From the NCBI GenBank assembly GCA_049976905.1, contig JBMFHI010000001.1, positions 27,149 to 91,148 on the forward strand: a DNA stretch of 64,000 bases, in the 5' to 3' direction. A model generated the notes under the pieces. The model worked only from the letters and a program-made list of their open reading frames with translations, had not been told where the DNA came from and made no database searches. This DNA is from Syntrophobacteraceae bacterium (lineage in GTDB: Bacteria; Desulfobacterota; Syntrophobacteria; Syntrophobacterales; Syntrophobacteraceae). A program made the position numbers and the translations under genes. Of the stretch, positions 1 through 64,000 are shown piece after piece (the first letter of the stretch is position 1; each line of letters begins with the position of its first letter).

Positions 1-96
1 CCTCCTCGCAAAATAGAGATCGCAATGTTTGCCGTGACGGCTTTGCCATTGCAGAGCAAACTCTATGTCGATAAAATTCTTTAAATCCGTCTTCAT
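1..96 (-). CDS. hypothetical protein, N-terminal fragment (gene runs off the left edge)
   Basis: Absent from the ORF track because it is truncated. ATG at 96-94 is preceded by AGGAG (108-104) with a 7-nt spacer. It reads MKTDLKNFIDIEFALQWQSRHGKHCDLYFARR and stays open to position 1. No family recognised. Confidence 0.4.
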   Translation of the reverse strand, partial: MKTDLKNFIDIEFALQWQSRHGKHCDLYFARR

Positions 97-158
97 GGTC
101 TGGCTCCTGTTTTCAAGCGTCCGGGCAAGGGAGTGTAATTTTGGTCCTCAGGCGCTCC

Positions 159-199
159 TAAAAAATAAAAGCCAGGTTTACAGAATTGTAAACCTGGCT
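159..199 (-). terminator. intrinsic terminator-like hairpin oriented for the minus strand
   Basis: Perfect 13-bp stem AGCCAGGTTTACA (170-182) / TGTAAACCTGGCT (187-199) with loop GAAT. On the minus strand it is followed by TTTTATTTTTT (170-160). Confidence 0.6.
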
Positions 200-405
200 C
201 ATGGCCCCGTTTCCGGGCAGGTCGATTCTTTAAAAACTTCAAAAAATGTCGTTATAAATTAATCCGCCAGATTATCTTGTCAACAAGAGTCGATATTAAT
301 ATTGGATTTATAAGATAGTAGACTCGGCCACTTTGCGTTGCCTATTATTGAAGTAGTGGAATATAACTTAGCGAGCACCGGCATCCACGGAGGGAAGGGT
401 TTGCA

Positions 406-2415
406 ATGGAAGCGGAACCAAACGTTCGAGACGATCAAAAGGGTTGGACGGATCTTAGCCAGTATCAGACAAGCCTGGCTAAAAATAAAATCGTAACCTC
501 GCAGGAGGCTGTCTCCATAATCCTTGATGGAGACACGGTTGCCTTCGGTGGATTTGCGGGCGTGGGGGTTTGCGAGGAGATCGCCCTGGCCCTCGAGCAG
601 CGTTTCCTTGCCACCGGCAAGCCCAACAATCTGACGCTTCTTTTCGCCGTGGCCACCGGCCCTGGCGATGAGCGAAACAAAGGGCTAAACCACCTGGCCC
701 ATGAGGGCTTAGTCCGCCGTATTATCGGAGGCCACTGGGCCCTGGCGCCCAGGCTGCAAAAACTTGCCGTCGAAAATAAGGTCGAGGCCTATAACCTGCC
801 TCTTGGCGTTATCAGCCACCTCTACCGAAACATCGCCTCAGGAAAGGGGGGGATGTTTTCCAAGGTCGGGTTGGGCACTTTTGTAGATCCCAGACTAGGC
901 GGGGGCAAGGTGAATGCTAAAACCAGCGAAGAACTCGTACGCCTGATTGAACTCGAGGGGGAAGAGTATCTCTATTATAAATCCTTTCCTGTAAATGTCG
1001 CGGTCATTCGCGGAACAACCGCCGATACCGAGGGCAATATTACGATGGAAAGGGAAGCCCTTACCCTGGAGTCCCTCTCGATTGCAACGGCAACGAGGAA
1101 TTGCGGCGGACTTGTCATTGTGCAGGTGGAACGAATCGCCCAGGCTGGAAGCCTCAATTGCCGGCAGGTGAAAATCCCCGGCATTCTTGTCGATTGCGTT
1201 GTTGTCGCTCGCCCTGAAAACCACTGGCAAACCATGAGCGAACCCTATAATCCCGCTTTTAGCGGTGAGACAAGGAGCCCTCTGAAATCGGTATCTCCCG
1301 TGGCTTTGGATGTTAGAAAAATCATAGCCAGGCGCGCCGCCTGTGAGCTTAAGCCCAATTGCGTGGTAAACCTTGGAATAGGCATGCCCGAAGGGGTTGC
1401 CAATGTTGCATACGAAGAAAACATTCTTGATTTGATGACCCTTACCGCCGAACCCGGAGTCATAGGAGGTTTGCCTGCCGGAGGACTTAATTTCGGCGCC
1501 GCGATAAACGCCGCGGCCATTATCGATCAGCCCTATCAGTTCGATTTTTACAACGGGGGCGGCATTGACGTAGCCTTTCTTGGAATGGCCCAGGTCGATC
1601 GGCGGGGAAACGTCAATGTGAGCAGGTTTGGTTCAAAACTGCCCGGTGCCGGAGGCTTCATCAATATTAGTCAAAATTCGAAAAAAGTAATTTTTATGGG
1701 GACCTTTACGGCCGGGGGGCTCAAATGCGAAATCCGCAACTCTTGTCTTAAAATCGTAGAAGAGGGCAGGGTGGGCAAATTTGTAGAAGAAGTCGAACAG
1801 ATTACTTTCAGTGGGTCCTATAGTGTGAAATCAGCACAAACGATTTTCTACGTTACGGAAAGATGTGTGTTTGGGTTGAGCGCCCGAGGGTTGGAGCTAA
1901 TCGAAATTGCTCCAGGCATTGACCTGCAAAAGGATATCCTTGACCTGATCGATTTCAAACCCCTCATGCGACGTCCTCCAAAGCTTATGGACGAACGGAT
2001 CTTTAAAACTCCTTCCATGGGACTCAAAGAGGAACTGCTCGCCATTAGTCTCGAAGACCGGATCGTCTACGACGCCGGAAACAATATGTTGTTTGCAAAT
2101 CTAGCCGGCTACACCGTAAAAAATAGAGACGATATCGAGGCTGTTAAGGAAGCGGTTGAAAAGGTGGTAAAACCTCTTGATAAAAAGGTTTATGCCGTGG
2201 GCAATTACGACCGCTTCACAATCGATTCGGAACTCATGGACGCCTATGCGCAAATGCAACAATATCTTACCGGCCGCTATTTTTCTAAAGTCAGCCGCTT
2301 TACCACCAGTGCCTTTCTTCGCCTGAAAATGGGCAGGGCATTGGAGCAGCGAACCGTTGCCCCGCATATCTACGAGAGCCCCGATGAGGCCCATAGGTTT
2401 CTGGTAGCCGATTAG
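406..2415 (+). CDS. family I acyl-CoA:acetate/3-ketoacid (propionate-type) CoA-transferase with C-terminal extension
   Basis: 669-aa ORF. By-eye similarity to YdiF/propionate CoA-transferase-type enzymes: GDTVAFGGFAGVG, LTAEPGVIGGLPAGG with the conserved Glu, GGIDVAFLGMAQVDRRGNVNVS. About 140 aa longer at the C-terminus than the usual ~520-530 aa. Confidence 0.8.
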   Translation: MEAEPNVRDDQKGWTDLSQYQTSLAKNKIVTSQEAVSIILDGDTVAFGGFAGVGVCEEIALALEQRFLATGKPNNLTLLFAVATGPGDERNKGLNHLAHEGLVRRIIGGHWALAPRLQKLAVENKVEAYNLPLGVISHLYRNIASGKGGMFSKVGLGTFVDPRLGGGKVNAKTSEELVRLIELEGEEYLYYKSFPVNVAVIRGTTADTEGNITMEREALTLESLSIATATRNCGGLVIVQVERIAQAGSLNCRQVKIPGILVDCVVVARPENHWQTMSEPYNPAFSGETRSPLKSVSPVALDVRKIIARRAACELKPNCVVNLGIGMPEGVANVAYEENILDLMTLTAEPGVIGGLPAGGLNFGAAINAAAIIDQPYQFDFYNGGGIDVAFLGMAQVDRRGNVNVSRFGSKLPGAGGFINISQNSKKVIFMGTFTAGGLKCEIRNSCLKIVEEGRVGKFVEEVEQITFSGSYSVKSAQTIFYVTERCVFGLSARGLELIEIAPGIDLQKDILDLIDFKPLMRRPPKLMDERIFKTPSMGLKEELLAISLEDRIVYDAGNNMLFANLAGYTVKNRDDIEAVKEAVEKVVKPLDKKVYAVGNYDRFTIDSELMDAYAQMQQYLTGRYFSKVSRFTTSAFLRLKMGRALEQRTVAPHIYESPDEAHRFLVAD

Positions 2416-2505
2416 CCGGCAGTTTCGGCAGAAAGTTTTATTAAAGCCGGTCAGCCCGTTTGCCGATCAATTACCCTGAAACCGCCCACCTCCGAAAGGG
2501 ACATA

Positions 2506-4149
2506 ATGATCCAAAAAGATTTCGAAGCGTTGCGCGAGGAACTTCGCAACGACCTTGAGACAAAAGACTGGAGAAAGGCCGTTATCGTTCTCTCCCATTT
2601 CGAACAGCTCGATGGAGGCCGGCAAAAATTGGTATTGCTGGACTTGAGCCGGGGAGATGCCGATTTCGTTTTGCCCCTGCTGATAACTTTTGCCGGCGCT
2701 CACCCCCAAATCTATGAACAACAACCGATGCTTCGCGGGATGCTTCTTTCAAAGGCCATCGATTATCCCGATCTGTTGATCAAAAGCATGAGCGCGCTGG
2801 AAACTAAAAATAAAATTTTCTGTATTGAAATCCTGGGCGAAATCAGGTCCGAACAGGCCGTACCGCACCTTCTGGAAATGCTGACCTCGGCCGGGGAGCC
2901 CGAACTTTTTAAAGCGGTTATTGATACCCTGGGGCTTATTGGGATCTCGGATGCCGTTAGCCTTATAAGCGACTTTCTCTACGTCGATAACAGGGAGCTT
3001 GTGGTTGCCGCCGTCAGGGCTCTTGGAAAAATCGCTGCGCCCTCCGCCATGTTCCGGCTTGCCGAAAGGGTAGGGGGAGATCATGATCTGGACAAGCTCA
3101 TCCTCGAGGTTTTCTCCGAAGTCCAGGACAACACGGCTCTTAAGAAACTGAGTGAAACCATTGCCTCCCATCACGCGCATATGCGCAGTCTGGCTAAAAA
3201 GCTGCTCGTTCGCATTGGAGCCAAGTCGGTTCCCTTTATCATTGAAAATCTTCGCTGCGATGATGTGGACCTGCAGATCAATTCGCTAAATGTGCTGGGA
3301 GACATTGGCGACATGAGCGCTTCAGCCCCAATCCGCAAATTGCTCCAGTCGGGGGCCAAAAACGCCAACGTTCGTTTTGCGGCCTACGAAGCGCTTTCGT
3401 TTATGCCCGAGGTTCAGGGGGCCTACGTTTTGGCCGCGGGACTGCTCGATCCGGTCGAGCACGTGCGCATTGCGGCCGCCCGGGCGGTAGACAGAAATTA
3501 TAACGAGGTCCTGGGGCTGGGAATGCGCAATATGGTCCAAATGAAAAACGAGGATTCCCAGCGCATCATTTCCACTATCCTCCTCGCCCAGGCCGACAAA
3601 ATTTTCCTTGATCTCATCGATGAGACGGTTTTCCAGCAAACGGCCGTCGAGTTGCTGAGCAAGGTTCACAAGGACCTCAGAGATCATTATGTCGCGCTTC
3701 TGGCAGCCAGGGGATTTAAGGAACTGGCCGGAAAAATTATGCCCGAGCAAGCCGGGCAAACCCGAAGACCGCGCGCGTGTGCTGTAGACGATTCACGGAT
3801 GATCCTTGGCATTTATAAGCACTCTCTTCATCAACTGGGAATCGAGCCTGTAGTATTCGAGTTTCCCGCAAGCGCTCTTGAGTGGCTCAAAAAGGAAAAA
3901 CCCGATATCGTTTTCACCGATTTAAACATGCCCGAGATGACCGGAATCGATTTGACTCGCGAGATTCGTAAAATTTACTCCGTTCAGGAGCTTCCCGTTA
4001 TTATGGTTACAACGCAAAGCGATGTTCAGGACCATGAAGCGGCCAGGGCAGCAGGTGTTAGCACCATTATTTTTAAACCCTTTGACACGGCGGCCTTAAA
4101 GCAATGTGTCGCCGCCTTCTGTCCTGACAAAACATCCCGGAAAGGTTGA
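2506..4149 (+). CDS. HEAT-repeat protein with C-terminal CheY-like receiver domain
   Basis: About 400 aa of HEAT/PBS-lyase-like helical repeats (EILGEIRSEQAVPHLLEML, VAAVRALGKIAAPSA, NVRFAAYEAL). These are followed by a receiver domain (CAVDDS...PDIVFTDLNMPEMTG...VIMVTT...FKPF). Confidence 0.75.
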   Translation: MIQKDFEALREELRNDLETKDWRKAVIVLSHFEQLDGGRQKLVLLDLSRGDADFVLPLLITFAGAHPQIYEQQPMLRGMLLSKAIDYPDLLIKSMSALETKNKIFCIEILGEIRSEQAVPHLLEMLTSAGEPELFKAVIDTLGLIGISDAVSLISDFLYVDNRELVVAAVRALGKIAAPSAMFRLAERVGGDHDLDKLILEVFSEVQDNTALKKLSETIASHHAHMRSLAKKLLVRIGAKSVPFIIENLRCDDVDLQINSLNVLGDIGDMSASAPIRKLLQSGAKNANVRFAAYEALSFMPEVQGAYVLAAGLLDPVEHVRIAAARAVDRNYNEVLGLGMRNMVQMKNEDSQRIISTILLAQADKIFLDLIDETVFQQTAVELLSKVHKDLRDHYVALLAARGFKELAGKIMPEQAGQTRRPRACAVDDSRMILGIYKHSLHQLGIEPVVFEFPASALEWLKKEKPDIVFTDLNMPEMTGIDLTREIRKIYSVQELPVIMVTTQSDVQDHEAARAAGVSTIIFKPFDTAALKQCVAAFCPDKTSRKG

Positions 4150-4245
4150 AAGATCTCGTCGTAAACCAACAATTGGCGGAGTTGACTATGCTTTCTTGAA
4201 AGCCGGTTTTTTTTTGTACGGCCATAGAGCGGCGTGCGGGAAATT

Positions 4246-5316
4246 TCAGAATCCGAAGGGAAAGCGCACGGTAACGGGCAGGTTGTCCACCCAGTCATTG
4301 CGGGGCAGTGTTTGCGGCATGTCGCACGTTACCAGGAGCATATATTGGCGGTCCGAAAGGGAGGTGGCTGCCGCCTGGGGAAGCCGGGCCGTCATCTGCG
4401 GTTTTTGACGCACCACGGCGCTAAACTTACTTCCATCGTCCAGTGTTACCGTTACGCTGTGTCCCGGCCGGGCGTAGCTCAGGTATTTGGGGTCTAGAAA
4501 TGCCTGGATGCATATATCGTCCAGATTTCCCAGAGTGAGGAGAAGCTCTCCCTGGGAAAGCGACTGGCCGGGCCGGGCCCGCAGTTCCAGTACGCGCCCG
4601 CGCACGGGACTCGTATAGACCAAACGCGCCTTTTGAAGCTCTATTTCATCGAGTTCAGCCCGGATAACCCTGCTTTTAATTTCACTTGCCCGGTCGGGTT
4701 TACAAAGGCGCTGTTCTTCCAATTGCCGAGCGGCAAGGGAACTTTGTATCTGTTGCAGATTCATCTGGGCCTGGTAGAGTTGGGCTCTTGCAGCATTGCG
4801 TTCGGCGATGGTGGCCGCGCCCTTGTGAAATAAAAAGTTTATGTTTTTAAACTGGTCGGCATAATAGGCGAGCTGCTTTTGGGCCAGATTCTGGCTGCTT
4901 TCCAGTGCGTTCAGCACCTTTGCGTATTCGGGAAAGGCACCGGCTGAAGTCGTAGTCATGGCCTTTAATTCGGTTTGAAGGAGACTCTGGCGTTGATCGA
5001 GATCCTGGTTTGCCAAGACTGCCAGTAGTTGGCCCCGGACCACCGTTTCCCCCGGTTTTACCATCACGCGTTTAACCCAGCCGGCCATCTGCGTGTTTAC
5101 CTCTATTCTTTCCAGTCTTACGAATCCCGGCGCGGTCACGATAAGGGCGGCGTAGAAGATCTTTGCGATCAGGAAGAGAAGGGGCGCGGTTACGAGCAGT
5201 ACAAGCAGGTACCAGCGCCAGCGGGAGGTGGCTCGCTTACCGGCGGCATAGGGCAGGCTCATTCCGTGTTCACGGTCCGGAGCAACGCTTTTGGGAGATC
5301 GGAAGGTTATTTTCAT
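4246..5316 (-). CDS. HlyD-family membrane fusion (periplasmic adaptor) protein
   Basis: N-terminal TM helix (WRWYLLVLLVTAPLLFLIAKIF), a long coiled-coil-like Q/L/A-rich middle and a beta-rich C-terminus. The start overlaps the upstream stop (ATGA at 5313-5316). Confidence 0.8.
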   Translation of the reverse strand: MKITFRSPKSVAPDREHGMSLPYAAGKRATSRWRWYLLVLLVTAPLLFLIAKIFYAALIVTAPGFVRLERIEVNTQMAGWVKRVMVKPGETVVRGQLLAVLANQDLDQRQSLLQTELKAMTTTSAGAFPEYAKVLNALESSQNLAQKQLAYYADQFKNINFLFHKGAATIAERNAARAQLYQAQMNLQQIQSSLAARQLEEQRLCKPDRASEIKSRVIRAELDEIELQKARLVYTSPVRGRVLELRARPGQSLSQGELLLTLGNLDDICIQAFLDPKYLSYARPGHSVTVTLDDGSKFSAVVRQKPQMTARLPQAAATSLSDRQYMLLVTCDMPQTLPRNDWVDNLPVTVRFPFGF

Positions 5317-7502
5317 CGCTTTAACTGCTTAAGATAGCTCCATGATTGAATTATAACGGCCGAGAAGTTGCTGTGGTCCAGTCGGCTTTTAAGGGCCTCG
5401 ATGGCTTCCTTGAGCGCGGACCAGCCTTTGCTGTTATAACTTTCCCCAGGACTCAACTCCGGTTCCACGCTGAGGGCGATGGAAAAGCGCAGCTTCGGGT
5501 TGGCCTCTAAAATGGGGGCGACCCGGCGGGCTACCTTTTCCGGATTGGCAATATAAACCATGAGGGTCACTTCAGAGATGGGAATTTTTGAAAAAGCTTC
5601 GCCCAGATAATCTTTAAACTCTTTTTGATCGAAATAGCGCGGATGAATGCTCAGCGACAGGGGCCATGGACTTAGGTCATGGACAGCTTCGAGGGTTTTT
5701 ACCAGTTGGGCGAGCAGATATTTGCGCGAATATTGCCTGGTATCGAGCGAATCGGGCTCGAGATCGAGGTGCAGGCCATCAAAAGCAAAGCCCTTTAATT
5801 GTTTTACGATGTCAAGCAGGTCCTGTCGATGATCGGGGAGAATCCAGAGTGGTTCGCCAAGCAGCAGATCGACCCGCAAGCCGTCGCGATGGGCCGTTTC
5901 CAGGCTGAGTCTAAGCCGCCTTGCGCCTTGAGCGGTTGCCGCGGCCTGGATCTGCTGACGGTCCAGGGAGAGCAGGACGCGGTCGATAGCGAAGGCGTTA
6001 AAGCTTTCCCAGGCGGACTTTTCGGAGCCGCCGCCATTAAGGAGGGGGGCGCTATCCCAGACGTAGACAGCGTTTTTGCGCTCCGGGGCCTTTACCACTT
6101 TGTCCGTGGGGGCCAGGCCGGGTGGCGGGTTCATTGCCGAGGGCAGGTCGGTGCGAAGCGGAGCATTTGAAACCTCGACCTCGCTTGCCGTATCCGAAAT
6201 CTCCGGCTGGTCGCCGCCGCAACCTTGGGGCGCGAGCTGCAACAAGTCGGCCTGGGCCTGAAAAAGTGAGGTTTTCGCCGAAATCAAGTCAATTCCCGCC
6301 TTGTAGTATTCAAATCGGCTTTTCTGGAGTTTTTCGATGGTGTCGCCGGCCATGTAACCTTTGCGCAGCTTGTTTTCCCGCAATGATTCCAGGGATGCCT
6401 TGAGGCGCTGACTCTGATATTGCAGATCCTCACGGGCGGCGCGGTATTTTGCCAGAGCCGCCAGAGCGTCTGTTTGCAGTTGGCCCACCGCCTGGTCCAA
6501 ATCGTATCGGGACTTTTCCAAACTTGCCTGAGAAGCTTGCTGTCGGCAGTCCGCTGCAGTCAATTCCCTGGCAGGCAGTTGCATGCTAAAGGATATAGCC
6601 ACGCCGTAGCCGGTTATCCCCGAAGGATATACGGTGGTGGCTGTCCCGGCGAGCTGTACGTTGGCATCCACATCGTCATAGGTTTTGAGGCCGAGCAAGC
6701 GCCTTTGCTCCTGCACAAGACTTCTTCGAAGCAATACTTCCGGGTGATCGTTTAATATCTGTGTCCTTAGACGCGAAGGGATGGTGCATGGCTGGGCCAA
6801 ACTGGGATAAGTGCATGAAAGGTCGCTGAAATTGGAATGCGTGAGCAGATTGATGATCCCAAGGGCCTTTATCTGGTCGACCCTGGCGTTTGCAATATTT
6901 CGCGCGGCCAGGTGGAAGGCGGTAAGGAACTCTTCGCGGTCGGCGTCAAGGAGCAGGCCCCGAGATGTTCTTTGTTTCAAAATCTGTTCTAGAACATTTT
7001 TGCCCGCGAGGAAGGCCTTGCTGAGTTCGATCTTGCGCCGGCCCGCCCAATAGAGAGCGTAATAGCTTCGCAGGGTATTAAGAGCAACCCTGCGGGCGAG
7101 CTCCATCTTTTCTCTGTTGGTCCATGTCTTGGCACGGGCGTCGAGTATGTTGATCTGTTCTTTTTGCCTGGTCCCCAGCAGCGGATAGCTCAGGCCGATA
7201 GTGGCTGTAGCCTCATTGAAATTTGACAGGGTGTATGCGTCCAGGGGTTCTTCAAAAGTGCCCGTGCTAAGACCTGCCTGCATTTTGAGCCCGCTTGCCG
7301 CCTTCCGGGCAGCGAGCCTGTGGAGGCTCTGCTCGAGTTCGGCAACGGCGGAGAGCACCTGAGGAGCGGCTTGGATTTTTTCTTCCAACTGCTGGAGCGT
7401 TACGGTTTGGGACCAGGCGTTAACACGCCAGGTGCCCAGAGTCATGAAAATTAGGGCGGCAAGCGTTAAGGCCCTTACAAAAAAAGAGAAGTTTCGTTGC
7501 AT
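5313..7502 (-). CDS. TolC-family outer-membrane factor fused to a C-terminal ~250-aa alpha/beta (glycoside-hydrolase-like TIM-barrel?) domain
   Basis: Signal peptide MQRNFSFFVRALTLAALIFMTLGTWRVNAWS. Residues ~30-425 have the repeated coiled-coil/beta pattern of outer-membrane efflux proteins. A Pro/acidic linker covers residues ~430-475. The C-terminal domain contains AFAIDRVLLSL, GLRVDLLLGEP, FDGLHLDLEPDS, EVTLMVY and AVIIQSW, that is, alternating beta/alpha segments. Confidence 0.7.
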   Translation of the reverse strand: MQRNFSFFVRALTLAALIFMTLGTWRVNAWSQTVTLQQLEEKIQAAPQVLSAVAELEQSLHRLAARKAASGLKMQAGLSTGTFEEPLDAYTLSNFNEATATIGLSYPLLGTRQKEQINILDARAKTWTNREKMELARRVALNTLRSYYALYWAGRRKIELSKAFLAGKNVLEQILKQRTSRGLLLDADREEFLTAFHLAARNIANARVDQIKALGIINLLTHSNFSDLSCTYPSLAQPCTIPSRLRTQILNDHPEVLLRRSLVQEQRRLLGLKTYDDVDANVQLAGTATTVYPSGITGYGVAISFSMQLPARELTAADCRQQASQASLEKSRYDLDQAVGQLQTDALAALAKYRAAREDLQYQSQRLKASLESLRENKLRKGYMAGDTIEKLQKSRFEYYKAGIDLISAKTSLFQAQADLLQLAPQGCGGDQPEISDTASEVEVSNAPLRTDLPSAMNPPPGLAPTDKVVKAPERKNAVYVWDSAPLLNGGGSEKSAWESFNAFAIDRVLLSLDRQQIQAAATAQGARRLRLSLETAHRDGLRVDLLLGEPLWILPDHRQDLLDIVKQLKGFAFDGLHLDLEPDSLDTRQYSRKYLLAQLVKTLEAVHDLSPWPLSLSIHPRYFDQKEFKDYLGEAFSKIPISEVTLMVYIANPEKVARRVAPILEANPKLRFSIALSVEPELSPGESYNSKGWSALKEAIEALKSRLDHSNFSAVIIQSWSYLKQLKR

Positions 7503-7562
7503 AATGTGGCTTCGTTTATTCAGAGCAAAAACCTTCCCCCTGGGGCCTCGCCGGTCCGCGGT

Positions 7563-8897
7563 TCAGAATTTGGTCTTCCGCAGCACATACCAGGGCGCCA
7601 TCGAACTGTCCAGGTGCGACTTAAACAGGAACTCCCACAGAGTCGATACGCCTCCCCACAGGCGGGTAAGAAAGGTAAAACACGGCACAAGGGGCAGGAA
7701 GGGAGCGAGTTTGAGATCCTGTCTCGGACGTTCGGATAAAAAAAGTACAAATACCACATAGAAGGCCAGGGTGACCAGCAGGTAGAACAGATAAACTACC
7801 GCCCATACGGCCAGAGCGTAGCCCAGGGGAAGCACAATCAGAGTCCAGGTCGAATAGAGCAGGATTATGAAAGGAAGTACGAGCTGAAAAAAAAGGCCTG
7901 TCCAAAGGGTCATAATCAAATTGCGCCAGCCAAGGATGCCCGGTTGGAGACTCAAACGGTGTTTTCTCACATAGAGATAGAAAAGGTCTCCGTCCCAACG
8001 CAGTCGCTGCATCAAAAAGCCTTTAAAGGAAACCGGGACGTCGGTGTGTCCCATGGCTTTGGGCTCGAAAATAATTTTGAGGTCCGGGTGTCGGCCAAAA
8101 TAGTTTTTCATCCGCAGAGTTATATCCAGATCTTCCGCGGTGCCGCTATCCCAGCCTCCGATGGCCTGGACAAAAGATTTTCTAAAAACACCGAAGGCCC
8201 CCGAAATGTTGTTTACGATGTTGAAGGCGCTTAGACCGGTCTTGCTGGCATGGATGGACAAGAGGTATTCGATCGCCTGGAGACGGGTCCACAAAGACTG
8301 GGTAATATTTCGGACGCGAAGACATCCGGCTACCCCGACAACGTTTGGGTCCAGGAAGTTCAAGGTCGCATCGGCGATCATGTTATTGTCAAAAGAGGTA
8401 TCACCGTCAAGGGCCATTACAATCTCCCCCCGGGCGAGCTCAAGGGCGGTATTAAGGCTTGAGACCCGGCCTCCGCGCTGCCATTTGGGTACCACTGAGA
8501 GCGCGCGCCGGGGCAACTGGTGGACAAAGGCCTCCATTTGCCTTGCGGCCTCGTAGGTGTCTTTATTCTTGAGGGCTCCGTCCACCACACAGATAACTTC
8601 TATAAAGCCGGGATATATTTGCTCGACCAGGGAGCGAATGGTGACCTGAACATCTTTGCCTTCGCCGTAGGCCGTCACCATGCATGACACCTGCGGGTAA
8701 TAGGGCGCTGCGTTGGGGATGTTGACATGGCTGCGCATGACATGACGAACAATGCCCAGGAAAACCAATACATAGACCGGTGCTTCAAGAAAAATCATAT
8801 AGGGAACAAACTTCAAAAGGAAGATGGGAAAGCCGTTATTAAACGGGCTCTCCAGGAGATTGGAAAAGGTAACGAGAAACTGAGTCAGTGTAGTCAC
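7563..8897 (-). CDS. membrane-embedded processive family-2 glycosyltransferase (polysaccharide synthase)
   Basis: Carries the D, DxD, TED and QxxRW signature: ICVVDGA, MALDGDTS, GTAEDLD, QRLRWDGD. N-terminal TM helices, and about 4-5 TM helices after the QxxRW motif. At 444 aa it matches PgaC/NodC/BgsA-type synthases in size. Confidence 0.85.
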   Translation of the reverse strand: MTTLTQFLVTFSNLLESPFNNGFPIFLLKFVPYMIFLEAPVYVLVFLGIVRHVMRSHVNIPNAAPYYPQVSCMVTAYGEGKDVQVTIRSLVEQIYPGFIEVICVVDGALKNKDTYEAARQMEAFVHQLPRRALSVVPKWQRGGRVSSLNTALELARGEIVMALDGDTSFDNNMIADATLNFLDPNVVGVAGCLRVRNITQSLWTRLQAIEYLLSIHASKTGLSAFNIVNNISGAFGVFRKSFVQAIGGWDSGTAEDLDITLRMKNYFGRHPDLKIIFEPKAMGHTDVPVSFKGFLMQRLRWDGDLFYLYVRKHRLSLQPGILGWRNLIMTLWTGLFFQLVLPFIILLYSTWTLIVLPLGYALAVWAVVYLFYLLVTLAFYVVFVLFLSERPRQDLKLAPFLPLVPCFTFLTRLWGGVSTLWEFLFKSHLDSSMAPWYVLRKTKF

Positions 8898-8899
8898 GT

Positions 8900-10309
8900 C
8901 TACTCCATGGCGGCCATGAGCCTTTGCAGCAAAAGCGCGGCGGGTTCCTCGTTTATGATGTCCGAAGGGGCGCTAAAGGATACCATACCGATTTCAATTC
9001 CAACCCCTTCGGGTTGCTGCGAGTTTTTGGCAATATCCCTGAGCCTTTGGACCAAGACCTCGCAGCCGGCAGTATCGGTTTTGGGCAGCAGCAACCACAG
9101 CACCCACTGGCTTGTCCGTGTGGTTAAATCGGTTGTGCGGATGGCTTCCCTAAGACGCAATGCGAATTCATCGAGCAGTTCGCCCATGCGGTGTCGTCCG
9201 ATGCGCTCAATTAGCTCTAAGATATTGACCACCCGGATACCTATCAGGCTGAAGCGTTCCTCCGCGTGGCGGCGGCAAAGGGCGAGCATCCAGTCCAAAA
9301 TGGTATGGAAAAAGGGCGGTGCAACGTAGTTGAGGTTATCGAAAAGGGCGAAGAGGTCCTCCATATTGCCCGTCTGTGCGGCCATGCGCCCCCGTTCGGT
9401 AAGGCGAAGTGAATAGATTTGTCTGGGGATGAGCGATTCCGTCGAATTTTGGCTTCCGCAGCTAAGACACCGGGAAACAATCAAAGGTTCGATGAAGCTG
9501 TGGCCACAGTCGTTACAAACATAGTTTTCAAGCGGGCGGTCATAATCGGAACCAATATGGCGAAGACGAGTCATACAGTTTGGACACACCAGGGCTCCGC
9601 TGCTAAGGAAGGTTTCCTCGGGGGCTACATGGCCGCAGGTAAAACAGTGCAGGAAAGGCTTTTGCACGATGTCGATGCTGCGGTTCTGGGGACAGACGTC
9701 GACAAAATTATGATGACACCCTCCGCATTTAGGACAAAGCCGAATTCTATCTAGAAGTTCGACTCGCTCGAGATAGCGGCGCTCGACCAGATTATTTAGC
9801 CACGTTTGAATATCGGTGGTGGAGTCGGCCAGAAGCTCGGCAACGGGGAAGGAGTAAACCTTTTGATGGCTCCAATGTGCAACGGCGCTCAAAACAGCGG
9901 CCTGACGGCAGTAGAGGTAGGCAAGCAGGCGGAGGTCCTGGCCCTGCGTCAGAATTTCGTCGGGTAGATCTTTTAGCCGACGTGTAAGGGTTATCGTCTG
10001 ATTAACGATGGTATTAAGGTCGGTTGTCTGAGCATCGGCCATCATCGCCGGAGTCGGCCCCAAGTCTGTAAGAAGGAACACGGGTATGCAGCAAAAGGCC
10101 GGAATCGACCTCAGTTGCCGGATCACCCGTTCGGCGGATTCGGCCTCGTGGCTGCCGATAATGATTGCGTCAGGCTGGATTTGTGAGCGCAAAAATCCAT
10201 CCATATCCTGGAACTGCGTTATGGATTGCCGTGAAAACCCGTCCCAGCCGAGGAAATCCTCGTCTAAGAGAATCTGGACCAGTTGTATAGTCTTTACTAC
10301 TTCGCTCAC
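8900..10309 (-). CDS. regulatory protein: receiver-like N-domain, multi-zinc-ribbon middle, degenerate GGDEF-like C-domain retaining an RxxD I-site
   Basis: Residues 8-85 are receiver-like, but the expected phospho-Asp position reads AIIIGSH. Residues 192-285 hold six CxxC-type pairs (CPKCGGC, CFTCGH, CPNC, CNDCGH, CLSCGS). Residues 350-450 align by eye to GGDEF domains, with RTTDLTTRTSQWVL where PleD has RAIDLPCRYGGEEF. Confidence 0.6.
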   Translation of the reverse strand: MSEVVKTIQLVQILLDEDFLGWDGFSRQSITQFQDMDGFLRSQIQPDAIIIGSHEAESAERVIRQLRSIPAFCCIPVFLLTDLGPTPAMMADAQTTDLNTIVNQTITLTRRLKDLPDEILTQGQDLRLLAYLYCRQAAVLSAVAHWSHQKVYSFPVAELLADSTTDIQTWLNNLVERRYLERVELLDRIRLCPKCGGCHHNFVDVCPQNRSIDIVQKPFLHCFTCGHVAPEETFLSSGALVCPNCMTRLRHIGSDYDRPLENYVCNDCGHSFIEPLIVSRCLSCGSQNSTESLIPRQIYSLRLTERGRMAAQTGNMEDLFALFDNLNYVAPPFFHTILDWMLALCRRHAEERFSLIGIRVVNILELIERIGRHRMGELLDEFALRLREAIRTTDLTTRTSQWVLWLLLPKTDTAGCEVLVQRLRDIAKNSQQPEGVGIEIGMVSFSAPSDIINEEPAALLLQRLMAAME

Positions 10310-10411
10310 GGGTTCTTTCTATGCCGCAGGTGAAATTTTTAAGTCCCTTGCACCGGGGAAAGGACGCCACAGCCTTCCATACACTCCCAAAAGACAGCAT
10401 AGGAAAAGATT

Positions 10412-10427
10412 AGCAACAAGCTTGCCA
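10412..10427 (-). promoter_or_regulatory. sigma54 (-24/-12) promoter candidate for the regulator-GT2-OMP-MFP operon
   Basis: The minus strand reads TGGCAAGCTTGTTGCT, that is, TGGCA-N6-TTGCT with correct GG-N10-GC spacing. It lies ~105 nt upstream of the ATG at 10309. Confidence 0.55.
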
Positions 10428-10682
10428 CCTGGACTTTTCTGGAACTACAGGATCACCAAACTCCTAGGGGAAACGGATTTGAAGATAAATCCGGCTGCCG
10501 GGCGCCTCCCTTAGATCCTTTGGTCGTTTAGCCCTCGCGGGATTCTGTCAGAAAAATGACGAAGAGGGTAGAGGCTGGGGAAAACCGCAGTATCACTCAA
10601 AAGAGAAGGAAGCTCTCAGGTATTCGTCTTCAAGAGGAGGACATACCCTGAGCCTTGGTAACCGGGCTACAGGCCAAAGCGC

Positions 10683-11600
10683 TCAGGCTTTTTTGGCGCC
10701 AAAGACGCCGCTGCGGCTTCCAGCTATAGCCATTCGGGAGAGTATGCTGATGGCAAGAACAAATAAGATCACGAACAGGGCAGCGGCGTAGGCCAGCGCG
10801 TGGGCGCTCGAAAACGGCTCTGTGATAAAGGCCCAGATAGCGTAGGTGAGATATCCTATCGGCTCCCGGATCAGGCGGCCGTTCCACATGTAATTTGACC
10901 ACCCGGCAGTATAGAGAAGGGGTGCGGTCTCGCCTACCGCGATTGCCAATGCAAGCAGAACACCTGTCACAATGGATGGAAGCGCCATGCGCACGCAGAT
11001 GCTGAAGGCCACCCGGCCGTCGCCGGCTCCCAGTGCATAGGCGGACTCGCGCACTCCGCGCGATACCTGGTTGATCGCCATCTCGCTCGTTCGGCAAATA
11101 TAGGGCATGCAGATAATGGCAAGCGCAATGCTTCCCGCTGCCGTCGAAAACTGCCACCCAAGGGTGACAACCATCGTAATATAGCCAAAATAGCCGATCA
11201 CAATCGAAGGGACTCCGACAAGCACATCGCTTAAAAACCGGATTGTCGGGGCAAGAGGGCCGGTATCGAACATCGCTAGATAGATGCCCGCCGCAAGACC
11301 AGGGGGAACAGCGAGAAGGACCCCCCCCATGGCGAGCACCAGCGTGCCTTCGATAGCGTTTAGAAGACCTCCGCTCGTTCCTGAGGTTACGTGTGTAATC
11401 ACATGAAGGCTAAGAGCGCCGATGCCTCTCAGGAAAACGGTAAGAAGGATCGACAACATCGCGCTTCCAAGCAGAAGAAAGGCAAGCGTGCAAAGGCCCC
11501 ACCCTAAAACGTCTAATGTGCGACGGCGCAGGAGTCGAGAGTCCATATCATGACGCGAGCCTCCGGGCTTGACTGTAGTGTTGGTCAAAGTTGCGCTCAT
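10683..11600 (-). CDS. pstA: phosphate ABC transporter permease PstA (copy 1)
   Basis: Multi-TM permease with the EAA-like loop (YALGAGDGRVAFSI...). The preferred start, MSATLTNTT at 11600, overlaps the pstC stop (ATGA). The ORF track extends it to 11678. Confidence 0.85.
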   Translation of the reverse strand: MSATLTNTTVKPGGSRHDMDSRLLRRRTLDVLGWGLCTLAFLLLGSAMLSILLTVFLRGIGALSLHVITHVTSGTSGGLLNAIEGTLVLAMGGVLLAVPPGLAAGIYLAMFDTGPLAPTIRFLSDVLVGVPSIVIGYFGYITMVVTLGWQFSTAAGSIALAIICMPYICRTSEMAINQVSRGVRESAYALGAGDGRVAFSICVRMALPSIVTGVLLALAIAVGETAPLLYTAGWSNYMWNGRLIREPIGYLTYAIWAFITEPFSSAHALAYAAALFVILFVLAISILSRMAIAGSRSGVFGAKKA

Positions 11601-12703
11601 TTTGCCCTCACGCTTAGCTTTCCATCGTAATAAAGAAGGACTAGGGCCAACCCGTTGACAATAAGTGAAATCACGCAAAGCACCAGGGCCACCTCGGCAA
11701 GGGAGCGGACGGCCATGCCGGTCGGGTCCTGGAGAGCGCTGTCGAGCTGCGAGACTATAAAGGAAGCCATGGTGGAAATCGGCGCGTAGATGTTGCCCGG
11801 CAAATAGTTAAGGGCGTTGCCGCTGACCATGAGAACCGCCATTGTCTCGCCCAGCGCCCGTCCTGTCGCCAGTATGCTCGAACCTGCCAAAACCCGCCGC
11901 ACACCCGGCAGCAGGACCATGCGCACGGTCTCGAATCTGCTTGCTCCAAGCGCCATGGCGCTCTCGCGCAGTTTGGCAGGCTGGCTAACGAGCGCATCGC
12001 GCAGGGTGGCCGTTATCAGTGGCACTATCATCAGGGTGAGCACCAGGCCGGCGGTAAGCAACCCATAGCCGCTGCCCGAAGCACCGCCGAAAAACGGCAG
12101 GAAGCCCAACCTTTTCGCCAGGAAAGGGAAAAGATTATGCCCCAAAAAGGGGATCACGACCACGTAGCCCCAAAGCCCATAGACAACGCTTGGAATTGCG
12201 GCAAGCAGTTCGACAAAAAAAGAAAGCCAGGGCCGTAGAAAGGGGGGAGCGCCCTCGGCCAGAAACACAGCAGCCCCAACTCCTACCGGTACGGCGATGG
12301 AGATCGCAATGAGAGTGCTTAGCAAAGTTCCGACGATGAGGAACAATATCCCGTATTGGGCGCCGGGCAGGATCTGTTGGCCGTCTACGCTCACGGGATT
12401 GCCGTAGAGGCTTCCAAGGTTCCAGCTATTGTGAACCAGAAAACCTAAACCGTTTAGTCGCAAGGCCGGCCAGGCATAGACGGTGAGAAAGATAACGATT
12501 GCTACAAGGCTTGCCGCAACTATGCTGCCTAGCATGGCGGTAATGCGGCGAAAATTAAACGCGCCCCCGCCAAAGCGGGCAAGCGCTCGCAGCATCGACC
12601 AGGCGCCTTTGCTCCAAGCCTTGCCCGGAGTGGAAAAAGGCCGCTTGCCGGCGCTCAGGCTGCCGGCAAGCGCTTCACAAGTGTCTGGACGAGTCTCGTC
12701 CAT
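11597..12703 (-). CDS. pstC: phosphate ABC transporter permease PstC (copy 1)
   Basis: Multi-TM permease lying between pstS and pstA, containing ESAMALGASRFETVRMVLLP and GRALGETMAVLMVSGN. Confidence 0.85.
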   Translation of the reverse strand: MDETRPDTCEALAGSLSAGKRPFSTPGKAWSKGAWSMLRALARFGGGAFNFRRITAMLGSIVAASLVAIVIFLTVYAWPALRLNGLGFLVHNSWNLGSLYGNPVSVDGQQILPGAQYGILFLIVGTLLSTLIAISIAVPVGVGAAVFLAEGAPPFLRPWLSFFVELLAAIPSVVYGLWGYVVVIPFLGHNLFPFLAKRLGFLPFFGGASGSGYGLLTAGLVLTLMIVPLITATLRDALVSQPAKLRESAMALGASRFETVRMVLLPGVRRVLAGSSILATGRALGETMAVLMVSGNALNYLPGNIYAPISTMASFIVSQLDSALQDPTGMAVRSLAEVALVLCVISLIVNGLALVLLYYDGKLSVRAK

Positions 12704-12704
12704 G

Positions 12705-13823
12705 TTACTTTATCTTCGCAATCTGTTTTGAACTAAGCTCTACAATCGGCGCGGGAAGCGCAATGAAATGTACTTGCTGCATGAATTTTGGAGCATTGCC
12801 CCCCGTTGGACTGATCGCCCAGGTCAAAAACTTGCGTAAGGCCGCGGCGGTTTGCGGGGAGTCCTGTCTCGCCTTTATCATCACATACTCGTAATTGATA
12901 ATGGGGTAGGAGTCGGGACCGGGCGCGAAGATAAGGCTGATGCACTCGTTTGCCGGTGTCTTTGAAACCAGTGCCGCAGCGGCGGCCTTGGCGGTTTTTT
13001 CCGTGGGCAGTAAAAATTTCCCATCGTGGTTTTCGAGCATCGCTATGCCAAGCTTATCCTTTTTAATCGCATCCTGGTAGCTGGTGCCGATGTAGGAAAC
13101 CGTATAGGGGTTGTCTTTTGTCGCGGTTACCATGCCGGGATTTCCCTCGGCCCCAAGACCGCCGGGAACCGGAGGCCAGCTGACGGTCGTGCCGTATCCG
13201 GTGCCCTTGGACCACTCAGGCGTGCTAAATGTCAGGTACTGGGTGAAAATGAAGGTGTCGCCGCTTCCGTCCGTTCTGTGTACGGGGATTATCTCGTGAT
13301 GAGGCAGATCCACGCCGGGGTTTAGCTTCTTTAGCGTCGGGTCGTCCCAGAAGCGAATCTTGCCGCTGTAAATGCCTGCCAGCACCGGGCCGCTTAGCTT
13401 GATGTTCTTATCGTTTAGGCCCGGTAAATTGTAGTTTGCCATTTGCATCGAAATGCAAAGCGGTATGTTTAGCATGGGGTGCTGTTTCATGAGCGCATTG
13501 CTCATATAAGCATCAGAGGCGCCGATCTGGGCCAGGCCGGCAACCGACTGTGAAATGCCGGTGCCGCTTCCCGTCGATTGGGTGGTGATCTTAACGTTGG
13601 GATCGATTTGTGCGTATTGGGGAATCCAGATGTTAAAGAGCGGGTAAACCAGGCTCGAGCCGGTTTCCAGAAGACTTACCGTCTTTTCTGCCGCCCCTGC
13701 CTGGGGCGCGCCCATAAAAGAGCCCGCCGCGAGGCCAAGAGCCAGCACTCCGGCTGTCAAGATCGCCTTGTGCTTGCGGATAGAAATTGCTTTTTTGAAA
13801 AATGACACGTTTAGCTCCTCCAT
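12705..13823 (-). CDS. pstS: phosphate-binding protein PstS (copy 1, divergent type)
   Basis: Signal peptide, then LLETGSSLVYPLFNIW...STGSGTGISQ...GASDAYM...HRTDGSGDTFIFTQYL (PBP-type phosphate-binding motifs). Confidence 0.85.
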   Translation of the reverse strand: MEELNVSFFKKAISIRKHKAILTAGVLALGLAAGSFMGAPQAGAAEKTVSLLETGSSLVYPLFNIWIPQYAQIDPNVKITTQSTGSGTGISQSVAGLAQIGASDAYMSNALMKQHPMLNIPLCISMQMANYNLPGLNDKNIKLSGPVLAGIYSGKIRFWDDPTLKKLNPGVDLPHHEIIPVHRTDGSGDTFIFTQYLTFSTPEWSKGTGYGTTVSWPPVPGGLGAEGNPGMVTATKDNPYTVSYIGTSYQDAIKKDKLGIAMLENHDGKFLLPTEKTAKAAAAALVSKTPANECISLIFAPGPDSYPIINYEYVMIKARQDSPQTAAALRKFLTWAISPTGGNAPKFMQQVHFIALPAPIVELSSKQIAKIK

Positions 13824-13896
13824 TTTGATGTGATTTGGACTTTTTGGAAATAGTAATTAGCCGCTCAAGAGTTGATCCGGTTTCTAGCACCTGAGA

Positions 13897-13934
13897 GTTA
13901 CTCTGCTGTTACGACCTTGTTACGCTTGGGTTAA
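13897..13934 (-). promoter_or_regulatory. Pho box array for pstS copy 1 (four 11-bp-phased repeats)
   Basis: On the plus strand GTTAC occurs at 13897, 13908 and 13919 and GTTAA at 13930, exactly 11 bp apart. On the minus strand these read TTAAC/GTAAC/GTAAC/GTAAC, resembling PhoB half-sites (CTGTCAT). Confidence 0.6.
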
Positions 13935-14025
13935 GATCGAAGGCCACTATTTATCGGAGGGAGATATCCTGCGGCCTGAATGAGCTCTAAATTCGGGTTT
14001 TGATCGAAATGCTGCCCCCCGGATT

Positions 14026-14079
14026 TCCACGCACCGGTCACCTCAATGTCACAAACCTGTAACATTCTTTCTCTATCAT
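14026..14079 (+). promoter_or_regulatory. Pho box plus -10 element for pstS copy 2
   Basis: GTCAC at 14037, GTCAC at 14048 and GTAAC at 14059 are exactly 11 bp apart, and a degenerate TCCAC sits at 14026. TATCAT (14074-14079) lies 10 nt after the last repeat. Confidence 0.6.
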
Positions 14080-14164
14080 TAGGTAACTGGATTGCTCGTT
14101 ACTGTGGATAGTTTCAATAAGAAGGATATTCTGAAATATCTACCTTAAAGGAGGACGGAAAACG

Positions 14165-15235
14165 ATGAAAAGAGTTGCTCTCGCGCGTACTCTGTGTATT
14201 TCCACTGCCATGCTGCTCTGTGTCTTTACCGCAATGCCGGCTTTTGCCATGGACATTACCGGGGCAGGGGCGACTTTCCCTTATCCGATTTATTCCAAAT
14301 GGGCCCAGGCCTACCGGGATAAAACCGGCATCGGTCTAAATTACCAGTCGATCGGCTCCGGTGCTGGCATTAAGCAGATAGAAGCCAAAACCATCGATTT
14401 CGGTGCCTCCGACATGCCTCTTACAAAGGATGTGCTTGAAAAAAACGGTCTTCAGCAGTTCCCAACCGTTATGGGAGGAGAAGTCCTGGCGATAAACGTC
14501 GATGGGATCAAAAAAGGGCAGTTGAAACTAAACGGCCCGCTCATTGCCGATATCTATCTTGGCAAGATCAAAAAGTGGAGCGATCCGGCCATCGCTAAAC
14601 TCAACCCCGGCTTAAAGCTGCCCGATGAGCGCATTACCGTCATCCACCGTTCCGATGGCTCCGGCACAACCTTTATATTTACCAACTATCTTTGCAAAGT
14701 GAGCCCCCAATGGAAAAGTAAGGTCGGAAACTCCGTATCGGTTCAATGGCCTGCGGGTATGGGTGGCAAAGGAAATGCCGGCGTAGCAAGCTATGTTCAG
14801 CAGGTGCCGGGCTCCATCGGCTATGTCGAGTATGCCTACGCCCTTAACAATAATATAGCCTACGCCTTGCTCTATAACCACGACGGAAAAGTCGTCGAAC
14901 CTTCCAGCAAGAACTTTCAGGCCGCGGCCGCGGGAGCTGACTGGAAAAGCGCCCCGGGATTTCGCGTGATTCTCACCGATGAACCGGGCGCCGATAGCTG
15001 GCCCATTACCGGGGCCACTTTCATCTTGATGCATAAAGTCCAGGATAATCCTGCCCGCGCCCTGGAAGTGCTTAAATTCTTTGCCTGGGATTACGCCCAT
15101 GGTGGCCAAATGGCTGAACAACTCGCATATGTACCTTTCCCCCCTGGCGTGGTAAAAATCATCGAGGACTCATGGGCAACGATTAAGTCCAAAGAGGGAA
15201 CCCCAGTGTGGAAAGCTAACGCTGCGGGCAAATAA
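14165..15235 (+). CDS. pstS: phosphate-binding protein PstS (copy 2, enterobacterial type)
   Basis: Signal peptide, then ITGAGATFPYPIYSKWA...YQSIGSGAGIKQ...DFGASDMPL...HRSDGSGTTFIFTNYL. Confidence 0.9.
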   Translation: MKRVALARTLCISTAMLLCVFTAMPAFAMDITGAGATFPYPIYSKWAQAYRDKTGIGLNYQSIGSGAGIKQIEAKTIDFGASDMPLTKDVLEKNGLQQFPTVMGGEVLAINVDGIKKGQLKLNGPLIADIYLGKIKKWSDPAIAKLNPGLKLPDERITVIHRSDGSGTTFIFTNYLCKVSPQWKSKVGNSVSVQWPAGMGGKGNAGVASYVQQVPGSIGYVEYAYALNNNIAYALLYNHDGKVVEPSSKNFQAAAAGADWKSAPGFRVILTDEPGADSWPITGATFILMHKVQDNPARALEVLKFFAWDYAHGGQMAEQLAYVPFPPGVVKIIEDSWATIKSKEGTPVWKANAAGK

Positions 15236-15292
15236 GAAGCTTGATTACACTTTTGCCTGCTCTTGGCAGGGACGCGGATATAATTGCTTTTG

Positions 15293-15324
15293 GGCAAGGG
15301 GGGATCATTGTGCCCCCCGTTGCC
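15293..15324 (+). other. intercistronic stem-loop between pstS and pstC (copy 2)
   Basis: GGCAAGGGGGG (15293-15303) pairs with CCCCCCGTTGCC (15313-15324) with one bulged base and a 9-nt loop. There is no immediately adjacent T-run. Confidence 0.4.
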
Positions 15325-15347
15325 GCTTAAAGAGGTTTTTTCGACTT

Positions 15348-16349
15348 ATGGCCAACGGGGGAAAGGTCCTAACCGAGGAAATAACGGTGGCGCCACGCCG
15401 TATTTCCAGATCTAAGCGCTCATACTCCATGGCGGATCAAATTTTTAAAAGCATCACCAGGTTCTTCGCCTTTTTGGTGCTTCTTCTTATGGCCGCGATA
15501 ATCGTCTCGCTATTTATCGGAGCCCTGCCCGCGCTAAAGAAATTCGGCCTCGGCTTTATCGGTTCCACGGCCTGGAATCCGGTTACCAACGTCTTTGGCG
15601 GACTCGTACCGATCGTTGGAACGCTCGCAACCTCGGCCATCGCCCTTCTTATCGCCGTGCCCGTAAGCTTTGGTATTGCCATGTTTCTTACGGAAATGTG
15701 TCCCGCACGGCTTAGAAGGCCCCTGGGCACCACCATTGAACTGCTCGCCGGCATTCCGAGCATTATTTACGGCATGTGGGGCCTGTTCGTATTCGCGCCT
15801 GTTTTCAGCCGCCACGCAGAACCCTGGATTGATTCCCATCTTGGCCGCCTGCCTCTTATCGGCCCCTTTTTTTCCGGCCCTCCCATCGGCATAGGAGTCT
15901 TGACCGCGGGGCTGATCCTTTCGATAATGGTAATTCCCTTTATCGCGGCCGTAATGAGGGATGTCTTCGAGGTTGTCCCCCACATGCTCAAGGAATCGGC
16001 CTACGGGCTTGGAGCCACTACGTGGGAGGTGGTAAGAAACATCACTTTGCCTTACGCCAGGGTCGGTGTGGTGGGCGGCATAATGCTGGGGCTTGGACGC
16101 GCAATAGGGGAAACCATGGCCGTAACCTTCGTGATAGGCAACTCTCACAGTCTGCATGTCTCCCTTCTCATGCCGGGCAACTCCATTGCCTCAACTCTTG
16201 CCAACGAATTCACCGAAGCGGTAGGAAAAATCTATATCTCATCGCTTATAGAGTTAGGCTTGTTTCTCTTTATCATTACCTTCATCGTGCTGGCTCTGGC
16301 AAAGCTGCTGCTGATAAGGCTTTCTAGAATGGAGGGTAAGAGAGCTTGA
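15348..16349 (+). CDS. pstC: phosphate ABC transporter permease PstC (copy 2)
   Basis: Multi-TM permease with [20 protein letters not shown] and [16 protein letters not shown]. It sits between pstS and pstA. Confidence 0.9.
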
Positions 16350-17209
16350 AGGAGAACAAAGTGGTATTGATTTCCATCCAGAGCCGACGGCGCGCCGTAA
16401 ACTCTCTTGCTCAGATCGCAGCGCTGCTGACCGTTTTTTTTGGCCTCTTCTGGCTTGGCTGGATACTTATGACACTGTTGCAGCATGGTCTACCGGGAAT
16501 CAGCCTCAAACTGTTTACCGAGCTTACCCCGCCGCCGGGAAGTCCCGGGGGGATTATAAATGCGATCGTGGGGACCTTCTTGATCGTAATGCTTGCCACC
16601 CTTTTAGGCACTCCCGTAGGAATCCTCGCCGGCGTCTATATGGCCGAATACGGACAAACAGGCTGGCTTTCTCCCGTTACGGGCTTTGTTAACGACATCT
16701 TGCTAAGCGCTCCCTCCATTGTGCTGGGGCTGTTCGTTTATGAAACGTACGTTATCTGGGTCGGCCATTTTTCAGGCATTGCCGGTTCACTGGCCTTGGG
16801 TCTTCTGGTGATTCCCGTGGTCGTAAGGACTACGGAAAACATGCTCAAGATGGTGCCCAATCGTTTGCGCGAAGCCGCGGCTGCTCTGGGAACCCCGCAG
16901 TGGAAGATTGTAACGATGATTACGCTTAGAGCCTCGCGCGCGGGCATAATTACGGGCATTCTGCTCGCGGTCGCCAGAATTAGCGGAGAAACCGCGCCCT
17001 TGCTTTTTACCGCTTTAAACAACATGTTCTGGAGCAAACTTACCCAGCCTACCGCAAATCTTCCCGTGATGATCTTCGATTACGCGATGAGTCCTTACAA
17101 AGACTGGCATACTCTCGCATGGGCCGGAGCCCTGCTTATAACCATGGGCGTTCTGGGGTTGAATATCCTGGCCAGATCCTTTTTTAAACAAAAGCCTTTG
17201 GGCCGTTAA
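16346..17209 (+). CDS. pstA: phosphate ABC transporter permease PstA (copy 2)
   Basis: Multi-TM permease with [19 protein letters not shown] and [14 protein letters not shown]. It overlaps the pstC stop by 4 nt. Confidence 0.9.
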
Positions 17210-17234
17210 AACTTTTGCAAAGGTGTGTGAAGAT

Positions 17235-18005
17235 ATGACGGCAAAGCTGCCAAAACCAAAAATTGAAGTTCGCAACCTCGATTTTTTCTACGGTGAAACC
17301 CAGGCGTTAAAAAATATCTCCCTCGATATCCCGGAATTTCACGTAACGGCTTTCATCGGCCCTTCAGGCTGCGGAAAATCCACTTTGATTCGCACCTTCA
17401 ACAAGATCTATAAAATCTATCCCCATCAAAGGGCAACCGGCCGGATCGTTGTCGACGGGGTTGACATCCTCGAAGACGATAGCGATCTAAATAGGCTTCG
17501 AGCCAGGGTCGGAATGGTTTTTCAGCAGCCCACGCCTTTCCCCATGTCGATCTATAACAACATAGCTTTTGGCGTAAAGCTCTACGAAAAACTAAGCAAA
17601 AGCGGTATGGATGAAAGAGTGGAATGGGCACTGCACAAGGCCGCGCTCTGGGATGAGGTTAAAGATGTTCTTCACCGCAGCGGCTACGGACTTTCCGGAG
17701 GCCAGCAGCAGCGCTTGTGCATTGCGCGGGCCATAGCCGTAAAACCCGAGGTCCTGCTTCTCGATGAACCGGCCTCCGCCCTGGACCCTATCTCCACTGC
17801 GCGCATAGAAAACCTCGTAACCGAACTAAAAAAAGAGTATACCATCGTTATCGTTACCCACAACATGCAGCAGGCAGCCAGAGTCTCGGACTTCACAGCC
17901 TACATGTACCTTGGAGAGTTGATCGAATTTGCCGGAACCGAACTCATCTTTACGCGCCCCGCGCGAAAGGAAACCGAGGATTACATAACCGGCAAGTTCG
18001 GCTAG
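17235..18005 (+). CDS. pstB: phosphate ABC transporter ATP-binding protein PstB
   Basis: Walker [13 protein letters not shown] signature LSGGQQQRL and Walker [12 protein letters not shown]. The ATG at 17235 has AGGTG 9 nt upstream. The ORF track starts at GTG 17223. Confidence 0.95.
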
Positions 18006-18252
18006 AGCTGGGTAAAATGAGCTCCGGCCCCCTCGGCCGCCTGGAGAGTCCCAGGTCTATTTGCCCATTGGGAAAAAGGATGAGGGGGGAAGATTAATTT
18101 TTCCAGCTTTGATGGTCGCAACCTCCTTCGCGGTAGAGCAAAACGGGTTGCGCGCCCTATCCAAACGGGTATATATTTTTAAAAAACGGCATTTTCGCCT
18201 TCGATGGTTTTGCCTTGAGCAGATCGCCTGGAAGGCCCTTTAAATAATCGTT

Positions 18253-18942
18253 ATGACCCCTTGTTCCTTACAAAGGCAAACTATGCAGAGGCGTATGTTC
18301 GAAAACCTCGCGGTGGATATGCATCTCCATGAAAGGGAGGCCGCCCGGAAGGGGTTTAGCTTAGTTTGCGGGATTGATGAAGCCGGTCGCGGACCTCTGG
18401 CTGGTCCCGTCGTTGCCGCGGCGGTGATTTTGCCAAGGAATGTTTGCCTTCCCGGCATTAACGATTCCAAAAAGCTCACATCTGAACAAAGAGAAGGTTT
18501 TTTTGAAAAAATTATGACGCGGGCCACTGCCGTGGGACTAGGAGTTGTTGACAACTGCGAAATTGACCGGATAAACATTCTACAGGCAACCTTTCGGGCC
18601 ATGATCGCGGCGGTTGCGCAGTTGTCCGTCGCGCCGGATTTGCTCCTTATCGACGGTCCCTACAAACTCCCCTTGCCCCTTGCTCAAAAGGGAATTCCAC
18701 ACGGGGATGCGCTCTCCATTTCCATCGCCGCGGCTTCCATTATTGCCAAGGTCCATCGCGACAGGTTGATGTGCGGGTTCCACGAGGACTTTCCTCAATA
18801 TGGGTTTAACTCGCACAAGGGCTACGGAACGGCGCGCCACTATGAGGCCCTGCGAAAATTCGGGCCATGTCCGCTTCACAGGGTCACTTTTAGGGGTGTT
18901 TCCCGGTGTTTGGAGCCAAATGACAACGAAGAGCCGCTATGA
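18253..18942 (+). CDS. rnhB: ribonuclease HII
   Basis: GIDEAGRGPLAGPVVAAAV, NDSKKL and IIAKVHRD...HKGYGT motifs. The start is uncertain; a later Met at 18295 is possible. Confidence 0.9.
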   Translation: MTPCSLQRQTMQRRMFENLAVDMHLHEREAARKGFSLVCGIDEAGRGPLAGPVVAAAVILPRNVCLPGINDSKKLTSEQREGFFEKIMTRATAVGLGVVDNCEIDRINILQATFRAMIAAVAQLSVAPDLLLIDGPYKLPLPLAQKGIPHGDALSISIAAASIIAKVHRDRLMCGFHEDFPQYGFNSHKGYGTARHYEALRKFGPCPLHRVTFRGVSRCLEPNDNEEPL

Positions 18943-19288
18943 CAAAGGAAAAGAGGGCGAGACGGTGGCTGCCGATTATCTTTGCGAATGCGGCCTCAAA
19001 ATCCTTGATCGCAACTTCCGCTGTCCTTTGGGAGAAATCGATCTGATTGCAAAAGATGGCAGGACCATCGTATTTGTCGAAGTTAGATCCAGGAAGGCCG
19101 ATGATTTTCGCAGCCCGGAAGAATCGCTTGCCGCTCCAAAATTCAGGCGTATTACCAAAGCCGCTCTCTGGTATTTGAAACGCCAGGGGACTGCCGATTC
19201 CTTCATGCGCTTTGACGTCGTCGCCATTAGCTGGACTGGGGAAAAACCCCAAATAAGCTGGATAGTAAATGCCTTCCAACCACGATGA
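18920..19288 (+). CDS. yraN: YraN-family (UPF0102) endonuclease-like protein
   Basis: GKEGETVAADYL...ILDRNFRCPLGEIDLIA...IVFVEVRSR is the typical YraN core. The preferred start is the ATG at 18920, and the upstream part of the tracked ORF overlaps rnhB. Confidence 0.85.
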   Translation: MTTKSRYDKGKEGETVAADYLCECGLKILDRNFRCPLGEIDLIAKDGRTIVFVEVRSRKADDFRSPEESLAAPKFRRITKAALWYLKRQGTADSFMRFDVVAISWTGEKPQISWIVNAFQPR

Positions 19289-20198
19289 TTGTAATGAGCC
19301 AGGAAACGGGCAGCTGTTCCTTGTGGCAACCCCCATAGGAAACCTTGGCGACATAACGCTTAGAGCGCTTGAAACCCTTAGAAACGTAGATATAATTGCC
19401 GCCGAGGACACGCGCCGGACCCGAAAGCTTCTGTCTTACTTCGATATCCATAAACCCCTGGTCAGCTACCACGAACACAACGCGAGGGCGAGCGGGAATG
19501 AGCTGCTTGAAAAAATCGCCTCCGGCAGAAACATTGCCCTTGTAACCGATGCCGGGACCCCATGCGTATCCGACCCCGGAAAACTTCTCGTGCAAGCCGC
19601 CCTTGAGCGTGGAATCGAGCCCGTCGTCATTCCGGGACCCACGGCCCTCATTTGCGCCCTGGTCGTCTCGGGGCTTGCCTCCCAGCCTTTTGCCTTTTTG
19701 GGGTTTGCTCCCGTAAAGGGCGTGGAAAGACGCCGATTTTTCCAAGCAAACGCGGGCCTTCAAATGACGCTCATCCTTTATGAATCTCCCAAACGCCTCG
19801 TTAAAACCCTCAAGGATATTTCTCAAAACTGGGGGGACAGAAAAGCAGCGGTCGCCCGTGAGCTTACAAAAATGCACGAGGAAATCTTCCGAGGTCGAAT
19901 ATCGGAAGCGCTTTTGCATTTTGCGGGTGAAGTTAGAGGAGAGATAGTTCTTGTTGTCGAGGGGGCCAGCCATGAATTAGCCGGGTCTCAATCGTCGCCG
20001 GCCCCGGAGAACGCCGAGTTGGCTGATGCCAAATCCGCTCCCGGGGTCCGCGCCTGGAAAGAAGAGCTTGCAGCCCTGCTGGCAGCGGGCCTTTCCTCGA
20101 AGGAAGCTGTCCAGGCGATTGCGCACGGCTTCGATCTTCCCCGCAGACTTATCTACCAGGCTGCTTTGGAGATGAAGAAAAAACACCCCACTTCCTGA
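19269..20198 (+). CDS. rsmI: 16S rRNA (cytidine1402-2'-O)-methyltransferase RsmI
   Basis: LFLVATPIGNLGDITLRALETLRNVDIIAAEDTR...LVTDAGTPCVSDPG (tetrapyrrole-methylase-fold RsmI motifs). Confidence 0.9.
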   Translation: MPSNHDDCNEPGNGQLFLVATPIGNLGDITLRALETLRNVDIIAAEDTRRTRKLLSYFDIHKPLVSYHEHNARASGNELLEKIASGRNIALVTDAGTPCVSDPGKLLVQAALERGIEPVVIPGPTALICALVVSGLASQPFAFLGFAPVKGVERRRFFQANAGLQMTLILYESPKRLVKTLKDISQNWGDRKAAVARELTKMHEEIFRGRISEALLHFAGEVRGEIVLVVEGASHELAGSQSSPAPENAELADAKSAPGVRAWKEELAALLAAGLSSKEAVQAIAHGFDLPRRLIYQAALEMKKKHPTS

Positions 20199-20200
20199 AA

Positions 20201-20461
20201 TCAATGGGTGTGTTCATGCACTTCCGCCGCGTGTGCGGCATGGTCGTGATCGTGGGGTCCGTGCTCTGCAGTGTGTTCATGGTCATGGACTTCGCTGCCC
20301 TTGCCGTGGGTATGTTCATGAATATGCTCATGGAGGTGTTCGTGGGCATGGGTGTGGGTGTGCTCGTGACTGTGTTTCATTCCATTATGCGAGTGTTCAT
20401 GGGCATGAGTGTGCAAGTGTTCATGGGCGTGGAGATGCTTATGCTCGTGCTTTCCTTCCAT
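20201..20461 (-). CDS. histidine-rich small protein (34 His in 86 aa), putative metal-binding
   Basis: The start at 20461 has AAGGAG with a 6-nt spacer. The sequence is MEGKHEHKHLHAHEHLHTHAHEHSHNG...HDHDHAAHAAEVHEHTH, largely alternating H-x-H. No signal peptide. The tracked ORF (to 20566) has an unsupported N-terminal extension. Confidence 0.6.
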   Translation of the reverse strand: MEGKHEHKHLHAHEHLHTHAHEHSHNGMKHSHEHTHTHAHEHLHEHIHEHTHGKGSEVHDHEHTAEHGPHDHDHAAHAAEVHEHTH

Positions 20462-20509
20462 CTCAGGCTCCTTTAATGCAAGATTTAAAAAAATCCAATA
20501 TTTATTGTT

Positions 20510-20538
20510 AGGGTAACTCCTGCCCAAGTCTTTGTCAA
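20510..20538 (-). promoter_or_regulatory. sigma70-type promoter candidate for the His-rich gene
   Basis: The minus strand reads TTGACA (20538-20533), a 17-nt spacer, then TACCCT (20515-20510). The near-palindrome CAATAAATATTG (20507-20496) overlaps the expected transcription start. Confidence 0.4.
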
Positions 20539-20729
20539 TTCGCCCCGGGAATCGTTGCAGAGCCATTTTACCCCTATTGCGGCATAGTATTCCCCCGGTT
20601 TTTGATATTCTTTTTCCAGGGATCCAGCGCCAACGTGCGTGAAAATGTAAATTTGTTTCCCTCTGGGAATGGATTTTTTTGAAATTTTACGCTAATTTGC
20701 CAAGACAAGCATTTTTGTGTCTATTCTAA

Positions 20730-20745
20730 TGGCTAAAATCTTGCA
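20730..20745 (+). promoter_or_regulatory. weaker sigma54-like promoter candidate
   Basis: TGGCTAAAATCTTGCA has correct TGGC-N7-TTGCA spacing but non-consensus bases at positions 5-7. It lies ~260 nt upstream of the TPR gene. Confidence 0.3.
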
Positions 20746-21006
20746 TAATGCTATGGGAAAACCCCGGGACCGGTTTTGTACGGTCGGGGTACGTGTCTTT
20801 GTGGAGCGCATAGAATCATGGTATCGCTTAGGTGAAACCGAACAGGGTTTGTAAGGGTTTTTGTGACGGTGCCTGGCGTAAGGTCAAAAAAGTGGCGAGA
20901 ATCCGAAAACTTCTGGCTCTTGGTCCGGTTGAAAATTGACACTGTCTCTTCGGTGCGCCTGTTTTCGACATTCCAGGTCATAACGACAGTCTAAAGGGGG
21001 TAGGCG

Positions 21007-22050
21007 ATGGAAATGGCATTGTGGAATACCGGTTTCCCACAAGGTGCCGGTCAGGATTGGATAAGAAGAGGCGAAGAGGCGCAACGCGAAGGAAACCATT
21101 GCGCGGCGCAAGAGTATTTCGATAGAGCTATCCTGGAAGATCCTTTCAATGCAAGGGCCTATACCAAATTAAGCGTGGTCTTCTGGGCACAGGGGAAAAA
21201 AGAGGATAGTCTCAATGCCCTTCTTAAGGCTCTCGAACTTGAGCCTGGTGACAGAGAAACGGTGCTGGAATGCGCGCGTGTGTTTGCAGCTCTGGGTAAA
21301 CAAGATTTTGCAAAAGAGGTCTTGGAGGCCTACCTGGGCAGAAACCCCCAGGACGCGGAGATTCGCTCCAGACTCGATGCGGTCTCTACTGCTCCTGTAG
21401 AGGGACAAGTGCCTGATACGGCGGAGTTTTTAAATCGTCAGGGAGAAATCCAGTACGGAAGGGGAAATGTTGCCCACGCAAAGGCCTGCTTCGAGATGGC
21501 TATCGAGGAAAATCCCTTGTTGGGCGAAGCCTACAATAACCTGGGCGTTATTGAACTTGAGAGTGGAAAGACCATCGAAGCCCTCAAAAATTTTCATAAG
21601 GCCATCGAGCTAAGACCCGAAGACGGAAAGATTCTGCTTAACAGCGCCCGTGGTCTTGCAATGGCCGCCCAGGTGGATGCCGCTATTGAGGTCTACCGGG
21701 CGTATTTGCAAAGGTTTCCAAGTGACGACAAGGCATGGGAACAATTTGAAGGTCTTATCCGGCAGAGTGTGGGTTCGAGTTGGAAACCTGAGGGGTTGTC
21801 TGAGGAAATTGCCGATATTTACAGGCACGCCGCCGAGGAACTCTGGAAGGCGGGAGACATGACCGGGGCCGCGGAAGCCGTTGAAAAAGCTCTGAGGATA
21901 AAGTCCGATGCGCCGGACTCTCTTTACCTGCTTGCCTGCCTGCACTCTGCCCTGGGGCAGACGGCCGAGGCCGGCAGGGCTCTTGACAGGGCGCTTACGA
22001 TCGACCCCGCACATAGCGAATGCTCGCTCATGCGCCAAAACCTCTTCTAA
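21007..22050 (+). CDS. tetratricopeptide (TPR) repeat protein
   Basis: Repeated 34-aa TPR pattern (AQEYFDRAILEDPFNARAY, ALLKALELEPGD, ACFEMAIEENPLLGEAYNNLG, NFHKAIELRPED, and so on). Confidence 0.7.
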   Translation: MEMALWNTGFPQGAGQDWIRRGEEAQREGNHCAAQEYFDRAILEDPFNARAYTKLSVVFWAQGKKEDSLNALLKALELEPGDRETVLECARVFAALGKQDFAKEVLEAYLGRNPQDAEIRSRLDAVSTAPVEGQVPDTAEFLNRQGEIQYGRGNVAHAKACFEMAIEENPLLGEAYNNLGVIELESGKTIEALKNFHKAIELRPEDGKILLNSARGLAMAAQVDAAIEVYRAYLQRFPSDDKAWEQFEGLIRQSVGSSWKPEGLSEEIADIYRHAAEELWKAGDMTGAAEAVEKALRIKSDAPDSLYLLACLHSALGQTAEAGRALDRALTIDPAHSECSLMRQNLF

Positions 22051-22117
22051 GGCGACGAGGGGCTAAACGGTTGAATTTAGAACGCGCCAATTTTGTCAAA
22101 AAGTCGAAGGAGATTCC

Positions 22118-23479
22118 ATGACCAAATCCTCTGGTCTTTCTGTGTGCATGATCGTAAAAAACGAGGAGGCCAATATTTCCGACGCCCTGGCCTCTTTTAC
22201 CCCTTTTGCCGATGAATTGATCGTTGTCGATACAGGTTCCACGGACAACACCAGGGATATTGCCGCCGGCTTTACTCCCCTGGTCTATGATTTCGAGTGG
22301 ATAGAGGATTTTTCCGCTGCCAGGAATTTCGCCATGTCCAAGGCCACAAGGGGCTATCATCTCTGGCTTGATGCCGACGACAGGATCGATGCGGAAAATC
22401 AGAGCCTCATCCAGGCCTTGAAATCGGATTTTGACGGTAAAAAAGCCTTCTGGTTCATCTTGAAAAATCTTCAGGGCGACCATACACCCACCTCATGCAG
22501 ACAATTGAGGTGTTTTCCGCTTGCAGAAGGTATCCGATTCGAAAGGCGTGTCCACGAGCAGGCATTTGAATCTGTTATGGCCGCGGGCCTTCAGGCCGAG
22601 CTTGCAGACATTGTCATCCAGCACCTGGGGTACATGACCGATGAGGCGAGGCTTGCCAAGGCAATTCGCAACATGACCATGATGGAAAAATCAAGAGCTG
22701 AAAATGAGGAAGATGGAGGATTGCTCTTTTCCCTGGCCTTGACCTATTCGCCGCTCGGGCGAAAAGAGGATGCTGTTGAATGTATGGCTCAAGCCCTGGA
22801 GCGTTTTGAAAAAGAGAGCTACAATCATCATCTCATTCCGGAGGCTTACCTTTTTCTGGGCAAGCTCGCCTATGAAATGGGAGACTATGACCAAAGCGTT
22901 CGAAAGCTTGCGGTTGTTAAAAGCCTCGTTGCCGACAACCCCCTCCATAACTACCAGATGGGTTTACTCTATCAGCAGATGGGCAGGCATCGTCAGGCCG
23001 TGGAAGCCCTTGGAAATGTTTTGGGGAAAAAGTATATTCCCAACCTCTACCCAACCCAGCCTTTGCCAAACGAAGCGGAACTGCTTCTGCACATAGCCTA
23101 CAGCCTGTATTGCCTAGATGACCAGAAGGCTGCGCTGGAACTGATAAACTCCTCTAAGGTCGGGCCGTGTAGAAGCTGGGAGTGGATTGGCACCAGGGCT
23201 TTCACCTTCAAAAACATAGGGCTTGCCCACATAGCCTTGGAGACCGCCCTTCGCTATGGCGAAATTGAACCGGTAAGCTGGGCCCGCCTGGGCGCCATAT
23301 ACAAACTGCGAGGATATGTGGATAAGGCGCGCCAATGTTTTGACCGCGCCGGAATGCCGGATCGTTTGCAGACTGCCAATAAGCCTGAAGCTCGGGTAAG
23401 CCTGCAAACCAACTGCTGTGGCGACGGCTCAGCCCCGGATGTCCTTGGTTGCCCACCTTTTTCTCCCGTTCGCAGCTAA
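22118..23479 (+). CDS. family-2 glycosyltransferase with C-terminal TPR domain
   Basis: The N-terminus reads LSVCMIVKNEEANI...LIVVDTGSTDNT...WLDADD (GT-A fold with DxD). The C-terminal half carries TPR-like repeats (YLFLGKLAYEMGDYDQS, GLLYQQMGRHRQAVEAL). Confidence 0.75.
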   Translation: MTKSSGLSVCMIVKNEEANISDALASFTPFADELIVVDTGSTDNTRDIAAGFTPLVYDFEWIEDFSAARNFAMSKATRGYHLWLDADDRIDAENQSLIQALKSDFDGKKAFWFILKNLQGDHTPTSCRQLRCFPLAEGIRFERRVHEQAFESVMAAGLQAELADIVIQHLGYMTDEARLAKAIRNMTMMEKSRAENEEDGGLLFSLALTYSPLGRKEDAVECMAQALERFEKESYNHHLIPEAYLFLGKLAYEMGDYDQSVRKLAVVKSLVADNPLHNYQMGLLYQQMGRHRQAVEALGNVLGKKYIPNLYPTQPLPNEAELLLHIAYSLYCLDDQKAALELINSSKVGPCRSWEWIGTRAFTFKNIGLAHIALETALRYGEIEPVSWARLGAIYKLRGYVDKARQCFDRAGMPDRLQTANKPEARVSLQTNCCGDGSAPDVLGCPPFSPVRS

Positions 23480-23542
23480 AAAAAGGGGAAACGAGAAGCG
23501 AGCATCGCGGCAGGCAAAACAAAGGTTTTGACCGGCCGCGCA

Positions 23543-26500
23543 CTACCCGCTGCCGGCCTTCATCACGGTCAGCGGCTCATCTACGGATTTCCCCCCTGTT
23601 ATCTCCAGCCACCTTAAGAGACAGTGGTCAAGGATTTCCTGGGCCCGGCGAATATCTATCCTGTATTTTTCCGGAATGAACGCTACTGTTGGGGCATAAA
23701 TTCCATCGGTTTTATAAAGAAAAGGGCAGCTCTTAAGCAATTCCTCCGACAGATCGACGAGTTTGGACAGCGACCTGGCAAGTGTTATGCTGCAGTCTCT
23801 CACGGGAACATTTCCCGCCGAGCAGGAGTCGGCAAAGATCCTTAGGCCAGCAAAACCGGTTTCAGTTTCGAGGTCCTCCGGACGCAAGCCTTCTTTTCGA
23901 AGAAAAGCCAGGGGAGCTATGACCGACATTGTTATAGGCTTGGAAGAAGAGCCTGCATGTTCGGAAAGGATTTGGCGCACTACGGCCAGGAGCCGTTGTC
24001 TGCCGGGGGCAAATTCCCTGAGGACGCTTTTACCGGGCGGTTCGCCTAATCTTTTGGAAACATCTTCCAATAAATCCGGTCGGACCAAAAGGATGCAGTT
24101 GTCCTCGTCTGAGCAGAGATGGGTGCCGGGCAGTTCCTGGGCGGCGGCTCCGAAGTTGTCTATAAATACTACCCGCAGGGCTGCAGGCCTTGCAGTGTTC
24201 GTTTCGGCCAGTACCTTTTGCGCATGCTCTTCAAAGTAAGCGTGGAGGCAGTCGATTTCCTCGTCTTCTATGAAGGCGACCTTTGCAGCCTGGACGATAT
24301 CGTCCACGGCCACTACCTGAAGCATGTGGCGTGAGTAATCGAATGTCTCCTCGCCGCTTTCCCACTGCTCGAAGGTCAGGATCTGGAGTTCCTTTTTCAA
24401 AGCATCCGGTAGCCGGTCCAGCCCTTCGTTTCCGCTCAGGTTTTCCTTTGGGATGATTAGAGTTTTGCAGCCTGCGGCGTAGGCCGTCTCAAGTTTGACC
24501 GCCATACCGCCTATGCTGGTGACTCGGCCCTGAGTATCGATTTCACCCGTTACGGCGACGTCACGGCGGATTTTTCTCATGGAAAAAAGCGAGGCAAGCG
24601 CAAGGGCGATCGCTGCGCCCGCCGAAGGGCCGTCTTTTTTTGTCGAGCCTCCCATGAAGTGCAGGTGAACCGGAATAGAGACGTCGGCCGAATCTATTCC
24701 CAGCTCTCTTGACAGGTGAAGGATCGCCGTGGAGGCCACCTTGCGGCTTTCGTCCATTACCCGTTCGATGTTTCCCGTGGTATGGAGCATGCTCAAGTAG
24801 GATTGGCCCCCGTTTTGTCTGTCCAGTCCCACGCGAATCGGAGTCACCTGGATGGGGATAAGAGCGCCTACTCCCATTTCGAGGTTTACCCCAAGCGCCA
24901 TCATCTCTCCCACCCGGTCGTCTTCGTTTATGAGGCGCTGGCGGATTGGGGCGTCGAGGTATTTGCGAATCTTTGCAAGGTCAAGAGTGACGGAGTTTTT
25001 TCCCTTGACCATGATCTCCTTTCTCTGGGTCCTCAGAAATAGCGTGCGCATTATTCTTTCAAGATCGCGCACTCCGGCCTCGGAAGTATAATCGCGGATG
25101 AGACTCCTCAATATCTCGGTTTCCTCCTCCGGGTCGAAGACTATCTCGTCGCGGCCGATCATGTAGCGCTCCCGGATGCGCTCGATTAGAAATTCTCTGG
25201 CTATGGCGATCTTTTCGTCCACGCTGTAGCGGTCCAGAAAGATGACCTCACACCTGTTGGTTATGGCTTCAGGAACGGTTTCAACCGTATTGGCCGTAAG
25301 TATGAAATGGGAGTTGGACAGGTCTATATCGACGGTGCTCTGGGTATATTTGTCATGGAACAGATGATTTTGCTCCGGGTCAAGGATCTCGAGAAGGGTG
25401 GCGATTGCGAATTTTTCCGTTTTGTCGGCTTCATCCATAATGAACATACCGTTCATTACTCCCATCTTTATAAGCCCCTGAACAATCAGACCCGGTTTTG
25501 ACCCCTCGTAGGTAAACCCGTAGCCTCGGATGTCCGCCTCGTCCTTCATGCCCCCAAGGGATATCTTGTGATAGGGAATGCCAAGGTTTCGCGCAATGGA
25601 AATGGCAAGCGAGGTCTTGCCCACCCCCGGTGGGCCAACGAACAAAAGCGCGCTCCCGGTCCTGTGCCACGATTTGCTCTCGGATTCCTTGAAATGCTGA
25701 TAGCGCCAGATCAGATTGGCAAATAGATCGGAGATGATTTCCTTGGGCTTGTTCAGGCCATAATGAGAGCGGTTTAGCCCTTCGTAGAACTCTTCGGGGG
25801 AGACCCATATCTTTTTTATCCTCCCCCACGGAATCGTAAGCAAGGTTTCGATTAGTTCCGTATATTTGGCCCCGCTTTGTCCCGTTGCGTTCATCCTGTT
25901 TTTTTCTATAACTTCGATTACCGAATGCGGGACGTCCGGGTCGGCGCGCGCCTCATCGATGCGCTCCTTTAAGCTCCTGGATTGCTGAGGCGGTACCGTG
26001 CCCGGTTGCGAGGTCGTTTTCCATTGCCCGTGTCTCGTGTTGAAGGTATCTGCTGGTTGCACTGGCGCCTCCAAATGTGTCCTGAAAATTTCAAAGAGTT
26101 TGGAAATCTCCATTTCCCGGTCCAAAAGCGGGGAGACGCCAAGCTGGTCAAAAATCATCCCGAGCCCAAACCGGTTATTGAAGAGAGTAAACAGTTGCAA
26201 CGCCTGGTTGGAGTTGTTGACAACGCAGATTTCAAACAATCGCAGAATTTTCGTTAGCCCCGAGGTTTTTTTGGAAATAGATTGTCCGGGAATAAGGCTA
26301 TTTCTGTAAATCTTGCCAAGGACCCTTGATTTCATTTCCAGGTCCAGGTCCGCAAATATGTCGACCAGATAGCCCCCCGGCAGTTGGGCTGCCTCCGCGG
26401 CGTAGGCCGCGACCACCCTGCCGGTCCTGAATCCGCACGTTTGCCCCCGTTCTGCCCGGCGCAGCAATTGCCCATAGTTTTTCCCAAACGCACCCCATTG

Positions 26501-27016
26501 AGGATTTTCAAAAGTTTCAATGAGCTCACGGTAGTCGGAAGCATGCCTTCTGCCCCAGCCTAGAACATAGTCGATATCCGTGCCTATCACCTCAAGCTCG
26601 CTTGCTTGCGGAAATAACAAGTGCTCAAAATGACGCCGCAAAAAAAACTCGCAGAACTTAACTATTTTTGTTTCCTCTCCCTTAGTCCGGGAAAGAGGTG
26701 CATCCGGGGGAAGCGATAGGATGTTCGCTAAACGGTCGATAAGCTTTTCATGGATAAGGATTAACGGGCCGTGTTTTTGCGACAGTAGCAGGCTGGGCAG
26801 GGCTATCCGGTTTTCATCGTCTTGGAGTCTACCAAAAACAATCGCGCGGCGTAGTTCGATAAGATCGCCAAGGCTTACGTCCCTCTCCTCTCTGAAATAG
26901 GGCAGGACCCCGTTGCCCAGTACGGTTTGCAAGGTCTCAAAAGCCATCCTGAATGACCATTGCTGAGAAGCTGGGACATGGTTTGCAATTTCATGGTCCA
27001 ATTCGACAGAGCGCAT
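23543..27016 (-). CDS. atypical Lon-like ATP-dependent serine protease (1157 aa) with non-canonical N- and C-terminal regions
   Basis: LonA-like core: IPWGRI, Walker A GPPGVGKTS (aa 461-469), Walker B FIMDEADK, LLEILDPEQN, and a protease domain with DGPSAG (Ser798) and GGMAVKLETA (Lys841). Residues 1-~385 and ~916-1157 have no resemblance I can recognise. Confidence 0.8.
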   Translation of the reverse strand: MRSVELDHEIANHVPASQQWSFRMAFETLQTVLGNGVLPYFREERDVSLGDLIELRRAIVFGRLQDDENRIALPSLLLSQKHGPLILIHEKLIDRLANILSLPPDAPLSRTKGEETKIVKFCEFFLRRHFEHLLFPQASELEVIGTDIDYVLGWGRRHASDYRELIETFENPQWGAFGKNYGQLLRRAERGQTCGFRTGRVVAAYAAEAAQLPGGYLVDIFADLDLEMKSRVLGKIYRNSLIPGQSISKKTSGLTKILRLFEICVVNNSNQALQLFTLFNNRFGLGMIFDQLGVSPLLDREMEISKLFEIFRTHLEAPVQPADTFNTRHGQWKTTSQPGTVPPQQSRSLKERIDEARADPDVPHSVIEVIEKNRMNATGQSGAKYTELIETLLTIPWGRIKKIWVSPEEFYEGLNRSHYGLNKPKEIISDLFANLIWRYQHFKESESKSWHRTGSALLFVGPPGVGKTSLAISIARNLGIPYHKISLGGMKDEADIRGYGFTYEGSKPGLIVQGLIKMGVMNGMFIMDEADKTEKFAIATLLEILDPEQNHLFHDKYTQSTVDIDLSNSHFILTANTVETVPEAITNRCEVIFLDRYSVDEKIAIAREFLIERIRERYMIGRDEIVFDPEEETEILRSLIRDYTSEAGVRDLERIMRTLFLRTQRKEIMVKGKNSVTLDLAKIRKYLDAPIRQRLINEDDRVGEMMALGVNLEMGVGALIPIQVTPIRVGLDRQNGGQSYLSMLHTTGNIERVMDESRKVASTAILHLSRELGIDSADVSIPVHLHFMGGSTKKDGPSAGAAIALALASLFSMRKIRRDVAVTGEIDTQGRVTSIGGMAVKLETAYAAGCKTLIIPKENLSGNEGLDRLPDALKKELQILTFEQWESGEETFDYSRHMLQVVAVDDIVQAAKVAFIEDEEIDCLHAYFEEHAQKVLAETNTARPAALRVVFIDNFGAAAQELPGTHLCSDEDNCILLVRPDLLEDVSKRLGEPPGKSVLREFAPGRQRLLAVVRQILSEHAGSSSKPITMSVIAPLAFLRKEGLRPEDLETETGFAGLRIFADSCSAGNVPVRDCSITLARSLSKLVDLSEELLKSCPFLYKTDGIYAPTVAFIPEKYRIDIRRAQEILDHCLLRWLEITGGKSVDEPLTVMKAGSG

Positions 27017-27244
27017 CCCCAGACCTCCTTATGCCCAAAAATAAGAGCCTGTCATCTTCCAGAAAAGATAACACACGCCCTCCGGGTAGCCAGTGCCGGA
27101 CAGGAATTTGGGTCAAACAATGGGGCCGGGCAAAGATTTAAATCTCACAGGAAAAACCCCTTGGGAAGGGATAAGCCGGGATTAAAATCTGCTGTCGCTT
27201 TTTTTTTAGGTCCGGTAATTCCTATGGGTCTTTCGGCTCTCGCC

Positions 27245-28060
27245 TTAATGTTTTCCAAGTTCGGTCGATCGGTTTGTGGCCGCTTCCACGCATTCTAGAA
27301 AGGCCGCTCTAACCGAGTAAGATTCCAGTACCTGCAATCCGTGGATGGTTGTCCCGCCAGGGGAAGTGATAACATCGCGCAGTTCCGCCGGGTGTTTTCC
27401 GGTAGCTTCGAGCAGCCTGGATGTTCCAACGACCGTTTGGATCACAAGATCTCTGGCGGCCTGTCTGGGAAGCCCCATGAGCACGCCTGCGTCGATCATG
27501 GCCTCGATCATCAAAAGCACATAGGCCGGTCCGCTGCCGCTAAGCCCTGTCACAGCGTCCATCAATTTTTCCTCTATTTCCACCGCCTTACCTACGGTGG
27601 CGAAAAGAGTCAGGCACATTTGCATTTGCTTGTCGGTGACGGCCTTGCCGCGCGAAAGCGCCGAGGCGGCTTGCGCGACGAGTGCGGGCGCGTTGGGCAT
27701 TACCCGCACAACCGCGCTATCTTGCGGTAAACGTTGTTCCAAAACGTTTAGAGCTATCCCCGCGGCAATCGATATCACGAGGGGTTTGTGGGAAAGATGG
27801 CTCGAAAGGGTGTCCAAAACGGTTGTGATGGTTTGGGGTTTTACGGCAATCAAAATTATGCTGCTGGTTTGAGCCAGTTCGGCTATGTCGCGGCATGTCC
27901 TTATCGAAAGTTCGTTTTCAAGGTATTTGACCCGCGCTTCTACCACATCGAAGACACAAACCTTTTCAGCAGGAATAAGAGAGGCTGAGATCAAGCCCCT
28001 CATTAAGGCTTCCCCCATGTTCCCGCCGCCAATAAACCCCAGGCTCTGGTTGTTGAACAT
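27245..28060 (-). CDS. proC: pyrroline-5-carboxylate reductase
   Basis: LGFIGGGNMGEAL Rossmann motif, VRVMPNAPALV and SPGGTTIHGL. Confidence 0.9.
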   Translation of the reverse strand: MFNNQSLGFIGGGNMGEALMRGLISASLIPAEKVCVFDVVEARVKYLENELSIRTCRDIAELAQTSSIILIAVKPQTITTVLDTLSSHLSHKPLVISIAAGIALNVLEQRLPQDSAVVRVMPNAPALVAQAASALSRGKAVTDKQMQMCLTLFATVGKAVEIEEKLMDAVTGLSGSGPAYVLLMIEAMIDAGVLMGLPRQAARDLVIQTVVGTSRLLEATGKHPAELRDVITSPGGTTIHGLQVLESYSVRAAFLECVEAATNRSTELGKH

Positions 28061-28311
28061 GACAATTTTCTCCTCGCAGTTTTATTAGAGTTACTTGTTA
28101 ACTGATAGCAGAGGCCGGCGCACTTCGCAAGGCTAAGACAGCCGCATCGGATGTGAAGGGGCGGGATATTTTGGCGTTAAACCGCACCAGGCTGACGTGG
28201 ATAAAAGAGCTTAGAGGAAAAATCTAAACCTTGGCGGCATGGTTAACGACAGCCAGCCGGAAGGTCGAGCCGGAGCGGTTTGCAGGCCCCCAGCCACTCG
28301 GCCGAAAAGAC

Positions 28312-28342
28312 AAAAAAAACGCCCACCCCGAAGGGGCGGGCG
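28312..28342 (-). terminator. rho-independent terminator of the small secreted-protein gene
   Basis: The minus strand reads GCCCGCCCC-TTCG-GGGGTGGGC followed by TTTTTTTT (A-run 28312-28319 on the plus strand). It lies 26 nt after the stop codon. Confidence 0.8.
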
Positions 28343-28367
28343 TTTTAGCAGCCTGTAACCCGTTGTA

Positions 28368-28676
28368 TTACCAGGTACCCATTACCGCAGGAGTTTGCAG
28401 CTGATTACCATTGGTGGGGCAGTCGACCGCATGAACACCTCGGTAGTCTGTGTAGGCCGGCGAAGAGACACAAGAATAGTTGGCTACTGCCAGCTCGGTC
28501 GAGGTGGCCTCATTGGCCGCGGCCGCAGCGCCCGTGCCCTGATAGGTCGAATCAGCCAGAAGCATGGCCCCGCTTGTATGGTTAACCGGAACCGCTGTCG
28601 CCGCAAAAGCACACGGAACCAGAGCTATCGCCAACGCCATTGCCATCAACATGGTCATAATCGTTCTTGCCTTCAT
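28368..28676 (-). CDS. small secreted protein of unknown function (102 aa)
   Basis: AAGGAG lies 8 nt upstream of the ATG. Sec-type signal peptide MKARTIMTMLMAMALAIALVPCAFA-AT. The mature ~76 aa are Ala/Thr/Gly-rich with two Cys and a C-terminal Trp. The gene is flanked by a sigma54 promoter and a strong terminator. Confidence 0.6.
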   Translation of the reverse strand: MKARTIMTMLMAMALAIALVPCAFAATAVPVNHTSGAMLLADSTYQGTGAAAAANEATSTELAVANYSCVSSPAYTDYRGVHAVDCPTNGNQLQTPAVMGTW

Positions 28677-28724
28677 TTACTGTCTCCTTGTCTAAAGTGT
28701 TTTGTTACTGTTACAGGCTATTAG

Positions 28725-28740
28725 AGCAACGAGCATGCCA
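28725..28740 (-). promoter_or_regulatory. sigma54 (-24/-12) promoter of the small secreted-protein gene
   Basis: The minus strand reads TGGCATGCTCGTTGCT, against the consensus TGGCACG-N4-TTGCW. It lies ~50 nt upstream of the ATG at 28676. Confidence 0.65.
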
Positions 28741-28845
28741 TGGTTTTTGCGGCTCTCGAGAAGGACCCTATTGTTGTGCAATTACAGGGGGATGAAGGCT
28801 ATTGAGGCGGGCAGGCGGCGCGTTTTCGCCCCGCTTTCTTTTCTT

Positions 28846-28890
28846 GTTTAACAATAAAATTCCTGCCGGACAGGAATTTTATTGTTAAAC
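28846..28890. repeat. 45-bp perfect inverted repeat (20-bp arms, 5-nt centre)
   Basis: GTTTAACAATAAAATTCCTG (28846-28865), CCGGA, CAGGAATTTTATTGTTAAAC (28871-28890). It sits 106-150 bp upstream of the sigma54 promoter and ~90 nt downstream of the regulator gene stop. No T-run on either side. Confidence 0.7.
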
Positions 28891-28980
28891 GGGAATCTTT
28901 CCACTGTTGGTTCTGCGCCCGAGTTCGGCCAGGCAGCGCGCCGGCTCTGCGGCCCCTGCCCAAATGTTTCCCTACTGGTC

Positions 28981-30411
28981 CTATCTGGCGATCTTGTGCT
29001 TTTGAAAAAGAGCGTAGAGTCGGGATTGAGACAAACCAGAGATACGGCAAGCCTCTTTGATGTCGCCTTCGCAAAGCCCCAGCAGTTCGTTTAGATAATT
29101 TTTTTCGGCCTGCAAAGACGCCGCTTCTCGAAATTCCTGGAGGCTGGGAAGCGCAGGCGGCCCATTGCGAGCCTGGCCTGCCTCGGCGGGCAGGCTGTGA
29201 TTTACCGCCGCCCTGGCTTTTTGCACCCGGATATCCACGGGAAGGTGCTTGGGAAAAAGTGTGGGTTCAAAATGAGCTGCCGCAAGAGCCCGATCCAGGG
29301 TATTGACCAGTTCGCGAATGTTTCCCGGCCAGGAATAGGCCTTGAGCGTATCTACAAATTCCGGCGAGCACCCCTTGGCCCTGAGGCCGTACTTTTCGCA
29401 AAATCGGTCTATGTGATGCCGTGCAAGTTCCTTTATATCCACGGATCTTTCCCGCAGAGGAGGCAGCTCGATCACAAAGGATTTCAAGCGAAAAAGCAGA
29501 TCTTCGCGAAAATGGCCTTCCTGCGCCATTTTGTCCATGTTTCGATTTGTGGCCGCTACCACGCGGAAATCACTTCCAAGCTCGTTTTTGCTTCCCACGG
29601 GTCGAAACCGGTGTTCCTGGAGCACGCGCAGGAAAGATTTTTGAATTACCGGGGGCAGTTCGCCCACTTCGTCGAGGAAAAGCGTTCCGCCTCCGGCTTG
29701 CCGAATGAGACCGTCTGTAGCTTTTTCGGCACCTGTAAAGGCTCCCTTTTCATGTCCGAAGAGTACGCTTTCAACCAGTGTTTCGGGAAGCGCCGCGCAG
29801 TCGACTATAACGAAAGGCCCTTTTGCCCTCGCACTGTTGGTATGAATCGCCCGGGCGAAAAGTTCCTTGCCTGTGCCCGTCTCGCCTGTTATCAGCACGC
29901 TTGTCTCGCTTGCCGCAGCCTGGGCCAGAAGGTCCAGGCAATCCATGAGCTTGGGGCTCGTACCGATTATTTCGTCGCGCTTTAGCGCGATGATGCTCTT
30001 GGCCCCTGTTCGCGCGTTTTTTTTCTGCTTTCGATATTCGAGCGCTCTTAACAAAGGCAGGCTCATCTCCCGGGTGGAAGAGCCCTTTTCAATGTAATCC
30101 CACGCGCCGCTCTTAATGGCGATCTCCGCGCCGTCCGGATCTCCAAAGCCGGTGATGATGATAACCTCGGGGCAGGAGGGCACGGACTGGATTTTGGGCA
30201 GGGCCTCCAGGCCGTTGCCGTCGGGCATGCGCACATCGAGAAATACCACGTCGATATCTGCTGAGCGCGCCAGTTCCAGGCCTTCAGAAAGGCTAGAGGC
30301 GCAAACCGGATTATGCTCCACGCGTGTGACCATCCGCGAAAGCGCATAACACATCGACTCGTCGTCATCGACAATGAGAACGTTTGCCACTACGCACTCA
30401 CCCGAGCACAA
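28981..30411 (-). CDS. sigma54-dependent (NtrC-family) response regulator
   Basis: Receiver (VLIVDDDESM...VFLDVRMPDGNG), AAA+ sigma54-interaction domain (GETGTGKELFARAIH, GAFTGA, LFLDEVGEL, FREDLLFRL) and a C-terminal Fis-type HTH (ACRISGLSQSRLYALFQKH). An alternative GTG start at 30390 overlaps the kinase stop. Confidence 0.9.
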   Translation of the reverse strand: MCSGECVVANVLIVDDDESMCYALSRMVTRVEHNPVCASSLSEGLELARSADIDVVFLDVRMPDGNGLEALPKIQSVPSCPEVIIITGFGDPDGAEIAIKSGAWDYIEKGSSTREMSLPLLRALEYRKQKKNARTGAKSIIALKRDEIIGTSPKLMDCLDLLAQAAASETSVLITGETGTGKELFARAIHTNSARAKGPFVIVDCAALPETLVESVLFGHEKGAFTGAEKATDGLIRQAGGGTLFLDEVGELPPVIQKSFLRVLQEHRFRPVGSKNELGSDFRVVAATNRNMDKMAQEGHFREDLLFRLKSFVIELPPLRERSVDIKELARHHIDRFCEKYGLRAKGCSPEFVDTLKAYSWPGNIRELVNTLDRALAAAHFEPTLFPKHLPVDIRVQKARAAVNHSLPAEAGQARNGPPALPSLQEFREAASLQAEKNYLNELLGLCEGDIKEACRISGLSQSRLYALFQKHKIAR

Positions 30412-32585
30412 TTATTGTCAAGAATTTTGCGTATTATCCCGGCCAGTTCAAGGCTGCAAAGGGGTTTCATCCTAACCTCCCGTATTCCTATGAGCGCTGC
30501 CTCCCTCGGAGCTATCCCCTCGGCCGAATCGGGGCTAAATCCGGTGCACAGCACGATTGGAATTTCGGGCCGAATCCGCAGGGCTTCCCTCGCCAGTTCG
30601 ATACCCGTCATGCGCGGCATGCTCTGATCCGTAATGATAAGATCGAACTCCTCGGCCCGCGCGCGAAAGACTTCCAAGGCTTCCAAGCCGTTTCTAAACA
30701 CCTCGGCCTGATAGCCCAGCCGCTTTAGCATCTTCTCGCCCGCGTAAACAAGGTCTTCCTCGTCATCGACAAACATTATCCTCTCGCTTCCCCTGTGAAC
30801 AGCGTTGCACCTGGGCGCCTCGACCGGTTCCCCCGCAGCTTCGATGCCGGGCAAAAACACCTCGAAAGTCGTTCCCTTCCCCGGTTGGCTGGAAACGGTG
30901 ATATCTCCCCCATGACTCATCACGATCCCATGGGCCACGGAAAGTCCCAGCCCGGAGCCCTCCCCGTGTTTCTTGGTCGTAAAAAAAGGATCGAAAATCC
31001 TTTCGATGGTATTTTGATCCATCCCATGTCCCGTATCGCTGACTGTGAGTTTGACGCAGTAATCGCTCTCCACGCTCTGAAGGGAAGTGATTTTGGAAGG
31101 CTCGGCCACTACCTCGGAGAGCCGGCAGGGTTTTGAATTGCGCCCCCTGGGGGCATGAGCGGCTTTCAAAGGGTCGATACTCATCCTCGACAGGCTCACC
31201 TGTAGTATGCCCTCCTTTTCGCGCATCGCGTGAGCGGCATTGGTGCAAAGATTCATCACCACCTGGATAATCTGGGTGGGATCGGCCAGGATGGTGGCCG
31301 CTCCGGCAGAAATGTTCTGTCTTATCTCTACGTTTGCAGGCAAGGAGGCTCGAAGGAATTTGAGAAACTCTTTAACAAGGGGTTCAATGTGAATGGGACG
31401 CCGCTCCTGTTCGCTGTGCCGACTGAAGGTTAGAATCTGCTTTATCAGCAGTTTGCCCCGGTTGCCCGCTTTTAGTACACGCTCGAGGTCTTCGCGGGCC
31501 GTGCTGCCCTCGGGGGTCTCTTCCAGGGCAAACTCCGCACAGGATAGAATCGCCCCCAGGATATTATTGAAATCGTGGGCTATGCCGCCGGCCAGAGTTC
31601 CCAGCGCTTCCATTTTTTGGGACTGGCGCAGTTGCTTCTGAAGGTGTTCTTCCTGGGAAACATCGCGGCACACAAAGATATAACTTGTCTCCTGCCCTGA
31701 ATCGTCCCGGAAAGGCGATACACGCGCATCGATTTCCAAAATCAGGTCCCCGCTGTCTCCTTTTGCCGCAAAACGGCTGTTCCACGATCCCCCGCGCGCC
31801 ATGGCTTCTGTCATGACCTTGAAAATCCAGCCCTTTTTGCCTTCTCTGCCCAGATCGTAAATAGTCTTTCCGCTCGCCCACTGGCGGTCGCAACCGCTGA
31901 TGCGTTCAAGCGACAAGTTGATGTATTGCACTTCGCCCCGGCTATCGAAGATGGCTATGCCCTCTTCGAGTTGTTCGCAGGCCGTGGCGAGCAGCATCCG
32001 TTCCTTTTCTTCGCATTCTCGCCTGGCTTTGAGCCTCAAGGCCCTTAAGCCGTAGGAAAGATCCTCGGCCAGGTCCTTTAGCAGTTCGAGTTCCTCGGTA
32101 TCGAAGGCATCGGGTTCCTCCGCGTAAATCCCAAGAGCCGCAAAGGATGTTGCGTTTTCATCGAGAAGGGGAAGAGAGACCGTGGAACCAAAATTGCGCC
32201 TGAGGGCTTCTTCTTGCCAGTAACTGCATCCCGCGTGCTGCGTGATATCCTGGATGACGCTGGGCGCTCCAGTGCGTAGAGCCGTGGTGGTTGGGCCGCA
32301 TTTTCTCTCCGAATCCGTCCACAGAGCATCGAGCTTTTGCAGATAGCCGTCTTCAACGCCCCATTGCGCCGCGGGTCGAATCAACATTTCCCCGTCCTGC
32401 TGGGTAAGGCCTACCCAGGCAAACCTGTAGCCGCCTGTCTCCACAATGGTTCGGCATATTTCCTTCATCAATGCGTCTTCATTCTCCGCCCGGACAAGAG
32501 CCCGTTGGCAACCCCTAAGAGTTTCAAGCGCACGGCTGGCTCTTTGAAAACAATAGCTCGGTATCTGTCCGGACTCATTGGCCAT
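30390..32585 (-). CDS. cytoplasmic hybrid sensor histidine kinase (GAF-PAS-HisKA-HATPase-receiver)
   Basis: GAF-like N-terminus, a PAS-like segment, H-box GGIAHDFNNIL, N/G boxes (VMNLCTNAAHA, DTGHGMD, GSGLGLS) and a C-terminal receiver (IMFVDDEE...LIITDQSMPRMTG). No TM segment. Confidence 0.9.
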   Translation of the reverse strand: MANESGQIPSYCFQRASRALETLRGCQRALVRAENEDALMKEICRTIVETGGYRFAWVGLTQQDGEMLIRPAAQWGVEDGYLQKLDALWTDSERKCGPTTTALRTGAPSVIQDITQHAGCSYWQEEALRRNFGSTVSLPLLDENATSFAALGIYAEEPDAFDTEELELLKDLAEDLSYGLRALRLKARRECEEKERMLLATACEQLEEGIAIFDSRGEVQYINLSLERISGCDRQWASGKTIYDLGREGKKGWIFKVMTEAMARGGSWNSRFAAKGDSGDLILEIDARVSPFRDDSGQETSYIFVCRDVSQEEHLQKQLRQSQKMEALGTLAGGIAHDFNNILGAILSCAEFALEETPEGSTAREDLERVLKAGNRGKLLIKQILTFSRHSEQERRPIHIEPLVKEFLKFLRASLPANVEIRQNISAGAATILADPTQIIQVVMNLCTNAAHAMREKEGILQVSLSRMSIDPLKAAHAPRGRNSKPCRLSEVVAEPSKITSLQSVESDYCVKLTVSDTGHGMDQNTIERIFDPFFTTKKHGEGSGLGLSVAHGIVMSHGGDITVSSQPGKGTTFEVFLPGIEAAGEPVEAPRCNAVHRGSERIMFVDDEEDLVYAGEKMLKRLGYQAEVFRNGLEALEVFRARAEEFDLIITDQSMPRMTGIELAREALRIRPEIPIVLCTGFSPDSAEGIAPREAALIGIREVRMKPLCSLELAGIIRKILDNNCARVSA

Positions 32586-32694
32586 GGCATATCTCCAGGC
32601 TTATAAGACAATGGCTGTCACACTTCATCTGATTTCATCCCTTCCCTGGTTTGGGGGTTGTCCGGAAGAACAGACCCACTAAGAAGAAAATTAA

Positions 32695-32709
32695 GCATGT
32701 ATCGTGCCA
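32695..32709 (-). promoter_or_regulatory. sigma54-like promoter candidate upstream of the kinase/regulator operon
   Basis: The minus strand reads TGGCACGATACATGC, with a perfect -24 element and ATGC at -12. It lies ~110 nt upstream of the ATG at 32585. Confidence 0.45.
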
Positions 32710-33052
32710 TATTGTGCCTTTCGTTACACAAAATCGCATCGGCCCAGAGGCTCTTATGGCTGTCTCGGAGGCATAAACATGCACCTGTCACTGACAAAAG
32801 CCGATAATTGCCCAGGTTTCTTCCCCTTATGCCCTTAGGCGATTGGACAATTCGCTCAACTCCAGGCCGACGGGATCAAAGCGCGCGTTCCCGAATGCTA
32901 AATTATCTTCTGGCTTGAACAGGTCATTATAGAATTATTTTAAGCTTGTCTTCGCCAAGGGTGTAATTATTGTTTTTATGAACCCTATAATTTTGTATTT
33001 TTGTTTCCAGCTCGCATGTTGGAACCAACCATAAACAAACGAAGGGAAAAAT

Positions 33053-34852
33053 ATGGATTTATTTTCCAAAGTAAGCCGCACAGCCGGAAAACACTCCCTG
33101 CTGGAAGAAGAGATTCGAAAGCTCCCTGTTCCCGTCAGTTCGGTCTTTCTTGGAAAAGACGGCAAGATCAGGCCGGCCGCTTTCCGGCAAACCGATATGA
33201 CCTTGGTTTGCAAAGGACACGATAGAATCAGTGAGGTTTTTCCTAAGACGATCGCTAAAGGGGGTAGCATCATTTTGGAGGCCGTGGCATCCGAGACCCC
33301 TGCCACTGTTTCGGGCAAAAGAGTCGCCGTGCTTTTCTCGGGCGGTCCGGCCGCGGGCGGCCACAACGTGCTTGCAGGCCTTGCTGCCGTTCTGGGAAAA
33401 GAAAACACCCTTCTGGGGATAAGGAAGGGGCCGGGCGGACTGGTTAAAGGCGACATCTTCGAAATTGATAGGAAAAGCGTAAACTCGCTAATGAATTTGG
33501 GTGGTTTTGACTTCCTTGGCACAGACAGGACCAAAATCAAGACGGCCGAGCAATTTGAAAAAGTGAAAAAGACGGTTTTAGACAACAGACTTGACGGGCT
33601 CGTTATCGTTGGCGGCGACGATTCCAACACGAACGCGGCCTTTATCGCCGAATACCTGGCAAAGGAAAATATCGAGTGCAGCGTTGTGGGCATCCCCAAA
33701 ACCATCGATGGCGATATGGCCGCAGGCAAGTATCTGCCCATCTCCTTTGGCTTCGACACGGCTACCAAGATATACTCGGTGATGGTTGGAAATCTCACCC
33801 AGGATGCCGCCTCGGCGGTCAAATACTACCATCTGGTAAAACTCATGGGGCGCACGGCCAGCAAGATCACCCTGGAAGTAGCCCTGCAGACCAAACCGGC
33901 AATAGCTCTTATCTCCGAGGAAATCGCGGAGAAAAACATGTCCCTTGGCCAGGTTGTCGATTATATAACGCGTATAATTACCCTAAGACGCCTTAATGGC
34001 ATTAACCACGGAGTCATTCTCGTCCCCGAGGGACTTGTCGAATTCATTCCGGAAATGGCTCGGCTGATTGCCGAATTAAACAAGGTGCTTTCCGAATATG
34101 AAAAGGATATTAGCGACCTGCCCTCGGTCGAGAACAAAAGGGAGTTTCTCCTGCCCCATCTTACTGCCCAGTCTGCGCAGTTGCTCGCCTCTCTTCCCCC
34201 GGATCTCCAGGAGATGCTCATCCTCGATCGCGACGACCATGGAAATGTTAAGGTCTCTCAAATTGAGACCGAAAAGCTTTTAATCGAAAAAATCCGCTAT
34301 CGCCTCTCAGAGATGAAAAGGCATACCGACAATTTCTTTGGCGAGGCAGAGGGGAAAATCAAGGCCGATCCCGAGCAGATCGAGGATTTTAAAAAGGTCG
34401 TCCTCTCGACCCAGTCTCATTTCATGGGCTATGAGGGCAGAAGCTCAAAACCAACAAGGTTTGATGCGGCTTTCACCTTTCAACTGGGCCTGGCAGCGGG
34501 GTCTCTCGTGCTTTCCGCAAAAACCGGCTATATGGCCGCCATTACCGATTTTCACAAGGGGGGCCGCGTCCTGGCTCTGCCGCTCACAGGGCTTGTTACC
34601 GCCGAAATGCGCAAGGGAAAGGAGGAGTTCGTAATTGAGAAATCGCTGGTCGAACTCTCGTCTCCCTCCTTTAAATTATTTGCCCAAAACAGGGACAAAT
34701 GGGCTGGCGAGGACTGCTTTAGCAGTCCCGGCCCCATCCAGTATTGGGGACCCACCAGCAAACAGGTTCCCCTCATCGTTGCTCTCGACCAGGATTACCC
34801 CGATTTTGCCTGCTTTGATCTGGGGGAGGATATGCATGTAGCCCTCCAATAA
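33053..34852 (+). CDS. pfp: pyrophosphate-dependent 6-phosphofructokinase (PPi-PFK)
   Basis: VAVLFSGGPAAGGHNV, with GGDDSNTNA (Asp where ATP-PFKs have GGDGS) and IPKTIDGD (Lys where ATP-PFKs have Gly). The long ~600-aa form. Confidence 0.9.
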   Translation: MDLFSKVSRTAGKHSLLEEEIRKLPVPVSSVFLGKDGKIRPAAFRQTDMTLVCKGHDRISEVFPKTIAKGGSIILEAVASETPATVSGKRVAVLFSGGPAAGGHNVLAGLAAVLGKENTLLGIRKGPGGLVKGDIFEIDRKSVNSLMNLGGFDFLGTDRTKIKTAEQFEKVKKTVLDNRLDGLVIVGGDDSNTNAAFIAEYLAKENIECSVVGIPKTIDGDMAAGKYLPISFGFDTATKIYSVMVGNLTQDAASAVKYYHLVKLMGRTASKITLEVALQTKPAIALISEEIAEKNMSLGQVVDYITRIITLRRLNGINHGVILVPEGLVEFIPEMARLIAELNKVLSEYEKDISDLPSVENKREFLLPHLTAQSAQLLASLPPDLQEMLILDRDDHGNVKVSQIETEKLLIEKIRYRLSEMKRHTDNFFGEAEGKIKADPEQIEDFKKVVLSTQSHFMGYEGRSSKPTRFDAAFTFQLGLAAGSLVLSAKTGYMAAITDFHKGGRVLALPLTGLVTAEMRKGKEEFVIEKSLVELSSPSFKLFAQNRDKWAGEDCFSSPGPIQYWGPTSKQVPLIVALDQDYPDFACFDLGEDMHVALQ

Positions 34853-34928
34853 ACCATCGCAGAGCATGTAGAGGCATGCGGCAGGAAGGACTTTCTTCCT
34901 GCTTGCCTGTCTTAAAGGAGATTTTATA

Positions 34929-37010
34929 ATGCCAAACCATCTCGCAGGCGAAAAAAGTCCTTACCTGCTCCAGCACGCTCAAAACCCCGTCGACTGGTAT
35001 CCCTGGGGCGAAGAGCCTTTTGAGAAGGCACGGTTGGAGCAAAAGCCCATATTTCTTTCGATAGGCTATTCGACCTGCCACTGGTGTCACGTGATGGAGC
35101 ATGAGTCTTTCGAAGATGAGGAAGTCGCCTCGATTCTAAACAAGGCCTTCGTGTGCATAAAAGTTGATCGGGAAGAGCGCCCCGACATTGATCAGGTATA
35201 CATGAACGTCTGCCAGGCCGCCACGGGCCGCGGCGGTTGGCCGCTTTCCATCTTTATGGGCCAGGACAGAAAACCTTTCTACGCCGGTACCTATTTCCCT
35301 CGAAAAAGCCGGATGGGCATGGTGGGCCTTTTGGAACTGGCCCAAAAAATCTCCGAACTCTGGGCGCAGGATCGACAAGAGCTCGAAAAAATTAGCGAGC
35401 GTTTGTCGCGCGCCATCGAACCGGGTAAATCCCTTCTCTCCCATCAGTTGCCGGGACCCGGTCTTCTGGAAACGGCCCATAAAAGCCTTGCACAATCCTT
35501 TGATCCCGTCTGGGGTGGTTTTGGAAAAGCTCCCAAGTTCCCGGGCCCTCACAATCTAAGTTTTCTTCTTCGAAGAAATTGGCGAGATCCCGACTCCGAT
35601 GCCCTGCCAATGGTCGAAAAAACCCTTTTGTCCATGCGCTCCGGCGGGATTTTTGACCAGGTCGGTTTTGGCTTTCACCGCTATTCGGTTGACGAAAAAT
35701 GGATCGAGCCCCATTTTGAAAAAATGCTCTACGACCAGGCGATGCTCGCGATTGCCTATAGCGATGCTTTCCTTGTAACCGGAGATGCGCGATACGCCAA
35801 AGTGACAAGGGAAATTTTCGAATATGTAATGCGCGAGATGCTAAGCCCGGAAGGCGGCTTCTACAGCGCCCTGGACGCCGACAGCGAAGGGTCCGAGGGG
35901 GCTTTCTATACCTGGAGACCTGAGCAGGTGAGTGAGGTCCTGGGTAAAGACCAGGCCGCAATCTTCTGCCGGGCTTATGGAATTACAGGCAGGGGCAATT
36001 TCGCCGATGGCTTGAGTATACTCCATATAGCCGAGCCTTTCGATAAACTTGCCGATAGCCTTGCCATGAGCGTTTCCGAGCTGGAAAAGCTCCTTGAAGC
36101 CTTGCGTCTGCGCCTCTTTAATGCCCGCGAAAAAAGAGTCCACCCGTTTAAAGACGATAAAATCGTTGCCGCATGGAACGGCCTTATGATAGCCGCGCTT
36201 GCAAGGGGCGCTCAGGCGCTTGGCGAAAACCTTTATGCTCAAGCCGCCCAAAGGGCGGCCCATTTTCTGCTCTCCCGGATGCGAAACGATAACGGACGGT
36301 TTTACCGCCGCTACCGCGGCAACGAAGCCGCCGTTGCCGCCTACGCCGACGACTATGCCTTTTTCATTTGGGGCCTGATTGAACTCTACGAGACCGTTTT
36401 CGACGTGACCTGGCTGGCTCAAGCCGTCAATCTCCAGGAAGAGATGATCAGGTTGTTTTCCGCCCCCGACGGTGGTTTCTATTTCGTTGGAAATGACGCG
36501 GAACCGATGATCGTGGCTGAAAAACCCCTCTATGACGGCGCTCTTCCTTCGTCTAATTCCGTCGCGGCCATGAACTTGCTGCGGCTTGCAAGGATGACGG
36601 GAAATGCTGAATTTGAAAAACAGGCGGATTTGCTCCTAAGAGGTCTTGCCCGGCAGGTTGCCTCTAATCCCGCCGCTTTCACCCATCTGCTGCAAGCCCT
36701 GGATTTTGCCCACGGACCATCCCTTGAAATACTTTTAGCAGGGGATCTTTCCCTCCCGGCGACAAGAAAAATGTTGGAAGCCATTAAACCCATCTACTCC
36801 CCAAACCGTGTGCTGCTGCTCAAACAAAGCGGTAGAGCCGGGGCCGAGCTGGCAAAAATCGCCCCTTTTACCGCCTCCGTACCGGAGGCCCCAAGGGATG
36901 ACTCCGCGCTCGCATACGTGTGCCAGGGGTTTAGTTGTCAAAATCCCGTTAAAAGCGTCTCGGAATTGAGCGCGATTTTGAAAGGCGAAAAACTACCCAT
37001 GGCGGGATAG
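34929..37010 (+). CDS. thioredoxin-domain protein of the YyaL/DUF255 family
   Basis: [29 protein letters not shown]...[14 protein letters not shown], followed by a long alpha/alpha-toroid-like C-terminal region. AAGGAG lies upstream of the ATG. Confidence 0.85.
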
Positions 37011-37053
37011 TGGCGCAATATGGCATGAATATGGCGTGATACCGGCGTGATTG
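37011..37053 (+). promoter_or_regulatory. four tandem ~11-bp direct repeats (possible activator binding array)
   Basis: TGGCGCAATA / TGGCATGAATA / TGGCGTGATACC / GGCGTGATTG begin immediately after the stop codon of the preceding (YyaL/DUF255-family) gene. They lie 63-105 bp upstream of the sigma54 promoter at 37115. Confidence 0.4.
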
Positions 37054-37114
37054 TCTTTGTTTCGTACTGACGCTAACTATTGGAAAACACAGCGAGAATA
37101 AAAAGTGGATACTC

Positions 37115-37130
37115 TGGCACGTATGTTGCT
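37115..37130 (+). promoter_or_regulatory. near-consensus sigma54 (-24/-12) promoter
   Basis: CTGGCACGTATGTTGCT, against the consensus YTGGCACGrNNNTTGCW. This is the best match in the window. Confidence 0.7.
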
Positions 37131-37140
37131 CTAAACTCAA

Positions 37141-37214
37141 TGCACAAAGAGAAACCAACTCTTTCCTCCTCTTGAGCTAACCGGTTCTAGCCCCTCCGGT
37201 TAGCTCTTTTTTTT
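37141..37214 (+). ncRNA. candidate sigma54-dependent small RNA or terminating leader (~74 nt)
   Basis: The predicted start lies ~12 nt after the -12 GC. The 5' part is unstructured and contains CUUUCCUCCUCUU (37161-37173). It ends in a perfect 11-bp hairpin followed by U8. Confidence 0.4.
37174..37214 (+). terminator. rho-independent terminator
   Basis: GAGCTAACCGG (37174-37184) pairs with CCGGTTAGCTC (37196-37206) across an 11-nt loop, followed by TTTTTTTT (37207-37214). Confidence 0.85.
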
Positions 37215-37244
37215 ACCCCAATTTTGTTAAGGAGAATGTCTGAT

Positions 37245-38108
37245 ATGGGCAAGACTCTTCTTGGTATTTGCGCCTCTCCCAGAAAACTTGGAAACTGTGA
37301 ACTTTTTATAAAAGAAATTTTTAGACGGATGGGTGATGGCTGGGATCTTCGCATGGTTCGCCTTCCCGAGTTCGACATTAAACCGTGTAGAGCCTGTTAC
37401 CAATGCCTTTTCGACCAGCCGTGCCCTCTTAAGGACGATTTCCTTGCGGTACTAAGTGCTCTGGCGGATGCCGACGCCTACGTCGTTGCCGCTCCGGCCT
37501 ATTTTCTCTCGGCCAATAGCAGTCTAAAAGTTTTTTTGGACCGTGGGCTTCAATTCTATGGTTTTATCGACCGGTTGTGGGCAAAACCTGGCGCGGCGGT
37601 GGCCATAGCCGGGATTGAAGGCAAGGAGGGTAGCGCCAAGCGCGATGTGGAAAGTTTTATAAAACTTAGCCTGGGCGATTTGCGCGGGTCCGCGGTTGTC
37701 TATGGGGCACTGCCGGGCGAAACCCTTCTGTCTGCTTTAAACCTGGAAACAGCTAAACAGCTTGCTGGCGCTATCCTTAATCCCGCCATGAGGCAAAGCT
37801 CCGCCGGTCCTGTTTGCCCCCTATGCGGGGGCGATACATTCAGGTTTGTGGACACCGTCCGGGCCAGGTGCATGCTCTGCTCCGGTTCCGGTCCCTGGGA
37901 GTTTAAAGATGGTTCCATGGTCTTCCATATCGAACCGGGGGAGCATCCAATTTTTCTAACCAAAGCCGATGCCCTGGGTCATGCCGATTGGCTAAGAGGA
38001 ATGAAAGATAAGTTTCTTGCTCGCAGGCAGGAACTTAAAGAGATCGTAAAACCCTATCTTGGGATGGGTTCGTTCATTGAAAGCAAAAGAAGGCAAGAGA
38101 AGGTGTGA
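37245..38108 (+). CDS. iron-sulfur flavoprotein (Isf)-like NAD(P)H-dependent FMN reductase with C-terminal zinc-ribbon region
   Basis: Flavodoxin-like LLGICASPRKLGN. Compact Cys motif CRACYQCLFDQPC (Cx2Cx2Cx5C) as in Isf proteins. The C-terminal part has CPLCGG...CMLCSG. The ATG at 37245 has AAGGAG 10 nt upstream. The ORF track starts at TTG 37224. Confidence 0.7.
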   Translation: MGKTLLGICASPRKLGNCELFIKEIFRRMGDGWDLRMVRLPEFDIKPCRACYQCLFDQPCPLKDDFLAVLSALADADAYVVAAPAYFLSANSSLKVFLDRGLQFYGFIDRLWAKPGAAVAIAGIEGKEGSAKRDVESFIKLSLGDLRGSAVVYGALPGETLLSALNLETAKQLAGAILNPAMRQSSAGPVCPLCGGDTFRFVDTVRARCMLCSGSGPWEFKDGSMVFHIEPGEHPIFLTKADALGHADWLRGMKDKFLARRQELKEIVKPYLGMGSFIESKRRQEKV

Positions 38109-38396
38109 GCCTATCGTTGCGGCCATTTTGGGAACAGCGTTCCATCTAACCTGTAATGCCTTGTTTTTAAGAGATAAATGATGGCTGCTGCTAAAATCTT
38201 GCTGCAAGAAAATTCTTTTAAAGAATAATCTGCTAAAAACCGATCAATAATAAGAATCGAAAGAATTTAGCTTTCGTTGTTTTAGCGGCAAGGGAGACTG
38301 TTTTCGGTTTTTAAAATAGTTTCGTGCCTTTAAAATAAGGAGTTGGATTGGTGTACCCTGAGGACGTCTTGAACCGAAGGCTGGAAAGGATGGAAT

Positions 38397-38783
38397 TTGA
38401 GGGCCTTTAAAGACTTGGTGGTTATGGTCGTGGACGATTTTTCAACCATGAGGCGCATCGTAAAGGGCGTCTTGCTGGATATGGAATTCAAGCAGATTAT
38501 TGAAGCGGAAAACGGCTCTCAGGCTCTTCGGCTTCTGGAGTCCAACAAGGTCGATCTTATAATTTCGGATTGGAATATGCCGGTCATGACCGGAATTGAA
38601 CTCCTCAGGCAGGTGAGGGCTGAGGATCGCTATAAAGCGATCCCATTTCTCATGGTTACCGCCGAAGCTCAACACGCTGATCTTGTGGAGGCCGTCCAGG
38701 CCAAAGTGAGCAACTATGTCGTAAAACCCTTTACCCCGGATATGCTGGCTGAGAAAATAGCAAAGGTTATCCCTCTGAGATAG
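38397..38783 (+). CDS. cheY: CheY-like single-domain response regulator
   Basis: VMVVDDFSTMRR...LIISDWNMPVMTG...FLMVTAEA...YVVKPF. 128 aa with a TTG start in the ORF track. Confidence 0.8.
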   Translation: MRAFKDLVVMVVDDFSTMRRIVKGVLLDMEFKQIIEAENGSQALRLLESNKVDLIISDWNMPVMTGIELLRQVRAEDRYKAIPFLMVTAEAQHADLVEAVQAKVSNYVVKPFTPDMLAEKIAKVIPLR

Positions 38784-38797
38784 TTTGGAGATTAGCA

Positions 38798-39259
38798 ATG
38801 GACGTAAGACTCATTAACCCCTTTCTTACTTCGGCAATGCACGTGTTAAAAACTATGGCCGCTGTTGAAGTTACGCCCGGAAAGCCTTTCCTTAAAAACG
38901 ACGACCGCGCATCCGGAGATGTCTCCGCCATTATCGGCATCACGGGGGTGGCGAGTGGATCGATGGCGCTGGTGTTTACCGAAAAGTGCATCCTGGCAAT
39001 TGTATCGAGTCTTTTAGGCGAAAGGTTTACCGAGGTAAATCAACAGGTTAGAGATGCCGTCGGGGAGCTTACGAACATGATCTGCGGCGATGGCAGAAGG
39101 CGTCTTGCCGAGGGCGGATTCAGCCTCCAGGCTGGAATACCGACTATAGTTTCGGGTAAAAATCACGTCATATCCCATATTGCAAACGGTCCACGCCTTG
39201 CGGTGCCTTTCCAAACCGCCAATGGCGACTTTATGATAGAGGTGGCGTTTTCAAAATAG
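38798..39259 (+). CDS. cheX: CheX-like chemotaxis phosphatase
   Basis: INPFLTSAMHVLKTM...GDVSAIIGITG...GSMALVF...ELTNMICG matches the CheX/CheC-like pattern. It lies directly downstream of cheY. Confidence 0.7.
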   Translation: MDVRLINPFLTSAMHVLKTMAAVEVTPGKPFLKNDDRASGDVSAIIGITGVASGSMALVFTEKCILAIVSSLLGERFTEVNQQVRDAVGELTNMICGDGRRRLAEGGFSLQAGIPTIVSGKNHVISHIANGPRLAVPFQTANGDFMIEVAFSK

Positions 39260-39386
39260 TGCTGTTTGAGAAAACCCTGGGCAAATCCCGCAGGCCTCAG
39301 GCCCGCGGCGATAAAGGGCGTCTTTTTTAAAAGGAGGGGGAACGGAAACCACCTGTTCCCCCAAAAAAAAATCAAATAGCTTTTGG

Positions 39387-40865
39387 CTATTTACTTTTCT
39401 CTCCGCCTCTTGCCTCGGGGCTTTTCAGATGAAAATCCGTAGCCTGTTCGAACTGGTTGGCTATGCGAAGGACCAGTTCCTCCCGGAAATGAGGACCTAA
39501 AATCTGAAGCCCGATCGGCAGGTTCTCCGAGGTAAACCCGCAGGGAACGGAGATGCCCGGGATCCCAGCCAGACTTGCCGGAAGTGTAAACACGTCGCTT
39601 AAATACATTTGAAGCGGATCCTCGGATTTTTCCCCGAGCCTGAATGCCGGTATGGGGGAAACGGGGGCCAAGATGGCGTCGCATTTTTCGAAAGCCTCGA
39701 GAAAATCCCGCCCGATCAGAGTTCGTACCTGGGAGGCTTTTTTGTAGTAGGCCTCGTAATAGCCGGCCGATAAGACATAGGTGCCTAACATTATGCGCCG
39801 TTTTACCTCGGAGCCGAACCCCTCCGAGCGGCTCTTTCTGTACATATCCATAAGGTCTGCGCAGTTTTGAGCCCGATGGCCGTATTTTACCCCGTCGTAG
39901 CGGGCAAGATTTGAGGAGGCTTCGGCCGGGGCGATTATGTAATAAGCTGCTATGCCGTATTCGGTATGGGGCAGGGAAATATCCACGATTTTCGCCCCAA
40001 GGTTTTTGCAGGTGGCTATCGCTTCTCTAACGGCCCTTTCCACCTCGGGGTGGGTACCCTCGATGAAATATTGTCTGGGAATTCCAAGGCGCAAACCCTC
40101 AATGGGTTGCTTGAGGCCGGCCCTGTAGTCGGGGACCGGCAGATCGACGGAAGTGGAATCGGCCGGGTCGTAGCCGGCGATCGCCTGGAGAAGTAGCGCT
40201 GCGTCCTCGACATCCCTCGTTATGGGTCCTATCTGGTCGAGCGAGGAGGCAAAAGCGACCAGCCCAAAACGCGAAACGCGACCATAGGTGGGTTTTAGCC
40301 CAACAACACCGCAAAAAGAGGATGGCTGGCGAATCGAGCCGCCCGTATCGGTCCCGAGCGCCCCGGCGCAAAGACCGGCTGCGACCGCCGCGGCCGACCC
40401 CCCGCTCGACCCTCCCGGCACTCGCTCGATATCCCAGGGATTGCGAGTCTTTACAAAGGCCGAATTTTCCGTCGAAGACCCCATCGCGAACTCATCGAGA
40501 TTGGTTTTCCCGAGAAAAATCGCTCCCGCCCTCCTAAGCTTTTCGGTTACAGTCGCATCATAGGGCGCAATAAACCCTTGCAAAATCCGGGAACCGCACG
40601 TAATCGGAGTTCCCCGCATGCATATGACGTCTTTTATGGCGACAGGGGTCCCGGCAATTGGGGAGGCTGAGTACTGCCTCTCGCCCGAATCATAGAGCTT
40701 AGCCTCTTGGGTGGCTTTTTCACCAAAGGTTGCAAGGTAGGCGTTCACCTCAGGGTCGATTGAGCTGATACGTTCAAGAAATGCTAAGACCGTTTCAACC
40801 GCGCCTATCTGGCGGCTTTCGAGCAGGTCGTGTATTCGGTGCATTGGAAGAGCATGGATGTCCAT
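39387..40865 (-). CDS. gatA: Asp-tRNA(Asn)/Glu-tRNA(Gln) amidotransferase subunit A
   Basis: Amidase signature GGSSGGSAAAVAAG and GTDTGGSIRQPSSFCGVVGLKPTYG. Confidence 0.95.
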   Translation of the reverse strand: MDIHALPMHRIHDLLESRQIGAVETVLAFLERISSIDPEVNAYLATFGEKATQEAKLYDSGERQYSASPIAGTPVAIKDVICMRGTPITCGSRILQGFIAPYDATVTEKLRRAGAIFLGKTNLDEFAMGSSTENSAFVKTRNPWDIERVPGGSSGGSAAAVAAGLCAGALGTDTGGSIRQPSSFCGVVGLKPTYGRVSRFGLVAFASSLDQIGPITRDVEDAALLLQAIAGYDPADSTSVDLPVPDYRAGLKQPIEGLRLGIPRQYFIEGTHPEVERAVREAIATCKNLGAKIVDISLPHTEYGIAAYYIIAPAEASSNLARYDGVKYGHRAQNCADLMDMYRKSRSEGFGSEVKRRIMLGTYVLSAGYYEAYYKKASQVRTLIGRDFLEAFEKCDAILAPVSPIPAFRLGEKSEDPLQMYLSDVFTLPASLAGIPGISVPCGFTSENLPIGLQILGPHFREELVLRIANQFEQATDFHLKSPEARGGEKSK

Positions 40866-40885
40866 AGAAAACTGCCTTTTCTGTG

Positions 40886-41176
40886 CTAAAGGACCCTGGG
40901 AACAACAAAATTTACGCCGTCGGCTCCGGGGGCGTTTGCCAGCGAATCCTTGCGGTCCAATGAAGGTTCGACTTTGTCCTGGCGGAATACGTTTCTAAGT
41001 TCTATTGCATGGGTGGTGGCTTCGACCTCTTTGGTGTCGAGTTGGTTTAGCTTGTCCATGTATTCCAAAATGGTATTCATCTGGCCGGTCATAAGTTCCT
41101 CTTCGCTTTGCGAAAGCTCCAGCCGTGCGAGCAATGCCACATGGCGGACCTCATCCCTGGTGATCTTGGAGTCCAT
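40886..41176 (-). CDS. gatC: Asp-tRNA(Asn)/Glu-tRNA(Gln) amidotransferase subunit C
   Basis: MDSKITRDEVRHVALLARLELSQSEEE...LDTKEVEATTH, 96 aa, directly upstream of gatA. The longer tracked ORF (to 41395) overlaps the preceding gene. Confidence 0.9.
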   Translation of the reverse strand: MDSKITRDEVRHVALLARLELSQSEEELMTGQMNTILEYMDKLNQLDTKEVEATTHAIELRNVFRQDKVEPSLDRKDSLANAPGADGVNFVVPRVL

Positions 41177-41198
41177 AGTGTTTCCTCTCGTGGAAAAT

Positions 41199-41810
41199 CT
41201 AATCCGATAGGAAGTTTTCCATTGTCCGGCAGTCTTTGAATGCCGCCAGGACCTCGGGCAAACCCTGAATGCGGGTCTTTTGCAGCAGTTGGTAGGTAAG
41301 CGCATGCACCCGCTTTTCTTCGGCGTCCTGTTCGGCGGCCGTGGAATCAAATCTTTGAACAAATTTGGCAAACCGCACGACGTGGATAAGTTCATGGGTA
41401 ATAATGTAAGCCGTAAGGGGATAGAGGCGGATGTCTTTGTCGCGCTCGACAGCCCTGCGGATCACATGATCCTGAATACAGATTTTGAAAAAATCCCCGG
41501 GTTCGCTCCCGCGCGTCTTGTCCCCCGGACGTCTTACATAGCGCCGGATCTGGGCGAAAGCAAGGTCGGTTATCTCTTCTACGTCGAGGCTCTTAAGGCT
41601 CTGAATGTCGTAGCGGTATCTTTTCCACTCGGAAGTAGAAATTTTGTAAAAATCGCTTATCAGCTCTTCCGAGACTTCGATGGCCTGCGCCAGGACGGCG
41701 ATCATCTCTATTTCGAAAGGCACCCGTATCATTCTAATTGCCTCTGCCCCTTCATGCGGAAATCCACGCAATGCCCAAATCCTATCTATGTACAAGACTT
41801 CCATGATCAA
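41199..41810 (-). CDS. hypothetical protein with HExxH motif
   Basis: 203 aa, with AYIITHELIHVVRF containing HELIH. It lies 22 nt upstream of gatC on the same strand. No family recognised. Confidence 0.5.
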   Translation of the reverse strand: MIMEVLYIDRIWALRGFPHEGAEAIRMIRVPFEIEMIAVLAQAIEVSEELISDFYKISTSEWKRYRYDIQSLKSLDVEEITDLAFAQIRRYVRRPGDKTRGSEPGDFFKICIQDHVIRRAVERDKDIRLYPLTAYIITHELIHVVRFAKFVQRFDSTAAEQDAEEKRVHALTYQLLQKTRIQGLPEVLAAFKDCRTMENFLSD

Positions 41811-42325
41811 TTCAACTGGTTAGAACCATTTTGACCGTATCGCCCCCAGGTTTTATGACCCAATCGGCCCGGCGCATTTTCTAAAAGGGGCAAACCAACC
41901 AATCTCATGCAAGCAAGGCTTCGGCCTTGAGAACGGTTTGGTCTTCAGGCGGCCTGTGGCCGCGGCCTTTCCAAACGCTTATCCGCATGGAGCCGGCAAG
42001 GGAGTTTTCCCCTCCTATAAGTTTGAATTAATTTGACAACCCCTTGCCACTTTGTTTAAGTAAAATTTCGTGGCTTGGTTGTGCGTTCTTTCTCAAGTTG
42101 GTTTGCCTGCCAATAAACCAGGCCAAACCGGCCCGTTTCAGATCGATCTGCCGCTTAGCTCACCTTTTGCCCGGCAAAGGTTTCCGGGCAAGGCACCGGG
42201 GATTTTCTTTATTCTCCGTCACAACTAAATAAATATTTCTCAATTCGAAGTCTATAACGGCGGTCCGTAAAGGCTTTTGGCTGAAGTCATTCAGCCCTTG
42301 GGGCCGGCTTCGAGGAGGTAGCAGA

Positions 42326-44026
42326 ATGGGAAAAGAAATTGTCTCGGAATCGGCGCTCGATCGTATCGAGAAGGAACACGCCGAATGGCTGGAGGAATAC
42401 CGCAAGGCGCTGACAAAAGTTCCCAAGAGGCAGGAACGGTTTTCAACAGTCTCGGACCTTGAGGTAAAGCAGCTTTATACGCCGCTTGACATGCACGATA
42501 AGGATTTTTCAGAACACATCGGTTTTCCGGGCCAATACCCCTATACCCGCGGCGTTCAGAGCACGATGTACCGGGGGCGCCCCTGGACCATGCGGATGTT
42601 TGCCGGGATGGGAAACGCCGACGATACCAACAATCGCTTCCACTACCTTATCAATCACGGAGAAACCGGTCTAAGCACCGCCTTCGACTTTCCGACCCTT
42701 ATGGGCTACGATTCGGCTTCGCCTCTTGCCCGCGGTGAATGCGGCAAATGCGGCGTTGCCATCGATACGCTCGAAGACATGGGGAGGTTGTTTGCAAACA
42801 TTAACCTGGAGCAGGTAACCACCTCGATGACCATCAACCCGCCCGCTTCCATCCTGTGGGCCATGTATATCGCCAATGCCGAAAAACAGGGGTTTTCGCG
42901 GAAAAAACTGGGCGGCACCATTCAAAACGATTGTCTTAAGGAATTCATCGCGCAGAAGACGCTCATGCTGCCTCCCGAGGCCAGCCTGAGGCTGGTTACC
43001 GATACGGTCGAATTCGGTACAAAAGAGGTTCCCCGGTGGAATACCATAAGCATAAGCGGTTATCATATCAGGGAAGCGGGGGCGACCGCGGTTCAGGAAC
43101 TTGCCTTCACGATCTATGATGGGATCACCTACGTTGAGGAAGCGATCAAAAGAGGGCTGAAAGTTGACGATTTTGCCGCCAGGCTCTCCTTTTTCTGGAA
43201 CTCGCACATAGATTTCTTTGAAGAAATCGCGAAGATGCGCGCAAGCAGGCGCTTGTGGGCAAGGATAATGAAGGAGCGTTTCGGGGCTAAACACCCAAAG
43301 TCGATGCTTATGCGTTTCCACACCCAGACCGCGGGCTGCTCTCTTACCGCTCAGGAGCCCTACAATAATGTGGTTCGCACCACCACAGAGGCTCTTGCCG
43401 CCGTTCTAGGCGGCACACAGTCGCTTCATACGAATTCTCTGGATGAGGTCTACATGATTCCAAGCGAGCAAGCGGCGCTGATCGCCTTGCGAACCCAGCA
43501 GATCCTCGCGGAGGAAACCGGTGTTACCAATGTGATCGATCCGCTGGGAGGCTCCTATTTTGTGGAGGCGCTTACCGATAAAATGGAACAGGAGGCCCTG
43601 GCCTACATTCGCAAACTCGATGAACTGGGCGGAATGGTCGCTGCCATTGAGCGCGACTATCCTCAGATGGAAATCGCCGATGCGGCCTTCCATTTTCAAA
43701 AACAGGTGGAAGCGGGGGAAAAAACCGTCATAGGGGTCAATAAATATGCCTCTGATCGTCCCGATCTGGAATTTATTCTAAAAATCGACGACCAAATCGA
43801 GCGCGACCAGATAGAGAGAACCGAGCGGTTTAAGGAAAATCGGGACAAAGCCGGGTTCCAAAAAGCCATGGATGAGCTCAGGCGCAGGTGCGAAGGGCCC
43901 CCGTGCTGGGATAACAACGTCATGCCGGCCCTTATCGAGGCCGTGCGCGCCGGAGCTACCGAGCAGGAATGCTGCGATCTCTACAGGAATGTCTTTGGTA
44001 CCTACACTGACCCGGGGTCATTTTAA
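42326..44026 (+). CDS. B12-dependent acyl-CoA mutase large (substrate-binding) subunit, isobutyryl-CoA-mutase type
   Basis: YPYTRGVQSTMYRGRPWTMRMFAGMG...GTIQNDCLKEFIAQK. There is Phe at 42599-42601 and Gln at 42953-42955, where methylmalonyl-CoA mutase has Tyr89 and Arg207 (118 residues apart in both). Confidence 0.85.
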   Translation: MGKEIVSESALDRIEKEHAEWLEEYRKALTKVPKRQERFSTVSDLEVKQLYTPLDMHDKDFSEHIGFPGQYPYTRGVQSTMYRGRPWTMRMFAGMGNADDTNNRFHYLINHGETGLSTAFDFPTLMGYDSASPLARGECGKCGVAIDTLEDMGRLFANINLEQVTTSMTINPPASILWAMYIANAEKQGFSRKKLGGTIQNDCLKEFIAQKTLMLPPEASLRLVTDTVEFGTKEVPRWNTISISGYHIREAGATAVQELAFTIYDGITYVEEAIKRGLKVDDFAARLSFFWNSHIDFFEEIAKMRASRRLWARIMKERFGAKHPKSMLMRFHTQTAGCSLTAQEPYNNVVRTTTEALAAVLGGTQSLHTNSLDEVYMIPSEQAALIALRTQQILAEETGVTNVIDPLGGSYFVEALTDKMEQEALAYIRKLDELGGMVAAIERDYPQMEIADAAFHFQKQVEAGEKTVIGVNKYASDRPDLEFILKIDDQIERDQIERTERFKENRDKAGFQKAMDELRRRCEGPPCWDNNVMPALIEAVRAGATEQECCDLYRNVFGTYTDPGSF

Positions 44027-44115
44027 AAGCGGTAGCAGGAAAAGACGGGCAAGAAGCGCTTTCATCCTGCTGCTTGCTCCCTGGTCCCCTCTACCTCATA
44101 GGAAGGATTGTTTCC

Positions 44116-44529
44116 ATGGCAAATGCGAGAAATCTTCGTATATTGGTTGCCAAACCGGGGCTCGACGGTCATGACCGCGGCGCCCGGATAGTAGCCCGCG
44201 CCTTTCGTGACGCCGGCTTTGAAGTCATCTACACAGGTTGTCATCAAACGCCCGAGCAGATTGTGAGCACGGCTATCCAGGAAGACGTCGATCTCATCGG
44301 GCTCTCCATTCTCTCCGGGGCTCACAGATACTCCTTCCCAAGAGTCCTCGAACTTTTGAAGGAAAACAATGCCGAAGATATTGCGGTCATCGGCGGGGGT
44401 ATTTTTCCTCTGGAGGATGTCCCCGTGCTCAAGGAAGCCGGCATAAAGGAGTTATTCGAGCCGGGGGCAAAACTTAGCGATATTATAGAGTGGGTCGGCA
44501 AAAACATCATCCCGCGCGCGGAGGCCTGA
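44116..44529 (+). CDS. acyl-CoA mutase small subunit (cobalamin-binding domain)
   Basis: ILVAKPGLDGHDRGARIVARAFRDAGFEVIY contains the DxHxxG B12-binding motif, and GLSILSGAH follows. The ATG at 44116 has GGAAGGA upstream. Confidence 0.85.
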   Translation: MANARNLRILVAKPGLDGHDRGARIVARAFRDAGFEVIYTGCHQTPEQIVSTAIQEDVDLIGLSILSGAHRYSFPRVLELLKENNAEDIAVIGGGIFPLEDVPVLKEAGIKELFEPGAKLSDIIEWVGKNIIPRAEA

Positions 44530-44611
44530 AGGAACTGTTTTAGGCGGCGTTAAAGTGCTTCACGAAGTGGCGGAGACCATATTTTTTGGCTCCGACAAAG
44601 GAGCTGGTTTC

Positions 44612-45568
44612 ATGGATATAATCCAAAAAATAGTTTCAGGCGATGTACGAACGATAGCTCGCATCCTGCGGGATATCGACGATGAACTTCCCTCCGCCAG
44701 GAGTGTCTTACAAGGGCTTTATCCCCACACGGGCAAAGCGCATATTGTTGGCTTCACCGGCTCCCCGGGCGTAGGCAAAAGTTCGCTTGTAGACCAAATC
44801 GCTACCTTTTACCGCAAGCAATCCAAAACGGTCGGCATCCTCGCCGTGGACCCCACCAGCCCTTTTACCGGCGGGGCGATCCTTGGCGATCGCATTCGGA
44901 TGCAGCGCCATTTCCTTGACCCCGGCGTTTTTATTCGCAGCCTTGCAACCCGTGGCCAGTTTGGCGGTCTTTCCAAATCCACCAACGATATGGTCAACGT
45001 TCTCGACGCGGCCGGCAAGGACCTTGTTCTGGTTGAAACGGTCGGGGTAGGGCAGGACGAAGTCGAAATCGCCAACAGCGCCCACACGACCGTGCTGGTT
45101 ATGATTCCGGGTATGGGAGACGATATACAGGCGATCAAGGCGGGCGTCATGGAGATTGGAAATATTTTCGTGGTAAACAAAGCCGACCGCGAAGGTTCCC
45201 GCAAGACCGTGCGCGAACTCATGAACCTGGTGGAAATTGGCGTAAGAAGGCGTAACGGCGATGAGTGGGAGCCGCAGATAATTGAGACCGAGGCCGTTAA
45301 GGGCCGTGGTATCGAAAAGCTTTGTCAGACAATTGAAGACCACAAGGCTTATCTAAAGGCCACGGGATCGCAAAGATGGCGCGAAACCGTGAAAAAGCGC
45401 ACGAGGATCCAACTGATGGGCGCGCTAAGAGATCGGGCACTTAAGGCCGTGCTCGAAAAAATCGAGCAGCGGGGGGACTGCCTGGATGATATGGTTGCAA
45501 AGATCGTCGACAGGCAATCAGACCCTTATACGGTGGTTCAGCAGATTGTGGAGAGTGTCTTGAGGTAA
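44612..45568 (+). CDS. meaB: MeaB/ArgK-type G-protein chaperone for B12 mutases
   Basis: P-loop GFTGSPGVGKSSL, then ETVGVGQDE and VVNKADR. The ATG at 44612 has AAAGGAG 8 nt upstream. The ORF track starts at GTG 44555. Confidence 0.9.
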   Translation: MDIIQKIVSGDVRTIARILRDIDDELPSARSVLQGLYPHTGKAHIVGFTGSPGVGKSSLVDQIATFYRKQSKTVGILAVDPTSPFTGGAILGDRIRMQRHFLDPGVFIRSLATRGQFGGLSKSTNDMVNVLDAAGKDLVLVETVGVGQDEVEIANSAHTTVLVMIPGMGDDIQAIKAGVMEIGNIFVVNKADREGSRKTVRELMNLVEIGVRRRNGDEWEPQIIETEAVKGRGIEKLCQTIEDHKAYLKATGSQRWRETVKKRTRIQLMGALRDRALKAVLEKIEQRGDCLDDMVAKIVDRQSDPYTVVQQIVESVLR

Positions 45569-45602
45569 ATCTGTAGTTCCATGCTCTAAGTCTAATTAAA
45601 AC

Positions 45603-45639
45603 AAACCGGCGATGCCACAGGGATCGCCGGTTTTATTTT
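45603..45639. terminator. bidirectional rho-independent terminator between meaB and hppA
   Basis: CCGGCGAT (45606-45613) pairs with ATCGCCGG (45623-45630). It is flanked by an A-rich run upstream and TTTTATTTT (45631-45639) downstream. Confidence 0.8.
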
Positions 45640-45670
45640 GCTCAAGCGGGGAAAAACAGACCGCTCGTTA

Positions 45671-47719
45671 TTACTTGGTCAACAGAGGCACGATAAGCAG
45701 CGCGACAATGTTGATGACCTTGATCATCGGGTTGATTGCCGGGCCTGCGGTGTCCTTGTACGGGTCGCCAACTGTATCGCCGGTGACAGCCGCCTTGTGG
45801 GCATCCGAACCCTTGCCGCCGTACATGCCGTCTTCGATGAACTTCTTGGCGTTATCCCAGGCGCCGCCGCCGCTGGTCATCGCGATGGCCTGGAAAAGAC
45901 CCGTGACGATAGCGCCGATCAGCAAGCCGCCCAGGGCTTCCTTGCCGATAAGAAAACCGACAACGATAGGAGCGGCAACCGGAATGAGGGCCGGAACCAT
46001 CATTTCCTTGATAGCGCTCTTGGTCACGATGTCGACGCATTTGCCGTATTCGGGCTTAGTGGTGCCTTCCATGATTCCGGGCAGTTCGCGGAACTGACGG
46101 CGAACTTCCTCAACAACGCCGCCTGCAGCCTTACCGACGGCTTCCATCAGAAGAGAACCGAAGAAGTAGGGCAGAAGACCGCCGATGAAAAGACCTACGA
46201 TGACCTTCGGGCTCGACAGGTCAAAGGTCATGCCGGGAACCGACCTTGAGTATTCTGCAAAGAGCACCAGCGCCGCAAGAGCTGCCGAACCGATAGCATA
46301 ACCCTTGGTAACGGCCTTGGTGGTGTTGCCAACCGCATCCAGAGGATCGGTGATGGCGCGTACACTTTCGGGAAGCTCGGCCATTTCGGCGATGCCACCC
46401 GCGTTGTCGGTAATCGGGCCGTAAGAGTCGATTGCCACTACGATACCGGTCATCGACAGCATGGCTACAGCCGAAAGAGCGATTGCGAAAAGACCGCCGC
46501 CGGGATTACCGGCAAAACCGCCGCCCAGCTGATAGGCCCAGACGATAGCGCCGCAGATTACCAGTGCCGGAGCCGCGGTTGACTTCATGCTGACTGCAAG
46601 ACCCGCGATAACGTTGGTGCCGTGGCCGGTGACGCTGGCTGCGGCAATGTGCTTAACGGGGTTAAAGCTCTTGGAAGTAAAGTACTCGGTGATCATAACG
46701 ATAGCGCCGGTCAATACCAGACCGATGAGTGCCGTTGTGAAAACGCTCATCGCGGTGAAACCGCCGGTCTTAAGACCGGGAATGGCCAGAAACCACTTCG
46801 ATGCGAAATAGAAGGCGCCCGCGGCCAGAAGACCGGAGACTGCCAGCCCCTTGTAGAGAGCGCCCATGATGTATTCGTTCTTGCCGAGGCGAACGAAGTA
46901 GGTGCCGATGATCGAGGCTATGATCGAGATGCCGCCGATAAGGAGCGGGAACTCGACCCAGGGGCTGTCGGCGCCAAAAACCGTTTTGGCCAGAAGCATT
47001 GCGGCCACCAGCGTAACGGTGTAGGTCTCGTAGAGGTCGGCAGCCATGCCTGCGCAGTCGCCAACGTTGTCGCCAACGTTGTCGGCGATAACGGCGGCGT
47101 TTCTCGGATCGTCTTCCGGAATGCCCGCTTCGACTTTACCAACCAGGTCGGCGCCAACATCGGCGGCCTTGGTATAGATACCACCGGCGATACGAGCGAA
47201 AACGCTCATGAGAGAACAACCGAAACCAAGGCCTACCAGAGCGTGGAAAACCTGCTCGGTGGGTGCCATCGACTTTGCCACAAGATAGTAGCCGGTAAGG
47301 CCGAGAAGGCCGAGGCCAACGACCATGATACCGGTAACCGAACCGCCCTTGAAGGCCACTGAGAGGGCATTCTGCAGGCCGGTTTTGGCGGCTTCGGTCG
47401 TACGTACGTTTGCCTTAACCGATACCGTCATGCCGATGTAGCCGGCCAGAGCCGAACCGCATGCGCCAATAACGAATCCGATTGCGGTCCAGATACCAAG
47501 ATAGCTAAGAAGTCCCGCGATGACAACGCCTACGACTGCAACGGTTTTGTATTCTCTGCTGAGAAATGCCTGCGACCCTTCGCGGATAGCGTCCGAGATT
47601 GCCTGCATTTTCTCGGAACCCGCGCTTTGTTTGGATACCCACGCCGCGGTCACCAGCGCATAAAGCACGCCGAGACCACCACAAGCGAGGGCAAACATTT
47701 CGATTACACTAGCTTTCAT
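45671..47719 (-). CDS. hppA: membrane-bound proton-translocating pyrophosphatase, K+-independent type
   Basis: About 16-TM protein with [14 protein letters not shown] and DNAGGIAEM, plus [16 protein letters not shown] (Lys/Thr variant, where K+-dependent enzymes have GNTTAA.GKG). Confidence 0.95.
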
Positions 47720-48158
47720 TTAGACCTCCTTGTAAGTGTTGATTTGATGGAAAATGAAATGATTACAACTTGAGTGGCTTAGCGCCCCTCGAACTTCAAC
47801 CTGATTTTCTTAGGTCCTCCTTCCAGCAAGATTATCTCTACGGACATCGAAATAAAAAGCCCGTAAAAAGCTATTGGAATCGTCGAAAAACGGTCATGCC
47901 GCTTGGAGTCTTTCCGTCTCGTTCCGGCAGAAGGCCGTAGAGCGGACCGGACCAAAACTGGTTAGTCTGGTGGGTGCGCAGATGAGGCGGATTAATGACT
48001 CACCTTCTTATAAACATATCCGTTTAAAACCCTTTTTTAGCCAACCTGTTTACAAAGGAAAAAGGAACTAAAGTGACCTTCCACGCGGGCGTCAAACCTA
48101 ATAGAAGCCTGCCTTAATGTCAAGAGAAAGTCATCACGAGCGCAAAAAAGATGACCCT

Positions 48159-48923
48159 TCAGATGAGCGTTTCCTCTCCCGGTTCGGGCAAAAATACCTC
48201 GGTGTCGCAAACGCTGTGTATTAGCCGGGATATTTCCCCTCGCCTTAGCCTTCTTTCATTTCGTTCCATGTGAACAAGGGCCAGACGGGAAACATGTGCC
48301 TTTCTCCCAAAGTCTATGCATTCCAAAATCGTTGAATGTCCTGGTATTGCATTGTCGATTCGAAAAGCTTCGTGAATCGCCAGGTCTGCTCCTCGGGCAA
48401 GGGAAAGCGTCTCTTCGGTTGGCGGTCCGTCGCCGTTGTAAAAAAGAGATTTTCCCGCTTTTTCGATACGAACCGCGAGATTTCTTCGCAAGTGAGCGTT
48501 TAAGGCGCATCTCCAGCTAACTGCCGCACAATTTAGAACTTGCCCCGGCTCGACCGAAATAAAGTTAAGTTCAAAGCAGAGCTTGCTCAATAGCGAAGGA
48601 TAGGCCAGCCCGACGGTTTTTTGCACTATTTCCGCAATCCCCTGCTGCCCGATGATAGCCAGAGGTTTTTTGCGCTTCATTTCCTGGAAACGCAATAGAA
48701 GAGCGGGGAGGCCAAAAAAATGGTCGCCGTGGAAATGAGATATCCAGATCGCCTCGAGTCGTTCCGGGTCGGGGCAGCTTCGCAAAAAAGGAGGGGGCAC
48801 CGTGGGGCCGCAGTCTAGGAGGATGCAGTGCCAATCGCTGTTTTCTTCCACAACTACTTGTATTGAGGTGTTTGGAAGTTTCTCGTCGACGGCTTCGCCA
48901 ACTCCGATGAATTTAATTTTCAT
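48159..48923 (-). CDS. MBL-fold metallo-hydrolase (RNase Z-like)
   Basis: HxHxDH motif ISHFHGDHFFG and a later conserved His (IHEAF...GHST). Confidence 0.8.
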   Translation of the reverse strand: MKIKFIGVGEAVDEKLPNTSIQVVVEENSDWHCILLDCGPTVPPPFLRSCPDPERLEAIWISHFHGDHFFGLPALLLRFQEMKRKKPLAIIGQQGIAEIVQKTVGLAYPSLLSKLCFELNFISVEPGQVLNCAAVSWRCALNAHLRRNLAVRIEKAGKSLFYNGDGPPTEETLSLARGADLAIHEAFRIDNAIPGHSTILECIDFGRKAHVSRLALVHMERNERRLRRGEISRLIHSVCDTEVFLPEPGEETLI

Positions 48924-49073
48924 TCTCGATAGTCCTTGGAAACTTATTTGTAATAAAATACGTCATGGCTTACCTTACTGCATTGATCGAACTCAAAAGG
49001 GGTTTATTTTAAAAATTGGGGTGATTGGGTCCTTCGTGCCTGCAGGCAATGTATAAAATTGTGGAGAAAACTA

Positions 49074-51995
49074 ATGGCGGCAAGAGAAAAATTCGAACTG
49101 GTTTTTGAAAGGCAAGTCCGTGAAATAAAAAGTCTGGTGCGCTTCTATAAGCATATAGCGACCGGCGCCGAGGTGCTTTCCGTAATAAACGAGGATGAGA
49201 ACAAAGTTTTCGGCGTCTGTTTTCGCACCCCCCCATCCGATTCGACCGGGGTCGCCCATATTCTTGAACACTCCGTTTTGTGCGGATCACGAAAATACCC
49301 GCTAAAGGAGCCTTTCGTTCAACTCGTAAAGGGTTCTCTCAAGACTTTTCTAAATGCCTTCACTTATCCGGACAAGACATGCTATCCGGTTGCCAGTCAA
49401 AATGTCCAGGATTTCTACAATCTCGTGGACGTCTACCTCGACGCGGTCTTTTACCCGCGCCTTAATCCCTTCGTCCTCCAGCAGGAGGGCTGGCACTACG
49501 AGTTGAGTCAACCCGAAGCGCCGCTTGAAATTAAGGGGGTTGTCTACAACGAGATGAAAGGGGTCTATTCCTCCGCCGACAGCATGCTCCTTGAGCTTAC
49601 CCAGCAGTCCCTTTTCCCGGGCAACACCTACGGGCTCGACTCCGGTGGCGACCCCAAGGTGATTCCGACTCTAACCTACGAAAAATTTAAATCTTTCTAC
49701 GATGATTTCTATCATCCCTCCAACTCCAGGATTTTCTTCTACGGTAATGACGATCCGGAGCGCAGGCTTGAAATTATCGAGGACTATCTCAAGGATTTTA
49801 CCCGGGCGAAAGTCCAATCCTCCGTGGTTTTGCAGGAGCCGGCGACCTTGCCTTCAAGGATTGTTCGCTCCTTTGGCGTTAGCGGAGAGCAGGCCACGGC
49901 CGATGGTCCCAAGGCCATGATGACGCTTAACTGGCTTCTTCCCGAGTCAACCGGGGCAGACCTCAATCTCGCCTTTCAGGTCCTGGAATACGTGCTGATC
50001 GGAATGCCGGGTTCGCCTCTTAGACGCGCGCTAATCGAATCCAGGCTGGGTGAAGATCTGGCCGGGGTTGGCCTTGAAACCGATTTGCGGCGCCTCTACT
50101 TTTCCACGGGACTAAAGGGCATTCAGGCCGAGGATGCCGCAAAGATTGAAGGCTTGATCCTCGATACCCTCTCCGACCTTGCCCGAAACGGTATCGACTC
50201 TTCTTTGATCGAAGCCGCGCTAAATACCATCGAGTTCAGGCTTCGCGAAAACAACTACGGAAGTTTTCCCCAGGGCCTCGTTTTGATGCTGCGCTCCCTT
50301 GCAACCTGGCTCCATGATGAGGATCCGCTTTCCCTGCCGGCTTTTGAGCCCGTTCTTGGCAGGGTTAAGGAAAATCTCAAATCGGCGGGTTTTCTAGAAG
50401 ATCTGATCCGCCGCTATTTCCTTGAAAATGCCCAAAGAACCCTTGTATTGCTAAAACCGGAGGCCGGACTGGCGCAAAGAGAACAGGAAGAGGAAACCAA
50501 AAGGCTCGAGGCGATTAAGCGTTCGTTTTCAGCCGAAGAGGTTCGGGGCGTGATCGAAAACGCCCAAATCCTTGAAAAGATGCAATCCGCGCCCGATTCC
50601 GCCGAAGCCCTTGCAACCATTCCGGTTCTAAAGGTTGGAGATCTGGACAGGCAAAACAAGCTGATTCCGATCGAATCCTGGCCGCTCGACGGTGTTTCCG
50701 GCTTCTATCACGATCTTTTCACCAGCTCCATAACCTATCTCGATGTCGGGTTCAACCTTCGGGGGCTGCCTCGTGAGTTTCTGCCCTACGCTCCCCTTTT
50801 TGGCCGCCTCCTTTTGGAGATGGGGACCAAATTCCAGGATTTTGCCTCACTGTCTCAAAAAATAAGCCGAAAAACCGGTGGAATTCACCCGGAACTCTTC
50901 TCCTCCTCCGTAATGGGCGATAGCGCGCCTGCGACCTGGCTTTTTCTAAGGGGTAAATGCATGGCCTCCCGGACCCCTGAACTGGCGCAAATTCTTGCCG
51001 AAATCCTTGGGGCCGTAAAGCTCGACGACAAGGAGCGGTTCCGGCAGATCGTGCTCGAAGAAAAAGCGAGACAGGAAAGAAAATTTGTTCCAAGCGGCCA
51101 TCAAGTGATAAATCAGCGCATCCGAGCTCATTTCAATCTTGCCGATTGGGTAAAGGAGCTAACCGATGGGATAAGCTATTTTCTTTTCCTGGGAAATCTT
51201 GCTCAAAAAATCGATCAGGACTGGAAAGGCGTGCTCTCGGATTTGGAAAAAGTCCGCGGGTTGCTCGTAAACCGCTCCTCGACGGTATTTAATCTCACTG
51301 CCGATAAAAATGATCTCCAAACGATCGAACCTGCCGTGCGCACTATTCTCGACTCCCTTCCAGATTTTACGCCTGCGCTCCCGGAGTGGCAGCCCGCGCT
51401 GTTTCCCGAATTTGAGGGCATCATTGTGCCCTCGCAGGTAAACTTCGTGGGAAAGGGCGCTAACCTCTACAGCGCGGGATATGTGGCCAACGGTTCGGGT
51501 AAGGTCATTTCCGGCTATCTCGGCAGTACCTGGCTTTGGGAAAAGGTGAGGGTGCAGGGTGGCGCTTACGGCGGATTTTGCGTTTTGGACCGCATGTCCG
51601 GGGTCTTTACCTTCCTTTCCTATCGCGATCCGAATTTAATGAAAACCGTGGAAAATTTTGACGGTGCCGCTCAATTTCTCCGCGATGCGGATATCTCCGA
51701 AGATGAGGTGGCAAAATCCATAGTCGGCGCCATTGGAGAGATCGATTCCTATATGCTGCCCGATAGAAAGGGCTATGTGTCGCTGCTGCGCGCCTTCATC
51801 GGCGAAACCGATGAAATCCGCCAGCAGATGCGCGAACAGGTCCTGGCGACTACCGTAAAGGATTTTAGAGAATTTGCCCATTCCCTCGATAAGGTTAAAA
51901 ATGACGGCATAGTCAAGGTTTTGGGCTCGCAGACCGCCATTGAATCGGCTCTGGCAGAGCGCCCCGGGTGGTTAAACACTTTGAGGTTGCTCTGA
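49074..51995 (+). CDS. M16-family zinc metallopeptidase (PreP/insulinase-like, ~970 aa)
   Basis: Inverted zinc motif HILEHSVLCGS (HxxEH) and NAFTYPDKTCYP. The length and four-domain layout match presequence-protease-like M16C enzymes. The ATG at 49074 has GGAGA 6 nt upstream. The ORF track starts at TTG 49059. Confidence 0.85.
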   Translation: MAAREKFELVFERQVREIKSLVRFYKHIATGAEVLSVINEDENKVFGVCFRTPPSDSTGVAHILEHSVLCGSRKYPLKEPFVQLVKGSLKTFLNAFTYPDKTCYPVASQNVQDFYNLVDVYLDAVFYPRLNPFVLQQEGWHYELSQPEAPLEIKGVVYNEMKGVYSSADSMLLELTQQSLFPGNTYGLDSGGDPKVIPTLTYEKFKSFYDDFYHPSNSRIFFYGNDDPERRLEIIEDYLKDFTRAKVQSSVVLQEPATLPSRIVRSFGVSGEQATADGPKAMMTLNWLLPESTGADLNLAFQVLEYVLIGMPGSPLRRALIESRLGEDLAGVGLETDLRRLYFSTGLKGIQAEDAAKIEGLILDTLSDLARNGIDSSLIEAALNTIEFRLRENNYGSFPQGLVLMLRSLATWLHDEDPLSLPAFEPVLGRVKENLKSAGFLEDLIRRYFLENAQRTLVLLKPEAGLAQREQEEETKRLEAIKRSFSAEEVRGVIENAQILEKMQSAPDSAEALATIPVLKVGDLDRQNKLIPIESWPLDGVSGFYHDLFTSSITYLDVGFNLRGLPREFLPYAPLFGRLLLEMGTKFQDFASLSQKISRKTGGIHPELFSSSVMGDSAPATWLFLRGKCMASRTPELAQILAEILGAVKLDDKERFRQIVLEEKARQERKFVPSGHQVINQRIRAHFNLADWVKELTDGISYFLFLGNLAQKIDQDWKGVLSDLEKVRGLLVNRSSTVFNLTADKNDLQTIEPAVRTILDSLPDFTPALPEWQPALFPEFEGIIVPSQVNFVGKGANLYSAGYVANGSGKVISGYLGSTWLWEKVRVQGGAYGGFCVLDRMSGVFTFLSYRDPNLMKTVENFDGAAQFLRDADISEDEVAKSIVGAIGEIDSYMLPDRKGYVSLLRAFIGETDEIRQQMREQVLATTVKDFREFAHSLDKVKNDGIVKVLGSQTAIESALAERPGWLNTLRLL

Positions 51996-52040
51996 TAAAA
52001 AGCGGAAAGCGGGAAGAGCGCTCAGCTCCCCGCTTTCCGC
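51996..52040 (-). terminator. rho-independent terminator for the 61-aa gene (also closes the M16 gene)
   Basis: Perfect 12-bp stem GCGGAAAGCGGG (52002-52013) / CCCGCTTTCCGC (52029-52040). On the minus strand it is followed by TTTTTAT. Confidence 0.7.
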
Positions 52041-52052
52041 CATGGCCGGATT

Positions 52053-52238
52053 TTATAATTTTTCAGGCTTGCACAGATTCTTTTCCTGGGCTGCCGCCCT
52101 TCCGCAGTTGTTGCAAACATATCCCGGATTTCTCACCAGGTTTTTATATTCCTCCAAATTCGACTGTATAAATCCGATATTTTGCAGATAGCAGAGGTGT
52201 TCTTCGTGATGAGGATGAGGCATTTTCTTCTCGGCCAT
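52053..52238 (-). CDS. small Cys/His-containing protein (61 aa), unknown function
   Basis: MAEKKMPHPHHEEHLCYLQ...YVCNNCGRAAAQEKNLCKPEKL. There is an AAGGAA-type SD upstream of the ATG at 52238 and a terminator downstream. Confidence 0.5.
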   Translation of the reverse strand: MAEKKMPHPHHEEHLCYLQNIGFIQSNLEEYKNLVRNPGYVCNNCGRAAAQEKNLCKPEKL

Positions 52239-52428
52239 TTCGTCGTTCCTTTCCCTGGGAAATGCTGCTGGCTCAAAATGCGCTGTGCCCAATGTAAACA
52301 TCCGCGCATAAGAGGGCAATAGCGCAGCCTATGCAACACTTTCGGGAAAAAACTCCGGCAGTTTATTTCGAGGCTTGGCCTGGGAATTTTTAAACAGGGG
52401 CAGGGGGGGCGGTGAGGACAATCGTCTC

Positions 52429-52611
52429 TTAGCCGTCTTCGTCTTCGGTCTGGCCGCCAATGAGGCTGTTAAGTTTTTCTATCAGGGGACCCTGGGACTT
52501 GGAGCATTTTTCGCAAGAGCCCAGGTGGTCCAGAAACATAGTAATGTTCCATCCTTCGCAAGTCTTCATCCCTAATTCCATGGGGTCTTTCCCACAAAGG
52601 AGTTTTAGCAT
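52429..52611 (-). CDS. small protein with zf-HC2-like H-x3-C-x2-C motif (60 aa)
   Basis: MKTCEGWNITMFLDHLGSCEKC resembles the N-terminal zinc-finger of anti-sigma factors. There is no TM segment and no sigma factor nearby. Confidence 0.35.
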   Translation of the reverse strand: MLKLLCGKDPMELGMKTCEGWNITMFLDHLGSCEKCSKSQGPLIEKLNSLIGGQTEDEDG

Positions 52612-52763
52612 TTTCTGCTCCTGTATCCGTTTAATTTTGCTCTATACAATATATATACGCAATTTAAAACAAAAAAGCGCTAATTAGAAAAGATCAACCC
52701 GGAAAGCACTAAAGAGCGGATGGGTAACCCTGAGGCTGAGAGACTCTTTTTGCCCGATTTTTT

Positions 52764-53933
52764 TTAACCTGCCTCCACCACGAAGCATTTCAAATATCTG
52801 GTCTCGGGCATGGCTAAAAGGACTGGGTGGTCAAGCGACTGGCCTCGGGCCAGAAGGAGGCGAAGTTTTTTCCCGCTTGCCTGGCCGGCGGTAAGGAGCG
52901 CCTCCTGGAAGAGTTCCTCGTTCATGTGGTAAGAGCATGAGGACGTAATGAGTATGCCGCCCGGCTTTAGAGCCAAAAGAGCCCTGCGGTTTATATCCGT
53001 ATAGCCCCTGGTAGCCTCGGATAGAGACGATCGGGTCTTGGCGAAAGCCGGCGGGTCGAGCACAATAACGTCGAACGTCCCCCTGGGAACCTGTTTTAGA
53101 TACTCGAAGACGTTTGATGCAATAAAGGTGGAGCGGTCGGCAAAGCCGTTTAGTTCGGCGTTTTTGGTCGCCTGCTCGATGGCGCCCGCCGATTGATCGA
53201 TTCCCAGGACCTCCTGCGCCCCGCCTGCCAGGGCCGAAAGGCTCCATGCCCCGTTGTAGCAGAAAAGATCGAGAACCCTTTTGCCCTTCATCCAGCGTCG
53301 TGATGCAGCCCGGTTGTCCCTCTGATCGAGATACATCCCGGTTTTCTGCCCGGCCAGCACATCAACGACATATTGAATCCCGTCAATTTGAACGGGGATT
53401 TGACCTGCCAGGGTGCCCGAGACAACGCCCTTTTCGAGTCCGAGTCCCTCGATCACTCGCGAGGGTGAGTCATTTCGAAAAACCAGAGCCGACGGTTTGA
53501 AAAGATCTTGGAGCAAGTTCCCGATAAGGTCTTCAAGCCTTGACATGCCAAGAGTTGTGGCCTGGTAGACCAAAACGTCTGCATACCGGTCCACCACAAG
53601 ACCGGGAAGGCCGTCGGATTCGCCAAAAACCAGGCGGCAGCAGCTATTATAGTCTGGGTAGAGAAATTGACGAAAACTCGCTGCATCTTGAAGAGTCTGT
53701 CGGAAAAAATCAGCCTCGGGTTTTTTACCCGGCGGGCACACGATGCGAACCGCAATAAGCGATGAAGGGTTGACGTAGCCGGCTCCAAGCGCAACGCCTT
53801 TAGCCGAGACCACTTCCACCCAGCTTCCCGGCTCGAAGTCGTGGAGTCGGTCGGCGACTTCGTTTCCAAACACCCAACGGTGTCCTCGCAAAATACGGCG
53901 TTCGCGGCCCGGGTGAAGGGTCAGTGTCCTCAT
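52764..53933 (-). CDS. rlmI: PUA-domain class I SAM-dependent 23S rRNA m5C methyltransferase (RlmI-like)
   Basis: N-terminus LHPGRERRILRGHRWVFGNEV, the methyltransferase core VLDLFCYNGAWSL and DVIVLDPPAF. The ATG at 53933 has GGAG upstream. Confidence 0.8.
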   Translation of the reverse strand: MRTLTLHPGRERRILRGHRWVFGNEVADRLHDFEPGSWVEVVSAKGVALGAGYVNPSSLIAVRIVCPPGKKPEADFFRQTLQDAASFRQFLYPDYNSCCRLVFGESDGLPGLVVDRYADVLVYQATTLGMSRLEDLIGNLLQDLFKPSALVFRNDSPSRVIEGLGLEKGVVSGTLAGQIPVQIDGIQYVVDVLAGQKTGMYLDQRDNRAASRRWMKGKRVLDLFCYNGAWSLSALAGGAQEVLGIDQSAGAIEQATKNAELNGFADRSTFIASNVFEYLKQVPRGTFDVIVLDPPAFAKTRSSLSEATRGYTDINRRALLALKPGGILITSSCSYHMNEELFQEALLTAGQASGKKLRLLLARGQSLDHPVLLAMPETRYLKCFVVEAG

Positions 53934-54022
53934 GGTTTTGCTCCGGTTTGGCGGCAATAAAAAAGCGCTCGGCGAAAAAGAGCGCTTATCGGGCGGTGCG
54001 TATCCGCCTCTTAGGGTTCTAC

Positions 54023-54283
54023 CTAGGCCTTCAGGGAATCGAGAAGGATGTAATAGTCCTCATGAGTATCCGCCGAGCTCTCGATCAATTCATAGAGATC
54101 GTCGAGTTCCATATTTACCACGGCATCCTTATCGGGAGATTCTTCCTTTAATTCGATCCATACCCAGTCTAGAAGCATTTCCTCCTGGTCGCTGTAGCCC
54201 GGCTCGTGCTTATCCAGGATGCCGTCGCGAATTTTTTGGCCAACCTTCTTAAGCGCTGCCCTGACGAACTCTTTCATCTCCAT
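54023..54283 (-). CDS. small acidic hypothetical protein (86 aa)
   Basis: GAGGAGGG lies upstream of the ATG at 54283. The sequence is MEMKEFVRAALKKVGQKIRDG...DLYELIESSADTHEDYYILLDSLKA. No family recognised. Confidence 0.5.
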   Translation of the reverse strand: MEMKEFVRAALKKVGQKIRDGILDKHEPGYSDQEEMLLDWVWIELKEESPDKDAVVNMELDDLYELIESSADTHEDYYILLDSLKA

Positions 54284-54564
54284 CGAATACCCTCCTCTAT
54301 ACAAAGGCCTGTTCTCACAGGAAAGCAAACGGTTGAAAAGCCTCAAAAAAAATGTTGGAGCCGAATAGAATAGCTCATTAGCCTCATACGTTCAACTTTA
54401 TAATTCACAGGCGATGCTATCGCGGCTAAATTGGCCATTGAACTCTATCCTTGTTCAAATCATGCCGCTTCAATATAATTATGAAACGATTCCCATAACA
54501 GGCAATCTTAATTAAAACTTTTCATTTTCAACTTTTGAATCCGTTGACAGAGGAAGATTTTTTT

Positions 54565-55221
54565 ATGCCCGATAAGCAGCAGTATGTCGTCGATGGGATA
54601 AACGCGGGAAACTCCTGGCGTCTTTTTAAAATTTTGGCGGAACTTGTCGAAGGGTTTGAAACCCTCGATAGCCTCTACCCGGCCGTTTCCATTTTTGGGT
54701 CGGCCAGGGTGAAACCGGGCGATGAGGTCTATGAGCTAACGTACACGATCGCCAATAAACTGGCCACCCATGGCTACCACATTATAACCGGAGGCGGCCC
54801 CGGTGTTATGGAGGCCGGCAATAAGGGCGCTAAAGATGGCGGAGCCAAATCGGTGGGACTAAATATTGAGCTGCCCCTCGAACAGGAACCAAACCCGTTT
54901 TCGACAACGAAGCTCAATTTTCAGTATTTTTTTGTTCGTAAGGTTATGTTCGTTAAATATGCTCAGGCTTATATTGGAATGCCGGGAGGCTTCGGCACCC
55001 TGGACGAAATAACCGAGGCGCTAACTCTCATCCAGACTAAGCGTATAAAGCCTTTTCCGGTAATCCTGGTTGGGAAGCAGTACTGGGGGGGGCTTTTGGA
55101 CTGGATTCGATCCACCCTTATAGACGGTGGTTTTATCTCGCCGGAGGACCTCGAAATAGTGACGCTTCTAGACGATCCCGACGAGGTCGTGCATATGATC
55201 AAAAAGTATGTAATCCTCTAA
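54565..55221 (+). CDS. LOG/TIGR00730-family Rossmann-fold nucleotide-binding protein
   Basis: VSIFGSAR...ITGGGPGVMEA...GMPGGFGTLDEITE (PGGxGTxxE motif). The ATG at 54565 has GAGGAAG upstream. Confidence 0.85.
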   Translation: MPDKQQYVVDGINAGNSWRLFKILAELVEGFETLDSLYPAVSIFGSARVKPGDEVYELTYTIANKLATHGYHIITGGGPGVMEAGNKGAKDGGAKSVGLNIELPLEQEPNPFSTTKLNFQYFFVRKVMFVKYAQAYIGMPGGFGTLDEITEALTLIQTKRIKPFPVILVGKQYWGGLLDWIRSTLIDGGFISPEDLEIVTLLDDPDEVVHMIKKYVIL

Positions 55222-55313
55222 CCCTCGCGCTTCCACCCGGCTCGATAATATCTTTCGAGTCTGGAGGCAATCGGCTTTTAGCGCGAAAAATACCGCCGGG
55301 AGGTTTTCCTACA

Positions 55314-55697
55314 ATGCCGATCTACGAGTATCTGTGCCGAAAGTGCAATAAAAAATCTGAGATCATAACCTTTAGCGTTTCCGAAGACGTTTCTGCCCGG
55401 TGTAACCACTGCGGCAGCGCGGATGTCGGCCGTGTGCCTTCCCGTGTCAGGGTCCGAATGTCCGAGGAGACCCGAATGGAGCGGCTGGCCGATCCGGCCC
55501 GGTTGTCGGGACTCGATGAAAACGATCCTAAAAGCATGGCCAGATGGATGAAGTCCATGAGCAGTGAAATGGGCGACGAGATGGGCGAGGATTTCAACGT
55601 CGACGAGATGGTGGACGAGGCGATGGCCGAGAAGGACAGCATGGGCGCGGGAGGCCGCGCGGACGCGGATTTGGGCGCCGGCGGCTATGATGAGTGA
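55314..55697 (+). CDS. FmdB-family zinc-ribbon protein
   Basis: MPIYEYLCRKCNKKSE...CNHCGS is the typical FmdB N-terminal CxxC...CxxC, followed by an acidic tail. Confidence 0.8.
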   Translation: MPIYEYLCRKCNKKSEIITFSVSEDVSARCNHCGSADVGRVPSRVRVRMSEETRMERLADPARLSGLDENDPKSMARWMKSMSSEMGDEMGEDFNVDEMVDEAMAEKDSMGAGGRADADLGAGGYDE

Positions 55698-56631
55698 AGG
55701 TGGTCGCGGGCCGCGATTGCCCGGGCGTCTCAAAAACAGCCCCGGAGTCGAACAATTCCGTTGGCTGGTTGGTTTCGAGCAAAAGGGCCTGGCACTGGTA
55801 AAAGTTGTCTCCGACTATCTTCTCCTGTCGGAAGAGGACGCTATCGACCTCATCGGCTTCGGTTCGGTCTATGTGCGGGGGCAAATGACCCGTGACCCGA
55901 CGCTAAGGCTTTGCGGGGGCGAAGAGATCTGGGCCGCTTTTCCCTCTTGCGGTATCCGAAGGTTCTATGAAATCGATCCATCCCACGTGATTTTTCGAGA
56001 CCGATTTTTGCTCGCTTATGATAAGGAAGCCAACATTGCAAGTCAGCAGGTCCCCTTCGATGCTTATAATAACGTTTTCGCGGCTCTGCTTCGCTTCCTG
56101 TCCGGGAAAAAAGGGGCGGTCCCATATGCGGGCCTCCATCACCGGCTCGACATGGAAACAAGCGGGTTGTTGCTCTTTGCACTCGAGCGAAAGGCAAACG
56201 AGCCCCTGGCCAGGGCTTTTCGGGAAAGGAAGGTAAAAAAACAGTATCTGGCGTGGGTGGAGGGCTTTCCGCAAAGAGATTTCTGGACTTGCGAAGCCGA
56301 CATCGGTAAAGTCGGAGGTAAATATAAAACGGTTGGAAAGGGGGAGGGAAAAGAGGCCCGGACGCTTTTTAATGTGCTTAGCCGAAAGGATGGCCGCTCT
56401 CTTGTACTAGCTGTCCCTTTAACCGGAAGGACACACCAGATAAGAATTCACCTTGCCCTGGGAGGACATCCCATCGCGGGGGATCGCGCCTATGGCGCAA
56501 AACCCGACCAGCGTTTGTTCCTGCACGCTTGGAGACTTACCCTTAAACATCCGGTTTCCGGCAACGTTTTAAACCTTCAAGCCCCGGTGCCGGCCGGCTG
56601 GCCCGAGGTGGTCGCATTGGACTCGCTCTGA
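55687..56631 (+). CDS. RluA-family pseudouridine synthase
   Basis: HHRLDMETSGLLLFA catalytic motif and TGRTHQIRIHLA. The preferred ATG at 55687 overlaps the stop of the zinc-ribbon gene. Confidence 0.85.
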   Translation: MMSEGGRGPRLPGRLKNSPGVEQFRWLVGFEQKGLALVKVVSDYLLLSEEDAIDLIGFGSVYVRGQMTRDPTLRLCGGEEIWAAFPSCGIRRFYEIDPSHVIFRDRFLLAYDKEANIASQQVPFDAYNNVFAALLRFLSGKKGAVPYAGLHHRLDMETSGLLLFALERKANEPLARAFRERKVKKQYLAWVEGFPQRDFWTCEADIGKVGGKYKTVGKGEGKEARTLFNVLSRKDGRSLVLAVPLTGRTHQIRIHLALGGHPIAGDRAYGAKPDQRLFLHAWRLTLKHPVSGNVLNLQAPVPAGWPEVVALDSL

Positions 56632-56675
56632 GTGCGATCAGTGGTCTTGGCCTTTAACGAAACCTCAGTAAAAAA

Positions 56676-58076
56676 ATGAAGCTCTCCTTTTTCGCGATAT
56701 GGGTTGTAGCTATTACGATTGCCGGGTGTGCGACGTTTCATTCCAGGCCGATTTCCGCGGCTTCCAATGCTTCGGCCCTGGAAGCTCGCAGTCTGGATAA
56801 CCCCGGCCTCCATAAATTTATGGAGCAAAACCTGAACAGGCAGCTTCGCCCCTGGCCCCCCAGGTCCTGGGATTTCTCCATGCTGACCCTTGCGGCCCTC
56901 TATTATTCTCCCGACCTTGATGTAGCCCGCGCCAAGCGGCAAGTGGCCGTCGCTGGTAAAATTACCGCGGGGGAGCGTCCCAACCCGACAATATCGGTTC
57001 TGCCCGGGGGTATTACCAACCCTCCTCGCGCCCCCTGGATTTTTTCCCTGATAACCAACGTCCCGATTGAAACGGCGGGAAAGCGCGGCTATCGGCTGGC
57101 TGTTGCCGGCCACCTGGCCAGGGCCGCCCGGCTCGATATGGAAACGGCCGCCTGGCAGGTTAGAAGTCGCCTCAGGGCGAGCTTGGCAGACCTCTGCTTT
57201 AATAGGGAAACCGCGGCCGTTTTAAAGCGCCAGGTCCAAGTGCAAGGCCAACTCGTCCAAATGCTTTCTGTTATGCTTGCAAACGGGGAAATCCCAAGGC
57301 CCGAGTTAGCCAGCGCCCAAATTTCTCTTGATGCCGCTCGCCTCAAATTGGCCGATCTGCAAAGACAGATTGCCGATAGCCGGGCCCGGCTGGCTGCTTC
57401 GCTTGGCGTACCCGTGGAAGCCCTTCGCCCGATTAAGATTTCCTGCCGGTTTCTAAAGCGTTTCCCCGTTTCGCCTCCTCTGGGCCGACTCAGGCGTAAG
57501 GCCCTTTTGAACCGCCCCGATATTTTATCGCTTCTGGCCGACTACGAGGCCGCGCAAAGCGCGCTGCAGCTTGAAATCGCCAAACAGTACCCGGATGTCA
57601 ATCTGGGGCCGGGCTACAGTTTTCAGGATTCGGAAAATTATTGGACATTCGGCCCGACTTTGACGCTTCCGGTCCTAAATCAGAATCAGGGGCCGATAGC
57701 ACAGGCCAAGGCCCGTCGAGAGGAAGCCGCTGCGGCCTTTACCGCCTTTCAGGCCAAGGTTATCGCGGAATTGGACCGGGGTTTTGCCGGATACCGGCTC
57801 ATGAGGGACAAACTAAAGACCGCCCAGGCTCTCAAAGACTTGTCAAAAGCCCAAATGGACTCTGCTAAAAACGCCTTCAGACAAGGCGAGACAAGCCGTC
57901 TTGCGCTCCTTGAGGCCCAACTGGTCTACTCCACAGACCTTTTGCGGAACATCCAGGCTTCCTATCAGGCCCAACAGGCCCTGGGCCTCCTTGAAGATGC
58001 CCTCGAGTTTCCGCTTTGCCAAATGCAAAATGTTCACAAAATCGTTTGTCCAGCAAATGGAGAAAATTTGCCTTGA
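56676..58076 (+). CDS. outer-membrane factor of a heavy-metal RND efflux system (CzcC/TolC family)
   Basis: Lipoprotein-like signal (ITIAGCATF) and two TolC-type repeats. It is the first gene of an OMF-MFP-RND triad. Confidence 0.8.
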   Translation: MKLSFFAIWVVAITIAGCATFHSRPISAASNASALEARSLDNPGLHKFMEQNLNRQLRPWPPRSWDFSMLTLAALYYSPDLDVARAKRQVAVAGKITAGERPNPTISVLPGGITNPPRAPWIFSLITNVPIETAGKRGYRLAVAGHLARAARLDMETAAWQVRSRLRASLADLCFNRETAAVLKRQVQVQGQLVQMLSVMLANGEIPRPELASAQISLDAARLKLADLQRQIADSRARLAASLGVPVEALRPIKISCRFLKRFPVSPPLGRLRRKALLNRPDILSLLADYEAAQSALQLEIAKQYPDVNLGPGYSFQDSENYWTFGPTLTLPVLNQNQGPIAQAKARREEAAAAFTAFQAKVIAELDRGFAGYRLMRDKLKTAQALKDLSKAQMDSAKNAFRQGETSRLALLEAQLVYSTDLLRNIQASYQAQQALGLLEDALEFPLCQMQNVHKIVCPANGENLP

Positions 58077-59137
58077 AAAACCTTCGACCATTTGGTCCCA
58101 TAGCTGCCGCTTTGCCACTGTTCATCTCTTTGAGCGTAGCGATTGCCGCTTGCCTGGTTTTAAGCTCGATACGAGCCGGCTGCGCCCAGACCCCTGGGGC
58201 TAAGGCCTCCCTTGTCGACCCGGCGCTATCGGTCGTTTTGGATGCATCCGCCCAGAAAAGGGCAGGTATTGCCACCGCGCCGCTTATCCACGTATTTCGT
58301 GCAAACCACATCAGGGCCTACGGTACGGTTATTTCGACAGCGGGGCTTTCAAGCCTTGAAAGCAGCTATGCCGTGGCCGCAGCGAAGGTTGAAAACGCAA
58401 AGACAACTCTTCATGTCTCTCAGAGGGAATATGCCAGGTTAAAGAATCTTTATGAGCGCAACCAGAGCAGTTCGCTAAAAGAGCTTCAGCTTGCGCAGTC
58501 AAAATGGAACCAGGACAAGGTGAACCTGCGTGCGGCGAAAACCCAACAGACGGCCCTGGCCTGCGCGGCCTTGCAGCAGTGGGGAAAAGTGATCTCGGAC
58601 TGGGTTTTTACCGGCGCAGCGGCTTATTCCAAACTGAGTGATCGCCAGGATGCGCTGGTACTGGTCACTTTACCCGCCGGCGAAAAGATCGCGGCGATGC
58701 CGGGGGAGATAACGATAAAACCGGCGGGCCTTGGAAGGTTTAAAGCCCGCTTTGTTTCGGCTTCGCCCCGGACTGATCCGCAAATTCAGGGGTTTAGCTA
58801 TTTCTACATCGTTTCCAATCGAAGCGGCCAGGTGAGAACCGGGATGAACGTGTCTGCCTTTCTGCCCGAAGGCCCCCCGACAGGCGGCTTTCTCATAGTT
58901 TCATCGGCCGTTGTCTGGCAGGACGCGGTGCCCTTTGTTTTCGTGCAAACCGGCGCCAGGCGTTTCGAGGCCCGGCCGATTGGCGCAAACATTCCGGTTG
59001 CCGGCGGATACCTTGTTGGCAAGGGCTTTTCACTTGGCGATCGCATAGTCGTTGAAGGGGCGCAGACGCTTCTGTCCCAGGCTCTTCTTTCGGGATCGAA
59101 GTCAGGGGCAGGCCATGGAGACGGGGATGACGATTAA
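58073..59137 (+). CDS. RND efflux periplasmic adaptor (membrane fusion) protein
   Basis: TM/signal segment IAAALPLFISLSVAIAAC, a coiled-coil hairpin and a beta-barrel C-terminus. TTG at 58073 (GGAGA 10 nt upstream) overlaps the preceding stop. The ORF track starts at 58016. Confidence 0.75.
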   Translation: MKNLRPFGPIAAALPLFISLSVAIAACLVLSSIRAGCAQTPGAKASLVDPALSVVLDASAQKRAGIATAPLIHVFRANHIRAYGTVISTAGLSSLESSYAVAAAKVENAKTTLHVSQREYARLKNLYERNQSSSLKELQLAQSKWNQDKVNLRAAKTQQTALACAALQQWGKVISDWVFTGAAAYSKLSDRQDALVLVTLPAGEKIAAMPGEITIKPAGLGRFKARFVSASPRTDPQIQGFSYFYIVSNRSGQVRTGMNVSAFLPEGPPTGGFLIVSSAVVWQDAVPFVFVQTGARRFEARPIGANIPVAGGYLVGKGFSLGDRIVVEGAQTLLSQALLSGSKSGAGHGDGDDD

Positions 59138-62100
59138 TGGAAAATGACGCGCAATCGGCTAAATCAGGACTTCTGAATGCGATTATCCACTTCGCGCTTC
59201 GCCGGCGCGGTGCCGTTACGGCCCTGGCCGTGCTGCTTTTGGCCTATGGCTTCTATACGATCAGCGGAGTGAGCTACGATGTCTTTCCCGAATTTGCCTC
59301 CCCGCAGGTCTCGATTCGAACCGAAGCTCCGGGGCTTTCTCCACAGCAGGTCGAAGCCCTTGTCACAAGACCCGTTGAATCCGCGGTCCTTGGCGCCTCA
59401 GGCATTGCCGTCGAACAATCAACATCCAGCCAGGGGCTTTCGGCCGTAAAAATCGTCTTTTCTTCCAAAACCAACGTCTACCGGGCACGCCAACTCGTGG
59501 CCGAGCGGTTGGCTTCCCTTCAGGGCCAATTGCCTCTGGAGGCTCAACCCCCGGTGCTCACCCCGCTTACTTCCTCAACCGGTGTGGTGATGGTGCTGGG
59601 TTTTACTTCCGATACCCGCTCGCTTATCGATCTTCGCACCATCGTGCGTTGGACGGTAAAGCCCAGTTTGCTCGCGGTCCCAGGGGTTGCAGGGGTGCAA
59701 ATTTTTGGCGAAGGGGTAAAACAATTCCAGATCCGGGTGAGTCCGGATAAACTTATCCGGTATCGCCTGGGTTTAAACCAGCTGCTTGCGGCCGCACGCC
59801 TGGCTACAGGCGTGCGCGGCGCGGGTTTTATCGAAAACCCCAATCAGAGAATAACTCTTCAAACCGGCGGGCAGCCGACTTCAGCCGCTCAGCTCTCCGA
59901 TGTGGTTCTCTTTCATCACGCCGGCGCCGGCCTGAGGCTAGCCGATGTGGCCTCGGTTACAACGGCCCAGGAGCCCCCGGTGGGCGCGGGCCTCATCAAT
60001 GGTCGGCCGGGAATCGTAATGCTTGTAAACGCCCAATACGGCTCCAATACCCTGGACGTTACAAGCCGAGTGGACCGGGCGCTCCAAGCCCTCAAACCGG
60101 CCCTTGCCCGCGAGGGTATTGTCCTTCACTCCGTCTTTCGCCCGGCCTACTTTATACATACCGCCGTCCGAAATGTTTTGTCGGCTCTGGCAATAGGGGC
60201 CGTGCTCGTCATTATCGTGCTGTTTTTGTTTCTTTTTAATTTGCGAACCGCCGCTATTTCGTGTCTTGCCATTCCTCTTTCGCTCATGGCCGGCATTATC
60301 GTGATGCAATATCTTGGTTTTAGCTTCAATACCATGGTGCTGGGAGGCTTGGCGATAGCCTTGGGCGAGATCGTAGACGATGCGGTAATAGATGTGGAAA
60401 ACATCCACCGCCGCCTGCGGCAAAATCGCTGCCTGGAAAGTCCGCGGCCGGTTATGCGTGTGATCCTGGACGCTTCCCTGGAAGTGCGGGCCGCGGTGGT
60501 TTACGCTACCTTTGCCGTCATCCTGGTCTTTTTCCCCATTGTGACGCTTTCGGGTGTCGCGGGGCGGCTCTTTGCACCCCTTGGAGCCGCCTATATACTC
60601 TCCGTGCTCGCTTCCCTTCTGGTCGCCCTGACCGTAACGCCCGCGCTGTGTATGTTGCTTTTGGGGAGCGCGCAACTGCCTGGCGAAGACCCTCCTGTCA
60701 TCCGGGGACTTAAAAAAAGATATGTCCGGCTCCTGGAGCGCGTCGAGCTTCGCCCGCGCCTGGTTACTTTCGCGGTCCTGCTGCTTTTGGCCTGCGCGCT
60801 CATTACCGCTCCGTTTTTAAAAAACAGTTTTATGCCCTCCTTCGAGGAAGGTCATTATATTGTGCACATGATCCTGGTCCCCGGGTCTTCGCTAAAAGAG
60901 TCTTTGCGGCTTGGAAAGCAGGTCTCAACGCAACTGCTAAAACTTCCCTATGTTAGCATCGTGGCCCAGAAAGCCGGAAGACCCAAGGACGGCAGCGCAA
61001 TTCGCGGGCCTAACGCCAGTGAAATCGAGGTCAATTTGAAGCGCGGTCAACAGCCCCTGGGAGCGGGGGCTCAAATTCGAGGCGTTCTCGATAAAATCCC
61101 CGGGGCCACCTTTTCCGTAAATACCTTTCTTAAGGAACGCATGGAGGAGACCGTTTCCGGCTACTCGGCTTCGCTGGTGGTAAATATCTTCGGAAACGAC
61201 CTGGATCTTCTCGATCGCGTGGGGCGGCAGGCTTGCCTGGTGCTTAAAAAGAGTTCAGGGATCTCCGATGTCCAGGTGCTCTCCCAGGCGGGAGCGCCTC
61301 AAATCGCAATTAACCTCCGCAAAGCTGCCCTTCTCAGGTGGGGCATAGCTCCCGTAACTGTGCTGGATGCGGTAGAGACTGCTTACCAGGGGACAACTGT
61401 TGGTCAAATCTACCATGGGGAGCGGGTCTTTAACGTTTCCGTGATTCTTCCACCCACCGATCGTCGGATAGCTTCGCTTGGCAATCTTGCGGTCCGCACC
61501 CCCGCCGGGGTTTACCTGCCGTTAAAGCAGCTGGCCGCCATCCGGATGACTTCAGGTCGTTTCGCCATACTTCACCAGGGAGGCCGGAGGGTCCAAACTA
61601 TTACCGCCAATATTACGGGTGCAAACGGCGCGGCCGTATCGGCTGAGGTCGAGCGCCGCCTCCGATCCCTTTCCTTGCCCGCGGGCGTATATCTCGAATT
61701 TGCCGGTACTGCCGCCGCCCAAAGCCGGGCGGTAAGAGACCTGGTCTTTCATGCCCTTGTAGCCGCCGCAGGGATTGTGCTCCTTGTGTCTTTGGTCGCG
61801 GGCAATTGGCGAAATACCTTGCTTCTGCTGGTGAACCTGCCCTTTGCTCTTGCCGGAGGAGTCCTTGCCGTGATGCTTACCGGGGGGGCGATGTCTCTTG
61901 GTTCCATGGTCGGTTTTGTAACGGTCTTTGGCATAACGCTTCGCAATGCCATAATGCTGCTATCGCACTATCAGCGCCTGGTGTCGGTTGACGGGATGCA
62001 GTGGGGCCCCGAGGCTGCCCTGAGGGGAGCTTCCGAGCGGCTCTCGCCCATTCTTATGACCGCTTTGGTAACCGCCCTGGGACTTCTGCCCCTTGCTCTT

Positions 62101-62250
62101 GGGGTTCGCACGCCCGGCCGGGAGATCGTGGGGGCTCTGGCCATCGTGGTGCTTGGAGGTATTTTTACCTCGACGGCACTTAATTTATTGGTTCTGCCAA
62201 CACTGGCTCTTCGCTTCGCGCGCTTTGAAACGCCGGGCGAAGGCAACTAA
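59137..62250 (+). CDS. heavy-metal efflux RND permease (CusA/CzcA family)
   Basis: 1037 aa with 12-TM RND topology. Contains LGGLAIALGEIVDDAVIDVENI and GFVTVFGITLRNAIML. Confidence 0.9.
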   Translation: MENDAQSAKSGLLNAIIHFALRRRGAVTALAVLLLAYGFYTISGVSYDVFPEFASPQVSIRTEAPGLSPQQVEALVTRPVESAVLGASGIAVEQSTSSQGLSAVKIVFSSKTNVYRARQLVAERLASLQGQLPLEAQPPVLTPLTSSTGVVMVLGFTSDTRSLIDLRTIVRWTVKPSLLAVPGVAGVQIFGEGVKQFQIRVSPDKLIRYRLGLNQLLAAARLATGVRGAGFIENPNQRITLQTGGQPTSAAQLSDVVLFHHAGAGLRLADVASVTTAQEPPVGAGLINGRPGIVMLVNAQYGSNTLDVTSRVDRALQALKPALAREGIVLHSVFRPAYFIHTAVRNVLSALAIGAVLVIIVLFLFLFNLRTAAISCLAIPLSLMAGIIVMQYLGFSFNTMVLGGLAIALGEIVDDAVIDVENIHRRLRQNRCLESPRPVMRVILDASLEVRAAVVYATFAVILVFFPIVTLSGVAGRLFAPLGAAYILSVLASLLVALTVTPALCMLLLGSAQLPGEDPPVIRGLKKRYVRLLERVELRPRLVTFAVLLLLACALITAPFLKNSFMPSFEEGHYIVHMILVPGSSLKESLRLGKQVSTQLLKLPYVSIVAQKAGRPKDGSAIRGPNASEIEVNLKRGQQPLGAGAQIRGVLDKIPGATFSVNTFLKERMEETVSGYSASLVVNIFGNDLDLLDRVGRQACLVLKKSSGISDVQVLSQAGAPQIAINLRKAALLRWGIAPVTVLDAVETAYQGTTVGQIYHGERVFNVSVILPPTDRRIASLGNLAVRTPAGVYLPLKQLAAIRMTSGRFAILHQGGRRVQTITANITGANGAAVSAEVERRLRSLSLPAGVYLEFAGTAAAQSRAVRDLVFHALVAAAGIVLLVSLVAGNWRNTLLLLVNLPFALAGGVLAVMLTGGAMSLGSMVGFVTVFGITLRNAIMLLSHYQRLVSVDGMQWGPEAALRGASERLSPILMTALVTALGLLPLALGVRTPGREIVGALAIVVLGGIFTSTALNLLVLPTLALRFARFETPGEGN

Positions 62251-62342
62251 TGCCAAAAAGGGACCTTTTGGCATTAGTTAGGGGTGCACTTCTTCGCCTA
62301 AATTCGCAGCCGTTCGTCTAAACGGCTAAAGATCCTGTGCGG

Positions 62343-62813
62343 CTATTTCTGGAGCAGGGCCCGCAGGTGATGAACGATCTGGTCCTTGGGAACGGCCCCG
62401 AGAATACGGTTGAAAATCGTGCCGTTTTTAAACTCGATCATCGTGGGTACGCTTTGGACCTGATATCTCGTGGCCAATGACTGGCTTTTGTCCAGGTCGA
62501 TTTTTACAAACTTAACCAGTCCGGTGTACTCCGAGGCCAGTTGATCGACAAGAGGTAGAAGAACGCGGCAGTGCCCGCACCACGTGGCCCAGAAAAGAAC
62601 AAGAACGGGCCCGGGAAACCTTATTACCTCGTTTTCAAAAGTTCTTTCGTCCACGGCTATGGCATAGCGCGGATAACCCGCGCTAAAATGAAGAGGAGCG
62701 CGGCATTTACCGCAAACCGCCCTGTCTGCCGATCGGGATCGGGGGATGCGGTTCTTTGCCCCGCACTTGTCGCATCGGATTATAAAACTATCCTCCACCA
62801 TTGATCTGGACAC
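62343..62813 (-). CDS. thioredoxin with N-terminal zinc-finger (Trx2-like) and CGHC active site
   Basis: N-terminus CDKCGAKN...CGKCRAPL. The thioredoxin fold carries FWATWCGHCR. Confidence 0.85.
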   Translation of the reverse strand: MSRSMVEDSFIIRCDKCGAKNRIPRSRSADRAVCGKCRAPLHFSAGYPRYAIAVDERTFENEVIRFPGPVLVLFWATWCGHCRVLLPLVDQLASEYTGLVKFVKIDLDKSQSLATRYQVQSVPTMIEFKNGTIFNRILGAVPKDQIVHHLRALLQK

Positions 62814-62918
62814 TCCATTTAAATTAGAATAACAACTCTGAGTTTCTGTTGAGATGAGTTATACGAATAATCACTTTATTTTTCTAACGCAAGCTCAATT
62901 CATCCGGAAGGAATCAGT

Positions 62919-63545
62919 GTGGCTCGTATAGACGATTACAAAGAATCATTGCGATTGGCGGCCCTTGAACTCAAAAAGCGCGATCTGCCCGCTCTTGTCC
63001 AATCCTCGGGAGCCGAAATTGCTTCGGAGAATAGTTTGATAATGCCTTTTCTAGGCACCCCCTACAGGGTTCAAGTTCAGCCGGAAACCAAAATCGGGAA
63101 AGTCGACTCGGACGAAGAGGTCTCTCTGCCCGATCAGATCCTCATAGCTCATTATTTGCTCGGGGCCGGCAGAAAAGCGACAGGAACCCTTATCACTTTT
63201 CGTCAGGTCCCTGATGGGCATTTCTATTTTGACGCCTTCCAAAGGAGGGCAAGAGACCCCTTCGTAAATTTTTTCGGAGACAAGGGTCCGCTGTTTTTAA
63301 AATGCGCCGAAACGCTTGGGGCCACGCGTGTGGAAAGCGGCGATTTCGGTATGGAGTTTGCCGTCTTTCCCCATATTCGGGTTCAACTGGTGTTGTGGGC
63401 CGGAGATGAGGAATTTGCTCCAGAAGCTACCATTCTTTTCGATGAAAGCATTCAGTGGCTCCTTTCAGCCGAAGATATTGCGGTGATGAGCGGGGGGCTG
63501 GTATATAGACTTATCGGTCTTGGAAGAAAATTGCTGTCGGCCTGA
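62919..63545 (+). CDS. DUF3786-like protein
   Basis: 208 aa with a GTG start. I recall proteins of this type next to cooC in CO dehydrogenase/acetyl-CoA synthase clusters. The assignment is from memory of the family, not from motifs. Confidence 0.5.
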   Translation: MARIDDYKESLRLAALELKKRDLPALVQSSGAEIASENSLIMPFLGTPYRVQVQPETKIGKVDSDEEVSLPDQILIAHYLLGAGRKATGTLITFRQVPDGHFYFDAFQRRARDPFVNFFGDKGPLFLKCAETLGATRVESGDFGMEFAVFPHIRVQLVLWAGDEEFAPEATILFDESIQWLLSAEDIAVMSGGLVYRLIGLGRKLLSA

Positions 63546-63564
63546 GAGCCTTGGAGGGATAATT

Positions 63565-64000
63565 TTGAAGATAGCTGTTAGCGGTAAAGGCGGGGTAGGG
63601 AAAACAACGTTGAGCGCTTTTCTTGTCAGATGGTTTGCCGAGCAGGGCAGAAGCGTTCTGGCCATTGATGCCGATCCTGATGCCAACCTGGCTCACGCCC
63701 TTGGCATTGAAGACGCCTCGTCCCTTACCCCCATTTCACAAATGAAGGAATTGGTGGCCGAGAGAACCGAATCGGTGCCGGGTTCTTATGGCGGCTATTT
63801 TAAACTAAACCCCAGAGTCGACGATCTGCCCGAAAAACTCTCCGTTCGCCAGGGAGAAAACATCCGGCTGATGGTAATGGGCGGCGTCAAAAAAGGGGGG
63901 ACGGGCTGCGTGTGCCCGGAGAGCATTTTGCTCAAAAACCTTGTTCAGCACCTCATATTAAGACGCGATGAAGTGGTTGTTATGGACATGGAAGCGGGTA
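63565..64000 (+). CDS. cooC: CooC-type nickel-insertion ATPase (CO dehydrogenase maturation factor), truncated at window end
   Basis: Absent from the ORF track because it is open at the right edge. TTG at 63565 has GGAGGG upstream. It reads KIAVSGKGGVGKTT (deviant Walker A) and GTGCVCPE (CxC metal motif). Confidence 0.8.
   Translation, partial: MKIAVSGKGGVGKTTLSAFLVRWFAEQGRSVLAIDADPDANLAHALGIEDASSLTPISQMKELVAERTESVPGSYGGYFKLNPRVDDLPEKLSVRQGENIRLMVMGGVKKGGTGCVCPESILLKNLVQHLILRRDEVVVMDMEAG

Follow-up and report, generated by a model that had tools for sequence, protein, structure and literature searches.

A conserved putative sigma54-dependent small RNA gene between DUF255 and Isf-like genes of Syntrophobacteraceae

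The gap of 213 bases that separates a DUF255/YyaL gene from a gene for an Isf-like flavoprotein in Syntrophobacteraceae holds all the elements of a predicted small RNA unit, and the locus very probably carries a conserved small RNA gene driven by sigma54. With somewhat less assurance, positions 37000-37214 are read as an autonomous gene for a regulatory RNA of about 70 nt of this family, which would act in trans through an anti-Shine-Dalgarno sequence. All positions refer to the window, which is the whole 64-kb stretch of DNA that was analysed. An earlier note on this DNA had pointed out three elements in the gap (tandem repeats, a sigma54 promoter, and a hairpin followed by a T-run), and reading of the sequence confirms each of them at its coordinates (Table 1). 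The sigma54-dependent small RNA proposed in that note is a predicted transcript, and the proposal is supported by the co-conservation of the entire module, by a covarying terminator and by the existence of copies that have no Isf gene next to them.

Table 1. Features of the predicted small RNA locus and its flanks
Feature	Position	Strand	Basis
DUF255/YyaL gene, stop codon TAG	37008-37010	upstream gene, same strand as hairpin	sequence
Presumed activator array: TGGCGYGATT-type direct repeats, five copies in phase	37000-37053	+	reading of the sequence and repeat detection
Spacer between array and promoter, A/T-rich, poorly conserved	37054-37114	+	alignment of upstream regions
Sigma54 (-24/-12) promoter TGGCACGTATGTTGCT	37115-37130	+	GG at 37116-37117, GC at 37128-37129
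Predicted small RNA, about 70-74 nt	37141-37214	+	start from promoter geometry, 3' end in T-run
A-rich 5' block AAAGAGAAACCAA	37146-37158	+	conservation
Pyrimidine seed CUCUUUCCUCCUC, anti-Shine-Dalgarno-like	37159-37171	+	invariance, predicted single-stranded
Terminator hairpin, 11-bp stem and 11-nt loop UUCUAGCCCCU	37174-37206	+	folding, covariation
T8 tract of intrinsic terminator	37207-37214	+	sequence
Isf-like flavoprotein gene, FMN_red domain and Cys-rich C-terminal part	37245-38108	+	Pfam

Promoter, upstream repeats and the predicted RNA

The promoter is the sole perfect match to TGGCAC-N5-TTGCW in the 64-kb window, where 0.07 matches are expected from shuffled sequences; it had been singled out before as the best sigma54 promoter of the window, and this description holds. 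Of 105 related copies, 101 keep TGG-A and TTGC without change and 4 are near-matches. The end of TTGC is separated from the CTCTTTCC motif by 26-31 nt in the related copies. Because the whole layout recurs in 105 further copies and the distance between the promoter and the RNA body is fixed, a chance arrangement is disfavoured.

The direct repeats form an array upstream of the promoter, as the earlier note had described, but their number is five, not four. The additional repeat, TGGCGGGATAG at 37000-37010, overlaps the DUF255 stop codon and is followed by TGGCGCAATA (37011-37020), TGGCATGAATA (37021-37031), TGGCGTGATAC (37032-37042) and CGGCGTGATTG (37043-37053). The repeat period is 10-11 bp, and the array is positioned 62-115 bp upstream of the promoter. 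Upstream activator-type sequences about 60-150 bp before the promoter are present, conserved and strand-specific in related loci as well: arrays of the same repeat are seen in the alignment of the upstream regions, and in 99 loci the stretch from -140 to -40 contains, per locus, 2.4 forward-strand and 0.05 reverse-strand occurrences of GGCGNGAT. Arrays of this motif were not found elsewhere in the 64-kb window. The array is presumed to be the binding site of a bacterial enhancer-binding protein (bEBP). Global alignment of the related loci gives an identity to the window of only 60%, close to background, for the 75 nt that precede the promoter, and the spacer at 37054-37114 may represent a region of DNA looping with a possible IHF site.

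The HK and bEBP pair encoded in the window (28981-32585, minus strand) was considered as the cognate activator system and rejected, its identity to the pair that precedes the small RNA of locus L141 being 34%. L141, in which HK and bEBP genes are found directly upstream of the small RNA unit, is the only locus with an adjacent bEBP, and no bEBP gene consistently linked to the unit was found across the related loci.

Judging by the geometry of the promoter, transcription would start at 37141 +/- 3. The conserved stretch opens at 37146, some 17 nt past the -12 GC, and stops at the T-run (alignments A2 and A3). As a sigma54 transcript is expected to begin at about this distance, the onset of the conserved block counts in favour of a small RNA gene. 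The RNA of 74 nt is predicted to fold with -23.2 kcal/mol (z = -4.9), and the RNA region contains no conserved open reading frame on either strand.

The A-rich block at 37146-37158 is at least 90% conserved in most of its columns and contains A-R-N triplets, which makes it a candidate Hfq distal-face site. A 5' mini-hairpin (AAAGAG/CUCUUU) is also predicted by folding, but it was discounted as a structure, since the variants found in related copies break the pairing and never compensate for each other.

The block is followed by the pyrimidine seed. A single-stranded region rich in CCUCC had been noted here earlier, and the seed CTCTTTCCTCCTC is indeed present and predicted to be unpaired; its position, however, is 37159-37171, and the minimum-free-energy fold leaves it unpaired only from CCUCCUC onward. 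The seed is invariant in all 45 genome loci that carry the module, and these loci were gathered via the Isf protein and not via the motif.

The perfect 11-bp hairpin and T8 terminator at 37174-37214 are as first described. The arms are GAGCTAACCGG (37174-37184) and CCGGTTAGCTC (37196-37206), they enclose a loop of 11 nt, and the hairpin alone has a folding energy of -18.4 kcal/mol (z = -6.5). The loop holds a second conserved C-rich motif, CUAGCCCC(U/G)CC (CCCCUCC), which the earlier note had overlooked; throughout the genome set, the loop keeps CTAGCCCC unchanged. In the alignment, 99% of the cells of the terminator stem are paired, and 5 of the 11 base pairs are changed on both sides, so that pairing is restored. 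A T-run of 4-11 follows the hairpin in related copies. Conservation and covariation, which the earlier note had named as a check, thus bear out the predicted RNA: its body is nearly invariant and its terminator helix is maintained by compensatory changes. A terminator stem and loop as close to invariant as these are unusual for a plain base-pairing small RNA.

Distribution and neighbouring genes

The module, consisting of the repeats, the promoter at its fixed spacing, the RNA body and the terminator, occurs in 45 of the 80 genome loci of Syntrophobacteraceae that were gathered through the Isf protein. It is also found in 61 metagenome contigs, a set chosen with an exact DNA pattern, in which the invariance of the seed and the loop is therefore given by construction. 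The RNA body is a near-invariant stretch of 65 nt. Identity to the window amounts to 92% for the RNA core, compared with 70% for the Isf DNA and 60% for the spacer. The proteins of the family drop to about 53% identity while the RNA body stays almost invariant.

Every copy is recognised by the covariance model R1 with a score of 57-103 bits, and the model has no significant hit anywhere else. When 35 Isf loci that do not contain the exact motif were searched with R1, no divergent copies were found, and hence copies either score at least 57 bits or are absent. Among the sequences searched, R1 had no match outside Syntrophobacteraceae-type loci. Those Isf loci that do not have the RNA do not have the sigma54 promoter either. 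The unit is present in at least one cultured species, Desulfoferrobacter suflitae DRH4, on NZ_JAIBKA010000006.1 at about 2755-2870 of locus L041; the complete genome OY970341.1 is a carrier as well.

A search of Rfam 15 gave no match at E<=10 in the region 36900-37350 and none at the gathering score in the whole window, and no description of this RNA was found in the literature on the seed sequence, on Syntrophobacter small RNAs or on sigma54 small RNAs. By its sequence, the predicted RNA is outside every described Rfam 15 family, Qrr included, and would be a new small RNA family.

The surroundings of the unit vary. DUF255 is the upstream neighbour in most loci, and the module is kept where the upstream gene is a different one (L031, L041, L046-L051, L054 and many metagenome loci). 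On the downstream side, a co-oriented Isf gene follows in 45 of 45 genome loci and in 44 of the 57 metagenome copies that have enough downstream sequence; it is absent in the other 13. In five of these 13 (L093, L096, L104, L112 and L114), the next gene is convergent and encodes a CxxCxxCC protein. Locus L141 contains two complete units in tandem, each with its own repeats and promoter. The Isf-less copies, the convergent neighbours and the tandem duplication together indicate that the unit is an autonomous gene and not merely a leader.

The best of the other explanations, which is nevertheless unlikely, is that the element serves Isf in cis as a terminating leader (attenuator), which gates sigma54-driven transcription into that gene and releases the short RNA as a by-product. 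The frequent co-orientation of Isf directly downstream fits such an arrangement, as does the persistence of the Isf linkage where the upstream DUF255 gene is replaced. The distance from the T-run to the Isf ATG is 30 nt in the window (ribosome-binding site AAGGAG at 37229-37234, ATG at 37245) and often 20-45 nt in relatives. Because this gap leaves no room for a separate promoter, transcription of Isf by read-through is probable, and Isf is probably co-expressed by read-through of the small RNA terminator. This much of the leader alternative, which the earlier note had offered, stands. As a full account it is countered by the 13 Isf-less copies, several of which lie before a convergent gene and so have nothing to attenuate, and by the complete tandem units of L141. 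Folding, moreover, provides no antiterminator: nothing pairs the 5' region with a terminator arm, and the 5' part without the 3' arm reaches no more than -7.3 kcal/mol (z = -0.25). Nor does the CCUCC seed pair with the Isf ribosome-binding site when the read-through leader is folded. The invariance of the seed and the loop also far exceeds the needs of a terminator. Attenuation is likely to be a secondary role beside the small RNA function.

Possible targets, proposed mode of action and remaining alternatives

If the locus is an autonomous small RNA gene, its operation may be described as follows. A bEBP would bind to the TGGCGYGATT direct repeats and activate the sigma54-RNA polymerase at 37115-37130. 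The transcript would begin near 37141 and would mostly end at the hairpin and T8 tract (37174-37214). The product would consist of the A-rich 5' block, the single-stranded seed CUCUUUCCUCCUC and the C-rich sequence CUAGCCCCUCC exposed in the 11-nt terminator loop. This RNA would most likely act in trans, pairing with purine-rich Shine-Dalgarno regions (GGAGG/GGGGAAAGAG-like) and blocking the initiation of translation, probably with Hfq. Read-through at the terminator would yield transcripts that extend into the Isf-like flavoprotein gene, which would place Isf under the same signal. Taken by itself, the proposition that the RNA acts by anti-Shine-Dalgarno pairing has, in our judgement, about an even chance of being correct.

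Target prediction, which the earlier note had also suggested, did not yield a lasting candidate in the window. The best start region there, that of a pstS-like gene at 14165 (-23.5 kcal/mol, with 9 nt of additional match past the AUG), loses the extra complementarity in orthologues: the match is missing in 9 orthologous loci, one of which is 92% identical, and the candidate was rejected as chance. The duplex energies of the Isf start region do not differ significantly between 44 loci with the RNA and 35 loci without it (p = 0.085). A candidate target is the conserved gene of a 66-aa membrane protein, which is located 2-3 kb downstream in 7 loci and is absent from the window. Its start region (AAGGGGGAAAGAGAAAUG; AAGGGG(G)AAAGAGAAAUG) is a complement of the seed over 10-12 bp, and this conserved site could be just a strong ribosome-binding site.

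Another possibility, which we consider quite unlikely, is that the RNA binds a protein as a sponge, decoy or cofactor, or titrates another RNA, instead of pairing with ribosome-binding sites. The invariance of the stem and the loop could mean that the RNA is recognised by a protein; the entire 65-nt body, including the terminator stem and the 11-nt loop, is almost invariant against the much lower identity of the proteins, and the two spaced C/U-rich motifs together with the A-rich block resemble a multi-site binding surface. The target tests on pstS and Isf, which established no conserved mRNA target, agree with this possibility. On the other hand, no known motif for a bacterial RNA-binding protein was recognised, there being no CsrA-type GGA repeats and no Rfam match. 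CCUCC in single strands and loops is generally known as the classical signature of small RNAs that target ribosome-binding sites, and one translation start region, that of the 66-aa membrane protein, is complementary to the seed in several loci.

It is similarly doubtful that the locus is a switch with two outputs from one enhancer-dependent promoter, namely the RNA, as a broad translational damper and not a regulator with a small set of targets, and the redox flavoprotein Isf, by regulated read-through of the same hairpin. On that supposition, both anti-Shine-Dalgarno motifs, the one in the single strand and the one in the terminator loop, might compete with the tail of the 16S rRNA for strong ribosome-binding sites, and the invariance of the stem and the loop might be explained by a dedicated protein that recognises them and adjusts the balance between the outputs.

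It is extremely improbable that there is no separate gene and that the hairpin, which is located 164 nt past the DUF255 stop codon on the same strand and has DUF255 upstream in most loci, is simply the terminator of DUF255/YyaL, with the sigma54 match and the repeats present by chance: this reading, which the earlier note had named as one that would overturn its proposal, is contradicted by the comparative data, as the promoter, the spacing and the repeats are kept in about 105 copies, the module persists where DUF255 is not upstream, the perfect promoter match is expected far less than once per window, and the sequence varies from the stop codon to the promoter but not within the RNA body, so that the small RNA reading stands. 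A small protein encoded on the minus strand has just as little probability: the open reading frame of 69 aa (37158-36949, TTG start) appears in the list of open reading frames, and GAGGAGG, which is complementary to the seed, provides it with a perfect Shine-Dalgarno sequence at a distance of 6 nt ahead of the TTG, but the open frame varies from 4 to 133 aa in 107 copies and is shorter than 20 aa in about half of them, the start codon is gone in 14 copies, and indels occur in the encoding region, where conservation across the locus is lowest.

Related systems and significance

Sigma54-dependent small RNAs are known in Vibrio, Pseudomonas, enterobacteria and Desulfovibrio, and therefore the concept of such a gene is not new. 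Qrr1-5 of Vibrio, which make up the Qrr family of Rfam, depend on LuxO, sigma54 and Hfq. Like the unit described here, each is a small gene that stands alone and has bEBP sites ahead of its -24/-12 promoter, and the short RNA product ends at an intrinsic terminator and carries a single-stranded seed that hardly varies. Their copy number is variable and they are occasionally placed by the activator gene, and both properties have a parallel in L141 with its tandem pair and its adjacent bEBP. However, Qrr1-5 belong to another phylum and have no sequence or structure similarity to the predicted RNA (Rfam, E<=10). LuxO binds inverted repeats, whereas the repeats here are direct, with a period of 10-11 bp (TGGCGYGATT), and the seed of the predicted RNA, unlike that of Qrr, is a CCUCC anti-Shine-Dalgarno motif.

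In Desulfovibrio vulgaris, sigma54-dependent ncRNAs are found downstream of DVU0653 and DVU0679, for example Dv_sRNA2; their expression relies on a sigma54 promoter and a bEBP of a two-component system, and their function is unknown (PMC3333781, PMC4641369). These bacteria belong to the same broad group of sulfate reducers and syntrophs, the former Deltaproteobacteria. The D. vulgaris ncRNAs, compared by description only, lie directly downstream of a bEBP gene, whereas the unit in Syntrophobacteraceae is normally found between DUF255 and Isf.

RsaE/RoxS-type small RNAs of Firmicutes are C-rich and target ribosome-binding sites. They too carry several C-rich motifs in single strands and in a hairpin loop, suited to GGAGG/GGGG Shine-Dalgarno sequences. 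Their sequence is unrelated to that of the predicted RNA, which has no Rfam match, and they are controlled by a sigma-A promoter and repressors, in contrast to sigma54 and the presumed bEBP here; for the predicted RNA, pairing with ribosome-binding sites is a proposal.

Pxr of Myxococcus xanthus, a deltaproteobacterial small regulatory RNA that probably requires an activator of the NtrC type, had been cited earlier as a related case. It is an analogy at most: no homology was found, no Rfam family was matched, the architecture is different, and there is no sign of common descent. Small RNAs derived from leaders, such as terminated riboswitches or attenuators that act in trans, resemble the unit in that a promoter is followed by a short terminated RNA and then by a gene in the same direction, here 30 nt away. 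This likeness suggests that one promoter might yield both the short RNA and, via read-through, an mRNA. The unit differs from them in that it has no ligand-binding or antiterminator fold and also exists without a co-oriented downstream gene.

In peatlands, wetlands and digesters, Syntrophobacteraceae play a key part as syntrophs that oxidise propionate and as sulfate reducers, and to our knowledge almost nothing is known about their post-transcriptional regulation. The predicted RNA represents a sharply defined and very strongly conserved small RNA family, in which the promoter, the activator sites, the seed and the terminator can all be read from the sequence. Its presence in D. suflitae DRH4 makes direct testing possible in a cultured species. 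It would add a family to Rfam, and the TGGCGYGATT array would provide a handle on a bEBP regulon. The RNA would also tie sigma54 signalling to the control of translation and to a neighbourhood of an Isf-like redox flavoprotein and a thioredoxin-like (DUF255) protein.

The sRNA unit and its predicted RNA

The sRNA unit, comprising a repeat array, a sigma54 promoter, a predicted RNA and a terminator, is flanked by two genes assigned by Pfam (see the table). The earlier note had counted four tandem repeats. Their presence is borne out, but the number is five; all are in phase, as read from the sequence, and are picked up by repeat finders too. The promoter, rated there as the best of its type in the window, is the sole perfect match to TGGCAC-N5-TTGCW in 64 kb, compared to 0.07 expected from shuffles; sites with one mismatch occur four times elsewhere. 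The 11-bp hairpin with its T8 terminator was correctly placed, and the hairpin folds with -18.4 kcal/mol (z = -6.5). In the predicted fold of the 74-nt RNA (-23.2 kcal/mol, z = -4.9) CCUCCUCUU is single-stranded, in agreement with the unpaired CCUCC-rich stretch described earlier. A second C-rich motif, which had been overlooked, is situated in the 11-nt hairpin loop UUCUAGCCCCU.

In the predicted RNA, an A-rich block containing A-R-N triplets is combined with CUCUUUCCUCCUC, which is single-stranded and poor in G, and with CUAGCCCCUCC, which is exposed in the loop and followed by the U-tail. Such an anatomy is typical of Hfq-type sRNAs directed at purine-rich ribosome-binding sites, and the RNA would probably act in this way.

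Features of the window and of related loci (L-numbers)
Feature	Position	Strand	Sequence or remark
DUF255/YyaL-type thioredoxin-domain gene	34929-37010	+	upstream flank
Direct repeat 1	37000-37010		TGGCGGGATAG; overlaps TAG stop codon of DUF255/YyaL-type gene
Direct repeat 2	37011-37020		TGGCGCAATA
Direct repeat 3	37021-37031		TGGCATGAATA
Direct repeat 4	37032-37042		TGGCGTGATAC
Direct repeat 5	37043-37053		CGGCGTGATTG
Sigma54 promoter	37115-37130	+	TGGCACGTATGTTGCT
Predicted RNA	37141-37214
Terminator hairpin	37174-37184 with 37196-37206
T8 tract	37207-37214		directly 3' of hairpin
Isf-like FMN-reductase gene (Isf)	37245-38108	+	downstream flank
Histidine-kinase and NtrC-type bEBP gene pair	28981-32585	-
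One-mismatch sigma54 promoter	28725-28740	-	TGGCATGCTCGTTGCT; ~35 nt before ~100-aa ORF
~100-aa ORF	ATG 28675 to ~28371	-	signal-peptide-like N-terminus MKARTIMTMLMAMALAIALVPCAFA...
Hairpin and T-run, clear terminator	near 28340-28310	-	3' of ~100-aa ORF
One-mismatch sigma54-like site	32694-32709	-	~110 nt upstream of GAF-PAS histidine-kinase gene (30390-32585, -)
One-mismatch sigma54-like site	10412-10427	-	~100 nt upstream of TackOD1 + GGDEF-like protein gene (8900-10309, -)
Transporter cluster 1	14165-15235; 15348-17209	+	pstS-like; permeases
Transporter cluster 2	12705-13823; 11597-12703	-	PBP_like_2 gene; permease
66-aa gene start region, L021	5931-5948
66-aa gene start region, L027	6240-6257
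66-aa gene start region, L094	11377-11394
66-aa gene start region, L115	~7427
66-aa gene start region, L015	~5705
66-aa gene start region, L016	~6117
66-aa gene start region, L129		-

Conservation of the unit as a module

Judged by the homologues of its Isf-like protein, the organism belongs to Syntrophobacteraceae. An Isf alignment, run against a single genome from each species, gave 80 loci, and in 45 of them the unit is found upstream of Isf in the same order: a TGGCGYGATT repeat array, the -24/-12 promoter, an invariant AAGAGAAACCAACTCTTTCCTCCTC, a hairpin with the loop YYCTAGCCCCKCC and the T-run. As these loci were gathered through the Isf protein, the invariance of the RNA motifs in the genome set is not a selection artefact. 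Searched with a covariance model of 44 copies, every copy of this set scores 71-103 bits, and the remaining 35 Isf loci give no hit. By their labels, nearly all carriers are Syntrophobacteraceae or unclassified 'delta proteobacterium' MAGs; they include one species in culture, Desulfoferrobacter suflitae DRH4 (L041). A scan of metagenome contigs independent of Isf, with the pattern AACTCTTTCCTCCTC-N12-18-CTAGCCCC, yielded 61 contigs.

Among all 105 copies with sufficient upstream sequence, the strict sigma54 pattern is present in 101 and near-matches in the other four; TTGC and CTCTTTCC are 26-31 nt apart, and occurrences of GGCGNGAT average 2.4 per locus on the forward strand versus 0.05 on the reverse. 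In the alignments the conserved block extends from ~17 nt past the -12 GC up to the T-run, and its onset should correspond to the expected start of the sigma54 transcript. The conservation and covariation analysis proposed in the earlier note speaks for the element: identity to the window is 92% for the RNA core, 70% for Isf gene DNA and 60% for the spacer upstream of the promoter, and the terminator helix is 99% paired, with changes on both sides in 5 of its 11 pairs. A small 5' hairpin of the predicted RNA was rejected, its variation across copies being disruptive only. The most divergent copies, L113 and L123 (57 and 67 bits), differ in the 5' block and are followed by unrelated genes; GTCTC is inserted behind their pyrimidine-rich, anti-Shine-Dalgarno-like seed (37159-37171 in the window), and their loop is one base shorter. 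Their seed, their loop motif and their sigma54 promoter are unchanged. The two could represent a second lineage or a paralogue.

The near-invariance of stem and loop exceeds the needs of a terminator or a seed, as might be expected of an RNA that binds a protein or acts as a sponge. We regard such a function as improbable compared to pairing with ribosome-binding sites.

Leader or free-standing gene

Isf is co-oriented downstream in 44 of the 57 metagenome contigs with sufficient downstream sequence and absent in 13. In five (L093, L096, L104, L112, L114) the next gene is convergent and encodes a ~310-aa CxxCxxCC (PF03692, YkgJ-like) protein with a putative metal-chelating domain, which makes it the second neighbor to recur. 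Its stop codon lies within ~10-110 nt of the sRNA terminator end, and the hairpin may serve as terminator for both. The neighbor is a convergent response-regulator gene in L111 and a transposase-like gene in L131 and L138. All these copies retain repeats and promoter. Contig L141 carries two complete units in tandem (6619-7420), 356 bp apart, between a histidine-kinase and RR-bEBP gene pair directly upstream and Isf downstream; repeats, promoter and terminator are present in both units. Isf loci without the RNA lack the sigma54 promoter as well. Folding gives no antiterminator structure, nor any pairing between seed and Isf ribosome-binding site in the read-through leader. Together, these observations indicate that the unit is an autonomous gene.

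The T-run is separated from the Isf ATG by 30 nt in the window and often by 20-45 nt in relatives, a distance so short that there is no space for a separate Isf promoter. We infer that Isf would be transcribed by read-through of the sRNA terminator, so that the promoter probably has two outputs. In one sub-clade (L005, L008, L011, L012, L019, L020, L021) the short Isf 5' UTR contains, within the 30-50 nt that precede the ATG, CAACCTCTTTC(A)GGAG, which resembles the seed start CAACTCTTTCC and abuts the Isf ribosome-binding site. This stretch could be what is left of a duplicated unit, or it could locally sequester the Shine-Dalgarno sequence.

Attenuation of Isf is likely a secondary role of the unit, but copies without Isf, the duplicated copies and the missing antiterminator contradict a pure attenuator. 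Of the earlier alternatives, an sRNA or a terminating leader, the former is supported as far as sequence comparison goes. That the hairpin merely ends the DUF255/YyaL mRNA and the other motifs are due to chance, the refuting case named at the time, is contradicted by conservation of the module, also next to other upstream genes. A minus-strand ORF (37158-36949) was discarded as unconserved, its frame being 4 to 133 aa long across copies.

Targets, activator and relation to known sRNAs

Within the window, the start region best suited to pairing is that of the pstS-like gene at 14165 (-23.5 kcal/mol), rejected as a target because the extra complementarity is missing from nine orthologous loci. 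Two phosphate-type ABC transporter clusters lie face to face at 10683-19000. Complementarity to the Isf start region is not significantly greater where the RNA is present than where it is absent (p = 0.085). A candidate target, a lead rather than a result, is a conserved gene for a 66-aa membrane protein with two predicted helices (MRWDILAV...). In the seven loci of the table it lies between Isf and gatA, 2-3 kb downstream of the unit; it is absent from the window. Its start region, AAGGGG(G)AAAGAGAAAUG or AAGGGG(G)AAAGAGAAATG, has 10-12 bp of complementarity to the seed and is better conserved than the remaining 5' UTR.

No bEBP gene is consistently linked to the unit among the related loci, and the window pair is only 34% identical to that adjoining the sRNA in L141. 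As the ~100-aa ORF lies just downstream of the window pair, it may be the local target of that pair. The repeat motif forms no further array within the window; the L141 array has an inverted copy too, TGGCGCGATTC ... GAATCCCGCCA.

Rfam 15 (cmscan) gave no match to 36900-37350 even at E<=10 and none in the whole window at gathering score; no account of the sRNA turned up in full-text literature searches, whether by seed sequence or on Syntrophobacter or sigma54 sRNAs. The nearest literature precedent is provided by the sigma54-dependent ncRNAs downstream of the bEBP genes DVU0653 and DVU0679 in Desulfovibrio vulgaris (PMC3333781, PMC4641369). Sigma54/bEBP-dependent sRNAs are a known kind, and the mechanism is not categorically new. 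Judged by its comparative record, the sRNA appears to be a new, very well delimited family of enhancer- and sigma54-dependent regulatory sRNAs, for which D. suflitae DRH4 is available as a cultured carrier.
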